Shown here piece by piece: positions 1 through 64,000 of a DNA stretch of 64,000 nt. Source of the stretch: an uncultured bacterium (GTDB lineage Bacteria > Verrucomicrobiota > Verrucomicrobiia > Verrucomicrobiales > DEV007). The stretch spans positions 64,001 to 128,000 of the forward strand of contig CAXBMO010000014.1 in NCBI GenBank assembly GCA_963977015.1, written 5' to 3'. Under the pieces are notes generated by a model. The model ran no database searches, was not told the origin of the DNA, and was given only the letters and a program-made list of their open reading frames with translations. Numbering within the stretch: position 1 is the stretch's first letter; each line of letters opens with the position of its first letter. The position numbers and the translations under genes are program-made.

Positions 1-349
1 AGGGTTCTCCGGTTTCCGCGTTGTCGACGATTTCCATGCTGGCTTCGCTCGTTGCGGACGCAAAATCGCCGGGTCGCCGTTTGCGTTTGCGCGCATGGTC
101 GCGGCACAGGTTGGTGGCAATCGTAAACAACCAGGTCTGAAACTTCGCCTTCGGCTGGTATCTCTCCCGATTCCGGTAGGCGCGGATGAAGGTTTCGGAC
201 GTTAGATCAGCCGCCTCCGATGCATCGCCAACATAGCGCATGATGAATCGGTAGAGCGGTTCCTTGTGTCGCGAAACGATCGTTTCGAGGGAAGTTTCGC
301 CGCCCTCTTTGAACTGCCCGATGAGCGATAGTTCCTCCTCCGGAAGCAT
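1..349 (-). CDS. ECF sigma factor, CnrH-like (3' end runs off the window; not in ORF track)
   Basis: Manual translation from ATG at 349: MLPEEELSLIGQFKEGGETSLETIVSRHKEPLYRFIMRYVGDASEAADLTSETFIRAYRNRERYQPKAKFQTWLFTIATNLCRDHARKRKRR, a typical ECF sigma region 2; directly follows cnrX/cnrY-like genes. Confidence 0.9.
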   Translation of the reverse strand, partial: MLPEEELSLIGQFKEGGETSLETIVSRHKEPLYRFIMRYVGDASEAADLTSETFIRAYRNRERYQPKAKFQTWLFTIATNLCRDHARKRKRRPGDFASATSEASMEIVDNAETGEP

Positions 350-376
350 GAGCGATTGCGTTTTGCGCAAGGGAAT

Positions 377-832
377 TTAGAAATCACTCAATGCGTCGCC
401 AGCCAAGTCGAGAAGCTTCTGATACTGCTCAACGGTAAGAACCGTTTTCATTTCGACCAAATGCTCGATCGTGGCCTTTTGGAGTGCGGCCTGCGCATGG
501 TGAATTTCCTCAATAATGGCTTCGACTCTTGGCGTGTAGGTTTGGTCCTCTTTGAGAGCGACAGTCAGTTTTGCATTCGCAGCCAGAATCGCATCGCGAA
601 GCTCACGTTCTCTCGACTCAAAACGGGTTTCCATGTCCTTGAGCTGCTCGTGTTGCTCGTGCGTGATTCCCAGTTGATGATGCAGCCAATCGTGAGGATC
701 GTGTCCGCTTGCGCCGTGATGGCCTCCCATGAAAAACTTGAGGGCCAGCGTGCAGCCAACAGCGCAGCCAAGCAGCGCAGCCACAAAAACGCCAAAGAAA
801 ACGACAACCGGATTTTTGAAATTGAGCTTCAT
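377..832 (-). CDS. Periplasmic heavy-metal sensor, CnrX/NccX-like
   Basis: N-terminal TM anchor, His-rich linker, HDWLH...E...EHLVEM pattern matching the His/His/Glu/His/Met ligand set of CnrX; helical body. Confidence 0.85.
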   Translation of the reverse strand: MKLNFKNPVVVFFGVFVAALLGCAVGCTLALKFFMGGHHGASGHDPHDWLHHQLGITHEQHEQLKDMETRFESRERELRDAILAANAKLTVALKEDQTYTPRVEAIIEEIHHAQAALQKATIEHLVEMKTVLTVEQYQKLLDLAGDALSDF

Positions 833-844
833 CGAATGCGCATT

Positions 845-1159
845 CTAAGGATGAGGCAATCCGAGAGGATTCGAGCCAAATACGTCCAGCGCAAAAAGCT
901 GGCGCATGTGTTCGTTGGATTGAGCTTTGGAATGGATGGCGGTTACCGAACCAATCATCAAACCAAGCCCAACGGCGATGACGACAACGGCGAGCCCAAA
1001 CTGCGGCAAGCTGAACCAGCCGGGCCAAATGAAGCCAGGTTGCTCCGGTTCGGCGGTTCGCACGGCGCGCAACACACGGCTTTCCAGATTCCCGGGAGCG
1101 GCAGGGATGGATTCTTCCCGAATTTCAGCAAGCAACTTGTCTAGGCGTTCTTCGTCCAT
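845..1159 (-). CDS. Membrane anti-sigma factor, CnrY-like
   Basis: 104 aa, short cytoplasmic N-terminus (LDKLLAEIR...LESRVLRAV), single TM, C-terminal LFALDVFGSNP; first gene of a Y-X-H trio. Confidence 0.7.
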   Translation of the reverse strand: MDEERLDKLLAEIREESIPAAPGNLESRVLRAVRTAEPEQPGFIWPGWFSLPQFGLAVVVIAVGLGLMIGSVTAIHSKAQSNEHMRQLFALDVFGSNPLGLPHP

Positions 1160-1199
1160 TTTTGGGGAGAGGATTGAGTTTGGGGATGCTCATCGTCTC

Positions 1200-1230
1200 C
1201 TTAAACGCCGGAGCGTGGCACATCCCTCAA
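1200..1230 (-). promoter_or_regulatory. Putative ECF promoter upstream of the anti-sigma/sensor/sigma genes
   Basis: Minus strand reads TTGAGGG-ATGTGCCACGCTC-CGGCGTT-TAAG; same motif and spacing at 10284-10314. Confidence 0.7.
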
Positions 1231-1256
1231 GGAGTATGGCCCGGATTCGCCTTGCT

Positions 1257-2186
1257 TCAATCGCCTTCTTTTTGCAGGCAACCTTCGTCGTGAAAGCAGC
1301 AGTTCACCTCAACGGTTACGTGAACCAGTCTCCATTCGGAAGAAAGGAGGTTTTTGTAGTGCTTTGGGGGCGGGGATGGTGGGTAGCCACTCCAATTTCC
1401 GCGGCATGAATTCCGGGTCCTATGGACCACACATGCAAATCGACGATTCGATTGTCTGCGTCATCTTCGATGCGTTCTTTGATCGTGCCGCGAATTGGTT
1501 CCGGGGCTTGGGCATCGAGAAGAACCGAGCCGTGCTCTTCAAAAGGCCAATCGACCATTTGGTGATCAGAATCGCACCAATGATGCCCATGAGCGGGGCC
1601 ATCCAAATGGCCCCGAAGTATTTCGGCAGCCAAAAGGGCAACAATTGCAAGCTCTGAGGTTAGCGCGCCTGCAATCCATGCAGGTAGGCGGCACGCGGAT
1701 TGTGGTCATGGCCTTCGTGTTCATGATCGTGTCCGTGACCGAGAACCAAAGCGGAAGCCGCATTCACAACGAGTCCAACGACCGCGACGAGGATGGCTTG
1801 ATTGAAAGCAATATCTACGGAGAACAACATGCGTTCCACACTTTCCCATGCCATGATCATCGCGAAGACTCCAAGCAAACGGCGCCGGTAAATCCCCCCC
1901 AACGCATTCACCTTTCCCATACCGAAGCTGAATCGCTGGTCGTGGGCAAGACGCCTGGCAAAGATGTAAGCGAAGGCTGAAATTCCCAGAGCGACGGCGT
2001 GTGACGCCATGTGCAGTCCATCAGCCAGGAGAGCCATGGAACCAAAAAGAATCCCGGTGGCGATTTCCACCACCATCATGTGGTTGTAATGTCGATTACA
2101 ATTAGCGTGCATGCCTCGCCGGATCGCTTTCTGTCCTGACCGAAGCTGTGCTCGTGTCGCCAATCATCAAGGTTTTCAAAGTGCAT
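1257..2186 (-). pseudogene. dmeF: CDF family Co/Ni efflux transporter (DmeF-like), multiply frameshifted
   Basis: Pieces in different frames: MHFENLDDWRHEHSFGQD / MMVVEIATG..SMALLADGLHMASH..GHGHDHEHEGHDHNPRAAYLH / KYFGAIWMAPLMGIIGA / RIVDLHVWSIGPG / RLVHVTVEVN..stop at 1257. Confidence 0.85.
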
Positions 2187-2213
2187 CGCGTATCGTAGTT
2201 GGTTCGGAAGCAA

Positions 2214-5200
2214 TCAAGTTTCCATCGAGGTTGTATGGAATCTTGCCCTAATTTCCTCGATCCAGCAATAGAGGGTTGGCACGACGAACACGGTCAGAAT
2301 CGCCACCGTCATGCCCCCGAATGTTGGAATTGCCATGGGCACCATCACATCGGAGCCCCGCCCGGTAGAGGTGAGCACCGGGATAAGGGCCAGAATCGTT
2401 GTCGCCGTGGTCATCATCGCTGGCCGGTTGCGGCGCACGGCGGCTTGGATGGTCGCTTCGCGGATTTCTTCCACCGTCTTTGGCCGATCCTTGTTAAAGC
2501 GCTGGGTCAAATACGTCCCCATCAGCACGCCGTCATCCGTGGCGATGCCAAACAGGGCCAGGAAGCCGACCCACACAGCGACGCTGAGGTTGATGGGGCG
2601 AACCTGGAACAATTCGCGCAGGTCGAAGCCGAAGAGCGATACATTGAGGAACCATTCCTGACCGTAGAGCCATAGCAGGATGAATCCGCCGGACCAAGCG
2701 ACAAAGATGCCGGTGAATACCAAGAGCGTGGTGGTGACGTTCTTAAACTGAAAATAGATAATGATGAAAATGAGAAAGAGTGCCAGCGGGACGACCACCA
2801 TCAGCTTCTTTTCCGCGCGAACCTGATTTTCGTAAGACCCGGTAAAGCGATAGCTGACACCCGCCGGGATTCCCAACTCGCCTTCCTGTTTTTTGCGGTT
2901 CAGGTAACGCGTGGCCTCTTCCACCACATCGACCTCGGCAAAGCCAGGCTTCTTGTCAAAGATAACGTAGCCTACCAGGAAGGTGTCTTCGCTCTTGATC
3001 GCTTGGGGGCCGCGGACGTATTCGATTTCAGCCAATTGCCGGATCGGAATCTGGGTGCCGTCCGGCGCCGGAATGAGGATGCCACCGAGGCTTTCGATGG
3101 TGTCGCGCAACTCACGCTGGTAACGAACCCTGACTGGATATCGCTCGCGACCTTCCACGGTTGTCGTGACGCGGCGACCGCCGATGGCAACTTCGATCAC
3201 GTCCTGGACGCTCTTAATATGCAGGCCGTAGCGGGCGATGGCTTGGCGGTCGATATGAATCTCCAGATACGGCTTGCCCACGATGCGGTCGGCAAACACC
3301 GCCGCGGGTTCGATGGACGGCACTTCTTTCAGCAATCGTTCGATGTCTAGTCCCACTCGCTCGATCGTTTCCAGATCGGGTCCGTAGATCTTCAGTCCCA
3401 TGGGAGCGCGCATCCCGCTTTGTAACATAACGATGCGAGCCGCGATGGGTTGCAGCTTGGGGGCGGAGGTGGAACCGGGAACCTCGGCCGCGGCCACGAT
3501 CGCATCCCAAATGTCGTCGGGCGACTGGATTTCGTCGCGCCATTGCCGGAAAGGCAGGCCTTTCCGATCAGGGATGAGTTCGCCGTCCGGGTCGCGGACA
3601 AATTTCTCCGCTTTCCGGTCATATTTGTAGCGCGTCGGGTGACCGTGCTCGTCCGTCGCGAATTCTGATTTGTAGAGGATGACGGTCTCAAACATCGAGA
3701 TCGGCGCAGGGTCGAGCGGACTCTCCACGCGCCCCAACTTCCCGACCACACTCTCCACTTCCGGGATGGCGCGTATTGCTTGATCCTGGAGCGCCAAGAC
3801 TTCGTAGGCTTCACCAATGGAAGCGTGCGGCATGGCGGTGGGCATCCAGAGATAAGAGCCTTCATCCAGAGGCGGCATGAATTCCTTGCCTAGACCCGGG
3901 AAGGCGTGATAAGCGCCAGACCAAACCGGGTTGTTGCGCGCCCATTCCGGCACGAAACCAAACAAACTCGCGAATCCCTGCCAAACCATCAATCCCGTCA
4001 GGACGACGATCGAGACAAAGCCAATCAGGATCCCCTTGTGATTCAGGCTCCAGCGCAGCATGAGTGGATAAGCTCGAATAAAGAGTAACACGAAAAGTAA
4101 TAGACCGCCGATGAGCGCGATGACGAAAATGAGGTTCAAAATGCCATTCTCCGGACCGAGCGGGAGCCAACTATTAGCCAGGATGATGGCAACAATGAAA
4201 CCGACTGCAATATTGACCGCGTAAAGGCTGCGCTGACTCCAGGCTTCAGGGATGTTTTGCTGCGCTAGCCGGTATCCGGCCAGCAAGATAATGACCATCG
4301 CCGCCCACCAGGGGAACCAACTCGTTGCCAGCGATAATACGAATGCCGCCAAGATGACAGAGCCTTGCACGATCCAGGTATGCCGAGTGCGGTGTTGCGC
4401 GGCTTTCGCGCTGGAAAAGAGTAGATGCGCCAGCGGTGGGATGATGGTGAGGGCCACAATGACCGAGGCGATGAGCGCAAATGTTTTGGTATAAGCCAGG
4501 GGCCGAAAGAGCTTACCCTCCGCTCCTTCCATCGCGAAAACAGGCAAGAAGCTGATGACGGTGGTAAGCACGGCGGTCAGGACCGCGCTGCCGACTTCCG
4601 AGGATGCGCGGTAGACGACTTCAAGTCGGTTGTCTTCCGGTTTGGCTTCTTCCTGATGGTTCAGGATGTTTTCGCAAATTACGATGCCCATGTCGACAAT
4701 CGTGCCAATCGCAATCGCAATGCCGGACAACGCCACGATATTGGCATCGACACCAAACCGCTTCATTGCGATGAAGGTCACCAGGATGGCCAGTGGTAGC
4801 ATCATCGCGATGAGCAGAGAGCTGCGCAGGTGCATCACAATGAGAATGACCACAATGCAGGTAACGAGCACTTCCTCGGTCAAGGCGGTATTGAGCGTCC
4901 CCAGCGTCTCGTTGATGAGTCCGGTTCTATCATAAAACGGCACAACCGCCACTTTACTAACCGTGCCATCCGCCAATGTCATTTCCGGCAAGCCGGGCGA
5001 AATTTCGGCGATCTTCGCCTTCACCCTTTTGATCACTTCCAGCGGATTGGCGCCGTAACGCACCACCACCACACCGCCCACGGCATCGGCCCCCTCCTTA
5101 TCCAGAGCCCCGCGCCGCAAGGCTGGTCCCCGCTCGATCTCCGCGATTTGGGCAAGGGTAACCGGAACATTGTTAGACACCTTCACGACGATCTGTCGAA

Positions 5201-6008
5201 TATCGTCCAGGTTCTCGATGAACCCGAGCCCCCGGATTACGTATTCCGCCCGGTTGATCTCGATGGTGCGTGCGCCGACGTCCAGATTCGACATCTTGAC
5301 CGCGTTAAACACCATCTCCAGCGTCACGCCATAAGCGCGCATCGCATCGGGATCGACGTCGATCTGGTATTCTTTAACGAAGCCGCCAATCGAAGCGGCC
5401 TCCGCCACACCTTCGACCGATTGAAGCGCATAACGAACGTAGAAATCCTGGATACTACGCAGTTCCTGGGGATCCCAACCCGGAGCGGGGTTTCCTTCCT
5501 TATCTCGTCCTTCGAGCGTATACCAATAAACCTGCCCAAGCGCCGTTGCATCAGGCCCCAACATCGGGGTTACGCTTTCCGGCAACGTGCCCACCGGAAG
5601 GCTGTTGAGCTTCTCCAAAACCCGGCTTCTGCTCCAGTAAAACTCCGCCTTTTCGTTGAAGATGATGTAGATCGACGAGAAACCGAAAAAGGAATAGCTG
5701 CGAACGGTCTTTACCTCCGGAATGCCCAGCAGCGACACCGTGAGCGGGTAGGTGATTTGATCCTCAACGTCTTGCGGCGAACGACCCATCCACTCCGTGA
5801 ACACGATTTGCTGGTTCTCGCCGATATCGGGAATGGCATCTACCGGCACCGGATCGCGAGGCAGGCCACCGACTTCCCAATCAAACGGAGCCACGAGAGT
5901 TCCCCAAACCACGAACATGGCCAGGACCAGGAAAACGACGAGCTTGTTCTCCAGGCAAAAGCGGATTACCGCATCGACTGGAGAGAGAGGGGGGGCTTCA
6001 CTTGCCAT
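2214..6008 (-). CDS. cusA: Heavy-metal RND efflux permease, CusA-type (Cu/Ag)
   Basis: VPVDAIPDIGENQQIVFTEWMGRSPQDVEDQITYP, GPDATALGQVY, EFMPPLDEG, DPAPISMFET, RIVMLQSG motifs; multiple TM segments. Confidence 0.93.
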   Translation of the reverse strand: MASEAPPLSPVDAVIRFCLENKLVVFLVLAMFVVWGTLVAPFDWEVGGLPRDPVPVDAIPDIGENQQIVFTEWMGRSPQDVEDQITYPLTVSLLGIPEVKTVRSYSFFGFSSIYIIFNEKAEFYWSRSRVLEKLNSLPVGTLPESVTPMLGPDATALGQVYWYTLEGRDKEGNPAPGWDPQELRSIQDFYVRYALQSVEGVAEAASIGGFVKEYQIDVDPDAMRAYGVTLEMVFNAVKMSNLDVGARTIEINRAEYVIRGLGFIENLDDIRQIVVKVSNNVPVTLAQIAEIERGPALRRGALDKEGADAVGGVVVVRYGANPLEVIKRVKAKIAEISPGLPEMTLADGTVSKVAVVPFYDRTGLINETLGTLNTALTEEVLVTCIVVILIVMHLRSSLLIAMMLPLAILVTFIAMKRFGVDANIVALSGIAIAIGTIVDMGIVICENILNHQEEAKPEDNRLEVVYRASSEVGSAVLTAVLTTVISFLPVFAMEGAEGKLFRPLAYTKTFALIASVIVALTIIPPLAHLLFSSAKAAQHRTRHTWIVQGSVILAAFVLSLATSWFPWWAAMVIILLAGYRLAQQNIPEAWSQRSLYAVNIAVGFIVAIILANSWLPLGPENGILNLIFVIALIGGLLLFVLLFIRAYPLMLRWSLNHKGILIGFVSIVVLTGLMVWQGFASLFGFVPEWARNNPVWSGAYHAFPGLGKEFMPPLDEGSYLWMPTAMPHASIGEAYEVLALQDQAIRAIPEVESVVGKLGRVESPLDPAPISMFETVILYKSEFATDEHGHPTRYKYDRKAEKFVRDPDGELIPDRKGLPFRQWRDEIQSPDDIWDAIVAAAEVPGSTSAPKLQPIAARIVMLQSGMRAPMGLKIYGPDLETIERVGLDIERLLKEVPSIEPAAVFADRIVGKPYLEIHIDRQAIARYGLHIKSVQDVIEVAIGGRRVTTTVEGRERYPVRVRYQRELRDTIESLGGILIPAPDGTQIPIRQLAEIEYVRGPQAIKSEDTFLVGYVIFDKKPGFAEVDVVEEATRYLNRKKQEGELGIPAGVSYRFTGSYENQVRAEKKLMVVVPLALFLIFIIIYFQFKNVTTTLLVFTGIFVAWSGGFILLWLYGQEWFLNVSLFGFDLRELFQVRPINLSVAVWVGFLALFGIATDDGVLMGTYLTQRFNKDRPKTVEEIREATIQAAVRRNRPAMMTTATTILALIPVLTSTGRGSDVMVPMAIPTFGGMTVAILTVFVVPTLYCWIEEIRARFHTTSMET

Positions 6009-8418
6009 GGTCGTGTGATTCCTTCGGGGATGGAACTAGAGTCTCTTCCACGCTGCCACATTTCAGCATCGCCGCCCCGAAATACGGGTTGCGGATTTCC
6101 TCGCCAAGTTGCAGCCAATCGCCGCCCTGGTTATCGAACGCCATGGGGCAATGGGCGCGGAAAATTTGGTCGATCCCGGCTAGGCCGAACGATCGCAAAC
6201 TACTGATCAAGGTGTCGCTCAATGCTTTGAATTCAACGCGCGCGGTTTTGAGATCCTTGGCTCCGGCCAAATGTGCAGCAGCGGTTTTCAGCGGCTCCAA
6301 GTGCGCCATCCAGGCCATGTGGGCATCGCCTTCCAATAGGGCCATATCGACCTTTGCCAGAGAGTCGCCAACAGCGGTGGTGGCGGATTTTGCCTTTGCC
6401 AAATCATCTTCGGCCAGGGCCGTGCTCACCGCCTCGTAAGCCTGGACGACCGCACCGAGTTGCGCCTGAAAATTCGGGTCCGCCGCGTATTGATCCGGCT
6501 TTTCGGCTTGGGCCGAAATCGTGGCTTTCACGTCGCCGCAGTTCAGCATTTTGTCGCCAAAGTAAGGGTTGCGAATCTCATCGCCAAGTTGCAGCCAATC
6601 GCCGCCTTTGTTGTCGAAGGCCATGGGACAATGGGCGTGAACCAGCGACTTCTCCGGGGCGAGGGCGAAGACATGCGCTGCGCGAATCAGCGTCTGCGAA
6701 AGCGTCGAAAAAGCGACACGGGCAAGCTCGATATCCTTGGCGGAGGCGATCAAGTCAGCGGAGCCCCGGATCGGCGCGAGTTGGTTCATCCACTCCAAGT
6801 GAGCCTCTTCATCGAGCAGGTTCATGTCCACCTTCGCGAGGGCGACGGCGACGGAGTTGGCTGCCGTTTTCGCCTTTTCCAAATCGCTGGCCACGAGCGC
6901 CCTTTGCAACTCCAGGTAGGCCTTATAAACCGTGGTCAGTTGCGCTTCAAACTCCGGGCTTACGTCGTAGGTAAGCATCTTGTGTTCGCCGCGAGCTTGG
7001 CGCGGCCCGCCGTGATCGTGCCCACCGGAACCGCCTCCGCCATTGGGATTCATCATGCTGGGTTTGGCCACGATTTGCAGGGCACTGTCGATCTTGAAAT
7101 TGCCTTGGGCGACGACTCGCTCTCCTTCCATCAACCCTTCTTCAACAATATAATCGCCTCCGGCGCGGGGACCTACCAGGATTTCACGCCCTTCGTAGGT
7201 GGGCTGAGCTTGGTCGGGAACTTCCACGTAAACGACCGCGCGGCGTCCGGTGCGCAAAACGGCGGCTGCGGGCACCACCAGCGGCGCTTCTCGCTTCCTA
7301 ACGCCCGTGTAGTCCAGATCCTCGGCCTTGACCAGGGCCATGCCGCAAACCGGGCAGTCGCCAGGTTCGTCGCGAACGATCTCGGGGTGCATGGGGCTAA
7401 TCCATTTGCCCGCCAATGCCGGAGCAATCACCTTGCCTTCGCCCGCCAGCGTCGCCCTGACGGTGGCGTGGACGAACATGTCCGGCTTCAGCGCTTCATT
7501 CGGGTTTTCCGCGTTCACCCGCACCCGGATCGTCCGCGTTTTGGGATCGAGCGTGGGCGAGACAAACGAAACGATTCCCTCAAAGGTTCGTCCTGGGACG
7601 GCCTCGGCCGTAAACTCAACGGGTTGGCCGTAACGCAGCCAGGGCAGGTCGGACTCGTAGGCCTCCAGCATCACCCAGACCTTGCTCAAATCCGCGATCA
7701 TAAAGAGCGGCTGCCCGGTTTTGACATAGTCCCCCTCGCTGACGTGTTTTTGGATAACGATGCCACCCAGCGGGCTATCGATATCCAGCCGGTCGGTGGT
7801 CTCTTGGTTGCTCTCGATGGACCGGATGCGTTCGGCGGACAGGCCCCAGAGGCGAAGCTTGTCGCGCGCGACCTTTACGTTGGAACCAAAGCGCAACGCG
7901 GAAATGAGTTCGGATTGCGCAGTGAGGAGTTCCGGGCTGTAAACTTGCGCTAAATGGTCGCCCTTGCGGACGGAAATCCCGGTGTAGTCCACGTAGAGCC
8001 GGTCAATCCTGGCGGGGAAGTAGGCGGCCACGGTTTTAGTGCTGGTCTCGTCGAAGGCAACCTTCCCGACCAGCCGGATCTCCGCATCGACGAAGCGACG
8101 CTCGACCGACACAGTGGTGATTTTCGCCAATTGCCGGGCGCTCTCGGTCATCACCAGTTGACGCGGATTATCTTTCCCGGAACCGCCCTTTTTTAGCGGA
8201 ATCAAATCCATGGCGCAAATGGGACATTTTCCGGGCTTCGGCTGCTGGATTTGCGGATGCATGGAGCAGGTCCAAATCGAGACTTGTTCTCCACCGGCGG
8301 GCGAAGAACCATGGTCATGTCCGCCACCGCTAAACAAAGCGCCTAAAGTCCATCCTGCCAAAATCAAGATCGCTCCCAGAGCAAGGGTTTTCGGATTTTT
8401 GAGCAAGGTGAGTTTCAT
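5998..8418 (-). CDS. cusB: RND periplasmic adaptor, CusB-type, with heavy-metal-binding domains and two C-terminal DUF3347-like repeats
   Basis: WTCSMHPQI..CPICAMDL and WISPMHPEI..CPVCGMAL motifs, MFP core, two AHCPMAFDNxGGDWLQ..RNPYFG..MLxCG repeats; overlaps the RND start by 11 bp. Confidence 0.9.
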   Translation of the reverse strand: MKLTLLKNPKTLALGAILILAGWTLGALFSGGGHDHGSSPAGGEQVSIWTCSMHPQIQQPKPGKCPICAMDLIPLKKGGSGKDNPRQLVMTESARQLAKITTVSVERRFVDAEIRLVGKVAFDETSTKTVAAYFPARIDRLYVDYTGISVRKGDHLAQVYSPELLTAQSELISALRFGSNVKVARDKLRLWGLSAERIRSIESNQETTDRLDIDSPLGGIVIQKHVSEGDYVKTGQPLFMIADLSKVWVMLEAYESDLPWLRYGQPVEFTAEAVPGRTFEGIVSFVSPTLDPKTRTIRVRVNAENPNEALKPDMFVHATVRATLAGEGKVIAPALAGKWISPMHPEIVRDEPGDCPVCGMALVKAEDLDYTGVRKREAPLVVPAAAVLRTGRRAVVYVEVPDQAQPTYEGREILVGPRAGGDYIVEEGLMEGERVVAQGNFKIDSALQIVAKPSMMNPNGGGGSGGHDHGGPRQARGEHKMLTYDVSPEFEAQLTTVYKAYLELQRALVASDLEKAKTAANSVAVALAKVDMNLLDEEAHLEWMNQLAPIRGSADLIASAKDIELARVAFSTLSQTLIRAAHVFALAPEKSLVHAHCPMAFDNKGGDWLQLGDEIRNPYFGDKMLNCGDVKATISAQAEKPDQYAADPNFQAQLGAVVQAYEAVSTALAEDDLAKAKSATTAVGDSLAKVDMALLEGDAHMAWMAHLEPLKTAAAHLAGAKDLKTARVEFKALSDTLISSLRSFGLAGIDQIFRAHCPMAFDNQGGDWLQLGEEIRNPYFGAAMLKCGSVEETLVPSPKESHDHGK

Positions 8419-8421
8419 GTT

Positions 8422-9687
8422 CTATTTGGGACGTTTCCCAGTGAGAGTTTGGAGACGCACCAGGCTTTGGTATTGGTCGGCCACGGCGCGCCAATAGTTG
8501 CGCTCGATTTCCAAAAGAGAGCGTTCGCTGTCGATGAGATCGAGGATGCTCGCACGATCGGCCTTATAGCTTTGCTCGGTGACTTCGACGGCCTGACGCG
8601 CTTTGGGCAGCAACGTCGTGCCATACAGTACGATTCGCTCTTCGGCTTCGGCGAGATCTTGCAGTATGCGTTCCAATTGCGCGAGAAGTTCGTTTTCGCG
8701 GTTGGACAGTGTCTTCTTAGCCGCATTGTATCTAGCCTGTGCCTCGCGTTTTTCCGCTTTATACTTACCTGACCAGAGAGGGATCGAGAAACTGACCTGA
8801 ACCGCCCAGGGATCGTCGCCACTCCCCACCGTGGCCGGATTCAACGCATTGCCGGTATCGAAAGCTCCCACGCCGACAGTCGGATCTGGAATGGGGCTCA
8901 ACTTGCTCAGCTTTACCGCTTCCGCCGCCTTTTCGATACCGCTTTGCAGCGACTTCAACTCCGGGTTTTCGGATAAGAGGGTGGCGACCAATTCTGATCT
9001 GCCGGGTTGATGGCGCGGAGGACTGAGCAACGCGGGAAACTGCAGCGCGTTCGTATTACGCCGACCTAGCAGGGCGTCTATAGCCGCGCTTTGGCTGCCC
9101 CGCTGCTTTTCCAACGCTTGAAGCATGTCGCGATTCTTGGCGATTTCGACTTCCAGCCGCAACAAGGGCGCTAAATCCCCACCGCCGCGAACCTTCTCCT
9201 CCACATTCGGCTGAAGCCGCTCCAATAAGGTGAGAACTTCGCGAGTGATCTTAGTGGCCTCTCCGAGGTAGCCATAATTGTAGTAAGCAACGCCAATCTC
9301 TTTTGCCAAAGCCAGAATTTGGGCCTGGTAGAGGTGCTCGATGGCTTCAGCCTCCTTGGACGCAACTTCTCCGCGAAGCCGCCGTTTCCCAAACCAGGGA
9401 AACATTTGGCTGAAGAACACCTGGTTTTCCTGGGGGCCAGTGCGGGTCTGGATGTCTTCAACGAAGTGGGTTGCCGTCATTTTTGGATCTGGCAGGCTTC
9501 GAGCCTGGGGAATTTTTTCCAGAACAGCCTGATAGTTTTCGTATTCGGCCTGTAACCCCGGATTGTTGGCAATGCCGAATGCGAGGTAGTCGGTTAGGGA
9601 GCTAGACTCAGAAAGCGTGGCGGCCCCCCCTGTGACAGTGATGCAGAACGCCGCCAAAGAAGCGAAGAGAAAGGAAGGTGATGTCAT
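8422..9687 (-). CDS. TolC-family outer membrane efflux protein
   Basis: Signal peptide, NNPGLQA, SLPDP, SQMFPWFGKR, SFSIPLW, LDLIDSERSLL motifs; directly upstream of the MFP and RND. Confidence 0.88.
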   Translation of the reverse strand: MTSPSFLFASLAAFCITVTGGAATLSESSSLTDYLAFGIANNPGLQAEYENYQAVLEKIPQARSLPDPKMTATHFVEDIQTRTGPQENQVFFSQMFPWFGKRRLRGEVASKEAEAIEHLYQAQILALAKEIGVAYYNYGYLGEATKITREVLTLLERLQPNVEEKVRGGGDLAPLLRLEVEIAKNRDMLQALEKQRGSQSAAIDALLGRRNTNALQFPALLSPPRHQPGRSELVATLLSENPELKSLQSGIEKAAEAVKLSKLSPIPDPTVGVGAFDTGNALNPATVGSGDDPWAVQVSFSIPLWSGKYKAEKREAQARYNAAKKTLSNRENELLAQLERILQDLAEAEERIVLYGTTLLPKARQAVEVTEQSYKADRASILDLIDSERSLLEIERNYWRAVADQYQSLVRLQTLTGKRPK

Positions 9688-9786
9688 GTGTGCGCGTAGA
9701 ACTTTCCTTTCAAAAATCGTCTACAAGGGGAGCGAAGTCAAAGCGCCATCTGGTTGCTCGGTTAGGATTGTGAGGATTGTGGAAGG

Positions 9787-10239
9787 CTATTCTGCTTTCG
9801 GTTTTTTCGGTGCGCCACAATTCGGCATTTGGCTTCCGAAATACGGGTTTTGGACGTGAGCAGCGTGTTCCTTGCTTTGCAGCCAATCTCCGCCGCCACC
9901 CTTCACCATCGGGCAATGCATCACCACATAACCTTCACGCTTTTCGGCCATCTTTATCGCTTCAGCACTGAGCATCTTGAAATGGCCACGGGCCTCTTCG
10001 AGCGATTTAGCCGCGGCAATGGCCTCGGCATGTGGCGCGCAGGCGCTTTCCTCATCGTGATGAGCCATCTTCGCGGCCTCCGCTTTCGCCGTCTCCAGGT
10101 TGTCCTGAAAGAGAGCGTGTGCGACTTTTTGGTAGCCCTGAAGCATGTGGCCCGCATGGGCCTCATGACCTTTGTCTGCGATTGCCGTTGGGACGAGCGC
10201 GGCGCTCAGTAGGATGAGAAGAGTGGTGGTAACTTTCAT
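9787..10239 (-). CDS. Secreted DUF3347-like metal-binding protein
   Basis: Start moved to MKVTTTLLILL (signal peptide; the track's TTG start lies inside the promoter motif); MHCPMVKGGGGDWLQ..VQNPYFGSQMPNCG motif shared with the MFP repeats. Confidence 0.8.
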   Translation of the reverse strand: MKVTTTLLILLSAALVPTAIADKGHEAHAGHMLQGYQKVAHALFQDNLETAKAEAAKMAHHDEESACAPHAEAIAAAKSLEEARGHFKMLSAEAIKMAEKREGYVVMHCPMVKGGGGDWLQSKEHAAHVQNPYFGSQMPNCGAPKKPKAE

Positions 10240-10283
10240 GGATGTTTGAGTTTGGGATTTGGAGTTTTGGTAGTTGTCACCGG

Positions 10284-10314
10284 CTTGAACGCCGTCCAAC
10301 TCCCGCCCCCTCAA
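10284..10314 (-). promoter_or_regulatory. Putative ECF promoter upstream of the efflux operon
   Basis: Minus strand reads TTGAGGG-GGCGGGAGTTGGA-CGGCGTT-CAAG; same motif and spacing as 1200-1230. Confidence 0.7.
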
Positions 10315-10443
10315 ACTTTCTCAGAGAAAGCATCGAAGTCCTGAATTTCTAAGGTGGAAACAGCGGCTCGCGAGAATATTCAGAAAAATATGAGGGATGA
10401 TTCTTTGGGCGTCGTTGAACCCCTATGAACAACCTCTGTAACA

Positions 10444-10701
10444 ATGAAAAAACCCATCTACTTCATATCCTTCCTCGTTTTGGCAGTCGGCATCTCTTGG
10501 GCCGTGCCGCCAAGCAAGACCAACTACCAGTCCTTCCAGCGCATCCGCAAGGAGCATCAGGAAAAGGCTAGGGAAGCCAAGGCATCGGGCCAAAACGTCC
10601 AGCAATCGGCGCAACGCCAGACGACCGTAGGACTCAACGTCGGCAAGCAAGAGAGGAAACCTTCGATCATCCAAAAATATCGCCAACGCAAAGGGCACTA
10701 A
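10444..10701 (+). CDS. Small secreted basic hypothetical protein
   Basis: 85 aa with signal peptide MKKPIYFISFLVLAVGISWA, followed by a stem-loop. Confidence 0.6.
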   Translation: MKKPIYFISFLVLAVGISWAVPPSKTNYQSFQRIRKEHQEKAREAKASGQNVQQSAQRQTTVGLNVGKQERKPSIIQKYRQRKGH

Positions 10702-10733
10702 TTTCTCTGCCCTGCCTAACCTGACAACCAACT

Positions 10734-10780
10734 GGAAGCCGGAGCGCGAACCTGCCCTCGCGTTTCGGCTTTCCGCGTTT
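10734..10780 (+). terminator. Stem-loop downstream of the small ORF
   Basis: GGAAGCCGGAGCGCGA...TCGCGTTTCGGCTTTCC inverted repeat with G-U pairs; weak T tract. Confidence 0.45.
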
Positions 10781-11052
10781 CGAGATGCGGGCGAGGATGA
10801 TACCTGGCACTGAACCTGCTGTCTGTCGCGATCATGTGATATTCAGTCTTTGGTGTTCAGTCTGGAACTCTAAAGTCTAGAGCGAATCAGTATGGGAGTG
10901 GCGTCAGTTCGAAACTCACACTTCAGACACTTCTTGGTTCCAAAGTGCAGATCACGTCTCACTCTTGGAGAAAGGGGAAAGGGGCATTGAGTTGATCGAA
11001 GAAATGAAGAAATCGAACTGGTCTCGGGCATTCATGATTGGTTAGAAGGAGC

Positions 11053-11415
11053 TTAGATCTCTGAAATTGTTCTTTGGTCGAAGTGCAGATCTCGCTCGAT
11101 GCGGAGTCCTGCAGGGCCGCGAATTTCGAGAAGTTCTTCCAGGGAGAAGTAGCCGTATTCCTGCTCGAACCCATCGACCAGCCCGAAGAAGCGCAGGTCT
11201 TCGGGATCAAATTCGGTTGCATACCAGGTCCAGTTACTCCAAGGCGTGAAAAACTTGGCGATGATTTGAGGATCAACGACGTGCTCCTGCCGGCCGACTT
11301 GGGTGAAAGTTTCGAGCAACTCGGCATTGATCAGTTGGTGGCCGGGATGCTCGAATTCGAGCCGGGTGAGGATTTCGTCGAGTGCCGGTGAACGGGAACC
11401 ATCTTCGAGTCCCAT
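11053..11415 (-). CDS. DUF2958 domain protein
   Basis: [47 protein letters not shown] signature; family is common on mobile DNA. Confidence 0.85.
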
Positions 11416-11516
11416 GGGAAATTGGGTTAAGAGCTAGAATCGAACTGTGGAGCTGGATAGTGGCGGGTAAGTTCCGTCCATTAAGGAAGCGAAAGCGCTG
11501 GATCTTCGTCTATGAT

Positions 11517-12710
11517 TTAATCGTCATAGGATAGAAAATCGACTGCGATCCATCCGTCCTGGATGCCAGGTGGAATGACGATGATCGTCGTCTCACCGAC
11601 TTCGTAGTTGGCTATTTCCAGTTCCTGGCGCCCTCCTCCGGCTTGGTCTTCGGCCCAGGATTCCTCGGGTGGAAACGGATGATACTCGATCGGCTCGCCA
11701 TTCACGGTGATGCCGCTACAGCCGACCTTGTGGGTCAGGGTGAAGCTAAAACCGGGCGGAATGACGATGGTCTCCCCGTCAGGATTGAGGGCTCGCTCGA
11801 AGTTGGAAAGCTGTTCCCCTGCTTCGGCCAGCATCCGCAACGCTTTTCCGCGGAGGTGGTGGATCTCCATGAAAAAGCGGAACGGATCCTGGTTCGCGGA
11901 CTCCGGGATCGTGTGAGCGGCAAATTCGTCGCCGAGATCGCGCTCCTGGAATTGTTTGCGAAGCTGGCGATGGTTGGGGCCCCCCGCTAGGGCCTGCTCG
12001 CGTCCCGGGTAATAGGTGAGGTGAACGTAAGTGCCGGAATCGACGACACCCACGTTCTGGGCATAGTCAAGGACGGCGAAATAACTGCGACCGGAAATCT
12101 CAAGCTCGGTGAACGGCTCAGACAGGAATCCGATCGGGTTTGTTTCGGTGACGTGATGGATGAAGGAAAACGCCTCGGCCCGCTCTGCCCAAATTTGCGC
12201 CATGGCGTCAGCGTGAGCCTCGAAGGCCTGAACATCTTCGAGCGAATAGGAAGCATCTTCCAGAAGTTGAGGAGACTGTTCGAATAGGACTATGCAGCGG
12301 CCAGGTTCGACCGAAAGCCCACTCCAAAGATCGGCTTCCCATTCTTCAATGGAATCATACCCGTGTCCAACCGATCCACGTGTGAGGTCGCCGGTCGAGG
12401 AAACGGCGTAGAGCATGCTGGATAGGCCATCGTTGCAGCTATGCGCGATGGCAAGCCATTCAGGATGGCCAGGGATCTGCGAAGTCGGCTCCGTCTTTAG
12501 CTGGAGAGCGTCACTCGCCTGAAGCTGGCTTGTGAGTTCGGCGAGAAAAGCGTGTCTTCGTGCGTCAGCCGATTCTGGGGAGGGCAGGTTGAATGGGTTA
12601 TTCACCCTTGTTCTACCCAAATGGTTGAAGCTGTCAATCTGTGGCAGATGGAAGCAAGCCCGGTCAAATGAAGTTGAGGCTCCAAATTGGCGAATCGCAC
12701 TCACCGACAT
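11517..12710 (-). CDS. Hypothetical acidic protein (true start may be downstream)
   Basis: 397-aa ORF co-oriented with DUF2958; no recognised motif. Confidence 0.55.
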   Translation of the reverse strand: MSVSAIRQFGASTSFDRACFHLPQIDSFNHLGRTRVNNPFNLPSPESADARRHAFLAELTSQLQASDALQLKTEPTSQIPGHPEWLAIAHSCNDGLSSMLYAVSSTGDLTRGSVGHGYDSIEEWEADLWSGLSVEPGRCIVLFEQSPQLLEDASYSLEDVQAFEAHADAMAQIWAERAEAFSFIHHVTETNPIGFLSEPFTELEISGRSYFAVLDYAQNVGVVDSGTYVHLTYYPGREQALAGGPNHRQLRKQFQERDLGDEFAAHTIPESANQDPFRFFMEIHHLRGKALRMLAEAGEQLSNFERALNPDGETIVIPPGFSFTLTHKVGCSGITVNGEPIEYHPFPPEESWAEDQAGGGRQELEIANYEVGETTIIVIPPGIQDGWIAVDFLSYDD

Positions 12711-12864
12711 TCGTAAACGATTAAAGGTTTCTGATGGTGCCGCGGTTTAAACCGCCACTCTTGGACGGTTGGACCGATTCAAATGCCCAGCCAGTGCCCA
12801 GCCGCTTTTTCAGAAACGAAAAAAGCGACTCTTGATTTCTCGGAAGTCGCTGATTGTAAGAAAG

Positions 12865-12920
12865 ATGGGCAGGATAGGATTCGAGCCTCTGAAGGCATAG
12901 CCAGCAGATTTGCAGCCTGT
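12865..12920 (-). pseudogene. Degenerate tRNA 3' fragment, Tyr-like (long variable arm, anticodon reads GCA)
   Basis: Minus strand ACAGGCTGCAAATCTGCTGGCTATGCCTTCAGAGGCTCGAATCCTATCCTGCCCAT: anticodon arm, variable arm and T-arm with mutated TTC; no D-arm or 5' acceptor strand. Confidence 0.55.
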
Positions 12921-13397
12921 TACCGACTCGATTTAGAGATAAGGCTGGCGCCCGATTGAGCGCCAGCCTGAAGTTGCATTGATTAACCGAGCTTATTTCG
13001 CTCCTCAAATTCAACGATATCAGAGAAACTGTATCTTTTGATTCTACCTGTAAGGAAGATGGGTTTTAAGTTACCCATTTTCTCCATCCTTCTCAGTGTT
13101 TCGCGGCAGCACTGCCAACGAATCATGAGGTCCTTCGTGGTCAAAAATTCCTTCTCAACCACCTTTCAAAACAGAGGGCCGTTGCCTTCTGGGCTTTGTA
13201 GCAATCAGACTGAACATCTTTTGGGTGTCCATTAGTCCACAATGCCACTTTTTTTGCTGCACTCAACATCCAATCCCTCTTTGACTCTTGAAGGACCCTG
13301 AATGGGTTCATTTCCTCTTCCAAAAAAGTGAGCACAAAGTGAGAACGGAACCCTTTGGTTGCCTTTTTGTATCCTGCGTAACTCCCTGAGAGTGAGA

Positions 13398-13444
13398 GGC
13401 GCGCTCGGAAGGATTCGAACCCTCAACCTTCTGATCCGTAGTCA
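13398..13444 (-). pseudogene. tRNA-Arg(ACG) 3' half, probable att remnant
   Basis: Minus strand TGACTACGGATCAGAAGGTTGAGGGTTCGAATCCTTCCGAGCGCGCC; similarity stops in the anticodon stem. Confidence 0.8.
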
Positions 13445-13751
13445 TGGGCTGGCCATTTGCACAAGTAACTGAGGTAACAATTTCGTAATCCATCTTCCAG
13501 TGCGATTTATCGCGATTATTTCGTGATAAACAATCGAGAATATGGGCAACAAAATCGCGACTATTCTGACTTATTACGGGGAGTTTTTCTGAATTCCCTC
13601 GAGAAAAACATCAGGAACGCTGCACTGGGGGTGCAGAAGCCCGTAGGTTGATTATCCCTCTAGCCGGGGACCTTTATGCTTTGCAGCTTCCCTGTAGATC
13701 CGGAAATCTCGGATTTGTCCAAGACATCATGAAAGTGAGCAAGCCAGCTTG

Positions 13752-13773
13752 ATGTGACAAAATGTGACAAAAT
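13752..13773. repeat. Tandem 10-bp direct repeat resembling integrase arm-type sites
   Basis: ATGTGACAAA ATGTGACAAA AT, about 80 bp before the tRNA-Glu fragment. Confidence 0.5.
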
Positions 13774-13852
13774 CTTGCCGTATTGTGGCAAGAAGTGGCG
13801 GGGTTTGGCGTCCCTGGCTTAGTTACGAATCGGGGAAATTTAGTTAGGAAAT

Positions 13853-13879
13853 CGGGTTCGAATCCCGTACGGGTCGCCA
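13853..13879 (+). pseudogene. tRNA 3' end fragment (Glu-like), probable att remnant
   Basis: CGGGTTCGAATCCCGTACGGGTCGCCA: T-arm, acceptor 3' strand and CCA; upstream sequence is not tRNA-like. Confidence 0.7.
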
Positions 13880-13974
13880 TTTTTTCAGGTTATATTCAAA
13901 GTCCCGGGCAGGGACTCACGGGATCACAAAGAGCCCAGTTCTACGGATCTACACCAAAGTTTGGGGACTGCTTG

Positions 13975-14180
13975 AGATGCGGGATCTGAAAACCGGGCGA
14001 CCTCGCCAATTTGCGCGAGAAGGTGCGGAAAGGGTTTCCGTTTTTCCCGATCAATCGGCCCAAAAACCGCTCGTGACGGTAATGGTTGGCCGTGAAGCTG
14101 GAACCTACTCGAACGCCGATTTCGCGACTAACTGGATCTATTGAAAGCGGGAACTCCGCAGCGAATTTCCTGATCGCAGT
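13975..14180 (+). mobile_element. Degenerate copy of RAYT 3' end and downstream flank
   Basis: Aligns by eye with 19915-20147 (AGATGCGGGAT, AGGGTTTCC, GTGAAGCTGG, CGAACGCCGATTTCGCGA, GATCGCAGT). Confidence 0.65.
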
Positions 14181-14249
14181 TTCCAATCAGGCACGATTTT
14201 GTTAAAGATCACGATTGATAGCGATGAATTGATGTTCTGCGGAAGAAAT

Positions 14250-15074
14250 GACCGTCCTTTACGCTTCTTTTGGATTTTCGCGCTCAACATGGCCGTGGCC
14301 TTCTTCGGGGTTTACCTCCTGAAACGGCTGAATCAGGACATCTCCACGGTGATTTTCCTGGCCGTGGCGAGTCAGTTCGTGAACGTCTTCTTCTTCCGGA
14401 TCTGGGGCAACCTGGCCGATCGCTGGAACAACCGCAGCGCCCTGATCGTCGCCGGTCAGCTCTTCTTTTTCAGCGTGTTGCTCAGGCCCTTCACCACCAT
14501 GCCGGAGAAGCACGATTACACCCTCGCGATCCTGATTTTGATCCACGTGCTCGTCGGGATTTCCACCGCCGGGGTCAACCTCTGCGTCGGCAACCTGGTC
14601 CTGAAAAGCGCCCCGAAAGGCAAAGCCACCGCCTTTCTCGCCGCCAACGCCGTGGTTGCGGGAATCGCCGCAACCCTGGGACCGCTCACCGGCGGCTGGC
14701 TCGGCGACCTGTTCGAACACAGCGAACTGAAGTTCACCCTGACCTATTCCAAGCTGACCGAGGGCGAGGCGATCGACGTTCCCGCGCTCAACTTCCGGGG
14801 CCTGGATTTCGTCTTCCTCCTCTCCGCGATTGTCGGTTCCTTCGCGGTTCACCGGCTTGCCTACGTCGAGGAATCGGCCAAATCCACCGACCGGCTCGGG
14901 CTGGACACGCTCTTTCACGAAACCCGCAAGGCCATGGCGCACGTCTCCAACGTCGCCGGGATTCGCCGCCTCACCCATTTCCCCTACGAACTGCTCGTGA
15001 AAAAAGTCACGATCCGCCGGAAAAACGGAAACAATCACAACAGCGAAAAGACGGCGTCGCCGGACGGGAGTTAA
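14250..15074 (+). pseudogene. MFS transporter, C-terminal half only
   Basis: About six TM segments, WGNLADRWNNR motif-A-like loop, ATLGPLTGGWL; no N-terminal bundle or credible start. Confidence 0.7.
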
Positions 15075-15260
15075 GCTTGGAAGCCCATCGCCTCGGCTGC
15101 GCGAATCTGGCATTCGTCCAGAACCTCGCGCGGCGCGGCGCAGGCATCGACCGTGCAGATCACCGCCCGGCCATTCCCATTTTGAAACGCGAAGGCCCGC
15201 GCGTGCAGAGGATCGTGGGCCGTCTCGCACGGTTTCGGCGTGAACCCGCCGATCAGATCC
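15071..15260 (-). pseudogene. Fragment of a neutral/alkaline ceramidase-like hydrolase
   Basis: LIGGFTPKPCETAHDPLHARAFAFQNGNGRAVICTVDAC resembles the HDPLxARA..VD N-terminal motif; truncated after about 60 aa. Confidence 0.45.
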
Positions 15261-15596
15261 ACCCGTCCCGCTCCACCAGCCCAAAGCGACCGGTCTCTCC
15301 GCCCCGGGAACTCAAGCTCGACGAAGAACGCACCCTCATTCTCGACGGCGATCCGGGGCCGCAGGAGGATATGCCGGTTTTTTGGGCGAACTGACCAACT
15401 GCCTGGCCAGTCCGGCGCTGGATAGGTTTCAAAACTCTTCTTCCTGCAAGCGGGGATCGCCGCGTCGTGCCCCCATCGCGTCCAAAAACCCCGAATCGTC
15501 CCGAAATTCTGCGGGAAGGCACGTGAATCCTTGATCAGTCGCCCCAGATCTGCCATGAATGGCCATGAGGATGGCGCAAAATTCCCCTTCCTCCCC

Positions 15597-15642
15597 CTGG
15601 CCCCCCTCCAACCCCCGGGCAAAGGTGATTCGGACGCGGGAG
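15597..15642 (+). repeat. 46-bp junction repeat, copy 1
   Basis: CTGGCCCCCCTCCAACCCCCGGGCAAAGGTGATTCGGACGCGGGAG; 44/46 identical to 19447-19492. Confidence 0.9.
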
Positions 15643-15665
15643 GGCCAAAAGCAAATTCCTATCAG

Positions 15666-16254
15666 TGACACCGCCATCGGCCGGGTCCTCGACTTCCTCG
15701 ATGAGACGAATCTCGCCGAAAACACCCTCGTGATCTGGTACTCCGACAACGGCGCCTTCCTCCTCGACGAACGCCGCGGCCTCGGTTACGCCTCCAACGC
15801 CCCCCTGCGCGACGGCGGCGTCACCCTCTACGAGGGAGGCATCCGCGTCCCCGCCATCGTCCGCTGGCCCGGCCGAATCGAACCCAGCTCCATCTGCTCG
15901 GAACCGGTCATCAGCATGGACCTCACCGCGATGTGTCTCGCGGCCGCCGGCGCCGATCCCCCCGGCGACCGCAAACTCGACGGCATCGATCCCACCGAGG
16001 TCCTCGCCGGCGAAGCACCCTCCCGCCACGACAATCTCTTTTGGCAGTGGAAACAGGGCCGCCAGGGAACCTGGCTCGCGGTGCGTTCCGGCGACCTCAA
16101 GCTCGTGCGTCCGGGAACCGAGGCCGCCTGGGAACTCTACAACCTCCGGGACGACATCGGCGAAAAAAACGACCTCGCCGCCGAACACCCCGACCGCGTT
16201 GCCGAGCTCAAATCCAAAATCGAAACCTGGCTCGCCACCGTCGTTGAAAACTGA
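15666..16254 (+). pseudogene. Sulfatase, C-terminal fragment
   Basis: DTAIGRVLDFL..NTLVIWYSDNG..SNAPLR..LYEGGIRVPAIVRWPG..WELYNLRDDIGEKNDLA; catalytic CxPxR half absent. Confidence 0.85.
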
Positions 16255-16484
16255 ATCACTTTCTGTCTGCGAACTGTAGCGGCTGCAGCCCGTCCAGCGA
16301 AGCTCGAAGAAGGATCCCGCCGTCGACCGCGATCCAGCGCCCCCTTAGCAGGGAATTCACCCGCCGTCCCCGCCCCATCCCCATTCCACAACCCTTATTC
16401 CCGCCTTCCTGCCTTCCTCATTCAAACCCCGCGACCCAAGACCCTCCCATCACCCCATCCACCCCCGCCGTCCCCACCGCTCCC

Positions 16485-16589
16485 TCACTTCTTCTCCGAG
16501 GCAAAGAGCGGGAACTCCGCGCTCGTCTCGTGCTCCCGCTCCATGATCGCGTCGATCTCCGCCACGATCTCCGGATGCGCGCCCGCGAC
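16485..16589 (-). pseudogene. Sulfatase extreme C-terminal remnant
   Basis: VAGAHPEIVAEIDAIMEREHETSAEFPLFASEKK*; 59 bp identical to 18965-19023. Confidence 0.8.
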
Positions 16590-16837
16590 CCATCACAATC
16601 TTCTCTTTAATCACCTAAGCCGCACCACGATCTTCCCGCTCCCCCAACCGCCGCTCCTGGATCCTCGTTCGTGGTTGCTGCTCATGTGTTTATCCGTTCT
16701 TCTGCCCAAAGCGCCCACGCAATCCGGTCGAGTGCCGGATAGTTGCCCTTGAAATCAACCGGGACTTCCGTCACCTTCACCGACTTTAGATCCGTCAGAC
16801 TCCCTTTCACCAGAGCTCCCCCAACAGATTCTCCACC

Positions 16838-18793
16838 ATGATCAGACTGACCATCGCCGCTTCACTCGCCCTTGCCCTGTCCTCTTCAGCGTTTTCCCAA
16901 GGATTTGACGGCAAGGATCAGATCCACCTCCGCGACCTCCTAGAGATGGATTCCTTCGTCTACACCTCTGGAGTGGACTACATGGAAGGATACCGACGCA
17001 GCGGGCAGTTCTCCGACGCTGAGGTTCAGAAATATGTTTCCAAGGCACACCAGGACCTGAAGGACAACGTCATCTGGCGATTGAACCATGTCTTGCCAAA
17101 GCTGAATCCCGAGCAAGAGATTCTGCTCGGTCAAATCGAACACTGTTTCAAGATGCCACGGGGCACCCAGTTCGAAGTGCAGAGAGCCAAGTCGGAGATT
17201 GTGGAGTGGCTTGCGACGCAGAAACCGGAGGCGAGTGATCGGGACTTCGCCTACTTCATGGCTGCGGATGGCTCCAACTACGACTTCGACAGCAAGGCCT
17301 TCGCCTTTTCAACCATGCCCATCACCTGGGGAGAGACTGATTTCACCTACCTGCTCCCGAGAGATCTTCCTCTGACTTCCATGAACGTTCTCTCCGGCGC
17401 CCAGGACCTCCGCCGAGAGTTCCGACTCTTTCTCGGGGAGGAAACTGTTTGGGATGGAAGAGTCGAGTGGAAGATTCCGCCAAGCATCAACCCGGAAGAA
17501 GTGGCCAATCGATTGGCTGACAGGGAAAAACTCGTCCTGCTCATCGAAGGCTCCCGAGCGGGAGCAACCTTCACGAAGATATCCCCCGAACAGCTTGCGC
17601 GCCACAACGAGGTCCGCCCCACGAACGCGGTGGCCGTTTCCCAGGTCTCCCTCTGGCTCTTCAACAAGGAAATGGCGACTTTTGAGCGCGTCTCCAACCC
17701 GATCTCACTTGCCGAGGCAACCGTCGACATGAAGACCGTTTCCGTTGAGGCCCCTGAGTACTTCAATCGGTTGGCCTTCCTCTACAAGGAGGGAGACTTC
17801 GCCCCCCGCCCTCCCGAGCAACCCGCTATGGACCTTGCCGCGGAACCCTTTCCCTCGCTGCCAGACCAGGTTGGCCTGATGCAACTTCTTCAAGACGAGA
17901 GATCCCGGATCACCCAGAGCTTTCTCTACGATTTGAAAACCGTCGCTCTGGACAAAACCTTCTTTGCGGCAAACGAGCCGGACTTCGCTCGCGCCGTCTT
18001 CAAGGAGCTATCTTCGAAGATCGCCTCGAATCAGGTGAGGGACTTTCCCTGGCATTTTGACATTTCGAGTCGTCTCGTCAGACCAGACCTGAAAACGAAA
18101 GCCATGGATCGAGCGATTCAGGAGTGTTTCGAGATCAAAAAGGGCACCGACCTGGAGGAAGCAAAGCGTGCCGAAATTGCCGCCTGGCTCGAAGAGATCG
18201 GACACCATCCTCCTCTCGACGAACAATGGCTCCTCGTCGGGTTCAAGCTCGATGACTACGACACGGATCGTAAGGCCTTCAAGATCAATAGAAAGATTAC
18301 CAAACTCGAACAGGAGATTGTGAAGAAGTACCACCTTTCGTCTGCCAGCCGTAACCTGGACCTGGCCCCGGCAATGTCCAAGGTTGCCGGTTTCGACGAG
18401 TGGCCGTTTCTCGATCACACGAAAATCACGACCACCTGGAGACTGATCCTCAATGACCAGCTTCATGACCGGGTGGAGTTTTTTCTGCCCATGAACGAGG
18501 AAGAGGCGCCCGGATTCGCTGAGCGGTTTGGACAAAGGCCCACTGAAGGCCTCTTTGTGATTCTTCAGGGGAAAGTAGAGGGAGTGCATCCTTCGGAGAC
18601 CACCTCCATGATTCACGGGGAGCATATGGACCTCGCTTTCAATGTTCACCGCGTCTCCGCCTGGAGTCTCGATCCCAAAGGATTGATTGCCACGAAAATC
18701 GGAGATGATCTGGATCCGGATACCGTCCTGATTCCAACTGGCGATAGTGACGATTACTTCCCTGTTCCCGGAGGCACCGAGGCTTCAGAATAG
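16838..18793 (+). CDS. Secreted hypothetical protein with two tandem homologous domains (possibly DUF4852-like)
   Basis: Signal peptide MIRLTIAASLALALSSSAFS; internal repeat IEHCFKMPRGT..EIVEWL..YDFDSKAF versus IQECFEIKKGT..EIAAWL..YDTDRKAF. Confidence 0.75.
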   Translation: MIRLTIAASLALALSSSAFSQGFDGKDQIHLRDLLEMDSFVYTSGVDYMEGYRRSGQFSDAEVQKYVSKAHQDLKDNVIWRLNHVLPKLNPEQEILLGQIEHCFKMPRGTQFEVQRAKSEIVEWLATQKPEASDRDFAYFMAADGSNYDFDSKAFAFSTMPITWGETDFTYLLPRDLPLTSMNVLSGAQDLRREFRLFLGEETVWDGRVEWKIPPSINPEEVANRLADREKLVLLIEGSRAGATFTKISPEQLARHNEVRPTNAVAVSQVSLWLFNKEMATFERVSNPISLAEATVDMKTVSVEAPEYFNRLAFLYKEGDFAPRPPEQPAMDLAAEPFPSLPDQVGLMQLLQDERSRITQSFLYDLKTVALDKTFFAANEPDFARAVFKELSSKIASNQVRDFPWHFDISSRLVRPDLKTKAMDRAIQECFEIKKGTDLEEAKRAEIAAWLEEIGHHPPLDEQWLLVGFKLDDYDTDRKAFKINRKITKLEQEIVKKYHLSSASRNLDLAPAMSKVAGFDEWPFLDHTKITTTWRLILNDQLHDRVEFFLPMNEEEAPGFAERFGQRPTEGLFVILQGKVEGVHPSETTSMIHGEHMDLAFNVHRVSAWSLDPKGLIATKIGDDLDPDTVLIPTGDSDDYFPVPGGTEASE

Positions 18794-18922
18794 GCAACAC
18801 CGCCGGCGATCCCAAACGGTTGGCCTGGAGCGGGTGCTCAAGGCAGGGAAAGCTCGCCCACAGCGCAGCAAAGAAGTCCCCACTCCACATTACGCCGTTG
18901 CGCCGTTGCGGGAGGCTCCCGC

Positions 18923-19441
18923 CTACTTCTTCTCCCTCGCAAAGAGCGGAAAGTCCGGGTTCACCTCGTGCTCCCGCTCCATGATCGCGTCGATCTCCGC
19001 CACGATCTCCGGATGCGCGCCCGAGACATCGGTCGTCTCCCCGAGATCCTTTTCCAGGTCGTACAACTCCATCGGCGACTCCAGGTTCTTCATCACGTCC
19101 AGCCGCACCGCCTGCTTGCCTCCGCGCTCCGTGAACTCCCAGTAGAGGTGCGGATGCTCCGCCTGCTTCCCCCCGCAAAGCTCCGGCAGAAACGAAATCC
19201 CGTCGCTCGCTTCCGGCGCCGCCACCCCCGCCAATTCGCAAACCGTCGGCAGGACGTCCCAGAAAGCCGAAACGTGGTCGCTCCGGCTCCCCGCGGCAAC
19301 CCGGCCCGGCCACCAGGCGATCATCGGCACCCGGATTCCGCCCTCGTAGAGATCGCGCTTCACGCCCCGCAGCGGTCCCGTGCTGTTGAAAAACTCCGGA
19401 TCCGCTCCGCCCTCCACGTGCGCCCCATTGTCGCTCGTGAA
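18923..19441 (-). pseudogene. Arylsulfatase, C-terminal fragment
   Basis: FTSDNGAHVEGGADPEFFNSTGPLRGVKRDLYEGGIRVPMIAWWPG..LYWEF..ELYDLEKDLGE; cut next to the 46-bp repeat. Confidence 0.85.
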
Positions 19442-19446
19442 CGGGA

Positions 19447-19492
19447 CTGGACCCCCTCCACCCCCCGGGCAAAGGTGATTCGGACGCGGGAG
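19447..19492 (+). repeat. 46-bp junction repeat, copy 2
   Basis: CTGGACCCCCTCCACCCCCCGGGCAAAGGTGATTCGGACGCGGGAG, abutting the RAYT fragment. Confidence 0.9.
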
Positions 19493-20147
19493 TGAATCCG
19501 GTAAGAGCGGGGCTGGTGCGCGATCCGAAGGATTACCGCTGGAGCGGCTACGGGGAGGCGGTCGCCGGCAAGGCCCGGGCTCGCGAGGGGCTCACTCGCC
19601 TGGACGACGCGAATTGGGATGACGGGGGGACGGAGAGCTGGAGATCGGTGCACCAGGTTTACCGGTGTTGGCTCTACGGCGACGAGCGCGAGCGGCTCGA
19701 TGACGAGGGCAAGGTGACCAAGCGCGGGTTTTCGGCTGAGGCGTCCGAGGCGGTCATCGAGCGCGAAGAGGGCGCCTTGGCCAGGGGATACTGGTTAAGG
19801 CGCGGATCCGCTATTTCAGCGAAGGGGTGGCGCTGGGCACCAAGGGGTATGTGGAGGAGGTGTTTTGCGAGCGGCGCGAATAGTTCGGGCTGAAGTGGCT
19901 CAATGGGCCGCGCAAGATGCGGGATGTGGATTGGGGTGGGCTCGTCAATATGCGCGATTTGCGCGGAGGGGTAAAAAGCGGTTCCAGGGTTTCCATTTTC
20001 TCCGATGAACCAGTCCAAAAGCCGCCCGTGACGGGACCGGCTGGCTGTGAAGCTGGCAAATCTTGGCAACCTGACCCGAACGCCGATTTCGCGAGTAACT
20101 GGAACGCTTGAAGCTAGGAACACCTCGGCGAGTACGCCGATCGCAGT
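19493..20147 (+). mobile_element. REP-associated tyrosine transposase (RAYT) C-terminal remnant plus 3' flank
   Basis: NPVRAGLVRDPKDYRWSGYGEA motif, then a frameshift to RIRYFSEGVALGTKGYVEEVF..(TAG)..RKMRDVDWGGLVNMRDL; HUH N-terminal part missing. Confidence 0.8.
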
Positions 20148-20534
20148 CTTCTTCCAGAGGGTCTTTTGTCAAAGACCAGAAGAGATTGATGTTCTGTGTG
20201 AGAAAGTCCTGTCCCTCCAATTCGTGTATGACCCTCCCGCGTCCGATTCATCGTAGAGAAGCTGCGGAGTGGGACTTCGCGAAGCCGATCGGAAAAATGC
20301 CGACATTTTGAGGACCTGGATTATCTTTGTTTCTTAATTGTTAAATTCTCTGAAAGAAATATTGATAATCAAGTGGCTGGGTCTAATTTTGGTTCCACGC
20401 ATGGTAGTGATGCCCCTGGTCCCGTTGCTGATTGAATGGAGGAACCGGATGGTAAATCGCCAGTGCGACGTTTCGACAGCCCCTGCAGGCAGCACTATTT
20501 GGGCGGGTTCATTACAATACACACTAAAAATGCC

Positions 20535-21767
20535 ATGAAAAAAGCACTTGCCACATTTGTAATCGCAACGTCGTGGGGCGTCGCTTTTGCGGGAGAGACA
20601 ACCCCGGAAACCTCGGATGAACCTGCACCGGAAGCCTGGTATGAACGCGAGCGACTTCTCGGAACGTTTGATACCCTGGAAGATGCAGGTATTTCCCCAT
20701 TCCTCTATTTTGATTCAATCGCTGCGGCAAGCGTAGACGGTGGACTTGAGTCCGCCCAGAACTTTACGGTGCAGACTTATGCCGGTGTTGATCTCGATCT
20801 CGAAAAGTTGTTAAACTGGAACGATACCACCGTTAAACTTTCGATGGTTGATCGGGAGGGTCTTGGTATTTCCAAGGACGTCGGCGGCATTTATGACCCC
20901 ATGACAATCAACGGCGGCGCCGACGGACAGGTGACCTGGTTGTATCAGGTCTGGCTCGAGAAAGTCTTTGCAGACAAGTGGGCGGTTAAACTCGGCCGGA
21001 CATCCATGGATGAGGATTTTGCGGAGGGCGGTCTGAACCGTTACTCTTTAAGCACATCCATCAATGGTCCTATCCGATCCATGATGCTTGAGAATCCCCA
21101 GATTTTTTCCTTCCCATTGGCTCTATGGGGAGGCCGGCTCAAGTATACTCCGAACGATGAGCATCAGTTCATGCTTGGAGCTTACCAGATTAACGACAAT
21201 CCGTTTGGGACTCACCTCAAAGGAACCGACTGGAGTATCAACAGCGGTGACGGGGTGACCATTATGGCGCAGTATGACTGGACGCCGGAGGTGTTTGGCC
21301 GCCCGGCCCGCTTCTATGCTGGTCTTGCCGATTCCATCTATGACGTCAATGACTTCGATGGTGGAGTAAGCTCGAACATGCTGACCTTCTATGGGCGAGG
21401 CGAAGTTGAAGTGATCGACGACCTGAAGCTGTTCGCTTTCGCTTCATACAACTATCAGGATGAATCGGCCAAGATTCCGCTGCAGATCAGCACGGGTGCA
21501 AACTGGAAAGGTTTGATTCCTGGTCGTGAGAACGACCACACAGTGGCCTTTGCCACCTATGGTAAGATCAGCGATGTTTATGGTGAATTTGTTACCCAGG
21601 GGGATGTAAATGAAGAATTCGTCTTCGAACTCGGACATCGTATCCAATTGATCCCATCCACCTACATTCAGCCTGCCGTTCAGTACATTGTAAATCCCGG
21701 CGGCGGGACCAATGGCGATATCGACGACGCAGTCGTCATCGGTGCCTGGTTCGGAGTCACCTTCTAA
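20535..21767 (+). CDS. Carbohydrate-selective porin, OprB family
   Basis: Start MKKALATF (signal peptide); DLDLEKLLNW, GLIPGRENDH, IQPAVQYIVNPGG motifs; terminal Phe. Confidence 0.85.
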   Translation: MKKALATFVIATSWGVAFAGETTPETSDEPAPEAWYERERLLGTFDTLEDAGISPFLYFDSIAAASVDGGLESAQNFTVQTYAGVDLDLEKLLNWNDTTVKLSMVDREGLGISKDVGGIYDPMTINGGADGQVTWLYQVWLEKVFADKWAVKLGRTSMDEDFAEGGLNRYSLSTSINGPIRSMMLENPQIFSFPLALWGGRLKYTPNDEHQFMLGAYQINDNPFGTHLKGTDWSINSGDGVTIMAQYDWTPEVFGRPARFYAGLADSIYDVNDFDGGVSSNMLTFYGRGEVEVIDDLKLFAFASYNYQDESAKIPLQISTGANWKGLIPGRENDHTVAFATYGKISDVYGEFVTQGDVNEEFVFELGHRIQLIPSTYIQPAVQYIVNPGGGTNGDIDDAVVIGAWFGVTF

Positions 21768-22803
21768 ACTGGGTTCCGTTTTACGACTGAATTGCGAAGC
21801 GGCAAAGAACAGAAGATCGCGGACTTCTTTCGCAAATTCGGCGTTGCTCGTCAGTTAGTGAGACCGCCTTCCTCCCGTCTTGAACTTGGAAGTAAAAAAA
21901 GGTTCCTCGCGAATTTCATTTCCCAACTTCGTTCTCACAACGCCGGAGAATCACTGGCAGGCGCTGGTGGAAGTGCGTGATCCCGGGAAAAATCCGTTGA
22001 TCGGCGCGCCAGATTCCGACTTTGAAGGTCATGGTTTGGGACTTTCTGTTCGCGCGTTGGCGAATCGAACTGGCGATAGCAAGACTCCTTAGAGTCACTA
22101 AAAATCGTAAAATTGTTAAAAATGGCGCGTTTCCAGTTGCTTTCTTTCGGTGTTTTCCGCTAGAAACGGGGCGATTTCGTCACATTTGGCGTTCTGGATA
22201 CAATCTGCGATGTAGCCGGAGCTCTATCATCTGTGTAGCGATTCGGTTGCAGCGGAGAAATTTGGAACAAACCCCTACAGTCTATTACAGCACTGCCGAA
22301 ACGGCGGATGTTTACACTTCTGTCGAAACTGAGGTTTCGAGGGAGTGGTTTAGCGTGCCTGGGGATAAGGAGGAGCGTTCAACTCTGAATTCGGGGCCCT
22401 CTGGTCGGCCTTTTAAGGCTCAATCTGTCGCGAGATCCCGTTTTGTGCTCTATTCCTGGCATCAGGTTCCAAGGGAGAGGGTTACATTGCGTCGGATTTG
22501 CACGCCTCTGCAGATTCCAGTCGATTTTCGCCTCGGTCGCATTGGTGTTTCTCAGCTGCTGACCAGTTATGTCTGGCTTTTTGGCGGCAATTCTGATCCC
22601 GGCAAGGGACGTTCCAACCTTGGTGCTAGGATTTGCCTTTCGATTTGTTCATGCCTGTTCGGCTCTTTGCGACGCGATGCGTTCGCGGGATCTGGCGGGC
22701 CTTTCTTGTTTTTAGCGAAGATGAGCTCACGTGTCCGGCCCCATTTCGATTCTTATCCAGGGCACCACGGGCTTTCCCCGAAACTTTTTTGCGTTCCCAC
22801 CCC

Positions 22804-25800
22804 ATGACCGACAAGACCCCACCTCAATCTCGTAAGAGTAACCGATCTGAGAATGACGAAGCCCGCAAACGCAGGGACCTTCATTTCGAGCCGTTGGAAG
22901 CGCGGATTCTCTATTCCGCAGCCCCGGTGGATCCTGGTGAGGCCGGTCCCGAAGCGGAGGCGATGCCGACAGCCGCACAGCACGCTGCGCCTGCTTCGGA
23001 AGCTGCGTCCCCCGTAACCGAGGAGGAAAGCTCTGCGCCCGAAACGTCTGTGCTCGATACCGAGGTTGTTGTGCTGGCAGAAGAAAGCGATTCGACTCTC
23101 ATTGGGGATGAGCAGGTGGCGGGCGAGCCGGATGGCAAAGTCGGTTCGTCTTCTGATTCAGCAGGGAACACCCTGACGGCTGAACAGTTGGAGGAGATCG
23201 CCGAGGCGGCAGCCGAACGCTGGCGGATGACAGGGCTGACTGAGGAGCAATCTCTCGCGTTGGCCAACGTCTCTTATCAGATTGCGGATCTGGACGGGAC
23301 CTATCTTGGAGTGGCGGAAGGCAACGTCATTACCGTCGACGTTAACGGGGCGGGAAGGCAGTGGTTCGTCGACGAAACTCCGCTCGAGGACGAGGAATTC
23401 ATCTCGGTGGGGAGTCAGAGCACGGTGCAGGCGGCCGCAACGCCTGAGGCCATCGGCCGGATGGATTTGCTGACGACGCTGATCCACGAGCAGGGACACA
23501 TTCTGGGGCTCTCTCATGACGGCTCCGCGTTGATGGAGGAAACACTAGGAGCAGGCGAACGCAGGGGCTTGACTCCAGGCATCGCAGAAGGCGCCGAGCC
23601 GGATTCGTTGGAAGAGGCGCATTATTTGCAGGCTGAGTCCAATGTGTCCCCGAGCGAACTTTCCGGAATGCAGTTGTTGTACGGCACCGACAGCTTTTCG
23701 AATTTCGACAATGCGCACAATTACGATGTCGACAACTCAGGGAGTATACCGACAGGTTCGTTCGATCGCGTTGCCTATTACCTCGAATTGGATTCCTACT
23801 GGGTGTGGGTGTCGATGGACGCGTTCCAGACCGACCCCGCATTGGTCGGCGTTCCCGCAGACAACAGCGGAATTGTCGAAAACGGAACTGTCGTCACCAA
23901 TCTGGTGATCGAGTCGAATCACCCGAATGTGACTTCACGGGAAATCGACCAGGGGATTCTCGAGTTTTGGGCCAGCAACTACGGTACCAGTGGCGGCGGT
24001 CTGTTCAATTCGAACGATGGTCAGTTTGACTGGAAAGACAGCGGTGGTTCCACAAGCGGCGGACACGGCGCCATGCAGGTGGCGGACATCACTCCAGGAT
24101 CCGAAGAGATGATTTTCTCCATAACCGGCAGTGGCATCGGCATTGGCAACCAGCCAAGCGGTCATCCGGATTGGACCTTCGGCCCGAATTCCTACGGAGT
24201 GCGTAATCTGGAAATTTGGGTCGGCAACGCGAATGAAGCACCGGTGGTGACGGCTGATGCGGGAAGTTTGTCTTACGATACCGTCACGGCGGGAGCCCAG
24301 ACGGTAAATTCGGGGATCACGGTGACGGACGCCAATGATGCGGATCTCACAGGGGCCGTCGTGGCCATTGCCGAAGGACATGTGGCAAGTGAGGACGTGC
24401 TTGATTTTGTGGTTCAGGGAGGCATTTCCGGCAGTTTTGATTCGGTTGCCGGAACCATCACCTTCAGCGGAACGGCATCCGTGGCGGATTATCAGGCGGT
24501 TTTCCGCAGTGTGACTTACGAGAATACCAATAGCGTCGATACCAACACCCAACCTCGGCGCATCAGCTTCACGGTGACCGATTCGGAAGGCGCCATGGGT
24601 TCGGACGACGGCTTCGTCACGTTCGCGAACCCGGTCATCTCGAACACCTATGTTTGGGACAACAACTCGGGTAATTCCGACTGGAGCGACGCCACGAACT
24701 GGGATCAAAACGTCGGTGCGCCAGACACGAGCGGGGAAATCGCCGTCTTTCGTGGCGTCGACGGCGTGGTGGATCTCGGCGGAGCGACGATAACGGCCGG
24801 TGAAGTGCGGTTCGAGCATTCGGGCACTCTGACGCTTACCAATGGCACCCTAATCGCCAATACCATCACGATGACGGGAAGCGGGACGGCGGATTTATTC
24901 GTGGAAATCGATACCCCGACTACGTTCAACCTCACCGGCGGTCAGTTGAATCTCCACAACGAGAACAATGACCTCACCGGCACGGTCAATGCGAGCAATG
25001 GAGCCACGTTCGGCGCCGTCCTGAATGCCACCGGCGGCGCGGCGGGGAATCTCAACGTGAATCTGAATGGAGGTGCGTTCGAGTTTCTGGCCGGAACCGT
25101 TCCGGGCACGTTGAATGGCACGATCACGGCTCTCTCCGACTCCGCGATCAACGTTGCGAGCGGTGCTCAAGATGGGACGATTTCCAATCTGGTTACGGCC
25201 GCGGGAATCACCCTCGGCTCCTCCTCGTTTTCTTCTGGCCAAAAATGGACGGCGGCGAACGTCGAGACTGCGGGCGATCTGAATTTGAGCGGGGACAACG
25301 CGGTCCACGTCGTCTTAGACAACATCGGCGAGACCGCCGCCACGAATCTCAGCTTCGAGGGCAATGGTGTTTTCGAACTGGCCACCTCCAACTCCTACAC
25401 GGGGAATACCACGGTGAACGATGAAGCGTCGCTGGTAGTCGCTCATCTTGGGGCTCTCAGCGGTTCCGGAACGACCGTGAATTCGGGCGGCGCGTTGGTC
25501 CTGACGGTGGACGAACTTGCTGAGAATATCACCATCAACGGAGCTGGTAACTCAAACTACTCCGCTGCGTTGACCGATGACACCGGTTCCTCCATCGATT
25601 TCAATGGAACGATCAACGTGGCCAGTGATGCCACGATTCAATCGCAAAATGGCGGCGAACTCGACCTCAACGGCGCGGTCACAATCGCTTCCGGGCAGAC
25701 CCTGTCGCTCGACGCTGACAGCACCCTGGACTTTGACACCACCATCACTGGCGATGCGTCCACGCAACTGCTCATCACCGGAGGCAGCGGCTATGCCAGA

Positions 25801-28800
25801 ACCTTCCGGAGCAATCCGGATTTCCATGGGACAGTCACGGTTCAGAGTCAGGGCCGATTCGATGTTTATGCCGCGCAAGGCTTTGGCACGGGCGATGTCT
25901 ACGTCACTGGAAACGACGCGAGCGTTTTCGTTCGGAACAATCACACTCACACCAACAACTTCTTCATCGAAGGAGATGGGCGCGGAACGGAAGGTGCAAT
26001 TCGCAGCGAAGGCGGCGACAACACGATTACGGGCATCGTAACCCTCACCGGCGCCACGACGATCTACGTCAACAATTCTACTCTGACCCTGACACAGGGG
26101 CTCCAGGCCGGGGGCAATGTGTTGAGCAAAACCGGCGGTGGTGCGACGAGCCGTTTGAGCCTGGGGGCGGACAGCGTCAATCTCCCGAACATCGATTTGG
26201 TTCACGGCCAGATCCGGGTCAAAACCCCGGGCGGTTTGGGCGGAACATCGACGTTGGACTTGAATGCCGACATGGGGGTCGAGTTCGATTTCGGAGCGAT
26301 CGCGCCGCAGACCTTTTCCAGCACGACGACCTTGCACACGCTGAACGTGAATAACGGGGCCATCGAGGTGATAAGCGGAGAGGTGACTCTCGATTCGACC
26401 TTCACGATCAACCAAAATCTGTTTGGCGACCTGTTCATCGGTGGCGACGGAACTCTCAACGTGGAAACTGGCCTCGGAAACGGCAGCGATGCGATTCTTA
26501 CCGGACTGGACCACTACGGATTCCACGTTAGCAGCGACACTTGGCTCGATTTGGACGGCAATGGCGGGATGATGGGAGGCGGCGATCCCTCGACGTTCAC
26601 GTATTTCAACGGCGCTTCCGTGCTGACGGATGGGCCGGGTTCGCGCGGGCTCGATTTCGACAACGACAACGATTTCATCAACACCGGCTCGATTGGTCAA
26701 TCGGACTATTATTCCAACCTCTGGGTCGGGTATTTCACGCCGGATGCCAGTGGGACCTGGACCTTCCGCGACGCCCGGAACGACGATCGCGGGGGAATTT
26801 GGCTCGATCTCGACCAGGACGGTGTCTTTGAATCCTCTTCCTCGGGACTGGGCTCGGATCGTGGCGAGCAACTCGCCTGGGAAAACACCTCGGCCAAAAC
26901 GGTGAACCTGACGGCTGGCGAAAGCTACTTGGTCGCCTTTACCCATCGGGAAGGGGCCGGTGGTTCCTCGGTGGATTTCCGGTTGAATTACACCGGCACC
27001 GGAACGTCGGCCATTACCGGCGAAGAAGTCGTTAAACCGACCGATCCGGATCAGGCTGGGATGTGGTCGCCCTACCGGCTCACCTCTCCGCAAAACGACA
27101 TCGTCAAAGTGGGTTCCGGAGTCACCACCTTTTCCGTTGCCAACACCTATAATGGCACCACGACCGTCGAGGGTGGGGCGCTCGTCGTGGCTGACCCTGC
27201 TGCGTTGGGGGGAACTGCGGGTAGCATGGTGACCGTGCAGAGCGGCGGGACTCTGGCGTTCGATAACCCCGGCGATTCCACGACCGTGGACCGAGTTTTC
27301 ACCATTAGCGGAACCGGAGCCGCTGGCCAATTGGGGGCGCTGGTGAATTTGGCAGGCGATCACGAAATTACCGGAACGATCACCGGGGTCGGGGGTGAAA
27401 TCGGCATTGGATCCGACGCGGGCACGATCACCATCAACAAAACGATCGATCTGGGATTTGGGAAGCTCATTTTTGATGGCGACGGAGACATCGACGTGTC
27501 CGGAGATATCAGCGGCGATGTTACTCCCGGTTTCACCGCGACGACTCCGAACACCATCAGCGGTCTGGAAGCCTGGTATGACGCCTCGACGTTGAACCTG
27601 AACGACGGTGACGGCGTTACCGCGTGGGCCGACCTTTCCGGCAATGACAGGCATCTCGAAACCTACACCGGAACCCCGACCTTTGAAGCCAACGAGATCG
27701 GCGGACTGCCGGCTGTCCGGTTCGAATCCAACGAAAACCTCCAAATGGTGGCTACCGGCACCGAATATTTCGCCGGAGACGTCTATCTGGTTTTCCGCTC
27801 GGGCAACGGGGCAACTTTCGGTCCCGATTGGGGGGCTCCCATTGGAGTCAAGAATGAAGCCCCCGATGCTGACCGCACCTGGATGTTTCAGGGTGGCGAG
27901 GACCGGTTCTGGAGTAGTGAATTGCCGGCTTCGGTCACCCGAAACGGCGCGGAGATCTCTTCGTCCAACAGTTTTGATTTGGGGAATGTCGACACCAGCG
28001 AATACATGGTGTTGCAAGTCGCAGCCGGGCCGAACAACGGAACTCAGGCCCGCGAATACATTGTGGGCACCCGGACTGACGCTTGGGGCAATTCCCTGTT
28101 CGATACCGCCGAGATCCTCGCCTTCGACCATGCTTTGAGCGATAGCGAGAAGGAGATCGTTCAGGCTTACCTCGCCAGTAAATACTCGATCGGGGGCAGT
28201 TTCACCGGCCTGGGAGCTCCGAACTACTTTTTGGAAACCTGGATCGAAGGCTCTTCCACCGTTTCCAATGACGTGGTCAAACAGGGGAGCGGAACAGTAA
28301 CGCTTTCCGGGAACAACTCCTACGCGGGCGTGACTTCCATTGACGCGGGCACGCTGGCTGTGGACGGATCGATTGGTCTGGGCGCAAGCACGGTCACGAT
28401 CGCCAATGGAGCGACCTTAGGAGGCGGCGGAACCGTCAACGCAGACGTCTCGACGGATTCCGGTGGGGTGAATCCGGGTGGAATCGGCGCGACCGGGAAT
28501 TTGATCATCGACGGTGATTTGAACTTCGGCGCGGGCTCCGCGGCCGATTTTGACGCCGAATTCGACGCGGCGACTGGTGATTCAGTCACGGTGACGGGCT
28601 CGGTCAACCTGACCAACGTGGATTTGAACGCGGCGGCGCTTTCGGGCTATGCACCAACCGATGGCTCGCAGCTGACGTTGATCGACAACCAAGCCGTGGG
28701 CGCGGTCACTGGAACCTTCAACGGGCTGGCCGATGGAGCTGAGATCACCTCGTTGGCCAGCGGTAACGTCAAAGCCTACATCAGCTACTTTGGCGGCGAT

Positions 28801-31800
28801 GGGAACGACGTCACGATTTCGTTCATCGACACCGTCACTCCGGGCACGGTCACGGTGGGTGACGATCCCGCGTTGGACAACAACACCGCGTTTTCCTTCC
28901 AGATTCAGGGTGGCACGCTTCAGGTATTGGCAAATGGCCAGATCGTCGAGTCCCGTCCGCTGGACGCGGTTAAAAATCTCGTGATCAACGGGGATGACGC
29001 CACTCTTGGCAATGAAGGCGATGACGTCCTTACCATCGACTACACGGCGCACCCGGAGCTGCTGAACGTCGACATCACTTTTAACGGCAACGGACAGGCC
29101 ACGGCAGCGGGTGATACCCTCGTCGTGACCGGCGGGACGTTCGGCACGGTGACGCACAACCTCGTCAACGGCACGGACGGCAACCTCCATATCGACGGGG
29201 ACGGCCTTGCGGACATCACCTACACTGGGTTGGAGCCGGTGGACATGACAGGCAGCACCGCGACGGATTTTGTGTTTAACCTGCCGACAGGTGCGGATAA
29301 CGCGCAATTGAGCGACATCGGCGGCGGAGTGTTGCGTTTGGAAAGCACGGATGTCGCGCCGACATTTGAGAGCACCGATTTTGTCTTTCCGAGCGGTTCG
29401 GTCACCATCAACGGCGGCACCGGCGACACGGTAACCGTCTCCAACGCAATCACGATGCAGGGAGACCTCACGATCATCTCGGACACGGTGAACATTGTCG
29501 GCAATGTGGATTTGGGCGACAACACCCTGACCATTGAAAACGCGGTGGACGGCACGGCTTCCGGTGTGCTGAGCGGAGTGGGTAGCGTTGTCAAGCAGGG
29601 AGCAGGGACGTTGATGGTAACCGGGGCCAACACCTACACCGGCCAAACCACGATCGCCGCAGGGGTCTTGAAGTTGAGCGTGGAGCGAGTCGGCAACGTT
29701 AGTTCCGCCTTGGGCGCCGATACTGGGTTAACCGTAGTCCAGGACGGCGGGACCTTGGATATCAATGGAATTTCCGTCGTGGGTGAAACGATTGAGATTG
29801 AGGGAGCGGGCCACAATGGAATCGGAGCGCTGGCGAACTATGGGCCGGCCGATACGAACGCGTTCAACAACGTGACGCTAACCGGAAATGCCACCTTTGG
29901 CAGCGCCAGCATCCGGACAGACATGGTTGGAAGCCTCGACATGGGCGGCTTTACTTTGACGAAGATTGGCGGTGGCCAGCTTTACCTGAAAAACCTCACC
30001 GTCACCAATACGGGCGACATCGACATTCAGAGCGGGCGTGTGGATCTCGAAACGACGACGTCTTTCGACGCGACGATTGATGATACCGTCACGGTTCGCA
30101 GCGGAGCGACCTTGGAATTCAACCGGAACCCGGCCGTTCACGATTTCAGCCTCGTGTTGGAAAACAACAGCACCGTGACGAACCGGACCTACGGTTCGGT
30201 CGACACCACGAGCGAGGTGACCGGCAACGTGACCCTGGTTTCAGGCACGGCGATCATCGCGGTATCAAATACGGGCGGAAACCCCATCACGGTCCTTTCC
30301 GGAGCCATTAGCGGCGCGGGGAGCCTTCGCAAAACCGGACCGAACACCCTGATTCTCAATGGTGACAGCGACTACGACGGCACCACCCAGATCACTGCGG
30401 GCACGGTCGTGGTCAACGGCGACAATTCTGGCGCGGAAGGCGCGGTTTCAGTCTCCAGCGGAGCGACCTTGACGGGAACGGGGACTTTGGGCGGAGTGGT
30501 CACGGCCTTGGCAGGCTCGAACGTCGAACCGGGTGTGGCAGGCGTGGGAACGCTGACGGTAGAGGCGAATATCTCGTTGAGCGGTGATTTGGAAATCGCG
30601 ATATCCGGAGCGAATGCGAGTCAACTTGATGTAGATGGGGATAGCACCACAGGAACGGATGTGACCTTGGGCAGCACGTTGACGCTTGTCGCCACGGGGC
30701 CAACTGCGATGCTCTACACCATTGTCGATAACGACGGCACCTCCGACGCGGTGAGCGGAATTTTCACCGGTTTACCGGAGGGGTTTACGATCGACATCGA
30801 CGGGGTGGATTACAAAATTTTCTACGGTGGCGGCGACGGCAACGACGTGGTTTTGGCGAATGTCACCATGACCCACTCCACGGTCTACGTGGACGACAAT
30901 TGGGCTGCGGGAGGAAGTGAACCGAAGAATAACGGTCAGATCATCGCCGATGCGGACCTGGGAACGGCCGGGGCCGCCGGTCAGGATGCCGTTTTCGGAA
31001 TCAACGCCTTCGCCTCGGTTGCGGATGCCTTCGCGGCAGTGGTCGATGGGGGAACCATCATCATTAACCAAGGCACCTACACCGAGAATCTGAATCTCAC
31101 CAAGAACGTGACCTTTGAGGTGACGGGGCCGGATGTCGCGCAATCAGCGGTGATCAGCGGGCAGGTATCCGGCGCGGGGACCTTGACCAAAACCGGTGAC
31201 GGGACCTTGGTCTTGAGCAACACGGGCAACGACTACTCCGGCACGACCACGATCAACGCAGGCTCGTTGGAAGGCGTTGGTGGCGGCAACTTAGGCACCT
31301 CGAACATCGTGCTTGATGGCGGGGATTTGCGACTGGATGGGGATGCGGTTCCGACGCGTTCGACGTTGTTGCTGGATCAGATTAATGGCGCTAACCCGGG
31401 AGATCCCGCCAATGGTATTTACGATACTTCGGGAGGCAATAATTCCCGGTTGCGCGCGGATGTCGCAAACTCAGGAACGGTCGTTGCCGGCTACGTTGGC
31501 AACTGGGACACCACCTGGACAGAGGACGGGGGGAAAAGTGGTGAAATCACATCCAATGCGCGGACACGGGACGGGAGTTTAACCTATACCGCGACGGGAT
31601 ATTCGCCGGCTTCCGGAGGGGGGCACGTCAACTACTTCAAGAATGTAAACAACAACTACAATCTGGGGCGTGAGTTGAGTTTGGGCGAAGACGACAGCAC
31701 CATTGCCTACTACTTCAGCGTGATGGTGGAAGTGGACAACAATACGGAGAACAACTTTGGCGAGTTTGTTCTCAACTTCAGTTCGGACATCAACAGCACT

Positions 31801-34800
31801 GCTAACAGTGTAAAATTCGGCTTTGATGATGATGCTTCTGGATATCACAGCTACCTTGAAGTGGGAGGAAGCCGGGTGGACGCCAATGACGGGAATTTCA
31901 CGCCCAACACGGACACCTCGAACCGAAACACCCATCTGATCGTGGGCAAAATCGAAGTGAATCGCTCCGGCAACGAGACGGTAACCATGTGGCTGGATCC
32001 CACGGACGTTACGAGCGATACGCAGTTGGATGCCACCACGATCGCAGCCAACAAGCTCACCATTTCCGGCGAAAACATCATTGGGAGTGGCGATACGTTG
32101 AATCAAGTCCGCTTCCAGGCATTTGCCAGCGATGATGGAGGGGGAACGCAGGGGATGTTTTTCGATGAACTGCACATCGAGAACCTTGAGGCGAGCGCGA
32201 CAGCGTCGTGGACGAACAATGTGGAACTGGCAACCGGTTCCAGTTCCTCCATCACGCTCGATGATTTCACCAGCGTGGACACGTTGGGAACGCTCACCAC
32301 GAATGGAGCGGCTACGCTAAGCGTCAACTCCACCACCGGCGCAGGCGCGCTGGAATTCAGTGGAAACTCAACTCTGGGCGGCGATTTGACCGTCGTAACG
32401 AACGATCTGTCGTCGTTGACGCTCAATAATGTGAGCGGTTCGGCGGGCATCATCAAAGACGGCAACGGGACCCTGATTCTGCCTACAACGAACAGCTACA
32501 CCGGGCAAACGACTGTCGATGACGGCCGGATTCAGGTTTCGGCTGACGGAGCTCTCGGAACGACCGCTGCCGGGACCTCGGTGAACAACGGAGGTCAATT
32601 GGTGATTTCCGATACGAATTACGCCACCCTGGAGGCGTTGAGTATCGAAGGCACCGGTCCGAATAGCGATGGGGCTCTCCTCGGCGCCGGAACCTCCACG
32701 TTCGCGGGCGCGGTGACGGTGGCTGGTGATGCTCAGATTCAATCCGACGACGATCTGACCCTAACCGGTGGTATCGACACCGCGGGGAACGAAGTTTTGT
32801 TCCAAGGCGAGGGGAACACCACGATCGACTCCGGGATCGTGACCGGTTTGGGCAGCCTGCGAAAGGACGGCGACGGCGTTTTGACGGTGAACACGGCCAA
32901 CGACTACGCCGGGGCGACCAACATTGATGGCGGGGTTCTCGTCGCGCGGCACGATACCGCTCTGGGAGCAGCTGCTGGCGGCACGTTCGTGGCTGACGGC
33001 GCCCAATTGCGCTTGGAAAACGATATCACCATCGGCGCGGGTGAAGCGATCACGTTGAACGGGCGCGGCACGAACAACAACGGCGCGTTGTTGAATCAAT
33101 CGGGCGCAAACACTGTTCAGGGGTCCGTCGTTTTGGCCACCGATAGTGAGATCGAGGCGAACGACACCCTCAATCTGGAAGGGACTCTGACCCTAACCGG
33201 AAATCTCATTGCCGACGTGAATTCCGGCGACACCATTAACGTAACCGGAATGGTTACCGGTAGCGGCGATATCGAAAAACAGGACGTCGGGATCTTGATT
33301 CTGGCGAACGGGACCAACGATTTCACCGGAGCGCTGGATGTGGACAATGGCAGGGTTCAGGTGACCGCGGACGGAGCTTTGGGCGGGGCCGGCGCCACCA
33401 ACGTGGCCTCGGGCGCCACCCTCGAATTCGCCGGCGCTGTCAACTACACCGCAGCGGAAACCATCAACATCGCGGGAATTGGGGAAAGCGGCTCGGGCGC
33501 GTTGCGCAGTTCGGGCGGTGACACCGCGATCGGCTCAAGCGTGACGATCGACCTGACTGGGGACGCCACCATTAGATCGGTCGGCGGAACTTTGACCATC
33601 GACCCGAATCTCGATCTGGATTTCAATCTGGAGTTGGATGGCACGGGCGACTTCCTCGTCCAGGGCGTCATCAGCGGTATCGCGGGCGCCAGCTTGGAAA
33701 AGGGAGGGAGCGGAACCGCACGGCTGACGGGGACCAACACCTATTTGGGCGATACCGTGGTCGCGGACGGAATCCTGGTTGTGTCGAACAATTCAGCGCT
33801 GGGTTCGCCTGGCGAGGGAACTGTCGTTCGCGATGGGGCCACTCTGGCTTTCGACGACCAGGGAGGCGCCGACCTCACCATCGCGGGTGAGAATTTCACG
33901 ATCATTGGTGACGGCTTCCTCGGAACAGGTGCAATTCGCAACGATCAGGGTGACAACACCCTGACCGGCACGATCGATGTGAAGGTCGACAGCGAGCTGG
34001 GATCGGGGAGCGCGACCATCGCCTCGGACGCCGATACGCTCACGATTGAGGGTGATGTGACATTCACCCAACTGACTTTCAATGGCGACGGCGACACCGT
34101 GGTAAATGGCCAATTGATGAATGGCCTTTCTTCCGAGACCCTGCTTTCGCAGGACTTCGAGAATTTTGGTGGCGGACAGACTGACCCGGGCGACTCCCAG
34201 ATTCTCATCGAAGGTTGGGTCAACGACACCACGGACGATGTGGACTGGGTTTCCGACCAAGCCGGAACCGGCTCGGGGGGAACAGGGCCGAATGTGGACA
34301 ACACGCTGGGTACGAATTCCGGGACCTACATGTATGTTGAAGCCTCCGGTGTTGGTACAGGTGGGAAGACCGCGCGAATGACTTCTCCGGTCATCGACCT
34401 GACGGGTTTTACCGCCGCCCAGCTCGATTTCTTTTATCACATGCATGGTGACACGATCGGGACGCTCTCCGTGCAGGCCAGCACCGACGGGGGAACGAAC
34501 TGGTCGGGCGACTTGTTCAGCCTGACGGGAGAACAGCAGCAGAGTCAGGGGGACCCCTATCAGCAGGCAGTCGTCGACCTGACACCCTACGCTGGCGCCA
34601 ATAACCTACAGCTGCGAGTTACCAACGTCACGGGTTCGAGCTTTACCAGCGACATCGCGGTCGATGATTTTCGTGTGACCGCCTCGACAGGAGCTCCGAC
34701 GATCGGGGAAGTATTGAAAAACGGCACGGGCACCACGACGTTAAGCGGAGACAATTCCTATAGCGGCGCCACCACGGTGGCCGCAGGAACCCTGGTGGTC

Positions 34801-37800
34801 GCAAACAATAATGCACTTGGAACCCTGGCGACTGGAACCACGGTGGCGGCGGGCGCTACGATTGCCTTGGACAATCAGGGCGGCGCAGACCTTTCAATTG
34901 CCGAGGATTTCACCATTCGCGGTGAGGGTGTCCTCGGAACGGGCGCGATTCGCAACGATCAAGGGCAAAACGTCATCACCGGCGATATCACCGTGCCGGA
35001 GGCGCTTACAATGCCAGTAACCACGGGGCTGGAATTGCACCTGGACGCCTCGAATGTCGCCAGTGTGATTGCGGCGGACGGAACGCTGGACGACGGAGAC
35101 CTGATCTCCGGCTGGAACGACTTCCTGGGTGGCGACAATACCGTGGCCAACGACGCAGTTCAGACGGACGCGGCCCAGCAGCCTCGCTGGATCGCCAACG
35201 CGATCAACGGATTGCCCGCGATTCGCTTCGATCCAGATGCTGGAAATAGTTCCACAGACGACGATGACATGCAGATTACCGGGCTCAATCTCGGCAACAA
35301 CGCGTCTTTCTTCTTTGTCCTTCAGGAAGCAGCTCAGGAGCCTGCTTCTGGCAGTGCGCTTCGACCCTTTTTCAGCGGTAGCGGCGATTCCCACTCCGGA
35401 AACGATCACTATGCCTTTACGTTGAGCCGCCCCGACCTCTCGGATCAGTTCCGGATCAACGCGGCCGCCGGAGTATCGACGGCCTATTCGGGCATCGTGA
35501 ATCAGAACGGTGATTTTCACACCTATTCCTATGTTCGCGACGGCGTCGATGGCGAGTTGTTCCGCGACGGAGCCAGCGCGGTGACGCAGTCCGGGCTGAC
35601 CGGGAACGCGACGGATTCCGTCTACTTCATTGGTGGTCAAGATGGTAACGGCGCTCGTCACTACCAGGGTGACATCGCCGAAATCATCGCATTCAACCGC
35701 ACCTTGAGCGCCGTGGAACGGCAGCAGGTCGAGAGTTTCCTGAACGAAAAGTACTTCGGAGCTGGGGCTGCCGGGGGTGCAACGATCGGTGCTGCGGCGG
35801 GAGGCCAGCTGACGATTCAAGGCGGAGTGGAATTTTCCGATCTGACCCTGAACGGGGCCGGAGAGATCGCGGTTGAGGGTGTGATGAGTTCGCAGGTTGG
35901 CGCGGCCGGAACCCTGACCAAGGACGGCACGGGAACGGCCACCTTGAGCGGAGCGAACACCTACGCGGGCGAAACGACGGTTTCTGACGGAATCCTTGTC
36001 GCGGCGAACGACGCCGCTCTCGGCAACACCGGCGCGGGCACGACCGTGGCGGATGGCGCGGTCCTCGCGTTGGACGACACCATCCCAGGCGCGGCGCTCA
36101 CCATCGCGGAAAACATCACCTTGGGCGCGGATGCGGCCAATCCCGGCGTACTGAGAAACGTCGCGGGCGACAACGACGTTGCGGGAGGGGTCTTCGCCGA
36201 ATCGGGAGCGTTGGGCGACATCCGGATTGAATCGGCGAGCGATACCCTGACGATTTCAGGAGACGTCTCGCTCAATCAGGCTGGGATCACCGTAACCGGC
36301 GCAGGCGACACCCAGATCGACGGTCAGATCCTGGCTGGTGTGACGGTGGTCAATACCTATGATACGACTGTTCTGGCGGATAACCCGCTGGTCTACTGGC
36401 GGCTCGGAGATGGCGACCAATCCAACGGCGCCACGGTCGATAATGTCGGAACCCTTGACGCTGCTGGTGACGGCACCTATCTCGATACGGCAGGATCCAT
36501 CATCGAAACGGTGGCCGATCCGGCAATTTCGGGGGGAGACGGCATCGCGATTGAGGGGGATAAAAAGGAAGGTGTGGGACTCGCCTTCAGCGGAGACTTC
36601 CCGGGTACGACGGCGACCTTTGAGGGCTGGTTTCGCGGGGATGACGATCCGCATTCCGGAGGTCAGTATGAACCAGCGTTGTTCTCTTATGAAGGATCTG
36701 GCCCCGGAGGCGGCGGGAATGAGTTCATCGCGTTGTTTTCAGGCAACAATCTCAACATCTTCGGGAACGGGGCCGCATCGTCCACTTCGATCACGAAGGG
36801 AACTCTCTTCAACGGAAACTGGCGGCACCTTGCCATTACCTTCGATTCCACAGCTTCCGGATCTGGTTCCGCCAGCGTCTATCTCGACGGTCAATTTGTT
36901 GAAACCGTTACCAACGCAAATTGGGACGCGGATTTGAGCAGTTCGGGGCAATTCGTGGTGGGATGGGAACAGGACGGAGCTCTCAGCAACGGCAACCAGT
37001 CCTTTCAAGGTTTTGTTGGCGACATGGCCGAGGTCGCCATCTACGGCAGCGTTCTTGGCGCCGCTACCATCCAGAATCACTACGACGAAGGCCTCGTTAC
37101 GCCGGTGGACCCCGCCAACACGCTGACCAAATCCGGCAGCGGCACCCTGACCCTCACCAACGCCAATACCTACGAAGACGGCACTACAGTGAGCGAAGGA
37201 ACCCTGTTGGCCAACAACACCAGCGGTTCGGCGACTGGAACCGGTGGCGTCACCGTGGAAACCAACGGCATTCTGGCCGGAACCGGCTCCGTGGCGGGAA
37301 CGATCAGCGCGAACAGTGGCGGCGAGGTCAATCCGGCTCTGTCGGCTCCGAACGACGTGACCGGCGATCTGGGCTCCGGCGGCGCGAATTTGGCGACCGG
37401 CGGAACCTTCACCGTCCAGATCGAATCCACCACTCCTGACACCGGCTTTGATCAACTGGATGTTGCCGCTGGTGGAACCGTGACCATCAATGGCGCGGCG
37501 CTGGATGTTTCGATTCTGGGAACGCCCGGGTTCGCCGTGGGCGACAAGTTCAAGATTATCGACAATGACGGGGGTTCCCCGGTGACGGTGACCAGTCCGT
37601 TTACGGTTGGCGGTTCGGCCGTGCCGAATGGCAGAGCGTTCGAAGTGACCGACGACAGCGGCGCGGGGAGCACTACCTACGTGTTTTCGATTCTCTACAA
37701 TGTGGACGGGGACGCGGCTGACCCGCGAGGCACCACCGGCAACGACGTGGTCCTCTTCAACTTCGGGGAACCGGAAACCGAGGTTTCCATCAATGGCGAC

Positions 37801-40800
37801 GGTCATTTGGTCATCACCGACATCAACAGCGACTCGAATGATGCGATCACGATTGAGGATGACGGGACCAACTACATCATCCGCGATGCAAACCTGGCAC
37901 TGACCACCACGATTTCAGGAGCTGAACGCGTCGATGGCAATACGATCAAAGTTGCCAAGGCAGACGTCACCGGAGGCGGATTGATCGTCAATACGGCCAA
38001 TGCTGCGGACACGACAGGCGTCAGCGATACGGTTATCATTGGAGGTAGTACCAATCCCGTGAGCTTCACGGGACCTGTGACGTTCAATGCGGAATTCGTC
38101 CGGTTCGACCAGGATCTGGATGCCACCGGCAACACGGTGACCTTCAATGCGGAGGTGACGATGGGCGCCGATGCCGAACTCACAGCGCAGGACGTGGCTT
38201 TCAACCAGGCGGTGACGCTCAGCGACAAGGTTCTGACCGTGAACGTTTCCGGCACGGGAACTGCCAACGCGGTCACGGCGGCAGGCGGTGGGTTGACTAA
38301 AGACGGCGGCGGAACCCTGACGATCACGGGCCAAATCGATGATACCGGCACGGGATTTTCCGGCGTCGTGAATGGCGGCGAACTCAAGGTGCAAAACACC
38401 ACCAACAGCTTGGGCGAGTCCTCCTCCACCTGGACGGTCAATAGCGGTGGGATCCTGGAAGCGGTTGGCAATGGCAGCGTCAGCGGCTTGGGAAGCGCGG
38501 ATGTAACGCTCAATTCCGGCGAACTGGAGTTCGTCATGCCGCCCAACCCGTTTACGGATGCCCCGGGACAGTTGCAGGCGCGCTACTGGGACTACGACGT
38601 GCGGGGATCCCAGGGATCGGGGGGAGTGAGCAATGGTGGAATAGCCGAGTTCGATACGTTGGCCGGTCTGGAAGGGTTGATTGCGACCATGGGGACGCCG
38701 AATTTCGATGTCTTGCTGCAAGGTGACCTCGATTTCCCGGCGGGAGGAGGCAACAACAGCACCAGTGGCAATCCGTTCAGTTCCATCGGCAGCCTCGGCA
38801 ATAACGACACCATGGTGGCGGTCTGGTCAGGGTATGTCCACATCGACCCCGCGGACTACGACGGCAGCCTGACGACCTTCTTCAGCGCGAGCGACGATGG
38901 CACGGTGGTTTACGTGGATGGCAACCTGGTGGTGCAGAACAACCGCTTTCAGGGCGTCACCGAACGCTTCGGCACCTACGATTTGACGCCGGGCGACCAC
39001 GAGATCGTGATCGCATTCTACGAAGGAACCGGCGGGGCCGGGGTGACTGCGAATTGGCAGGGAACGGCCACCGGCGGCGCGAAGACGTTGGTCAATCCGG
39101 CTGCGTTTTCCGGCACGGGTGGAAACAGCTACTTCTTTACCCGCGAATTGCTGGCCAGCCTGGATCCGGATTTCGATCTGACCAACAACGTCACCGTCAG
39201 CGGAAGTTCGACCATCGAGTTGGGCGCGCAAGTGACCAGCGTGACGCTGGATGACCTCACGATGGAGGAGGGTGCCACCTTGACGGTGGAATCCGCCGAC
39301 ATGAATCAGCCGCTGGAATTCGCCAACACCACGCTGAACGGCGCGGCGACCACGACCGCGACGATCGACACCAACATGATGCCGGTCGTGACGCTCAACA
39401 ACCTGAGTGGCGCGGTGGATCTGGACGTGACCGGCGACGGCACGGTGATTCTGCCGACCGACAACTCGGCTGGATTCAGCGGCGAGATTACGGCGAAGAC
39501 GGCAACCACGATCGAGATCACCGTGAACGGTGCCTTGGGCGATACCAGCCAGGGAACTGTCATTGAAGATGGGGCGTCCCTGCGGATGACCGGCGGGTTC
39601 AACTACAGCCTGGCCGAGTCGCTCACCATCAGCGGCGCGGGCAGCCCGAAATCCGATGGCGCCCTCCACAGTGAGACCGGCGACAACGACTTCAGCGGCG
39701 CGATCACGATCGGTTCCGGCACAACGACGATTCGCACCAGCGCCAATTCGTTGGATTTGTTCGGCGGAATCGACACCAACGGCGCCAACGAAGTGCGTTT
39801 CGAGAGTGTGGGGACTACCCGTGTGCAAACTGCAGGAATCCAGGGCGACGGCAGCGTGCGCAAGGAAGACAACGGCACGTTGGAATTCTTCGTCGACAGC
39901 AGCTACACCGGAACCACACTGATCAACAACGGCGTGATTGACATTCGGACCGCGGCGGGACTTGGCACGACGGCGGGATCGACAACGGTGAATGGCAGCG
40001 GCACCCTGCGCTTGCGTGGAGGCATTACCGTGGCGGAGAATCTGACACTGAACAACGGCGATGGAGAGGGCTCCCAGGGCGTGCTCCGCAACGACGCGGA
40101 CGCCAACATTTTGACCGGAACCGTGACCCTGAGCGGCACCCCGCGCATCGATGTGGATGGGGGCACGACCCTGACGATCGAAGGGGCAATCGGTGGAGGC
40201 GGCGATTTCTTCAAGACCGATTCCGGAACCCTTGTGCTGGACAACTCCAGCAACGTCAACACCTACACGGGAACTTCAACGATTGCCGGTGGCACGGTGA
40301 TCATCCAGAAGGATTCCGCGCTGGGAACCGCCGCCGGAGGCACCATCTTGAATGCGGGTACGAGCCTGGAATTCAATCTCGCTGGAGACTACACCGTGGC
40401 GGAATCCCTCACCTTGGGGGAAGGGGCGACGGTCATCAACCGGGGATCGGACACGGATCTGGCTACCACCAGCATCACGCTGCAAGGTGACGCGACGATT
40501 GAATCGGCCACAGCCGGCACAACGTTCAGCACGGCCGCGAACATCGATCTCGGATTTGGCAACCTGACGGTGATTGGGGATGGCGACACCAGTCTGACGG
40601 GCGACATTTCCAACACCGCGTTCGTGAACGACGGCAACGGTAACTTCTTTGCCTCCGGCTTGATTGAGCGGGTTTACGATATTCGCAGTGTGGACGATCC
40701 ATTTGGAGCCACGCAATTGGGGGCCAGTCTGCAGAGCGGTCCGCGGGCCGGCTACACGACGACGAATCAGGGGCCTTGGGCTATTGACACGACAGACGAG

Positions 40801-43800
40801 ACCATCGTCTACACGGGCCAATTCTATGATGCGGACGGCATCTTCTCCTTCGCGGAGAGCATTGATGACGACGTGGCGATTTATATCGCCGGCACGCGTG
40901 TTTTGCGGAATACCTCCGCGAGCGTGGCGACGACCACGGCAACGACTTCCGGGATCAATAACAGCAACGAATCCGGCAACGCCAACCCGGACGGCGGCAC
41001 CTTCGACTTCAGCTCTTTGCCGAATGACAATGGCTGGTATGACATCGAAATCCGTTTTGCCAATGGCGCGGGGGGAGAAGGCGCGGTCTCGCGCGACTCG
41101 TGGACGACTTCCTTCGGATTCGCCTTGGCCAATCCGGCAACCGCGGATGAATTGCCGGGCGTGGATGCCGGTGTGCTGGATGGCTCCGACAAATCGGGCG
41201 TGCACTCTGAATTGACCGGCAACAACCCGGCTTGGCAGACGGCGGATGACCCGGGCGATGGCAGTTTGTTCCGGGTTTCGATGGAGGGCCGCGCCGGAAT
41301 CGTCAAGCAAGGCACCGGCACCCTGCGCCTCGAGGGCGACAGCACCTACCAGGGCCTGACCGATTTGCAGGCCGGCACGATTGAGGTGGCGTCGGCCACG
41401 GCTTTGGGCAGCGCGGATTCCGGAACGGATCTGTCCGATGGCACCACGCTTGCCTTCGATGGCACGTTCACGATTGCCGATGAGCCGATTTTGGTGGGCA
41501 ACAGCACCCTCCACAACCTGGCGGGTGACACCACCATCGCTACCACCATCACCGTGCAAGAGCGCGCAGGCGGGACGTTCACGCTGAGTTCGGATGCGGA
41601 CACGCTGACGATCTCCTCCGACCTGAACCTGAACCGCTCCGATCTGGACGTGACGGGCGATGGCGACGTGACGATTTCCGGGGTCTTGAGCGATGCGGGT
41701 GCGGCGACGGAAAGTGAATACGCGAGCCTTCTCCTCAACGAGGGGACGGACCTGAAAGCCTACTTCCGCCTGAACGAAGCGACCGGCACTTTGGAAGCGT
41801 TCGATTCGAGTTCGTATCGGGTGAATGGCACGTTCCAGGGCGGTGCGGAATCGACTCTGGAGGAGGCCAGTGCACATGCCAATCTGGGAACGGCGCTCGA
41901 TTTTGATGGAAGCAATGACTACATCGAGTTGGGCCAATCACCGGCTGATCTGGGACTGAACGGTCCCTTCACCGTATCCGCCTGGGTCAACGTGGATTCC
42001 TTCAAGCAGGACAACACGATCCTCGGCAACAGCGCAGGATCGTCGAACCAAGGCCTGCACCTGGTGATTCGCAACAGCCGGGCACACTTTGGCTTTTTCG
42101 GCAATGATACGGCCGGTTCGCAGGTGCTGACTGAGAACACCTGGTATCACGTGGTGTGGCGCTTTGACTCCAGCAATGGAGAACAGGCGATCTTCATTGA
42201 TGGGGCGCTGGACAACTCCAGCACCGGGCACGCGGCCTTCGCCGGAACTCAACCCGTCGATATTGGCCGCTGGAGAAACAGCAATTATTTTGATGGCACG
42301 ATGGACGACGTCGCCATCGTGGGCCGCGTCATGGACGACGCGGAAATCGCCGCGCTCTTTGCGGCAGGGCCGAACAACACGACGGTTAGTTACGATGCCG
42401 ATGTTACGAAGTCTGGGGCCGGAACCCTGACATTGTCCGGGGCGAACACCTACGCGGGTCAAACCACGGTTTCGGAAGGAATCTTGAAACTCGACAACGC
42501 CACGGCCTTGGGCACATCGACGGATGCTTCCGATGGCACGGTGGTGGAAGATGGTGGCGCCTTGGATTTGAATGGCGTGGATGTGCCCAACGAGATCGTT
42601 ACGATCAATGGCGACGGCGTTGTTGCCGATCCGGATACCGGTGCCTTGTACAACAGTGCGGGTAGTATGGGCAACAACGGGGTGGATAATCTCGTTTTGG
42701 GCAGCGATGCGTCGATCGGCAGCGATGGCGGGCGGTTTGGACTCAACGGCGGCACGGTATCAGGGGCATTCACCCTGACCAAGGTGGGCAACAACGATGT
42801 GTGGGTCGGTTCCACGGTCACGGTCGCCAACATCATTGTGGAGGATGGTGTCTACGGAATGCAGGGTAACAACGCGGATAATTTGTTGGCTGGCGGCGCG
42901 ATCACGATCAATGCCAATGGCACGCTGGGCACCTGGACGACGAAAACGTTTGATGCCGACATCGTCATGAACGGTGGCCGGATTGATACGGGAGCCCCAG
43001 GAGGGCAAAATAACACCGTAACGTTCAATGGTGATATTACGCTGAACGGGGCCAATAACCGGTTTCATATCGTAAATACGGCGGACGTCATTGCGACGGG
43101 AGTCATCAGCGGGGGCGGCGATTTGGTGAAGTCGGATAGTGGTGATCTTACGCTGACCAATGACAATACCTACGCGGGGACAACGGCCGTTAACACGGGA
43201 TCACTCCTGGTGAATGGATCCCACACGGGCGGTGACAACTACACTGTTGGCTCGACGGCGACGCTGGGGGGCAACGGAACGATCACTCTGCTCGACAACA
43301 GCAAATCCGTCACGGCATCGGGCACGGTGGCGACCGGCGATCCGACTACGGATTCGGGCATCGGCACCCTGACGGTCAACAACGACGTTAACTTGAACGG
43401 CGATTTTGACTTCCAGATCGATGGCGCTACCGCGGATTTGCTGGATGTTGATGGAGGGGTGAATCTGGATGCCGGTTCGACCCTGACGCTTTCCGACATC
43501 AACGATCCGGTCGACGGGTCGACCATCCTGCTGATCGACAACGATGACACCGATGCGGTGAACGGCACTTTCGGCACGGATTCGCGGTCCGGAACCGCAT
43601 TGACGGAAGGCGCAACGGTGACCGATGACGAAGGCGATGCCTATACCATCAGCTACGCCGGTGGCACGGACAGCAACGACGTGGTGCTCTTCGTGGGTGC
43701 GGCGGAGACCGAGGTGTCATTCTCCGGCGGCGTTCTCACCGTGACGGACATCAACAGCGATAGCGGAGATGACCTGACCATCAGCTACGATGCGTTGGCG

Positions 43801-46800
43801 GATGAATACGTCATCTCGGATGCCGCATTGAACCTGACCACGAACGGCCTGACCTCCGCCCAGGTGAAGCGTCCGGACGCCCGGACGGTTCGGGTGGATG
43901 CGGGCATCGTCACTTCGCTGGTGGTCCAGACTGCCAACACATCAGGTGACGGCAGCGACGATTCCGCCGACACGATTGGCATCAACGTTGCGAGCCTTCC
44001 CGCCTACCTCACCGGAGACGTCACGGTCACGGCGGAGACCATTCAATTGGACAGCGGCATCTCGGCCGGTGGTGATGTGACGTTGAATGGATCGACGACT
44101 CTAGGAGCGGCAGCTGCGCTGACTGCCAGCAACGTGAATTTGAACGGGACGATGAGCTTGGGCGCGAACAACCTGACGGTGAACGTCACCGGTGTGGGAG
44201 GGGCTTCAACCGGCGGAATTACCGGAAACGGCCAGCTCATCAAACAAGGCAACGGCACCTTCACGCTGAATGGCACGGGAACCAACAGCAACGGCTACAC
44301 GGGGTTGACGCACGTTCAAGGCGGCACGCTCGCGGTCGGCGGCAGCTTTGCCACGGATGGCGCAATTCAGGGCGACGTCACGATCGATGCCGGGGCGACC
44401 TTCGATTTGACCCAAAGCAACGTGATCGCCAACGGCAGTGACTTCACCATCAACGGCACGCTCGACATGAGCGGGCTGACTGAGGTGCTTGGGAACATTC
44501 AGGGCTCAGGCAGTATCATCAATCATACCAACAATGGCTCCAACGGCCTGACTCTGGATGATCTGAACGGCACCCACACTTTCGCGGGTGATATTTCCGG
44601 CGGCGGTTCGCTCAACATTCGCGGTAACATCGACGACAGCGGAACGCTGGAATTGTCTGGCGGGACGATCAGCCTCGGCAACCTGCGAATTGGCGATGGA
44701 ACGGTGACGATCAAGGATGACGCCACGGTAACCGCATTCAGCCAGACGGTGGTGGGAACGAATCGCACCGAAATTGCGGGGATCACCGCCGCTTCGGTCA
44801 CCGCAAGGCTGAACATCGAGTCCGGCAGTCTCACGACCGGTTCAATCATTACCGGAAACCGGGCTAGCGGCACGGTCACGGCGGTGATTGACCAATCGGG
44901 TGGCACCGTCCGCACCACCGGCAGCGCCGAAGAAGGCAACGGGGTCCGCATGTCCCATTGGGGCAATTCAGACACGACCTACACCCTGTCCAATGGAACG
45001 CTGACGATCGACAACGGGTTTGCCCTGAGCATGGCCACCACCGGCAACGGGCGATTTACCCAAACCGGCGGGACACTGAACACGACCAGCGTGGACGTGA
45101 ATTCCCGGACCGACGCGAACGGGAACGGAACCTTCGAGGTGCTGGGCGGAACCGCCAACATCGGTTCCGGTGGCATCGTGAGCGATTCAACCTCCAATCC
45201 GGGAACGGTCAACCTTGGCGGTCAGGGCGGCACCCTGCGAGCCACCGCGAATTGGGCATCCTCCCTCGATCTGAACTTGCTGGGAACCGGGGTGGACGTC
45301 ATCAACCTGGACACCAACGGGTTTGACGTCGGGCTGTCAGGTGGACTCAACGGAGTTGGCGGCTTTGACAAGCTGGGCGGCGGCACGTTGACCTTGAGCG
45401 GAACCAGCGACTACCAGGGTGATACGGATGTCGTCGCGGGAACTCTCCTCATCAACGGCGAACATTTGGCCGGCACGGTGGTGGCCGATTATCGCGATGA
45501 TTTCAGCACCACTCCGGCGACGGGTTGGCAGTATCTCTGGAATTCGGGCGGAGACGTTTCCGATCCGGCCAACTACACCGCGTTAGAGGTGGAGAACGAC
45601 CACTGGGAAACGGTGGCGAACGGCAGCTTTCCGGATCCAGCGCCGGGTTCGTATCTCAACCTCACCGGCACCAGCGGCCATCCAGGTTCCACGGACGTTT
45701 ACGCGATTGCCGCCTTTACCGTTCCGACAGCCGGCGATTATGCCATTACCAGCAGCTTCCTGGATCCGGTTACCGGAGCTGGTGACGGGAACGATGTCCG
45801 GATTTTCGTGAAGTCCGGGGCGGTGACGACGGAAGTCTTCTCCACCGCGACCGACGATGCCGTGATTGACTTCGACACGGCGCTGGGAACGCTTGGGGCT
45901 GGAGACGTCATCTATGTGGCGACCGGAACGGACGGTCTTGGTGCGGGCAACGATCCTGGCAATGACAGTTTCAACTGGGACTTCTCCATCTTGAGCCAGG
46001 CCACGAGCACGATCACGGTTCAGAGCGGTGCAACGCTCGGTGGGACAGGAAGTACCAATTCGGCGGTGAACGCGGCCGGAACGTTGAGCGCCGGTTCCCC
46101 GGTTAGCGGAATCGATTCTTTGGAAACTGGGAACCTGGATATAACGGGGACCCTGGAAGTGCAACTCAATGGGAACACCAGCGCGGATTTGATCGATGTG
46201 ACCGGGCCCGTCAATTTGGGTGGCGCCTCGATTCTGACGGTGTCTGGACTCGCACCTGCGAATGGTGCGACGATCACGATCATCGAGAACGATGGGACCG
46301 ATTTAGTGACCGGTCGTTTTACTTCCGACGGCTTCACCGTTTTGGAGGAGAGCGATATCGTCACGGTTGGCGGCGACCGCTACATCATCAGCTACGTGGG
46401 CGGGGATGGGAACGACGTGGTTCTGTTCAAGGGAGTGCCTGAAACGCAGGTTCATCTTGATGCTTCGGGCAATCTGACGATCAGCGATATTGAGAGCGAT
46501 AGCGCGGACTCGCTCACCATCACCTTCGACTCTTCAACCAATGAGTATGTCATCTCTGATGCGAATTTGAATTTGAGCGCAACAGGGTTTGATCGGGCCG
46601 ACGTTTCTCGCCCGGATGCGAAAACCGTGAGAGTGGCGGCGACTGCAGTCACGGGGAATGTGTTTGTGAACACGGCGTTCGGATCCGATTCGCAAACAGA
46701 CACGGTCACGATTGGAGGTGTGGATGCCTTGACTTTTTCGGGTGCGATCGAGATCACCGCAGAGTCGATTCTGATCGCAGGAACGGTGGTGGCCAATGGC

Positions 46801-49533
46801 GACGTGACCCTCACGGGGACCTCGCCGACCGGGACTGTAACGATCGCGGACGGGGCTGGTATCGATGCGGGGATTGGAAACATTGGAATTACCGCGGGCG
46901 CGGATATTCTGCTCGGTGGACTGAGCACGACGAATACCGCGACGATTCGTTCGCTCAATGGGTCGATCCTCGACAATGGAGATACCGATGTTGAGATCAT
47001 CGCCTCCAGCGCAGTTCTAAACGCGGCGGTCAGTATTGGAACGGCAACGAACTCATTGGAGACTCAAGTTTCAGCCCTGGAAGGATCCGCCGGGACAGAT
47101 CTCTATCTCAACAATCTGGGTGCTTTGAATCTTACCGCCGGAGGACTCTCCGTGACTCGGAATTTGGAGATCAACAGCGATCAAGGGATTACGGATTCCG
47201 GAGCCATTACCGTGGGGGGCGACGCCCTGTTCACAACGAGTGCAAACGACTCCGATATCACGCTGGATCAATTGGCTGTCGACGGAAGTATTGGGTTGAA
47301 CGCCTCAGGCGCGGGAAGTGATGTCACCATCGTCAATGCTACTGGAATCAACTTTCAAACTGGTGGCGCTGGCGGATTTCTCAGTGCGACGGCAACCACT
47401 GGGGATGTTCTGGTCGGTTCGGGAATTGCCATCAGCACGGGAGGTGCCTTAACGCTGGTTGCTGAAGATAACTTTACGTTGGATCCGAATGCTTCGCTCA
47501 ATGCTGCTTCCGTCGACATCCGCATTGACAACGGCAATGTCGGAGATGCCGTGGATGTCGTTCCGTTGGCTTTGGTGAGCGGAACCATCACGACGTCTAC
47601 CACTCCATTTGCAACTCCCGCGGGTGCGGGAACTGCCGGAACGCGGGTTACGGGTGGCGCCCGGACTGACATCTTTAGCTTGGCGCATAGTAACTCGGTC
47701 ATCTCTGTTTACGGCGGTGATCCGAGTGCGACGCCCGGGGATTCCATCGCCATTCAAACTCCGGGTAGCGCCTTGACTTCTGGGCCGGGCGCTGATCAAG
47801 GTCGTTTCTCCGCCAGCGGTTTCGAGGACATTCATTTCACCCAAATTGAAGACTTGGCGCTGAGCGGGGACTTGGTTCTAACCGGAACGGCAGGTGATGA
47901 TGTCCTGGAAATTAGTCCTATTGATTCCAATCAAGGAGTGATTCGTTTAACGAGCAATGGCACGCCGGGACTGGTCATCTCTTATGCCGGCCTAACTTCG
48001 TTGACCTTTAACGGCGCGGCTGGGAACGATGAATTGCTGATCCAATATCCTGACGGTATTGTCTTTGCTCCTGCCGGTGGCGTGACCTTTAACGGTGGTG
48101 GTGAGACGGATACGTTGACGATCAACGGAGCCACCCTGACCACATCGCTCGATGTCACCATGGGAAGTGCAACAACGCTTGGCGTGACCGCTTTCGACGC
48201 GACCGTTGGCGGCCCGGTCACCACGAATATTTCGATCTATAACGTGAGCAATACGACCTTGAATGGAGGATCGGCGGCGGACACCTTTTCGATTATACCC
48301 GGACCAACGACGACGTTCAGTGTGAATGGCGGGGATCCGGATCTCCTTCCGGGCGATCGCCTTGATGTAGTGGCAACGAACGGGACGATGCACGGTGGCA
48401 GGGATGTTGGTTCCGGTGTCTGGACCTTCCCCGGGGGGCTTCAGCCGATCAATTTCACAGGGATCGAAAGCGACGGCGTAACGCCGGTCCTGTCCGGAGT
48501 GAATGGGGCTTTGAGTCGTTTGACTCACGGACAGGGGAAAGGACCGCTGGGGCTCTTCCCGACCATCGTGGTGACCCAGGCATCGTTCCTCACCGAGGCC
48601 ATCATCCAGTTCGCTGGGGGATACCAGCCTGGTGAGGACGCGCTTCGCTCGATCGCTTTGCCAGCCGGATTCACTCAGAAGTTCGATCCCGCGTCCGGTC
48701 GCTTGACCATCACTGCTGGGGAAGAAGGTGCTTCTGCCTTGGACATGGAGGTTGCCCTGCGTTCTGTGGTCTACGAGAACAAGAATTTGACGGACCCGAC
48801 CCCTGGGACGCGGTCCATTGTCGTTGTCGTCTATGACATCAGTGGGCGTAGTAATGTCCTGACGGTTACCGTGACCCAGGAACGCGATCCGAAGTTGGTT
48901 GCCCCTGGCAATCAGAACTCCGCCTCGGTAATTGGAAGTGGAACTTCGCAAGGTGGGCAGCAGGGAGATGGTGGCCTTTCTGAGTTGCTTGCCCTCCTGA
49001 ACAGCTTTGGTGATGACGGCGTTTTCGCCGGATTCCGGGTTGATCCGTTGGAAGAAGGGGCAAATTACGGCTTCTTGAATGGTCAAATCGTAGGTCCGGA
49101 TGGAACTGCGGTGGATCTTGGCAATTTGAGTAGCGGACAGAGTAGCGTCTTGGCTTCGCTTCCACCGCTTTCGACACTGACTCCATTCTTTGCGGGCAGT
49201 TCGGGAGTTGGCTCTCAGGTCATCGTGACAATTAGCGATGGAGCTGGCGGTTTCAGCCAGACGATGACGGTTCAGACCGATTCCGCAGGAAACTGGTCGG
49301 CCGCATTTTTGGGGCTCACTCTGGAAGACCGAACCTACTCAGTGACCGTCCAAGAGGTTGCCGCAGTCATCGACGTGTTTGACGTGGAGAGAACGTTTCT
49401 ACGAGTTGGTCATTTTCATGGAGGAATCCTGCCGAATGGGGCTGATGATGAGGACCTGAGCCTTGGCGATATCTTCGGCATGATCATCGATACGGTGAAT
49501 CCGGAAGAAGCGCTGGAAAAGCTCGCTGAATAA
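22804..49533 (+). CDS. Giant LEPR-XLL surface protein 1 (8909 aa): HEXXH domain, autotransporter-associated beta-strand repeats, PA14/LamG/MAM domains, Ig-like and RTX-like C-terminus
   Basis: FEPLEARILYSA motif; HEQGHILGLSH; many KxGxGTLTLSGxNTYxGxT repeats; YxGGDGNDV motifs; start placed at MTDKTPP by analogy with the paralog. Confidence 0.92.
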   Translation: MTDKTPPQSRKSNRSENDEARKRRDLHFEPLEARILYSAAPVDPGEAGPEAEAMPTAAQHAAPASEAASPVTEEESSAPETSVLDTEVVVLAEESDSTLIGDEQVAGEPDGKVGSSSDSAGNTLTAEQLEEIAEAAAERWRMTGLTEEQSLALANVSYQIADLDGTYLGVAEGNVITVDVNGAGRQWFVDETPLEDEEFISVGSQSTVQAAATPEAIGRMDLLTTLIHEQGHILGLSHDGSALMEETLGAGERRGLTPGIAEGAEPDSLEEAHYLQAESNVSPSELSGMQLLYGTDSFSNFDNAHNYDVDNSGSIPTGSFDRVAYYLELDSYWVWVSMDAFQTDPALVGVPADNSGIVENGTVVTNLVIESNHPNVTSREIDQGILEFWASNYGTSGGGLFNSNDGQFDWKDSGGSTSGGHGAMQVADITPGSEEMIFSITGSGIGIGNQPSGHPDWTFGPNSYGVRNLEIWVGNANEAPVVTADAGSLSYDTVTAGAQTVNSGITVTDANDADLTGAVVAIAEGHVASEDVLDFVVQGGISGSFDSVAGTITFSGTASVADYQAVFRSVTYENTNSVDTNTQPRRISFTVTDSEGAMGSDDGFVTFANPVISNTYVWDNNSGNSDWSDATNWDQNVGAPDTSGEIAVFRGVDGVVDLGGATITAGEVRFEHSGTLTLTNGTLIANTITMTGSGTADLFVEIDTPTTFNLTGGQLNLHNENNDLTGTVNASNGATFGAVLNATGGAAGNLNVNLNGGAFEFLAGTVPGTLNGTITALSDSAINVASGAQDGTISNLVTAAGITLGSSSFSSGQKWTAANVETAGDLNLSGDNAVHVVLDNIGETAATNLSFEGNGVFELATSNSYTGNTTVNDEASLVVAHLGALSGSGTTVNSGGALVLTVDELAENITINGAGNSNYSAALTDDTGSSIDFNGTINVASDATIQSQNGGELDLNGAVTIASGQTLSLDADSTLDFDTTITGDASTQLLITGGSGYARTFRSNPDFHGTVTVQSQGRFDVYAAQGFGTGDVYVTGNDASVFVRNNHTHTNNFFIEGDGRGTEGAIRSEGGDNTITGIVTLTGATTIYVNNSTLTLTQGLQAGGNVLSKTGGGATSRLSLGADSVNLPNIDLVHGQIRVKTPGGLGGTSTLDLNADMGVEFDFGAIAPQTFSSTTTLHTLNVNNGAIEVISGEVTLDSTFTINQNLFGDLFIGGDGTLNVETGLGNGSDAILTGLDHYGFHVSSDTWLDLDGNGGMMGGGDPSTFTYFNGASVLTDGPGSRGLDFDNDNDFINTGSIGQSDYYSNLWVGYFTPDASGTWTFRDARNDDRGGIWLDLDQDGVFESSSSGLGSDRGEQLAWENTSAKTVNLTAGESYLVAFTHREGAGGSSVDFRLNYTGTGTSAITGEEVVKPTDPDQAGMWSPYRLTSPQNDIVKVGSGVTTFSVANTYNGTTTVEGGALVVADPAALGGTAGSMVTVQSGGTLAFDNPGDSTTVDRVFTISGTGAAGQLGALVNLAGDHEITGTITGVGGEIGIGSDAGTITINKTIDLGFGKLIFDGDGDIDVSGDISGDVTPGFTATTPNTISGLEAWYDASTLNLNDGDGVTAWADLSGNDRHLETYTGTPTFEANEIGGLPAVRFESNENLQMVATGTEYFAGDVYLVFRSGNGATFGPDWGAPIGVKNEAPDADRTWMFQGGEDRFWSSELPASVTRNGAEISSSNSFDLGNVDTSEYMVLQVAAGPNNGTQAREYIVGTRTDAWGNSLFDTAEILAFDHALSDSEKEIVQAYLASKYSIGGSFTGLGAPNYFLETWIEGSSTVSNDVVKQGSGTVTLSGNNSYAGVTSIDAGTLAVDGSIGLGASTVTIANGATLGGGGTVNADVSTDSGGVNPGGIGATGNLIIDGDLNFGAGSAADFDAEFDAATGDSVTVTGSVNLTNVDLNAAALSGYAPTDGSQLTLIDNQAVGAVTGTFNGLADGAEITSLASGNVKAYISYFGGDGNDVTISFIDTVTPGTVTVGDDPALDNNTAFSFQIQGGTLQVLANGQIVESRPLDAVKNLVINGDDATLGNEGDDVLTIDYTAHPELLNVDITFNGNGQATAAGDTLVVTGGTFGTVTHNLVNGTDGNLHIDGDGLADITYTGLEPVDMTGSTATDFVFNLPTGADNAQLSDIGGGVLRLESTDVAPTFESTDFVFPSGSVTINGGTGDTVTVSNAITMQGDLTIISDTVNIVGNVDLGDNTLTIENAVDGTASGVLSGVGSVVKQGAGTLMVTGANTYTGQTTIAAGVLKLSVERVGNVSSALGADTGLTVVQDGGTLDINGISVVGETIEIEGAGHNGIGALANYGPADTNAFNNVTLTGNATFGSASIRTDMVGSLDMGGFTLTKIGGGQLYLKNLTVTNTGDIDIQSGRVDLETTTSFDATIDDTVTVRSGATLEFNRNPAVHDFSLVLENNSTVTNRTYGSVDTTSEVTGNVTLVSGTAIIAVSNTGGNPITVLSGAISGAGSLRKTGPNTLILNGDSDYDGTTQITAGTVVVNGDNSGAEGAVSVSSGATLTGTGTLGGVVTALAGSNVEPGVAGVGTLTVEANISLSGDLEIAISGANASQLDVDGDSTTGTDVTLGSTLTLVATGPTAMLYTIVDNDGTSDAVSGIFTGLPEGFTIDIDGVDYKIFYGGGDGNDVVLANVTMTHSTVYVDDNWAAGGSEPKNNGQIIADADLGTAGAAGQDAVFGINAFASVADAFAAVVDGGTIIINQGTYTENLNLTKNVTFEVTGPDVAQSAVISGQVSGAGTLTKTGDGTLVLSNTGNDYSGTTTINAGSLEGVGGGNLGTSNIVLDGGDLRLDGDAVPTRSTLLLDQINGANPGDPANGIYDTSGGNNSRLRADVANSGTVVAGYVGNWDTTWTEDGGKSGEITSNARTRDGSLTYTATGYSPASGGGHVNYFKNVNNNYNLGRELSLGEDDSTIAYYFSVMVEVDNNTENNFGEFVLNFSSDINSTANSVKFGFDDDASGYHSYLEVGGSRVDANDGNFTPNTDTSNRNTHLIVGKIEVNRSGNETVTMWLDPTDVTSDTQLDATTIAANKLTISGENIIGSGDTLNQVRFQAFASDDGGGTQGMFFDELHIENLEASATASWTNNVELATGSSSSITLDDFTSVDTLGTLTTNGAATLSVNSTTGAGALEFSGNSTLGGDLTVVTNDLSSLTLNNVSGSAGIIKDGNGTLILPTTNSYTGQTTVDDGRIQVSADGALGTTAAGTSVNNGGQLVISDTNYATLEALSIEGTGPNSDGALLGAGTSTFAGAVTVAGDAQIQSDDDLTLTGGIDTAGNEVLFQGEGNTTIDSGIVTGLGSLRKDGDGVLTVNTANDYAGATNIDGGVLVARHDTALGAAAGGTFVADGAQLRLENDITIGAGEAITLNGRGTNNNGALLNQSGANTVQGSVVLATDSEIEANDTLNLEGTLTLTGNLIADVNSGDTINVTGMVTGSGDIEKQDVGILILANGTNDFTGALDVDNGRVQVTADGALGGAGATNVASGATLEFAGAVNYTAAETINIAGIGESGSGALRSSGGDTAIGSSVTIDLTGDATIRSVGGTLTIDPNLDLDFNLELDGTGDFLVQGVISGIAGASLEKGGSGTARLTGTNTYLGDTVVADGILVVSNNSALGSPGEGTVVRDGATLAFDDQGGADLTIAGENFTIIGDGFLGTGAIRNDQGDNTLTGTIDVKVDSELGSGSATIASDADTLTIEGDVTFTQLTFNGDGDTVVNGQLMNGLSSETLLSQDFENFGGGQTDPGDSQILIEGWVNDTTDDVDWVSDQAGTGSGGTGPNVDNTLGTNSGTYMYVEASGVGTGGKTARMTSPVIDLTGFTAAQLDFFYHMHGDTIGTLSVQASTDGGTNWSGDLFSLTGEQQQSQGDPYQQAVVDLTPYAGANNLQLRVTNVTGSSFTSDIAVDDFRVTASTGAPTIGEVLKNGTGTTTLSGDNSYSGATTVAAGTLVVANNNALGTLATGTTVAAGATIALDNQGGADLSIAEDFTIRGEGVLGTGAIRNDQGQNVITGDITVPEALTMPVTTGLELHLDASNVASVIAADGTLDDGDLISGWNDFLGGDNTVANDAVQTDAAQQPRWIANAINGLPAIRFDPDAGNSSTDDDDMQITGLNLGNNASFFFVLQEAAQEPASGSALRPFFSGSGDSHSGNDHYAFTLSRPDLSDQFRINAAAGVSTAYSGIVNQNGDFHTYSYVRDGVDGELFRDGASAVTQSGLTGNATDSVYFIGGQDGNGARHYQGDIAEIIAFNRTLSAVERQQVESFLNEKYFGAGAAGGATIGAAAGGQLTIQGGVEFSDLTLNGAGEIAVEGVMSSQVGAAGTLTKDGTGTATLSGANTYAGETTVSDGILVAANDAALGNTGAGTTVADGAVLALDDTIPGAALTIAENITLGADAANPGVLRNVAGDNDVAGGVFAESGALGDIRIESASDTLTISGDVSLNQAGITVTGAGDTQIDGQILAGVTVVNTYDTTVLADNPLVYWRLGDGDQSNGATVDNVGTLDAAGDGTYLDTAGSIIETVADPAISGGDGIAIEGDKKEGVGLAFSGDFPGTTATFEGWFRGDDDPHSGGQYEPALFSYEGSGPGGGGNEFIALFSGNNLNIFGNGAASSTSITKGTLFNGNWRHLAITFDSTASGSGSASVYLDGQFVETVTNANWDADLSSSGQFVVGWEQDGALSNGNQSFQGFVGDMAEVAIYGSVLGAATIQNHYDEGLVTPVDPANTLTKSGSGTLTLTNANTYEDGTTVSEGTLLANNTSGSATGTGGVTVETNGILAGTGSVAGTISANSGGEVNPALSAPNDVTGDLGSGGANLATGGTFTVQIESTTPDTGFDQLDVAAGGTVTINGAALDVSILGTPGFAVGDKFKIIDNDGGSPVTVTSPFTVGGSAVPNGRAFEVTDDSGAGSTTYVFSILYNVDGDAADPRGTTGNDVVLFNFGEPETEVSINGDGHLVITDINSDSNDAITIEDDGTNYIIRDANLALTTTISGAERVDGNTIKVAKADVTGGGLIVNTANAADTTGVSDTVIIGGSTNPVSFTGPVTFNAEFVRFDQDLDATGNTVTFNAEVTMGADAELTAQDVAFNQAVTLSDKVLTVNVSGTGTANAVTAAGGGLTKDGGGTLTITGQIDDTGTGFSGVVNGGELKVQNTTNSLGESSSTWTVNSGGILEAVGNGSVSGLGSADVTLNSGELEFVMPPNPFTDAPGQLQARYWDYDVRGSQGSGGVSNGGIAEFDTLAGLEGLIATMGTPNFDVLLQGDLDFPAGGGNNSTSGNPFSSIGSLGNNDTMVAVWSGYVHIDPADYDGSLTTFFSASDDGTVVYVDGNLVVQNNRFQGVTERFGTYDLTPGDHEIVIAFYEGTGGAGVTANWQGTATGGAKTLVNPAAFSGTGGNSYFFTRELLASLDPDFDLTNNVTVSGSSTIELGAQVTSVTLDDLTMEEGATLTVESADMNQPLEFANTTLNGAATTTATIDTNMMPVVTLNNLSGAVDLDVTGDGTVILPTDNSAGFSGEITAKTATTIEITVNGALGDTSQGTVIEDGASLRMTGGFNYSLAESLTISGAGSPKSDGALHSETGDNDFSGAITIGSGTTTIRTSANSLDLFGGIDTNGANEVRFESVGTTRVQTAGIQGDGSVRKEDNGTLEFFVDSSYTGTTLINNGVIDIRTAAGLGTTAGSTTVNGSGTLRLRGGITVAENLTLNNGDGEGSQGVLRNDADANILTGTVTLSGTPRIDVDGGTTLTIEGAIGGGGDFFKTDSGTLVLDNSSNVNTYTGTSTIAGGTVIIQKDSALGTAAGGTILNAGTSLEFNLAGDYTVAESLTLGEGATVINRGSDTDLATTSITLQGDATIESATAGTTFSTAANIDLGFGNLTVIGDGDTSLTGDISNTAFVNDGNGNFFASGLIERVYDIRSVDDPFGATQLGASLQSGPRAGYTTTNQGPWAIDTTDETIVYTGQFYDADGIFSFAESIDDDVAIYIAGTRVLRNTSASVATTTATTSGINNSNESGNANPDGGTFDFSSLPNDNGWYDIEIRFANGAGGEGAVSRDSWTTSFGFALANPATADELPGVDAGVLDGSDKSGVHSELTGNNPAWQTADDPGDGSLFRVSMEGRAGIVKQGTGTLRLEGDSTYQGLTDLQAGTIEVASATALGSADSGTDLSDGTTLAFDGTFTIADEPILVGNSTLHNLAGDTTIATTITVQERAGGTFTLSSDADTLTISSDLNLNRSDLDVTGDGDVTISGVLSDAGAATESEYASLLLNEGTDLKAYFRLNEATGTLEAFDSSSYRVNGTFQGGAESTLEEASAHANLGTALDFDGSNDYIELGQSPADLGLNGPFTVSAWVNVDSFKQDNTILGNSAGSSNQGLHLVIRNSRAHFGFFGNDTAGSQVLTENTWYHVVWRFDSSNGEQAIFIDGALDNSSTGHAAFAGTQPVDIGRWRNSNYFDGTMDDVAIVGRVMDDAEIAALFAAGPNNTTVSYDADVTKSGAGTLTLSGANTYAGQTTVSEGILKLDNATALGTSTDASDGTVVEDGGALDLNGVDVPNEIVTINGDGVVADPDTGALYNSAGSMGNNGVDNLVLGSDASIGSDGGRFGLNGGTVSGAFTLTKVGNNDVWVGSTVTVANIIVEDGVYGMQGNNADNLLAGGAITINANGTLGTWTTKTFDADIVMNGGRIDTGAPGGQNNTVTFNGDITLNGANNRFHIVNTADVIATGVISGGGDLVKSDSGDLTLTNDNTYAGTTAVNTGSLLVNGSHTGGDNYTVGSTATLGGNGTITLLDNSKSVTASGTVATGDPTTDSGIGTLTVNNDVNLNGDFDFQIDGATADLLDVDGGVNLDAGSTLTLSDINDPVDGSTILLIDNDDTDAVNGTFGTDSRSGTALTEGATVTDDEGDAYTISYAGGTDSNDVVLFVGAAETEVSFSGGVLTVTDINSDSGDDLTISYDALADEYVISDAALNLTTNGLTSAQVKRPDARTVRVDAGIVTSLVVQTANTSGDGSDDSADTIGINVASLPAYLTGDVTVTAETIQLDSGISAGGDVTLNGSTTLGAAAALTASNVNLNGTMSLGANNLTVNVTGVGGASTGGITGNGQLIKQGNGTFTLNGTGTNSNGYTGLTHVQGGTLAVGGSFATDGAIQGDVTIDAGATFDLTQSNVIANGSDFTINGTLDMSGLTEVLGNIQGSGSIINHTNNGSNGLTLDDLNGTHTFAGDISGGGSLNIRGNIDDSGTLELSGGTISLGNLRIGDGTVTIKDDATVTAFSQTVVGTNRTEIAGITAASVTARLNIESGSLTTGSIITGNRASGTVTAVIDQSGGTVRTTGSAEEGNGVRMSHWGNSDTTYTLSNGTLTIDNGFALSMATTGNGRFTQTGGTLNTTSVDVNSRTDANGNGTFEVLGGTANIGSGGIVSDSTSNPGTVNLGGQGGTLRATANWASSLDLNLLGTGVDVINLDTNGFDVGLSGGLNGVGGFDKLGGGTLTLSGTSDYQGDTDVVAGTLLINGEHLAGTVVADYRDDFSTTPATGWQYLWNSGGDVSDPANYTALEVENDHWETVANGSFPDPAPGSYLNLTGTSGHPGSTDVYAIAAFTVPTAGDYAITSSFLDPVTGAGDGNDVRIFVKSGAVTTEVFSTATDDAVIDFDTALGTLGAGDVIYVATGTDGLGAGNDPGNDSFNWDFSILSQATSTITVQSGATLGGTGSTNSAVNAAGTLSAGSPVSGIDSLETGNLDITGTLEVQLNGNTSADLIDVTGPVNLGGASILTVSGLAPANGATITIIENDGTDLVTGRFTSDGFTVLEESDIVTVGGDRYIISYVGGDGNDVVLFKGVPETQVHLDASGNLTISDIESDSADSLTITFDSSTNEYVISDANLNLSATGFDRADVSRPDAKTVRVAATAVTGNVFVNTAFGSDSQTDTVTIGGVDALTFSGAIEITAESILIAGTVVANGDVTLTGTSPTGTVTIADGAGIDAGIGNIGITAGADILLGGLSTTNTATIRSLNGSILDNGDTDVEIIASSAVLNAAVSIGTATNSLETQVSALEGSAGTDLYLNNLGALNLTAGGLSVTRNLEINSDQGITDSGAITVGGDALFTTSANDSDITLDQLAVDGSIGLNASGAGSDVTIVNATGINFQTGGAGGFLSATATTGDVLVGSGIAISTGGALTLVAEDNFTLDPNASLNAASVDIRIDNGNVGDAVDVVPLALVSGTITTSTTPFATPAGAGTAGTRVTGGARTDIFSLAHSNSVISVYGGDPSATPGDSIAIQTPGSALTSGPGADQGRFSASGFEDIHFTQIEDLALSGDLVLTGTAGDDVLEISPIDSNQGVIRLTSNGTPGLVISYAGLTSLTFNGAAGNDELLIQYPDGIVFAPAGGVTFNGGGETDTLTINGATLTTSLDVTMGSATTLGVTAFDATVGGPVTTNISIYNVSNTTLNGGSAADTFSIIPGPTTTFSVNGGDPDLLPGDRLDVVATNGTMHGGRDVGSGVWTFPGGLQPINFTGIESDGVTPVLSGVNGALSRLTHGQGKGPLGLFPTIVVTQASFLTEAIIQFAGGYQPGEDALRSIALPAGFTQKFDPASGRLTITAGEEGASALDMEVALRSVVYENKNLTDPTPGTRSIVVVVYDISGRSNVLTVTVTQERDPKLVAPGNQNSASVIGSGTSQGGQQGDGGLSELLALLNSFGDDGVFAGFRVDPLEEGANYGFLNGQIVGPDGTAVDLGNLSSGQSSVLASLPPLSTLTPFFAGSSGVGSQVIVTISDGAGGFSQTMTVQTDSAGNWSAAFLGLTLEDRTYSVTVQEVAAVIDVFDVERTFLRVGHFHGGILPNGADDEDLSLGDIFGMIIDTVNPEEALEKLAE

Positions 49534-50116
49534 TCGGCCAGTCAAAGATTAGGAGTACTTCGGTAAAATGGAGGGAAGCTGTAAAAATGGTGGCTAAAAC
49601 GTCACAGATTTGGTATTTCTGACAACCATTGTTGAAGAGTCGGTCTGTCTACTCAGCGCAAACTTTCAGGCGTTTTCATCATTAAATCCCCTTCAGAAGA
49701 TTCCCTCGTATCATTGGCGCCCGACCATGTGACCTATTTCGTGTCGGCGGACGAAGCGGTGTGTACTAACTACGAAGTCCACAATTCGATTGACGACGAC
49801 GGTGTGTCGTTGGTGTCCGAAGCCCCTGAATACGAGAGGATTAGCACGCATAAGGAGGGCCGCTCGGATGCCGTCGTCTATTGCTCTTGGGCGAAAGAGT
49901 TTGATCCATCGAAGACGGTGACGAGGTGCGCTCGGAGTAGAGTTTGCCAATCGGTATCAAGCCATCTGAAGCGAAAAGTTCAGACGTTGGCCGACAAGAA
50001 GATCAGCTTTGAACGATTTTACGGAAGTTGCCAAAGCCGCCACGTTGGATCCGGGGACGATGACAGGAAGTCACGTTCTGCGCTTCCATTTGCTTTCTAC
50101 ATTTCATCATTCCTCC

Positions 50117-50159
50117 AAAAGCCACCAAAAGGCCGCCCCATGGGCCTTGGTGGCTTTTT
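50117..50159 (+). terminator. Terminator-like hairpin about 60 bp upstream of giant gene 2
   Basis: AAAAGCCACCAAAAGGCC-GCCCCATG-GGCCTTGGTGGCTTTTT. Confidence 0.65.
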
Positions 50160-50219
50160 CATCGGGAAATTGGATTCACTCCCCGGTTACGAATTACCAT
50201 TTTCTTTCAGTCCCAGTTT

Positions 50220-53200
50220 ATGACCCCCTCTATACTTAAGCGGCTTCAAGCCATCTTAAATCGCGACTCCGGCAGTCAGCGTCAGCTTCAAATGGAACAG
50301 TTGGAGCCTCGGATTCTTTATTCAGCAGCCCCAGTTGAGGCCGCGCCTGAAGCAGAGATGAGTTCCGAGCCTGCGCAAAATGCACCAGCTGCCGCGCCTG
50401 CGGATGAATCGTCCCACGCGGCAGATCCTGCTCCGGCACAAGGGGAAAATTCTGCAGCGTCAATCTTGGAGACCGAGGTCGTGGTCTTGCCAGAAACTAC
50501 CGAGGCTGCAGATTCGACCTACCCCGGAGGGGAGGCGAGTGGAGACGTAGCTGCTGGCAACGAGTTGGATCAGCAGATGTTGGAAAATATCGCGGCTGCC
50601 GCGGCAGATCGTTGGGCGGAGTCCGGTTTGAGCGCGGAGCAAAGCGCGGCGTTGAGCAACGTGGTTTACGAGATCGCCGACCTGAGCGGCAATCACCTGG
50701 GAGCAGCGGAAGGTAACGTTGTCACCATCGATATTGACGCTGCGGGACACGGCTGGTTTGTCGACGAAACGCCATTGCAGGACGAGGAGTTCGTGGCTGA
50801 CATCGGTACGCCAACCCGGCTGTTTTCAACGGATCCGAATGGGCGGATGGATTTGCTGACGGTATTACTGCACGAGCAGGGACACATTTTAGGATTGGAC
50901 CATGAGGAAACGAATGCATCGAGTGTGATGTACGACACGTTCTGGGCAGACGAACGTGTCTTGATCGATGAAGGACAGGCTGCGGGCGCGGTCGCGGGGA
51001 GTTTGGAAGGGATCCATTCCGCCACGACCGACACGGTGATCGCCGGTTACGATTTCGATGACGGGACTGACGATGACGGCACGGCAACCGTCACCGCTGG
51101 TGAGGCGGACAATGCCACCGCGGCGGTGACTGTGAAGAATGCAAATGTCACTGCGAGTGATTTTAGTGTTGGCGCGGGGCTCAAGTTTCTGATCAATCAG
51201 GATAACGGCAACAGCAATTTCAGTGACCTCGACGCGGAAGGGAATGAATTTGGAACCGAAAACGGTTTCGAGTTCGGTGGGGCTCAAAACGCTTTTGAGT
51301 TCACCGACATGGACAACAACAATAACCTCGGGTTGGCGATCACTAACGATGACTACATGGCCTTCACGGTGACCCCGGATGAACGGTATGAGATGGATCT
51401 GTCCAATTTTACCTTTTTGTCCAGAGTAAACAACACCAACAATTCGGCAGAACGTTGGGCTTTATTTTCTTCAATCGATGGGTTCGCCGAAGGTGATCAG
51501 ATCGGAGAGGGACGAAATAATGGAAATGACGGCCAGTACAATGCTTTTACGGTTGGTTTGTCCGATCCGAAATTCCAGAATCTCACCGAAGCAACAGAAT
51601 TTCGACTCTACATCTACGGAGGAAATCAAACTTCCAATTCCGCCACACTGTTCGACAAAGTCATCGTCAACGGCACGACCGTCCCGACGGTCGTCTACGT
51701 CGATGATAACTGGGCTGCTGGCGGGAGCGATCCTCAGAGCAATGGCCAGGCGATAACTGACGCGGACTTAGGGACTTCGTCAGATCAAGGTGCCGTGTAT
51801 GGCGATAACGGTTTTGCAACGGTCGAAGCCGCGCTTGCAGCGGTGGCGGATGGAGGAACGGTCATCATCAATCAAGGCACCTATGCTGAAAATCTGAACC
51901 TTTCCAAAGCGGTGACCTTTCAGGTGACTGGACCAAATGTGGAACAAACCGCGACGATCAGCGGAGAGATTTCAGGGGTGGAAGCGCTGACGAAGTCCGG
52001 TTCGGGGACTTTGGTGGTGAGTGGAGACAACACCTACTCTGGCGGGACAACGATTTCACAGGGAACATTGTCGACGACCACTAATTCCACGGCGCTCGGC
52101 ACCGGGACCGTGAACATGAATGGTGGAATCCTGCGGACGACGGTTAGTCTGGGCAACGAGATCAGCTTGAACGATGTGACCACAACCACTTCGAACACGA
52201 TTGAAGTGGATGGCAACTACCATGTTCTCAGTGGTAAGGTTACTGGAGCCGGAGGTTTGACCGTGGGGAAGGTCGGCGGCGGAAACGACGGCTTGGCGTT
52301 GTCCAATTCGGCGAACGACTTTCAGGGTGACTTAACTATTACGGGTAGCAGCGCTTTCCTTCGACTTGATACCGATGGCGTCATTCCTGATACTGCTAAC
52401 GTTCTTGTGGGTAATGGCGCGGCCCTCCGACTGGAAGGGGATGCCCGAACGGAGACCATCGCGGGTCTCAGCGGCGGTGGTCGGATTTTTGCAGTGAATT
52501 CTGGCGGTGGGGCCACGCTGATCGTCGGAGCTGGCGATGCCACGAGTGAATTTTCGGGTCAGATTGGTGGCGGCGGCGCCAACAACAAGAATATCAGTCT
52601 GGAGAAGATCGGGAACGGAACGTTCACGTTGGCGGGAACGACTTCGGACTACACCGGCACCACCACTATCACTAGCGGTATTTTGCGAGCGGATGCGGCG
52701 GATGTTGTCGCTACGTCAGGAGCTTTGGGCGTCGGTAATATTACGTTCTCTGGGGGCACGTTGCAGTACACCGTGAACAGCGCGGGCACCGATTACAGTG
52801 CTCGTATCGTCGACAGCTCCAGTGCGATTACGCTCGATACCAACGGTCAGGAGGTCACTTTGAGCAATGACTTTGCTAGCACCAACACTGGCGGCTTGAC
52901 CAAACTCGGAACGGGAACGCTGACAGTGGAGTTTCCAGATACGGGGAGCTACGATGGTCTCACCAGGGTCGATGGAGGAGAGTTGAAGGTACTGAATGAT
53001 GACGGGGCACTGCAAAGATGGCGGGCCGGTAATTTCGAAATCAACAATGGCTCCACTTTGGAAATTGGAGGAGACGACACCACTGTCTTTCAAGGATTAA
53101 CATGGACCTTCGATAGCAATGGAGGGGGTACGGTTAATTTGGTGGGAAATACCATTTTCCAGACTAACAACAATACGTTCGTAACCACAGGTGGATTGAA

Positions 53201-56200
53201 AAACACCATCAGCGGTGTGCGATACAATTTGCAGAATTCGAACACGATAAATTACAATGTCGCGCAGGGCACGGATGTTTCGGGTATTGATCTAGAAGTG
53301 TCTGCCAGGCACGACCGGGGTTCTATCGTCAAGACCGGACTCGGGACCGTAGCCCTGACTGACACGACTAACAATTTGAGAAGTGACAACACGATCACGA
53401 TCAATGCGGGTGCGTTGGAGATCGCTGAAGGCGGAAGGCTGAGCAATGGCAACTGGGATGGTGCCATCATCAACGACGGTATCTTCAGGCATAACAGCAG
53501 CGCGGATCAGACGCTGAGCGGGGTGATTTCCGGGACAGGAACGCTCGAAATGTCTGGCTCGGGAGAGATGACTCTGAGCGGCGTCAACACCTACACTGGA
53601 GCCACAGACGTCAATTCGGGAACGCTGACCGTGGGGGGAGAGATCGGCAATGGCGGACCAGCGGGCGTTGTCACGGTTGCCAGCGGGGCGTTCCTGGCGG
53701 GCTCGGGAACGATTCGCGCCCAGGTGGATGCCAGCGCGGGTAGCATCATCCCGGGTGGAGTCGGCTCGGCGGGCGCGTTGACGGTGGACGGAGTGCTCAA
53801 TTTCGGGACCGGATCGACAACCGGGGTCTTTTCCGCGGAATTGGACAGTGGAAGCAATGACTCGATCGTGGTCACAGGCGCGGTGAACCTCACCGATGTG
53901 ACACTCAATCCGTTGACGATCGGAGGGTTCGTTGCCACGGACGGCGCTCAGGTAACCCTGATCGACAACCAACAGAGCGGTGTCGCGGTCACTGGAACCT
54001 TCAACGGTCTGGCCGATGGCGCTGAGATCACCGAGTTGGCCTCCGGTGACATCAAAGCTTACATCAGCTACTTCGGCGGCGATGGGAACGACGTCACGAT
54101 TTCGTTCATCGACACCGTCACTCCGGGCACGGTCACCGTGGCGGACAACCCGAATCTGGACTTTGACACCACGTTTACCTTTCAGATCTCCGGGGACACC
54201 CTGCAAGTGCTGGCGAACGGCCAAGTGGTGGACGCGCGCCCAATCGCCGCAGTCAAGAATCTCGTCATCAACGGCGATGACGCCATTCCAGGCGATGAAG
54301 GCGACGATACCTTCACGATCGATTACACCCTCGATCCGAGGTTGTTGGACATCGACATCACCTTCAACGGCGGTGGTCAGGCTACGGCCGCGGGTGATAC
54401 GCTCTTCGTGACCGGCGGGACGTTCGGCACGGTGACGCATAACCTCACCAACACGACGGATGGCAACATCCACATCGATGGGGACGGCGTCGCTGACATC
54501 ACTTACACTGGTTTGGAGCCAGTTGATATGACCGGGAGCACCGCGACGGATTTCGTCTTCAATCTACCGGCGGGCGCGAACCCCGACGTGGTTTTGCGCA
54601 ATAGCGCGACCGCGGGCGAGATGGAATTGGTCGGCTCGACGTTTGAGTCGACGATTTTCACGGTTCCGAGCGGTTCGATCACGATTAACGGCAACACCGG
54701 GGCTGACACGATCACGATCGAGAGCCTCGACGCGGCTTTCGCAGCCGACATCGTCGTGGACGTGGGCGACGGGACGGATTCGGTGACGATTTCCGGCGCA
54801 CTGGACTACGACGGCGATCTGACGATCACGGCGGAAACGATCAATTTGAATGCCCGGGTCGACACCACAACGGGCGACCAGACTTACAACGGCGATGTGG
54901 TGCAGGGCGTGACCGGACTGATGCGGTTGACGGCGGCGAACATCCGTTTCAACGGCGACACCACGCTTCAAAGCGGCGGCTCCAATGAATTTCAACTTCT
55001 CGCGGCTCAAGTCACCAACTCGGCGGCCGGGACGTTCGATGTGAATGGCGGGCGGCTCAAACTGGAAAGCAGCACCCATATCGTCAATGAGGGGAACTTC
55101 GAAATCGGGACCAACGGCTCAGTGCCAATCTTTGGCGGAACCTCGGCCCGCATCACCAACAACGGCACGTTCACCCACAACGGATCGCAGATCCGCCTCT
55201 ACATGGAGATCATCAACAACGGGACCATGGTGATCGACAATCCTTCCGGAACGGCTGAGATTCAGTTCAAGGCGCCGAGTTCGATCGGTTCGGGTGGAGT
55301 CATCACCAACAACGGCACGCTGAACATTAGCGAAGCGGCCGCCCGGTTCGATGAAGCTGGCGCGATCGTTAACGCGAACGGCGGGATCATCAACGTCACC
55401 GGCGCGAGCGTGACTTTCGCCGAAAACCTGACGGTGACGAACCAGTCCGGTGGCGCATTGAACCTGAACGGTGGAACGGTCACGGTCAACGACACCACCT
55501 TGACGAACGAATCCGGCGGTACGCTCAATTTGACCGACGGAACCATGACGTTGACCAACAACGGTGCCGCGAACAGCGCAGGCGTGACCAATTTCCTCGG
55601 CGCGGGCTACACGGTCAACGGAACGGGGACGTTCACGAACCAATCGGGCGGCGTCGCGGAACTCGGGAGCGGCGTCACGGTGACGGTTGATGGCGCTGCC
55701 CTGACCAACGATTCCGGCGGCACGCTCAATTTGACCGACGGAACCCTGACGTTGACCAACAACGGCGCCGCGAACAGCGCCGGCGTGACCAATTTCCTCG
55801 GCACGAGCTACACGGTCAACGGAACGGGAACGTTCACGAACCAATCGGGGGGTGTGGCGAACCTGGATAGTGGGAGCGTTACGGTCGATGGAACGACCTT
55901 TACCAACAACTCAGGCGGAGTCGTGAGTTTTGCCGGGGCAAACCTCACCCTTGCGAACACTGCCAGCGTGGTGAATGACGCCGGTGGCGACTTTAACCTG
56001 TCCGGCGGTGCGTATACAATCGACATCAGTGATGCATCCTCCGTTTTGACCAACAACGGGACGACCACATGGACGGCTGGGTCGAGTGGCCACAAAACGA
56101 TTACCGGCTCCGGAACGTTCCTCAACGAGGGCGATTTCATTCATGCCCAAGGCGGGGGAAATGATAATCTGCAATTGACCGGTTCCCTCACCTTTCAGAA

Positions 56201-59200
56201 CAACGGCAACTTTACCTTCGTCGATGAGGGGGATGTGAACATCTCGAGCGGATCCGCGCAATTCCGTAATGCGGGCGTGGTAAACAAGACAACGGATCCG
56301 TCCACCGATCCGAGTTTCTTCTTCGGGAACGGAGATTTTCATGCGCTGGCCGGAAGCGAGGTGCTTTCCACCGTAGCCGGGACGCGGATCCATATTGCGA
56401 CCGGAGGAACCAGTGACGCGGGAGCCGAATGGAATGCGGACGGCGGAAATATCGGACTTGGCAGCACCTGGAGCGGCACGTTTGCCGGAACGTCGTCCAA
56501 CGGCGGGGTGTTGCGTTTGACGGATCCGGGCAGTTCGATCGAGCACAATATTACTGTTGGTACGGGCGGACTTACCTTCAACATCGGGGGTGATGGAGTG
56601 GTTTGGGCGGATGCCGCGATCAATGTGAATGGGCAGTCGCTCACCAATCTCGGCGTGCTTCAAATTGTGGGCACTGGTCTCAAGTCGTTGCAGGGCACGA
56701 TGACGAACTCCGGCACCACGAATGTCGCCGGGGACATCACGGTGACCGGAGGCGAGTTTGTCAACACTTCGGGTTCAACTCTCAATTTCGAATCAGGGAT
56801 CGTAACGTTGACCGGAGCGAACGACGCGTTGCGGAACCAAAGTGGTGGCATCTTCGAAATCGGAACGTCGGGGACGAGTATTCTCGACGGCCTTGGTAGG
56901 CTGATCAATGATTCTGGTGCAACCATCACCTGGAGTGACGGGGCGCTCAGCGTTCGGACCACGGCGACGTTCCAAAACGACGGGATCGTCAATTTCACCA
57001 GCAATAGCAACGAAACACTCTACGGTAACGGAGAGTTCATCAACAACGGCGAGTTCCATCACATTGGCGCCAACACCAATAGTGACAACATTATTGGCTA
57101 CGACGCAGGGACGTTCACCAATAATGGGCTTTTTGCGTTCGATACACGTGGCGATTTTCAGCTGACCGAGAACTACACCTTCACCAACAGTTTCACGGGC
57201 ACGATTCGTAAAACGGCCGATAACAATGCCGATCAGGCTCAGTTCTTCAATAACAATGGCGACACGACAGGCGGTGTTTGGGACAATGAAGGCACGATAG
57301 AAGTGCTGGTAGGAACGATCCGAGTCACAACGACGGCTTCAGGCGGGAGTTTCAAAGACGTGTCCTCGCCGCAAGTTGTTGGAACGGAATTGACCGGAGG
57401 AACCTGGATCGCGAATCCGACCGGCGCCAACAACGCTATTATCGATCTCGAACCGGCTGAACCGAACGGGATCGTCACGATCGGAACCAATGCCACGGTC
57501 TCATTATCGGGATCGACGGGGCGTTTTGTTCAGCTCACCAATTTTCTCGCTCAAATCGACGGCTCGCTCACGTTGAACAGCGGTCAGGTCCTCGACGCGG
57601 CGAATGATGTCACCGTTTCCAGCACCGGAACGTTGGCCGGCAACGGCGGAACCATCATTGGAAACATCACCGTGCAATCCGGCGGCACGCTCTCTCCGGG
57701 AGACGGCGCGGCGGATGAGGGGACACTCACCGTAACGGGCGATTTGACGCTGGAAGGCGACGTCAACATCGACATCTCCGGTGATCACCTTGCCACAGGC
57801 CAGGACTCCATTTCGGTCAGCGGCGCCGTCACCGTCGGTGGAAGTCTGAACTTGAACGTAGATCCGGCGACCGATTTCACCGGGATGGTCGCGGGCACGG
57901 AAATCGTGCTGATTTCCGGCGGTAGTCTTGCGGTGACCGATCCATTCACCGGATTCCACGATGGCATCGCGCTCACGATCGGAGGGGCGGAATTCACGCT
58001 CGATTATGGCGGTGTTAGTGGGAACGACGTGGTCCTGACCGCGCAAGGCGTTGCTCAAACCTCGGTCACGCTAGATGGCTCCAACAACCTCGTGATCACC
58101 GACCTCGCCAACGAAGACGACACGCTCTCGATCGCGGTGGGCGCGAATCCAGTTTCGGGCGGCGGCGGCGGCTACATCATCACCGATACAACGCAGGTGA
58201 TCAGCACGGCGATTCCCAACGCGGTGCGCGTCAGCGAGCATCAGGTCTTCATCGACTTCGGCGACATTGCCGGAGCTGAAATTCAGGTCGGGACCGGCGA
58301 CGGCACTGATATGCTGACTCTCAACTTCGGCAGCGGCGACGCGACGGCGTTCCAGCAGCGCGTCATCTTCACCGGCGGCGAAAGCGTGGGCGACAACGAC
58401 ACCCTCACGATCGCCAACGGCGTTTTCGGCGTGGTGACGCACACCGCGACCGCCGGCGAGGCGGGGACGATCAATTTGGATTCGGCGGGAGCGACGGAGA
58501 TCGAATATTCGCAGCTTGAGCCGGTTGACATGAGCGGCAGTACGGCGACGGACTTCATTTTCAACCTGCCGGGAACGGTGGACAATGCGCAATTGAGCGA
58601 ATCGGGCGGGCTGCTCACACTTGAGAGCACTGACCTCACGCCGACCTTCGAATCCACGACGTTCGCGGCGCCGACCGGCTCGATCACGATCAATGGCGGC
58701 GCGGGCGCGGACACGCTGACGATCTCGACAGCGATCGACCTGACGGCGAACGGCACCAGCCTGACGATCAACTCTGAATCGATCAATCTGAATGGAGGCG
58801 CGGTTGATACAGGGGCGGGCAACCAGCGCTACAACGGCGTGGCGACGCTCGGCGCCGACACCACCCTGATAGGGAACGACGTGACCTTCACCAACACGGT
58901 GGATTCTGACGGGACGGCGCGGAGTTTGACCACGAGCGTCGCCGGGACCCTGACCTTGCGGAACAACATCGGCGCGACCAACGCGTTGAGCGCACTCGAC
59001 ACCGGCACGACCGGGACGACTCACATCTTTGGCAACACAGTGCTCGACAATCTGGCCACCGGTCCTGGGGCCGGTTTAATTTTCAACTTCGACGCCTCCT
59101 TCGATCCCAACACGGAGGACAACCTCGTGCCCGATCTGGCGGGAGCCGTGGGCACGGGCGGGGTCGGTGGCGGACCGTTCTCGCTTCTGATCGACGACAG

Positions 59201-62200
59201 CCCTGCGATCACCTTTGCCAACAACCCGTCCGCAGGTTTCGCGGGCATCACTGGGGCCTACGTTTTGCCGGGGGCCCTCGGCGGTTCGGCAGATAGCCAA
59301 CGCGGTGAGGCGGGGCTTGAGTTGCAAGCAGGCGGCGCTGACGAATCGCCATCTGACGTTGATCACGCGGCAACGGGCGTTCCTGATGTGGACGTCAGCG
59401 ACGTTACGTTCGAGCTCTGGATCAAGCCCACTGATCTGACCGGTGACGAAGTGATTTGGGAAACGGGCGGCGGAACGGGGACGGGCTTCGCGCTGGAAGA
59501 CAATCTTCTGGCGTTTCAAGTAATCAGTAGCGGCAACAACGCCCGGGTAACCTACGATCTCAGCGGCGATCCCCTGACCATCTTCGGCGGCGGCGCGGCG
59601 ACCGACGATTTCATCCAGGTCACCGGCACGATCAACATGGCGACGGATACCATCGAGTTGTTCGTCAACGGTACATCGGTAGGCTCCGACGTGAAGCCGT
59701 CCGCCATTAATGATTGGGACGGCGGTGATCCGTCGGGTCTTGGCACGGTTGGCGGTGGCAACATGGGCGGTTACGGCGGCGGAGCGCAGAGTTTTCGGCC
59801 GTTGGACGGCCAGATTTCGGTTTTCCGTCTCTACAGCGGAATTCTGGATCAAACCGACATCCAGACGAATTTTAGCGCGGTTCAGGCCGGCGGTCAGACC
59901 GAGATTTCGCTGCGGACGTCCGGTGATCAGACCTTTGGGAACACGCTCTCGCTCGGCATCGCCACGGTGGTGGAAGGCAACGACGTGACTTTCAATGGCA
60001 CGATCGATGCCGACCCGGCTTCGGCGGCGCTCGGCGCCCTCACGGTCAACACGACCGGTGGCGGCGTGACCGATTTCAACGGCGTGATCGGCGGGACAGC
60101 GGCGCTCGGCGGCTTGGCCACGAATGCGGACGGAGCGGTCACGCTCGACAGCACCGGAATCACTTCGGTCGGGGCGATCGACTTCGCCGACAACTTCACC
60201 GCGAGCGTCAACACTACGTTTGACGCCGCAACGGTCACGTTCGGTGGGACCAGCACTTTTCTCGGAACAGCGACGATCAACGCGATCAGCGCGACATTCA
60301 CCGGGAACGCGACCTTCAACGCGCTCACCGATCTCAACATCGGCGGCGATCTCGACTTCTTGGCCGCTGCTGACTTCAACGCAGTCTCCGACCTCGATGT
60401 GAGCGACAACGCGACCTTCGCGGGTGCGGTCACGATCGGCGGCGCGGCCACGGTCGACGCGCAGGACATCACCTATTCCTCGACGATCGACTCGACGGTT
60501 GGCACGAATCAGTCGCTGACCCTGACCACGACTGGAAGCGGCGTGACCACGGTCGACGGCGTGGTTGGCGGGACCGACGCGCTCGACTCACTTGTCATCA
60601 GCGGCGGCTCGCGGGCGGATATTGGCGCGGGAACGATCGGCTTGGGCGGTACTGGCGTCCTAACGTTCAATACGGCGGTTAGTCTGACGTCGAACCTCGT
60701 CATCACCGATGACGGGACTGGCGATACGACCTTCAACTCGACGCTCGACGGCGCGTTCGCGCTGACGGTGAACACGCCGGGCGGCGGCAACACCTTTTTC
60801 AAGGGAAACGTCGGCGCGACGACCGCGCTGACCTCGGTGACGACCGACGCAATTGGTGGCACTGAAATCAGCGGAATCCCAGCGGTTCCGAACGGCAATT
60901 TGCTGCTGAATTTCGACGCGGACCGCGAGACGGCGGCAGCCGCCGGCATTTTCGAAGGCCTGCTCTTCGGAGCGAACGACGCCGAGCGATTCTCCAATAT
61001 GGGCGCCACCGGAATCACTTTTGGAGCGGCGGCGACCTCGTTGGGCGGAATCCGGAGCGCCTACAGCTTCGACGGAACGTCTCGTGGAACCTCGGACGCG
61101 CTCGCGACGCTTCCCGGAAACCCGACGGATACCGACGCCGCTCTGGAATTCTGGATCAGGCCTGACACGACCAACGCCGGTTCGACCTACCTGATTTACG
61201 AAACTGGCGGAAGCGGAACCGGCACGTCGGTGGTCTACGACGTGGACACCGACACGGTCACGTGGACGGTTGACGACGATTCCGTGCAGCGCTCGGTCAG
61301 CGGAGCGCTCGGCGCGGCAGACGGTGAATTCCATCAGGTGTTTCTGACTTACGATCGCGACAATTCGAACCGCGACATCCTCACGCTTTACGTCGATGGG
61401 GTGTTCCTCGACGACAACATCTCGGGCACCAGCGATCCGGATGACGCGACGGACGTCAACACCAACAGCATCAACAACCTGGACGGCACCGATGGCGCTG
61501 GCCTAGGGGGCGTGAACAACGACGTCGCCGCTACGACCCCTGCTTCGACCAATTACATCGGCGAGATCGCCAAGATGCGGTTCTACACCAACGCGGTCGC
61601 TCAGGCTGGGATCCAAGCGAACTACGACGCGGTGGCGAATCATGTGACGACGGTCACGACCTCCGGCGACCAGACATACGGCGACGCGGTCACGCTGGCG
61701 AATGACGTCACGATTTCGGCGAACGACGCCACCTTCAGCTCCACGGTCGACACCGCGACCGGGGCGATCCAGGCGGCTCTGACCGTGAACACCACTGGCG
61801 GCGGGGTCACAACCTTTGGCGGCGCGGTTGGTGCGACCGGCCCCCTGGGCAATCTGACAACGAACTTCGACGGACGGACCGACATTGCCGGCAGCATCAC
61901 GACCACCGCAAATCAAACCTATGGCGACGCGGTGACGATTCTGGCCGACGCGACCCTCACGGGCGTCGATGTGACCTTCGGATGGACGCTTGATGAAGGC
62001 GCTGGAGCGACCGGGTCGAACCTTACGGTCAATGCGAGCGGCACAACCCGTTTCGCCGCCGATGTGGGCGGCATCACCCAACTCGACAGTCTAGCTACTG
62101 ACAGCGCGGGCACCACCGTGTTCGGCAACACTCTCGGGACGGCGAATGAGCTCTTCCTTCCATTGGAAAGCCAATCCGGCGGTCTGACGGCCGACACCTC

Positions 62201-64000
62201 GGGCAACGGACGCACCGGCACGTTGAACGGTGACGCCGTGATCGCAGCGGGAACCGTCGGCAATGCCGTCGATCTGGATGGGAGCGGCGACTATGTTCAG
62301 GTAACGGGTTATCGTGGCGTAACCGGTTCCGCGCCTCGCACCATGGCCGCGTGGATCAATTCAGCCTCGCCAAATGGCGACGACGCCATCATGTCGTGGG
62401 GACTTGATACCTCGGGTGAAAAGTGGGTTTTCCGCTTGGCGTCCCAACACTTGCGAGTCGAAACGGCGAATGGAGGAATCGAATCAAATGAGGCAACTCC
62501 AATAACCGCGAACACCTGGCACCATGTCGCCGCCGTCTATGATGGTTCGGGAGACCACAACGGAATCACCTTTTACGTGGACGGAGTGCTTCAGGGAACC
62601 GGAACGAACAGCGGGGCCACGGTCGATACGGCCGAGTCGGCCGATGTCGTTATCGGAAGAGATTCTTTCAACACCACCAGAGATTTTGACGGTCTCATCG
62701 ACGAGTCGGGAATCTGGAGCCGGGCGCTTTCCGCGGAGGAAATCGCGGTGCTCGCCGGGATCGGCACGCATACGCCGGTCACGGTCAATACGGCGGGAAC
62801 GCAGACCTATGGCGATGCCGTCGTTCTCGAAGCAACGACGACGCTCAGCGGGACCGACGTCACCGCGTCGTCCACTGTCGGACTTGGCTCCAGCGATCTC
62901 ACCGTCGACGTTAGCGGCACGGTCAGCGGGATCGCGGGCGAGGTTTCGGGAAGCGGCGATCTCACCCTTGAGAGCACGGCGGGAACGGGCGTTTTCGCCC
63001 TCGATAACGACACGGGCAACTCCTACACGGGGAACACCGTCGTGAACGGCGGGTCGCTTCTCGCGGAAAACCAGACCAGCGGATCGGCCACCGGGATTGG
63101 AACGGTCACGGTGAACTCTGGCGCGACGCTCGGCGGCGACGGCGCGGTCGCAGGAACGGTCACGGTCGTCGGCGGAACGGTCAGTCCGGAATTGGGACTG
63201 GCGGAGGACCTTGGAACCGGATCGCTGACTCTCGACAGCGCTTCGACGGTCACCTTCCAGATCAACGGCTTAACGCCGGGCGTCAACGCGGGCTACGACC
63301 AACTCGACGTCACCGGAACGGTCGATCTGAATTCCGATCTCGGCGCGGGCGCGACCCTGGACCTGACCTTAAACGCTGGCGTGAACCCGGCCGATGGTGC
63401 GATCTTCATCCTGATCGACAACGACGGCGATCACACCACCGATACAGTCTCCGGTGAATTCGACGGTCTGCCGAATGGATCCGTGATCACGCTGAATGAC
63501 GGGACCAACGACTACGTCTTCACGATCCATTATGACAAAGAAACCGCGGAGACCGACACGAACGGCAACAACGTGGTTCTCGTCAGCCACGGAATCGCCG
63601 AGACCAGTGTGGAGCTGGTTTCAAACGGGAGCACGCTCGATCTTGTCATTACCGATATCAGTCAGGAATCGCCCGAACTACTCGACATCTCGATTCAGAA
63701 CATCGGTGGAACCGATTATTACGTCATCAAGGACACCAATTCGCCTGAGTTGGCGATGACGACGTCGATCGCGGCTGCTGACGCGAACCGGATCAGCCAG
63801 AACGAGATTCACGTTAAAGTGAGCGCGGTCACTGGCGGGCTGATCGTGAACAGCGATTACTCGGGCGACGTAGGCGACAACGGCACGGACGTATTCACGT
63901 TCAGCGGATCGAACGCGTTTACCTTCGCGGGACCGATCACGGTCAACGCGGAGACGATCAACCTGCCTTTGGACCTCACCGCCGGGACGGCCGAGGACAT
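50220..64000 (+). CDS. Giant LEPR-XLL surface protein 2 (at least 4593 codons, 3'-truncated; absent from ORF track)
   Basis: ATG at 50220 gives MTPSILKRLQ..QMEQLEPRILYSAAPVE..HEQGHILGLDH; the same frame is coding at the window end (ETINLPLDLTAG) and the track lists no terminated ORF in this frame. Confidence 0.9.
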   Translation, partial: MTPSILKRLQAILNRDSGSQRQLQMEQLEPRILYSAAPVEAAPEAEMSSEPAQNAPAAAPADESSHAADPAPAQGENSAASILETEVVVLPETTEAADSTYPGGEASGDVAAGNELDQQMLENIAAAAADRWAESGLSAEQSAALSNVVYEIADLSGNHLGAAEGNVVTIDIDAAGHGWFVDETPLQDEEFVADIGTPTRLFSTDPNGRMDLLTVLLHEQGHILGLDHEETNASSVMYDTFWADERVLIDEGQAAGAVAGSLEGIHSATTDTVIAGYDFDDGTDDDGTATVTAGEADNATAAVTVKNANVTASDFSVGAGLKFLINQDNGNSNFSDLDAEGNEFGTENGFEFGGAQNAFEFTDMDNNNNLGLAITNDDYMAFTVTPDERYEMDLSNFTFLSRVNNTNNSAERWALFSSIDGFAEGDQIGEGRNNGNDGQYNAFTVGLSDPKFQNLTEATEFRLYIYGGNQTSNSATLFDKVIVNGTTVPTVVYVDDNWAAGGSDPQSNGQAITDADLGTSSDQGAVYGDNGFATVEAALAAVADGGTVIINQGTYAENLNLSKAVTFQVTGPNVEQTATISGEISGVEALTKSGSGTLVVSGDNTYSGGTTISQGTLSTTTNSTALGTGTVNMNGGILRTTVSLGNEISLNDVTTTTSNTIEVDGNYHVLSGKVTGAGGLTVGKVGGGNDGLALSNSANDFQGDLTITGSSAFLRLDTDGVIPDTANVLVGNGAALRLEGDARTETIAGLSGGGRIFAVNSGGGATLIVGAGDATSEFSGQIGGGGANNKNISLEKIGNGTFTLAGTTSDYTGTTTITSGILRADAADVVATSGALGVGNITFSGGTLQYTVNSAGTDYSARIVDSSSAITLDTNGQEVTLSNDFASTNTGGLTKLGTGTLTVEFPDTGSYDGLTRVDGGELKVLNDDGALQRWRAGNFEINNGSTLEIGGDDTTVFQGLTWTFDSNGGGTVNLVGNTIFQTNNNTFVTTGGLKNTISGVRYNLQNSNTINYNVAQGTDVSGIDLEVSARHDRGSIVKTGLGTVALTDTTNNLRSDNTITINAGALEIAEGGRLSNGNWDGAIINDGIFRHNSSADQTLSGVISGTGTLEMSGSGEMTLSGVNTYTGATDVNSGTLTVGGEIGNGGPAGVVTVASGAFLAGSGTIRAQVDASAGSIIPGGVGSAGALTVDGVLNFGTGSTTGVFSAELDSGSNDSIVVTGAVNLTDVTLNPLTIGGFVATDGAQVTLIDNQQSGVAVTGTFNGLADGAEITELASGDIKAYISYFGGDGNDVTISFIDTVTPGTVTVADNPNLDFDTTFTFQISGDTLQVLANGQVVDARPIAAVKNLVINGDDAIPGDEGDDTFTIDYTLDPRLLDIDITFNGGGQATAAGDTLFVTGGTFGTVTHNLTNTTDGNIHIDGDGVADITYTGLEPVDMTGSTATDFVFNLPAGANPDVVLRNSATAGEMELVGSTFESTIFTVPSGSITINGNTGADTITIESLDAAFAADIVVDVGDGTDSVTISGALDYDGDLTITAETINLNARVDTTTGDQTYNGDVVQGVTGLMRLTAANIRFNGDTTLQSGGSNEFQLLAAQVTNSAAGTFDVNGGRLKLESSTHIVNEGNFEIGTNGSVPIFGGTSARITNNGTFTHNGSQIRLYMEIINNGTMVIDNPSGTAEIQFKAPSSIGSGGVITNNGTLNISEAAARFDEAGAIVNANGGIINVTGASVTFAENLTVTNQSGGALNLNGGTVTVNDTTLTNESGGTLNLTDGTMTLTNNGAANSAGVTNFLGAGYTVNGTGTFTNQSGGVAELGSGVTVTVDGAALTNDSGGTLNLTDGTLTLTNNGAANSAGVTNFLGTSYTVNGTGTFTNQSGGVANLDSGSVTVDGTTFTNNSGGVVSFAGANLTLANTASVVNDAGGDFNLSGGAYTIDISDASSVLTNNGTTTWTAGSSGHKTITGSGTFLNEGDFIHAQGGGNDNLQLTGSLTFQNNGNFTFVDEGDVNISSGSAQFRNAGVVNKTTDPSTDPSFFFGNGDFHALAGSEVLSTVAGTRIHIATGGTSDAGAEWNADGGNIGLGSTWSGTFAGTSSNGGVLRLTDPGSSIEHNITVGTGGLTFNIGGDGVVWADAAINVNGQSLTNLGVLQIVGTGLKSLQGTMTNSGTTNVAGDITVTGGEFVNTSGSTLNFESGIVTLTGANDALRNQSGGIFEIGTSGTSILDGLGRLINDSGATITWSDGALSVRTTATFQNDGIVNFTSNSNETLYGNGEFINNGEFHHIGANTNSDNIIGYDAGTFTNNGLFAFDTRGDFQLTENYTFTNSFTGTIRKTADNNADQAQFFNNNGDTTGGVWDNEGTIEVLVGTIRVTTTASGGSFKDVSSPQVVGTELTGGTWIANPTGANNAIIDLEPAEPNGIVTIGTNATVSLSGSTGRFVQLTNFLAQIDGSLTLNSGQVLDAANDVTVSSTGTLAGNGGTIIGNITVQSGGTLSPGDGAADEGTLTVTGDLTLEGDVNIDISGDHLATGQDSISVSGAVTVGGSLNLNVDPATDFTGMVAGTEIVLISGGSLAVTDPFTGFHDGIALTIGGAEFTLDYGGVSGNDVVLTAQGVAQTSVTLDGSNNLVITDLANEDDTLSIAVGANPVSGGGGGYIITDTTQVISTAIPNAVRVSEHQVFIDFGDIAGAEIQVGTGDGTDMLTLNFGSGDATAFQQRVIFTGGESVGDNDTLTIANGVFGVVTHTATAGEAGTINLDSAGATEIEYSQLEPVDMSGSTATDFIFNLPGTVDNAQLSESGGLLTLESTDLTPTFESTTFAAPTGSITINGGAGADTLTISTAIDLTANGTSLTINSESINLNGGAVDTGAGNQRYNGVATLGADTTLIGNDVTFTNTVDSDGTARSLTTSVAGTLTLRNNIGATNALSALDTGTTGTTHIFGNTVLDNLATGPGAGLIFNFDASFDPNTEDNLVPDLAGAVGTGGVGGGPFSLLIDDSPAITFANNPSAGFAGITGAYVLPGALGGSADSQRGEAGLELQAGGADESPSDVDHAATGVPDVDVSDVTFELWIKPTDLTGDEVIWETGGGTGTGFALEDNLLAFQVISSGNNARVTYDLSGDPLTIFGGGAATDDFIQVTGTINMATDTIELFVNGTSVGSDVKPSAINDWDGGDPSGLGTVGGGNMGGYGGGAQSFRPLDGQISVFRLYSGILDQTDIQTNFSAVQAGGQTEISLRTSGDQTFGNTLSLGIATVVEGNDVTFNGTIDADPASAALGALTVNTTGGGVTDFNGVIGGTAALGGLATNADGAVTLDSTGITSVGAIDFADNFTASVNTTFDAATVTFGGTSTFLGTATINAISATFTGNATFNALTDLNIGGDLDFLAAADFNAVSDLDVSDNATFAGAVTIGGAATVDAQDITYSSTIDSTVGTNQSLTLTTTGSGVTTVDGVVGGTDALDSLVISGGSRADIGAGTIGLGGTGVLTFNTAVSLTSNLVITDDGTGDTTFNSTLDGAFALTVNTPGGGNTFFKGNVGATTALTSVTTDAIGGTEISGIPAVPNGNLLLNFDADRETAAAAGIFEGLLFGANDAERFSNMGATGITFGAAATSLGGIRSAYSFDGTSRGTSDALATLPGNPTDTDAALEFWIRPDTTNAGSTYLIYETGGSGTGTSVVYDVDTDTVTWTVDDDSVQRSVSGALGAADGEFHQVFLTYDRDNSNRDILTLYVDGVFLDDNISGTSDPDDATDVNTNSINNLDGTDGAGLGGVNNDVAATTPASTNYIGEIAKMRFYTNAVAQAGIQANYDAVANHVTTVTTSGDQTYGDAVTLANDVTISANDATFSSTVDTATGAIQAALTVNTTGGGVTTFGGAVGATGPLGNLTTNFDGRTDIAGSITTTANQTYGDAVTILADATLTGVDVTFGWTLDEGAGATGSNLTVNASGTTRFAADVGGITQLDSLATDSAGTTVFGNTLGTANELFLPLESQSGGLTADTSGNGRTGTLNGDAVIAAGTVGNAVDLDGSGDYVQVTGYRGVTGSAPRTMAAWINSASPNGDDAIMSWGLDTSGEKWVFRLASQHLRVETANGGIESNEATPITANTWHHVAAVYDGSGDHNGITFYVDGVLQGTGTNSGATVDTAESADVVIGRDSFNTTRDFDGLIDESGIWSRALSAEEIAVLAGIGTHTPVTVNTAGTQTYGDAVVLEATTTLSGTDVTASSTVGLGSSDLTVDVSGTVSGIAGEVSGSGDLTLESTAGTGVFALDNDTGNSYTGNTVVNGGSLLAENQTSGSATGIGTVTVNSGATLGGDGAVAGTVTVVGGTVSPELGLAEDLGTGSLTLDSASTVTFQINGLTPGVNAGYDQLDVTGTVDLNSDLGAGATLDLTLNAGVNPADGAIFILIDNDGDHTTDTVSGEFDGLPNGSVITLNDGTNDYVFTIHYDKETAETDTNGNNVVLVSHGIAETSVELVSNGSTLDLVITDISQESPELLDISIQNIGGTDYYVIKDTNSPELAMTTSIAAADANRISQNEIHVKVSAVTGGLIVNSDYSGDVGDNGTDVFTFSGSNAFTFAGPITVNAETINLPLDLTAGTAED
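55500..55900 (+). repeat. In-frame tandem duplication, 201-bp (67-aa) period
   Basis: ACGCTCAATTTGACCGACGGAACC at 55521 and 55722, followed by near-identical sequence. Confidence 0.9.

Follow-up and report, generated by a model that had tools for sequence, protein, structure and literature searches.

PATR beta-helices are usually regarded as plain stalks or secretion aids. In the SPATEs Hbp, Pet and EspP, a right-handed beta-helix stalk carries loops and subdomains that protrude sideways, according to the accessible parts of two studies (PMC9289746, PMC9977779). The protein described here, giant protein 1, resembles these type Va passengers in its predicted beta-helix scaffold with sideways subdomains. 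However, the SPATE subdomains d2-d4 are small and one-off and are accompanied by a C-terminal beta-barrel, whereas giant protein 1 has recurring lectin-type domains of 177-290 aa on a regular 137-aa super-repeat, and neither PF03797 nor an S6 protease was found in it. The PATR/TIGR02601 repeat is shared with the autotransporter adhesins ShdA, MisL and BmaC (27.6 bits against the ShdA profile, far under its cut-off), and some PATR homologues of giant protein 1 do possess PF03797. Compared with these adhesins, giant protein 1 shows no detectable barrel, bears a LEPR-XLL leader, is five to ten times as large and holds many nested domains.

The LEPR-XLL giants ('LEPR-8K', NF012209) have an N-terminal motif in common with giant protein 1 and are defined by this leader alone; in the literature searched they are mentioned by name only. 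Fibrillar adhesins, in which PA14 pairs with many stalk types (accessible part of PMC8286594), and RTX-type giant adhesins likewise combine a long stalk with lectin-type binding domains. Their stalk is a bead-like tandem array with the adhesive domains in series and mostly at the tip, whereas giant protein 1 is predicted to be one solenoid with domains nested along it.

A PATR giant of the LEPR-XLL family

The window (the whole stretch of DNA analysed, 64,000 nucleotides) comes from a marine Verrucomicrobiales bacterium. Giant protein 1 is encoded by a single unbroken ORF and is followed by a paralogous giant:

22633-49533, + strand: ORF of giant protein 1, 8,966 aa; probable ATG start at 22801
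22879-22932, + strand: N-terminal LEPR-XLL motif, LHFEPLEARILYSAAPV (NF012209, 19.9 bits, cut-off 17)
23380-23550, + strand: matrixin-like HExxHxxGxxH stretch, borderline (PF00413, 22.1 bits, cut-off 24)
50220-63998, + strand: giant protein 2, a LEPR-XLL/PATR giant paralogous to giant protein 1 (12,571 aa in the genome)

Giant protein 1 is a PATR, or autotransporter-associated beta strand repeat, protein by scores above the curated cut-offs (PF12951, 184.1 bits over 11 stretches in one half and 136.1 bits over 8 stretches in the other, cut-off 27; TIGR02601, 70.2 on aa 3275-3689, cut-off 19.85). It also belongs to the LEPR-XLL domain proteins, as does giant protein 2 (NF012209, 26.2 bits, cut-off 17). 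In this genome 11 ORFs bear the LEPR-XLL motif at their head, all of them giants of 2,361-12,571 aa. At the relative place of the matrixin-like stretch, giant protein 2 scores 28.3 bits with PF00413. No PF03797 translocator was found at E <= 0.01 in either half of giant protein 1 or in its last 967 aa, and hence the protein falls outside the classical (type Va) autotransporters, which carry this domain at the C-terminus.

Ten domains inserted into a super-repeat

The body of giant protein 1 consists of a super-repeat of about 137 aa that starts with the PATR motif, for which we built a 137-position HMM from six insert-free units only. The earlier note had read about ten globular domains in this region. 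We find ten aromatic-rich inserts, I1-I10, of 177-290 aa, with ends within about 20 nt of where that note had placed them (F+W+Y content 8.1-12.0 %, against 1.4-4.2 % in four helix units). They occupy four positions of the repeat, here called sockets 1 to 4 (S1-S4). C85 in the list is a giant of the relative G002.

24940-25329, + strand: insert-free sister of the socket-2 unit, head fused directly to a TNNV-type tail (tail-module match at aa 828-899, E 3.5e-21)
26506-27105, + strand: I1, PA14/GLEYA-like, socket 1 (PA14 23.9 bits, cut-off 24; GLEYA 25.5, cut-off 26.2)
27106-27522, + strand: canonical unit u1492 (HMM positions 1-134)
27523-28278, + strand: I2, putatively LamG/ConA-like, socket 1; without Pfam match, kin of I5 (BLASTP E 5e-8)
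31189-31341, + strand: head of socket-2 unit u2853 (sequence reading)
31342-32211, + strand: I3, 290 aa, socket 2, fold not assigned; 70 % identical copy in C85
32212-32454, + strand: TNNV tail of u2853 (tail-module match)
32455-33699, + strand: three successive insert-free canonical units (136, 138 and 141 aa)
33700-34125, + strand: unit u3690 (HMM positions 1-133; model pLDDT 86-98)
34126-34716, + strand: I4, MAM, socket 1 (PF00629, 72.2 bits, cut-off 26.4)
34717-35001, + strand: unit u4029, first part (HMM positions 1 to ~100)
35002-35769, + strand: I5, LamG, socket 3, cuts u4029 (Laminin_G_3, 32.1 bits, cut-off 27.6)
35770-35919, + strand: unit u4029, remainder (alignment A6)
35920-36339, + strand: unit u4430 (HMM match)
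36340-37128, + strand: I6, LamG/pentraxin-like, socket 1 (Laminin_G_3, 60.1 bits, cut-off 27.6)
38299-38535, + strand: head of socket-2 unit u5223 (sequence reading and HMM)
38536-39180, + strand: I7, PA14-like, socket 2 (PA14 21.5 bits, cut-off 24; I1 vs I7, E 0.003)
39181-39429, + strand: TNNV tail of u5223 (tail-module match)
40213-40617, + strand: unit u5861 (HMM match)
40618-41304, + strand: I8, weakly PA14-like, socket 1, fold not assigned (I7 vs I8, E 0.047)
41305-41700, + strand: unit u6225 (HMM match)
41701-42408, + strand: I9, LamG, socket 1 (Laminin_G_3, 84.8 bits, cut-off 27.6)
45370-45477, + strand: head of unit u7580 as far as socket 4 (HMM positions 2-30, resumes at 36)
45478-46008, + strand: I10, 177 aa, socket 4, fold not assigned; not itemised in the earlier note

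Four of the ten inserts score above the curated Pfam cut-off. I4 is a MAM domain by profile and by its jelly-roll fold (1.3e-14 against PDB MAM chains in a sequence search; Foldseek matches of the MAM model to 8yt7, E 1.8e-6 and target TM 0.59, to 5l73 and to meprin), while I5, I6 and I9 are Laminin_G_3/ConA-like lectin domains (PF13385) by profile. The model of I5 also matches ConA-like lectin domains in Foldseek, with the domain itself poorly modelled (pLDDT 33-90). I6 and I9 are distant paralogs, as are I2 and I5, and I2 would qualify as Laminin_G_3/ConA-like only through I5. I1, which has 10 homologues in giant ORFs, and I7 both stay under the PA14 (PF07691) cut-off. No Pfam family was found for I2, I3, I8 and I10. 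I3 gave no NCBIfam or PDB match either, with Atlas leads only, and I8, without a family in the Pfam and NCBIfam profile searches, is linked to the PA14-like inserts by I7 alone. The corresponding site of C85 contains a domain 63 % identical to I10. Judged by sequence, the cargo thus appears to comprise one MAM, four LamG/ConA-like and two or three PA14-like domains, and two of no assigned fold.

Recurring insertion sites

The insert boundaries recur at four sites when units with and without inserts are aligned: six inserts fall in S1, two in S2 (repeat position ~55), one in S3 (~95-100) and one in S4 (~35). S1 is a turn of 2-4 residues directly before the PATR head, between 'GxISG' and 'xLxK'. 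The earlier note had assigned five domains to this socket and fitted a PA14-like one at ~40620-41285 to it, and all six (I1, I2, I4, I6, I8 and I9) are indeed preceded by GxGxxxxxxx[IL] and followed by KxGxGxxxxxxx[NS]xY. Both motifs are also present at insert-free junctions. The HMM stops at position 130-134 before I2, I4, I6, I8 and I9 and resumes at position 1 after each of them, while the unit upstream of I1 is degenerate. Since S1 is the K-to-K unit boundary, where any domain lying between units would also score, the claim that the domains interrupt units rather than sit between them depends on the chosen phase for these six, which would lie between units in Pfam phasing; it holds for I3, I5, I7 and I10, the only inserts that demonstrably split a unit on the sequence evidence.

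Each of the mid-unit sites has insert-free sisters. At the second socket, LGxxxxxLxxGxLxx precedes and TNNV follows both I3 and I7, as had been proposed, and an insert-free copy of the tail module occurs at aa 770-899. The insert at ~35005-35760 is I5, and the sister unit near 33960 does lack an insert at this point, as had been pointed out. The whole domain is gapped in 19 of 19 insert-free two-unit rows of alignment A6, and LamG occupies S3 in 3 of 3 rows, namely giant protein 1 and two G002 giant ORFs on contigs C85 and C61. For S4, giant protein 1 itself contains four insert-free sister units.

Structure predictions

AlphaFold2 models of unit-MAM-unit (434 aa; pLDDT 87.9, pTM 0.80, helix blocks adjoining MAM 88-98) and of the split unit with its LamG domain and the next unit (541 aa; pLDDT 80.2, pTM 0.76, helix 86-98) both predict helix-domain-helix as one confident rigid body. 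Their smallest parts make up 22 % and 18 % of the chain, respectively, and these pTM values therefore indicate that all parts are placed in one frame. In the DSSP assignment the first MAM strand begins 2-3 residues past the last helix strand, and the last one stops 3-4 residues ahead of the 'xLxK' strand. The pTM, the pLDDT and the very short linkers suggest that the helix continues across the inserts, although both AlphaFold alignments held 19 insert-free two-unit rows, which may bias the models in favour of an unbroken helix. In Foldseek the helix halves align with the beta-helices of the phage tailspikes K2-2 and CBA120 over 398-425 columns at TMq 0.23-0.25 (rmsd ~14 A), which decides neither way on continuity; there is no sequence relation to these proteins, and giant protein 1 shows none of their trimerisation or enzyme features.

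Sites and cargo in related proteins

The sockets are not particular to giant protein 1 and occur family-wide in PATR proteins, including paralogs and proteins of Planctomycetota and Proteobacteria. Among 183 ORFs or proteins with unit matches we counted 406 contiguous junctions and 127 gaps of 150-420 aa. Of these gaps 74 are aromatic-rich, 33 ending at HMM position >=126 (26 at 131-134) and 7 at 54-56. A second set of 126 proteins, biased as it was picked by likeness to a unit-LamG-unit query, has 97 aromatic-rich gaps, 42 of them at >=126 (32 at 131-134), in 22 proteins. A Bosea autotransporter (P0061) has an S1 insert as well, and so do loci whose titles name Pirellulaceae or Chthoniobacterales. 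The HMM, the alignments and the two protein sets thus bear out the view that lectin-type globular domains sit at recurring points of a beta-helix.

The earlier note had further proposed that these domains are exchangeable side branches. We compared region 3549-4960 of giant protein 1 with three giants, namely C85, P0122 (7,889 aa, from a different Verrucomicrobiales MAG) and C3p (a paralog on contig C3). Successive units are denoted A, A', B, B' and C, and a point marks cargo attached at S1:

Giant protein 1: A / B.MAM / B'(I5) / C.I6
C85: A / A'.PA14L / B'(I5L) / C.I6L
P0122: A / A'.PA14L / B.MAM / C.I6L
C3p: B.MAM / C.I6L

The layout is common, units are 53-75 % identical to their cassette partners, and what sets the giants apart is that entire cassettes, each a repeat with its domain, have been gained or lost. 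Against one relative, the MAM/PA14-like difference had looked like a swap in a fixed, collinear socket; the third comparator shows presence or absence of unit-plus-cargo cassettes instead. Exchange in the sense of cargo replacement is thus not what distinguishes these giants, but the same cargo families do turn up in different sockets over longer times: S2 of a paralog on contig C6 contains a PA14-like domain with 56 % identity to I1, and the I2/I5 family occupies both S1 and S3.

Assembly and possible role

We consider it probable that giant protein 1 is an exported LEPR-XLL-type giant with a right-handed beta-helix rod of ~137-aa super-repeats, in which ten jelly-roll or lectin-type domains would be nested in helix turns at four stereotyped positions, pointing sideways while the rod continues. 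Such a protein would likely serve as a multivalent fibre, presumably exposed at the surface, for binding to glycans or further surface ligands. The glycan binding and combinatorial array proposed earlier are suggested by the fold families. The whole-cassette differences among relatives and paralogs would arise from the repeat, whose copies are homologous enough to undergo unequal recombination or gene conversion. A bolder extension, possible but tentative, is that a small number of permissive turns makes the PATR super-repeat a display scaffold of natural origin, and that a pool of paralogous giant genes, with at least 11 LEPR-XLL giants in this genome, shuffles unit-plus-lectin cassettes by within-repeat recombination, diversifying a multivalent glycan-binding fibre between strains, like cassette-based variation for environmental ligand capture.

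Short separate beta-helix segments, joined by linkers to globular domains like beads on a string, would turn the sockets into ends of helix modules, in keeping with the position of S1 exactly at the unit boundary, where six of ten inserts are held, and with the tandem MAM arrays that lie apart from PATR units in further giants encoded by this genome and by related ones. Yet the other four inserts split units of which both halves match the canonical repeat, the S1 flanks keep the motifs of uninterrupted junctions, and the predicted linkers of 2-4 residues, together with the pTM values and a junction pLDDT of 88-98, argue against flexible beads; we regard this arrangement as quite improbable. 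Nor does it seem likely, although the odds are slightly better, that one ancestral unit-plus-domain cassette was simply duplicated and diverged, with no permissive socket and no exchange. The whole-cassette variation among the four giants and the distant paralogy of I6/I9 and I2/I5 fit such a descent, but the cargo of S1 spans three or more unrelated folds (MAM, LamG and PA14-like), S1 shares the PA14-like family with S2 and the I2/I5 family with S3, and S1 inserts occur in PATR proteins of other phyla beside hundreds of uninterrupted junctions.

Somewhat less remote, but still unlikely, is that adhesion is not the main task of the protein and that it instead works as a secreted enzyme or protease carrier, or as a structural envelope or matrix fibre whose jelly-rolls serve self-assembly or substrate targeting. 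The matrixin-like HExxH region at the N-terminus of both giants, borderline as it is, would agree with this, as would the occurrence of LamG/ConA-like folds in sialidases, arabinanases and toxin binding domains and the finding of no anchor family in Pfam and NCBIfam searches. Against it, Pfam gave no catalytic domain above cut-off in 8,966 aa, MAM, PA14 and LamG are mostly binding modules, and fibrillar adhesins often use PA14 as an adhesive domain, according to the accessible part of PMC8286594.

If permissive turns of a PATR rod do take lectin folds of 200-300 aa with the solenoid unbroken, this would account for the way in which bacteria of the PVC group make very large multivalent binding fibres, give an annotation rule for parsing the thousands of fragments labelled "autotransporter-associated beta strand" or "LamG-like jellyroll", and supply protein engineering with natural sites, already tested by evolution, at which a beta-solenoid accepts insertions. 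The gain and loss of cassettes among close relatives makes the giant genes candidate markers of strain-level niche differences.

GP1 and its protein families

We found that giant protein 1 (GP1) is a member of two known families, PATR and LEPR-XLL. The window (C14:64001-128000 within a 6.9-Mb assembly) holds the following features:

2214-9687, - strand, heavy-metal efflux operon of the CusA/CusB/OEP type (ACR_tran 595 bits; HlyD_D23 with HMBD domains; OEP)
20436-21767, + strand, OprB-family carbohydrate-selective porin gene (137 bits)
22633-49533, + strand, uninterrupted GP1 ORF of 8,966 aa
22879-22932, LEPR-XLL leader of GP1
23380-23550, matrixin-like HExxHxxGxxH stretch of GP1 (22.1 bits against a cut-off of 24)
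from 50220, ORF of giant protein 2 (12,571 aa in the genome)
about 50800-50950, matrixin-like HExxHxxGxxH stretch of giant protein 2 (28.3 bits against a cut-off of 24)

PATR repeats run along the whole of GP1 when its two halves are scanned with Pfam (184 bits in 11 stretches and 136 bits in 8); the original PATR paper is reportedly that of Doyle et al. 2015. The same scan gave one MAM and Laminin_G_3, with PA14/GLEYA and a matrixin-like stretch matched only weakly, and no autotransporter barrel was found in it. The N-terminal motif LHFEPLEARILYSAAPV belongs to the LEPR-XLL family NF012209, which is over the NCBIfam cut-off in both giants. A genome-wide scan for the motif places it at the head of 11 ORFs, each of 2,361-12,571 aa, on contigs C2, C3, C6, C12, C14, C23 and C37. 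The leader follows the pattern 'L.[LF]E.LE.R[IL]LYSAAPV' about 25-35 aa past a K/R-rich start and looks like a putative dedicated export tag of the giants.

The matrixin-like stretch lies about 200 aa from the start in both giants and could be a candidate protease or self-processing domain. Five 'cassette-end' modules ('...Y.ISY.GGDGNDVVL' and then 'ETEV..G.L.ITDINSDS'; aa 1995-2320, 2680-2850, 4960-5220, 6950-7200 and 7870-8030) partition GP1 into five passenger-like blocks, and they group with similar modules in all paralogs.

Insertion points in the repeat

Unit heads were anchored on the PATR motif K.G.G...N.Y.G.T, which occurs 23 times in GP1. Units without an insert are 117-144 aa long, three of them in succession at aa 3275-3689; a 137-position unit HMM was built from six insert-free units only and later widened with 54 uninterrupted units of paralogs and relatives. 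Ten stretches of 177-290 aa (inserts I1-I10) break the array, with an aromatic content of 8.1-12.0 % versus 1.4-4.2 % in four helix units. The earlier note had placed those that it itemised (all but I10) to within about 20 nt, and the ten fall on four points of the repeat (sockets S1-S4).

Six inserts are held by S1. The unit match stops at HMM position 130-134 ahead of I2, I4, I6, I8 and I9 and resumes at position 1 after each, while at I1 the S1 motifs are present and the preceding unit is degenerate. The motifs claimed for this socket, GxGxxxxxxx[IL] before the insert and KxGxGxxxxxxx[NS]xY after it, were read directly at all six. Because uninterrupted junctions have the same two motifs only a few residues apart, S1 is a turn of 2-4 residues between 'G.ISG' and 'xLxK'. 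The second proposed socket (S2) was likewise recovered: I3 and I7 come after LGxxxxxLxxGxLxx, near HMM position 55, and are followed by a common TNNV tail of ~80 aa, which is also present without an insert at GP1 aa 770-899. That I5 splits a unit (S3) is borne out by alignment A6, where 19 of 19 insert-free two-unit rows, drawn from several genomes, are gapped over the entire insert; LamG sits at S3 in GP1 and in C85 and C61, giant ORFs of a same-genus relative (G002). At S4, I10 parts 'NG.H.AGT' from '.ITVQSGATLGG' at about HMM position 35; this site is empty in four sister units of GP1 and holds a 63 % identical domain in C85. The observation of globular domains plugged into recurring sockets is confirmed.

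Predicted helix continuity at the inserts

S1 coincides with the unit boundary in Pfam's repeat phase, and at such an HMM boundary the sequence alone fits a domain nested in a turn and a domain placed between modules alike. AlphaFold2 was run on hand-checked single-socket alignments (A5 and A6), both of which included insert-free two-unit rows. Alignments A2, A3 and A4 and a local 880-aa alignment, which combined the query with full-length PATR proteins or with LamG rows of the domain alone, were discarded because MAFFT had put helix residues under cargo columns. The model of aa 3690-4123 (a unit, MAM and the start of the next unit) has a mean pLDDT of 87.9 and pTM of 0.80, with the helix blocks next to MAM at pLDDT 86-98 and 88-98, and that of aa 4029-4569 (the unit split by I5 and the following unit) has pLDDT 80.2 and pTM 0.76; pLDDT is 86-98 in its helix and 33-90 in I5. 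Since the smallest part accounts for 22 % of the first chain and 18 % of the second, these pTM values require one common frame for all parts. By DSSP, the MAM strands start 2-3 residues past the helix strand and end 3-4 residues short of the next. The predicted structures are as expected if the domain branches off an unbroken solenoid, and they argue against flexible beads; Foldseek matches to tailspikes (398-425 columns, TMq 0.23-0.25) are not decisive on helix continuity. From the models we infer that the helix would continue across the inserts.

Recurrence in other PATR proteins

What is new here is a family-wide, previously undescribed layout, in which lectin-type domains are predicted to be nested at fixed turns of the beta-helix super-repeat. 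A first survey took in giant ORFs, PATR proteins from databases and loci with unit matches, 183 in all. It contained 406 junctions without interruption and 127 gaps (150-420 aa), 74 of them aromatic-rich. Among these 74, 33 follow a unit match ending at HMM position at least 126 (26 at 131-134), and for 7 the preceding match ends at 54-56; the others are scattered, in part through truncated local alignments. A unit-LamG-unit query, used in an exhaustive search and biased toward that layout, gave 126 proteins with 97 aromatic-rich gaps, 42 of them at position at least 126 (32 at 131-134; 22 proteins), and aligned unit and LamG in one stretch in 12 of the best 150 representatives. Inserts at S1 also occur in loci titled Pirellulaceae and Chthoniobacterales and in an autotransporter of Bosea, which makes the sockets a feature of PATR repeats as a family rather than of the GP1 gene. 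Full-text literature searches found no description of stereotyped domain insertion in PATR repeats. Autotransporter beta-helices may bear protruding subdomains and loops, for instance SPATE d2-d4, according to passages of two papers (PMC9289746, PMC9977779).

Identity of the inserted domains

The ten inserts were assigned as follows:

I4, MAM: Pfam over cut-off; PDB MAM chains; Foldseek of the model
I5, I6 and I9, Laminin_G_3: Pfam over cut-off
I2, LamG/ConA-like: kinship with I5 (E 5e-8)
I1 and I7, PA14-like: 23.9 and 21.5, slightly below the PA14 cut-off of 24; mutual match E 0.003
I8, unassigned and weakly PA14-like: sole link is I7 (E 0.047)
I3 and I10, without family or fold assignment: sequence, NCBIfam and Atlas searches

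Matches of the I5 model are to ConA-like lectin domains, namely those in trans-sialidases, AbnA domain 4, PilC and the lectin-like subdomain that clostridial binding domains contain. I6 and I9 are mutually related (E 2e-4). Against PDB sequences the best E for I2, I3, I8 and I10 was only 0.24, NCBIfam gave no family for I1, I2, I3, I8 and I10, and a search with I5 alone returned no homologue of 140-448 aa. The Atlas provided leads only, for I3 (DUF6645, DUF6772 and polysaccharide-lyase-like, 0.90-0.94) and for I10 (values of at most 0.83).

Twenty MAM copies are found among the giant ORFs (giant protein 2 (L027), the C3 paralogs, G002:C61, G001:C22 and G005:C46), mostly as tandem arrays apart from PATR units. 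Only I4 and a C3 copy (aa 4205-4401) stand between PATR units; a third C3 copy (aa 5861-6039) has a unit end before it and no unit after.

Gain and loss of cassettes

The layout of units and inserts varies among relatives through cassette gain and loss. GP1 and C85 have collinear flanks (67 % and 54 % identity), and the MAM position of GP1 is taken in C85 by a PA14-like domain that is 42 % identical to I1 and without a MAM match. An in-place swap of MAM and PA14-like cargo in a fixed socket is ruled out by comparison with P0122, a 7,889-aa relative found in a Verrucomicrobiales MAG, with 75 % identity across the first 1,900 aa. Its order is A / A'.PA14L / B.MAM / C.I6L, where letters are successive units and the point marks cargo attached at S1. 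A'.PA14L is matched by a C85 unit (75 %) and the C85 PA14-like domain (65 %). This cassette is missing from GP1, B.MAM from C85, and the I5-bearing unit from P0122 and the C3 paralog. Because P0122, as a third relative, has both A'.PA14L and B.MAM, what sets the four proteins apart is which whole cassettes each of them has or lacks. Segment-wise comparison also revealed GP1 as a mosaic: its pre-MAM unit, MAM and I6 are 66-74 % identical to the paralog on contig C3, and only 43-44 % identical to C85 or missing there. The repeat itself would supply homology for unequal recombination or conversion, by which whole cassettes may be gained or lost, and the differences fit such a process.

In the C6 paralog, S2 holds a PA14-like domain with 56 % identity to I1, and the LamG family of I2 and I5 is present at both S1 and S3. 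Since the PA14-like family thus occupies S1 and S2 and the I2/I5 family S1 and S3, these sequence relationships suggest that cargo may have been inserted independently over longer times. The earlier idea of exchangeable side branches holds in so far as cargo families recur across sockets, but relatives differ by whole cassettes and not by swaps in a fixed socket.

Among the metagenome contigs examined, one of 1,386 nt (run X1) spans the helix-to-MAM junction at 34126 and none spans the MAM-to-helix junction at 34716. In a marine metagenome run (X4), contigs depart from the window at 32924, 34473 and 34535; these three loose ends may reflect variants of the cassette array in paralogs or strains.

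Putative role and export

GP1 may plausibly act as a fibre that binds glycans or ligands multivalently, and the interpretation as a display scaffold with exchangeable lectin-like branches is partly supported. PA14 is described as a promiscuous adhesive domain in a passage on fibrillar adhesins (PMC8286594), and roles in adhesion, together with long beta-helices in Omnitrophota, are discussed in a giant-gene preprint (10.1101/2023.11.21.568195).

Besides the canonical SecA, the genome has three short SecA-like genes of 663-795 aa (C3:48376, C11:107206 and C12:120299), the last of them ~12 kb from a LEPR-bearing ORF of 8,882 aa. No short SecA-like gene lies inside the window, and because all are outside it, the export route of the giants is only a lead. 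A passage of a 2015 paper on the short-SecA/HlyD module does not mention giant substrates (PMC4452313). The CusABC-type operon appears to be unrelated to the giant genes. The OprB-family gene is located directly upstream of the GP1 gene on the same strand.
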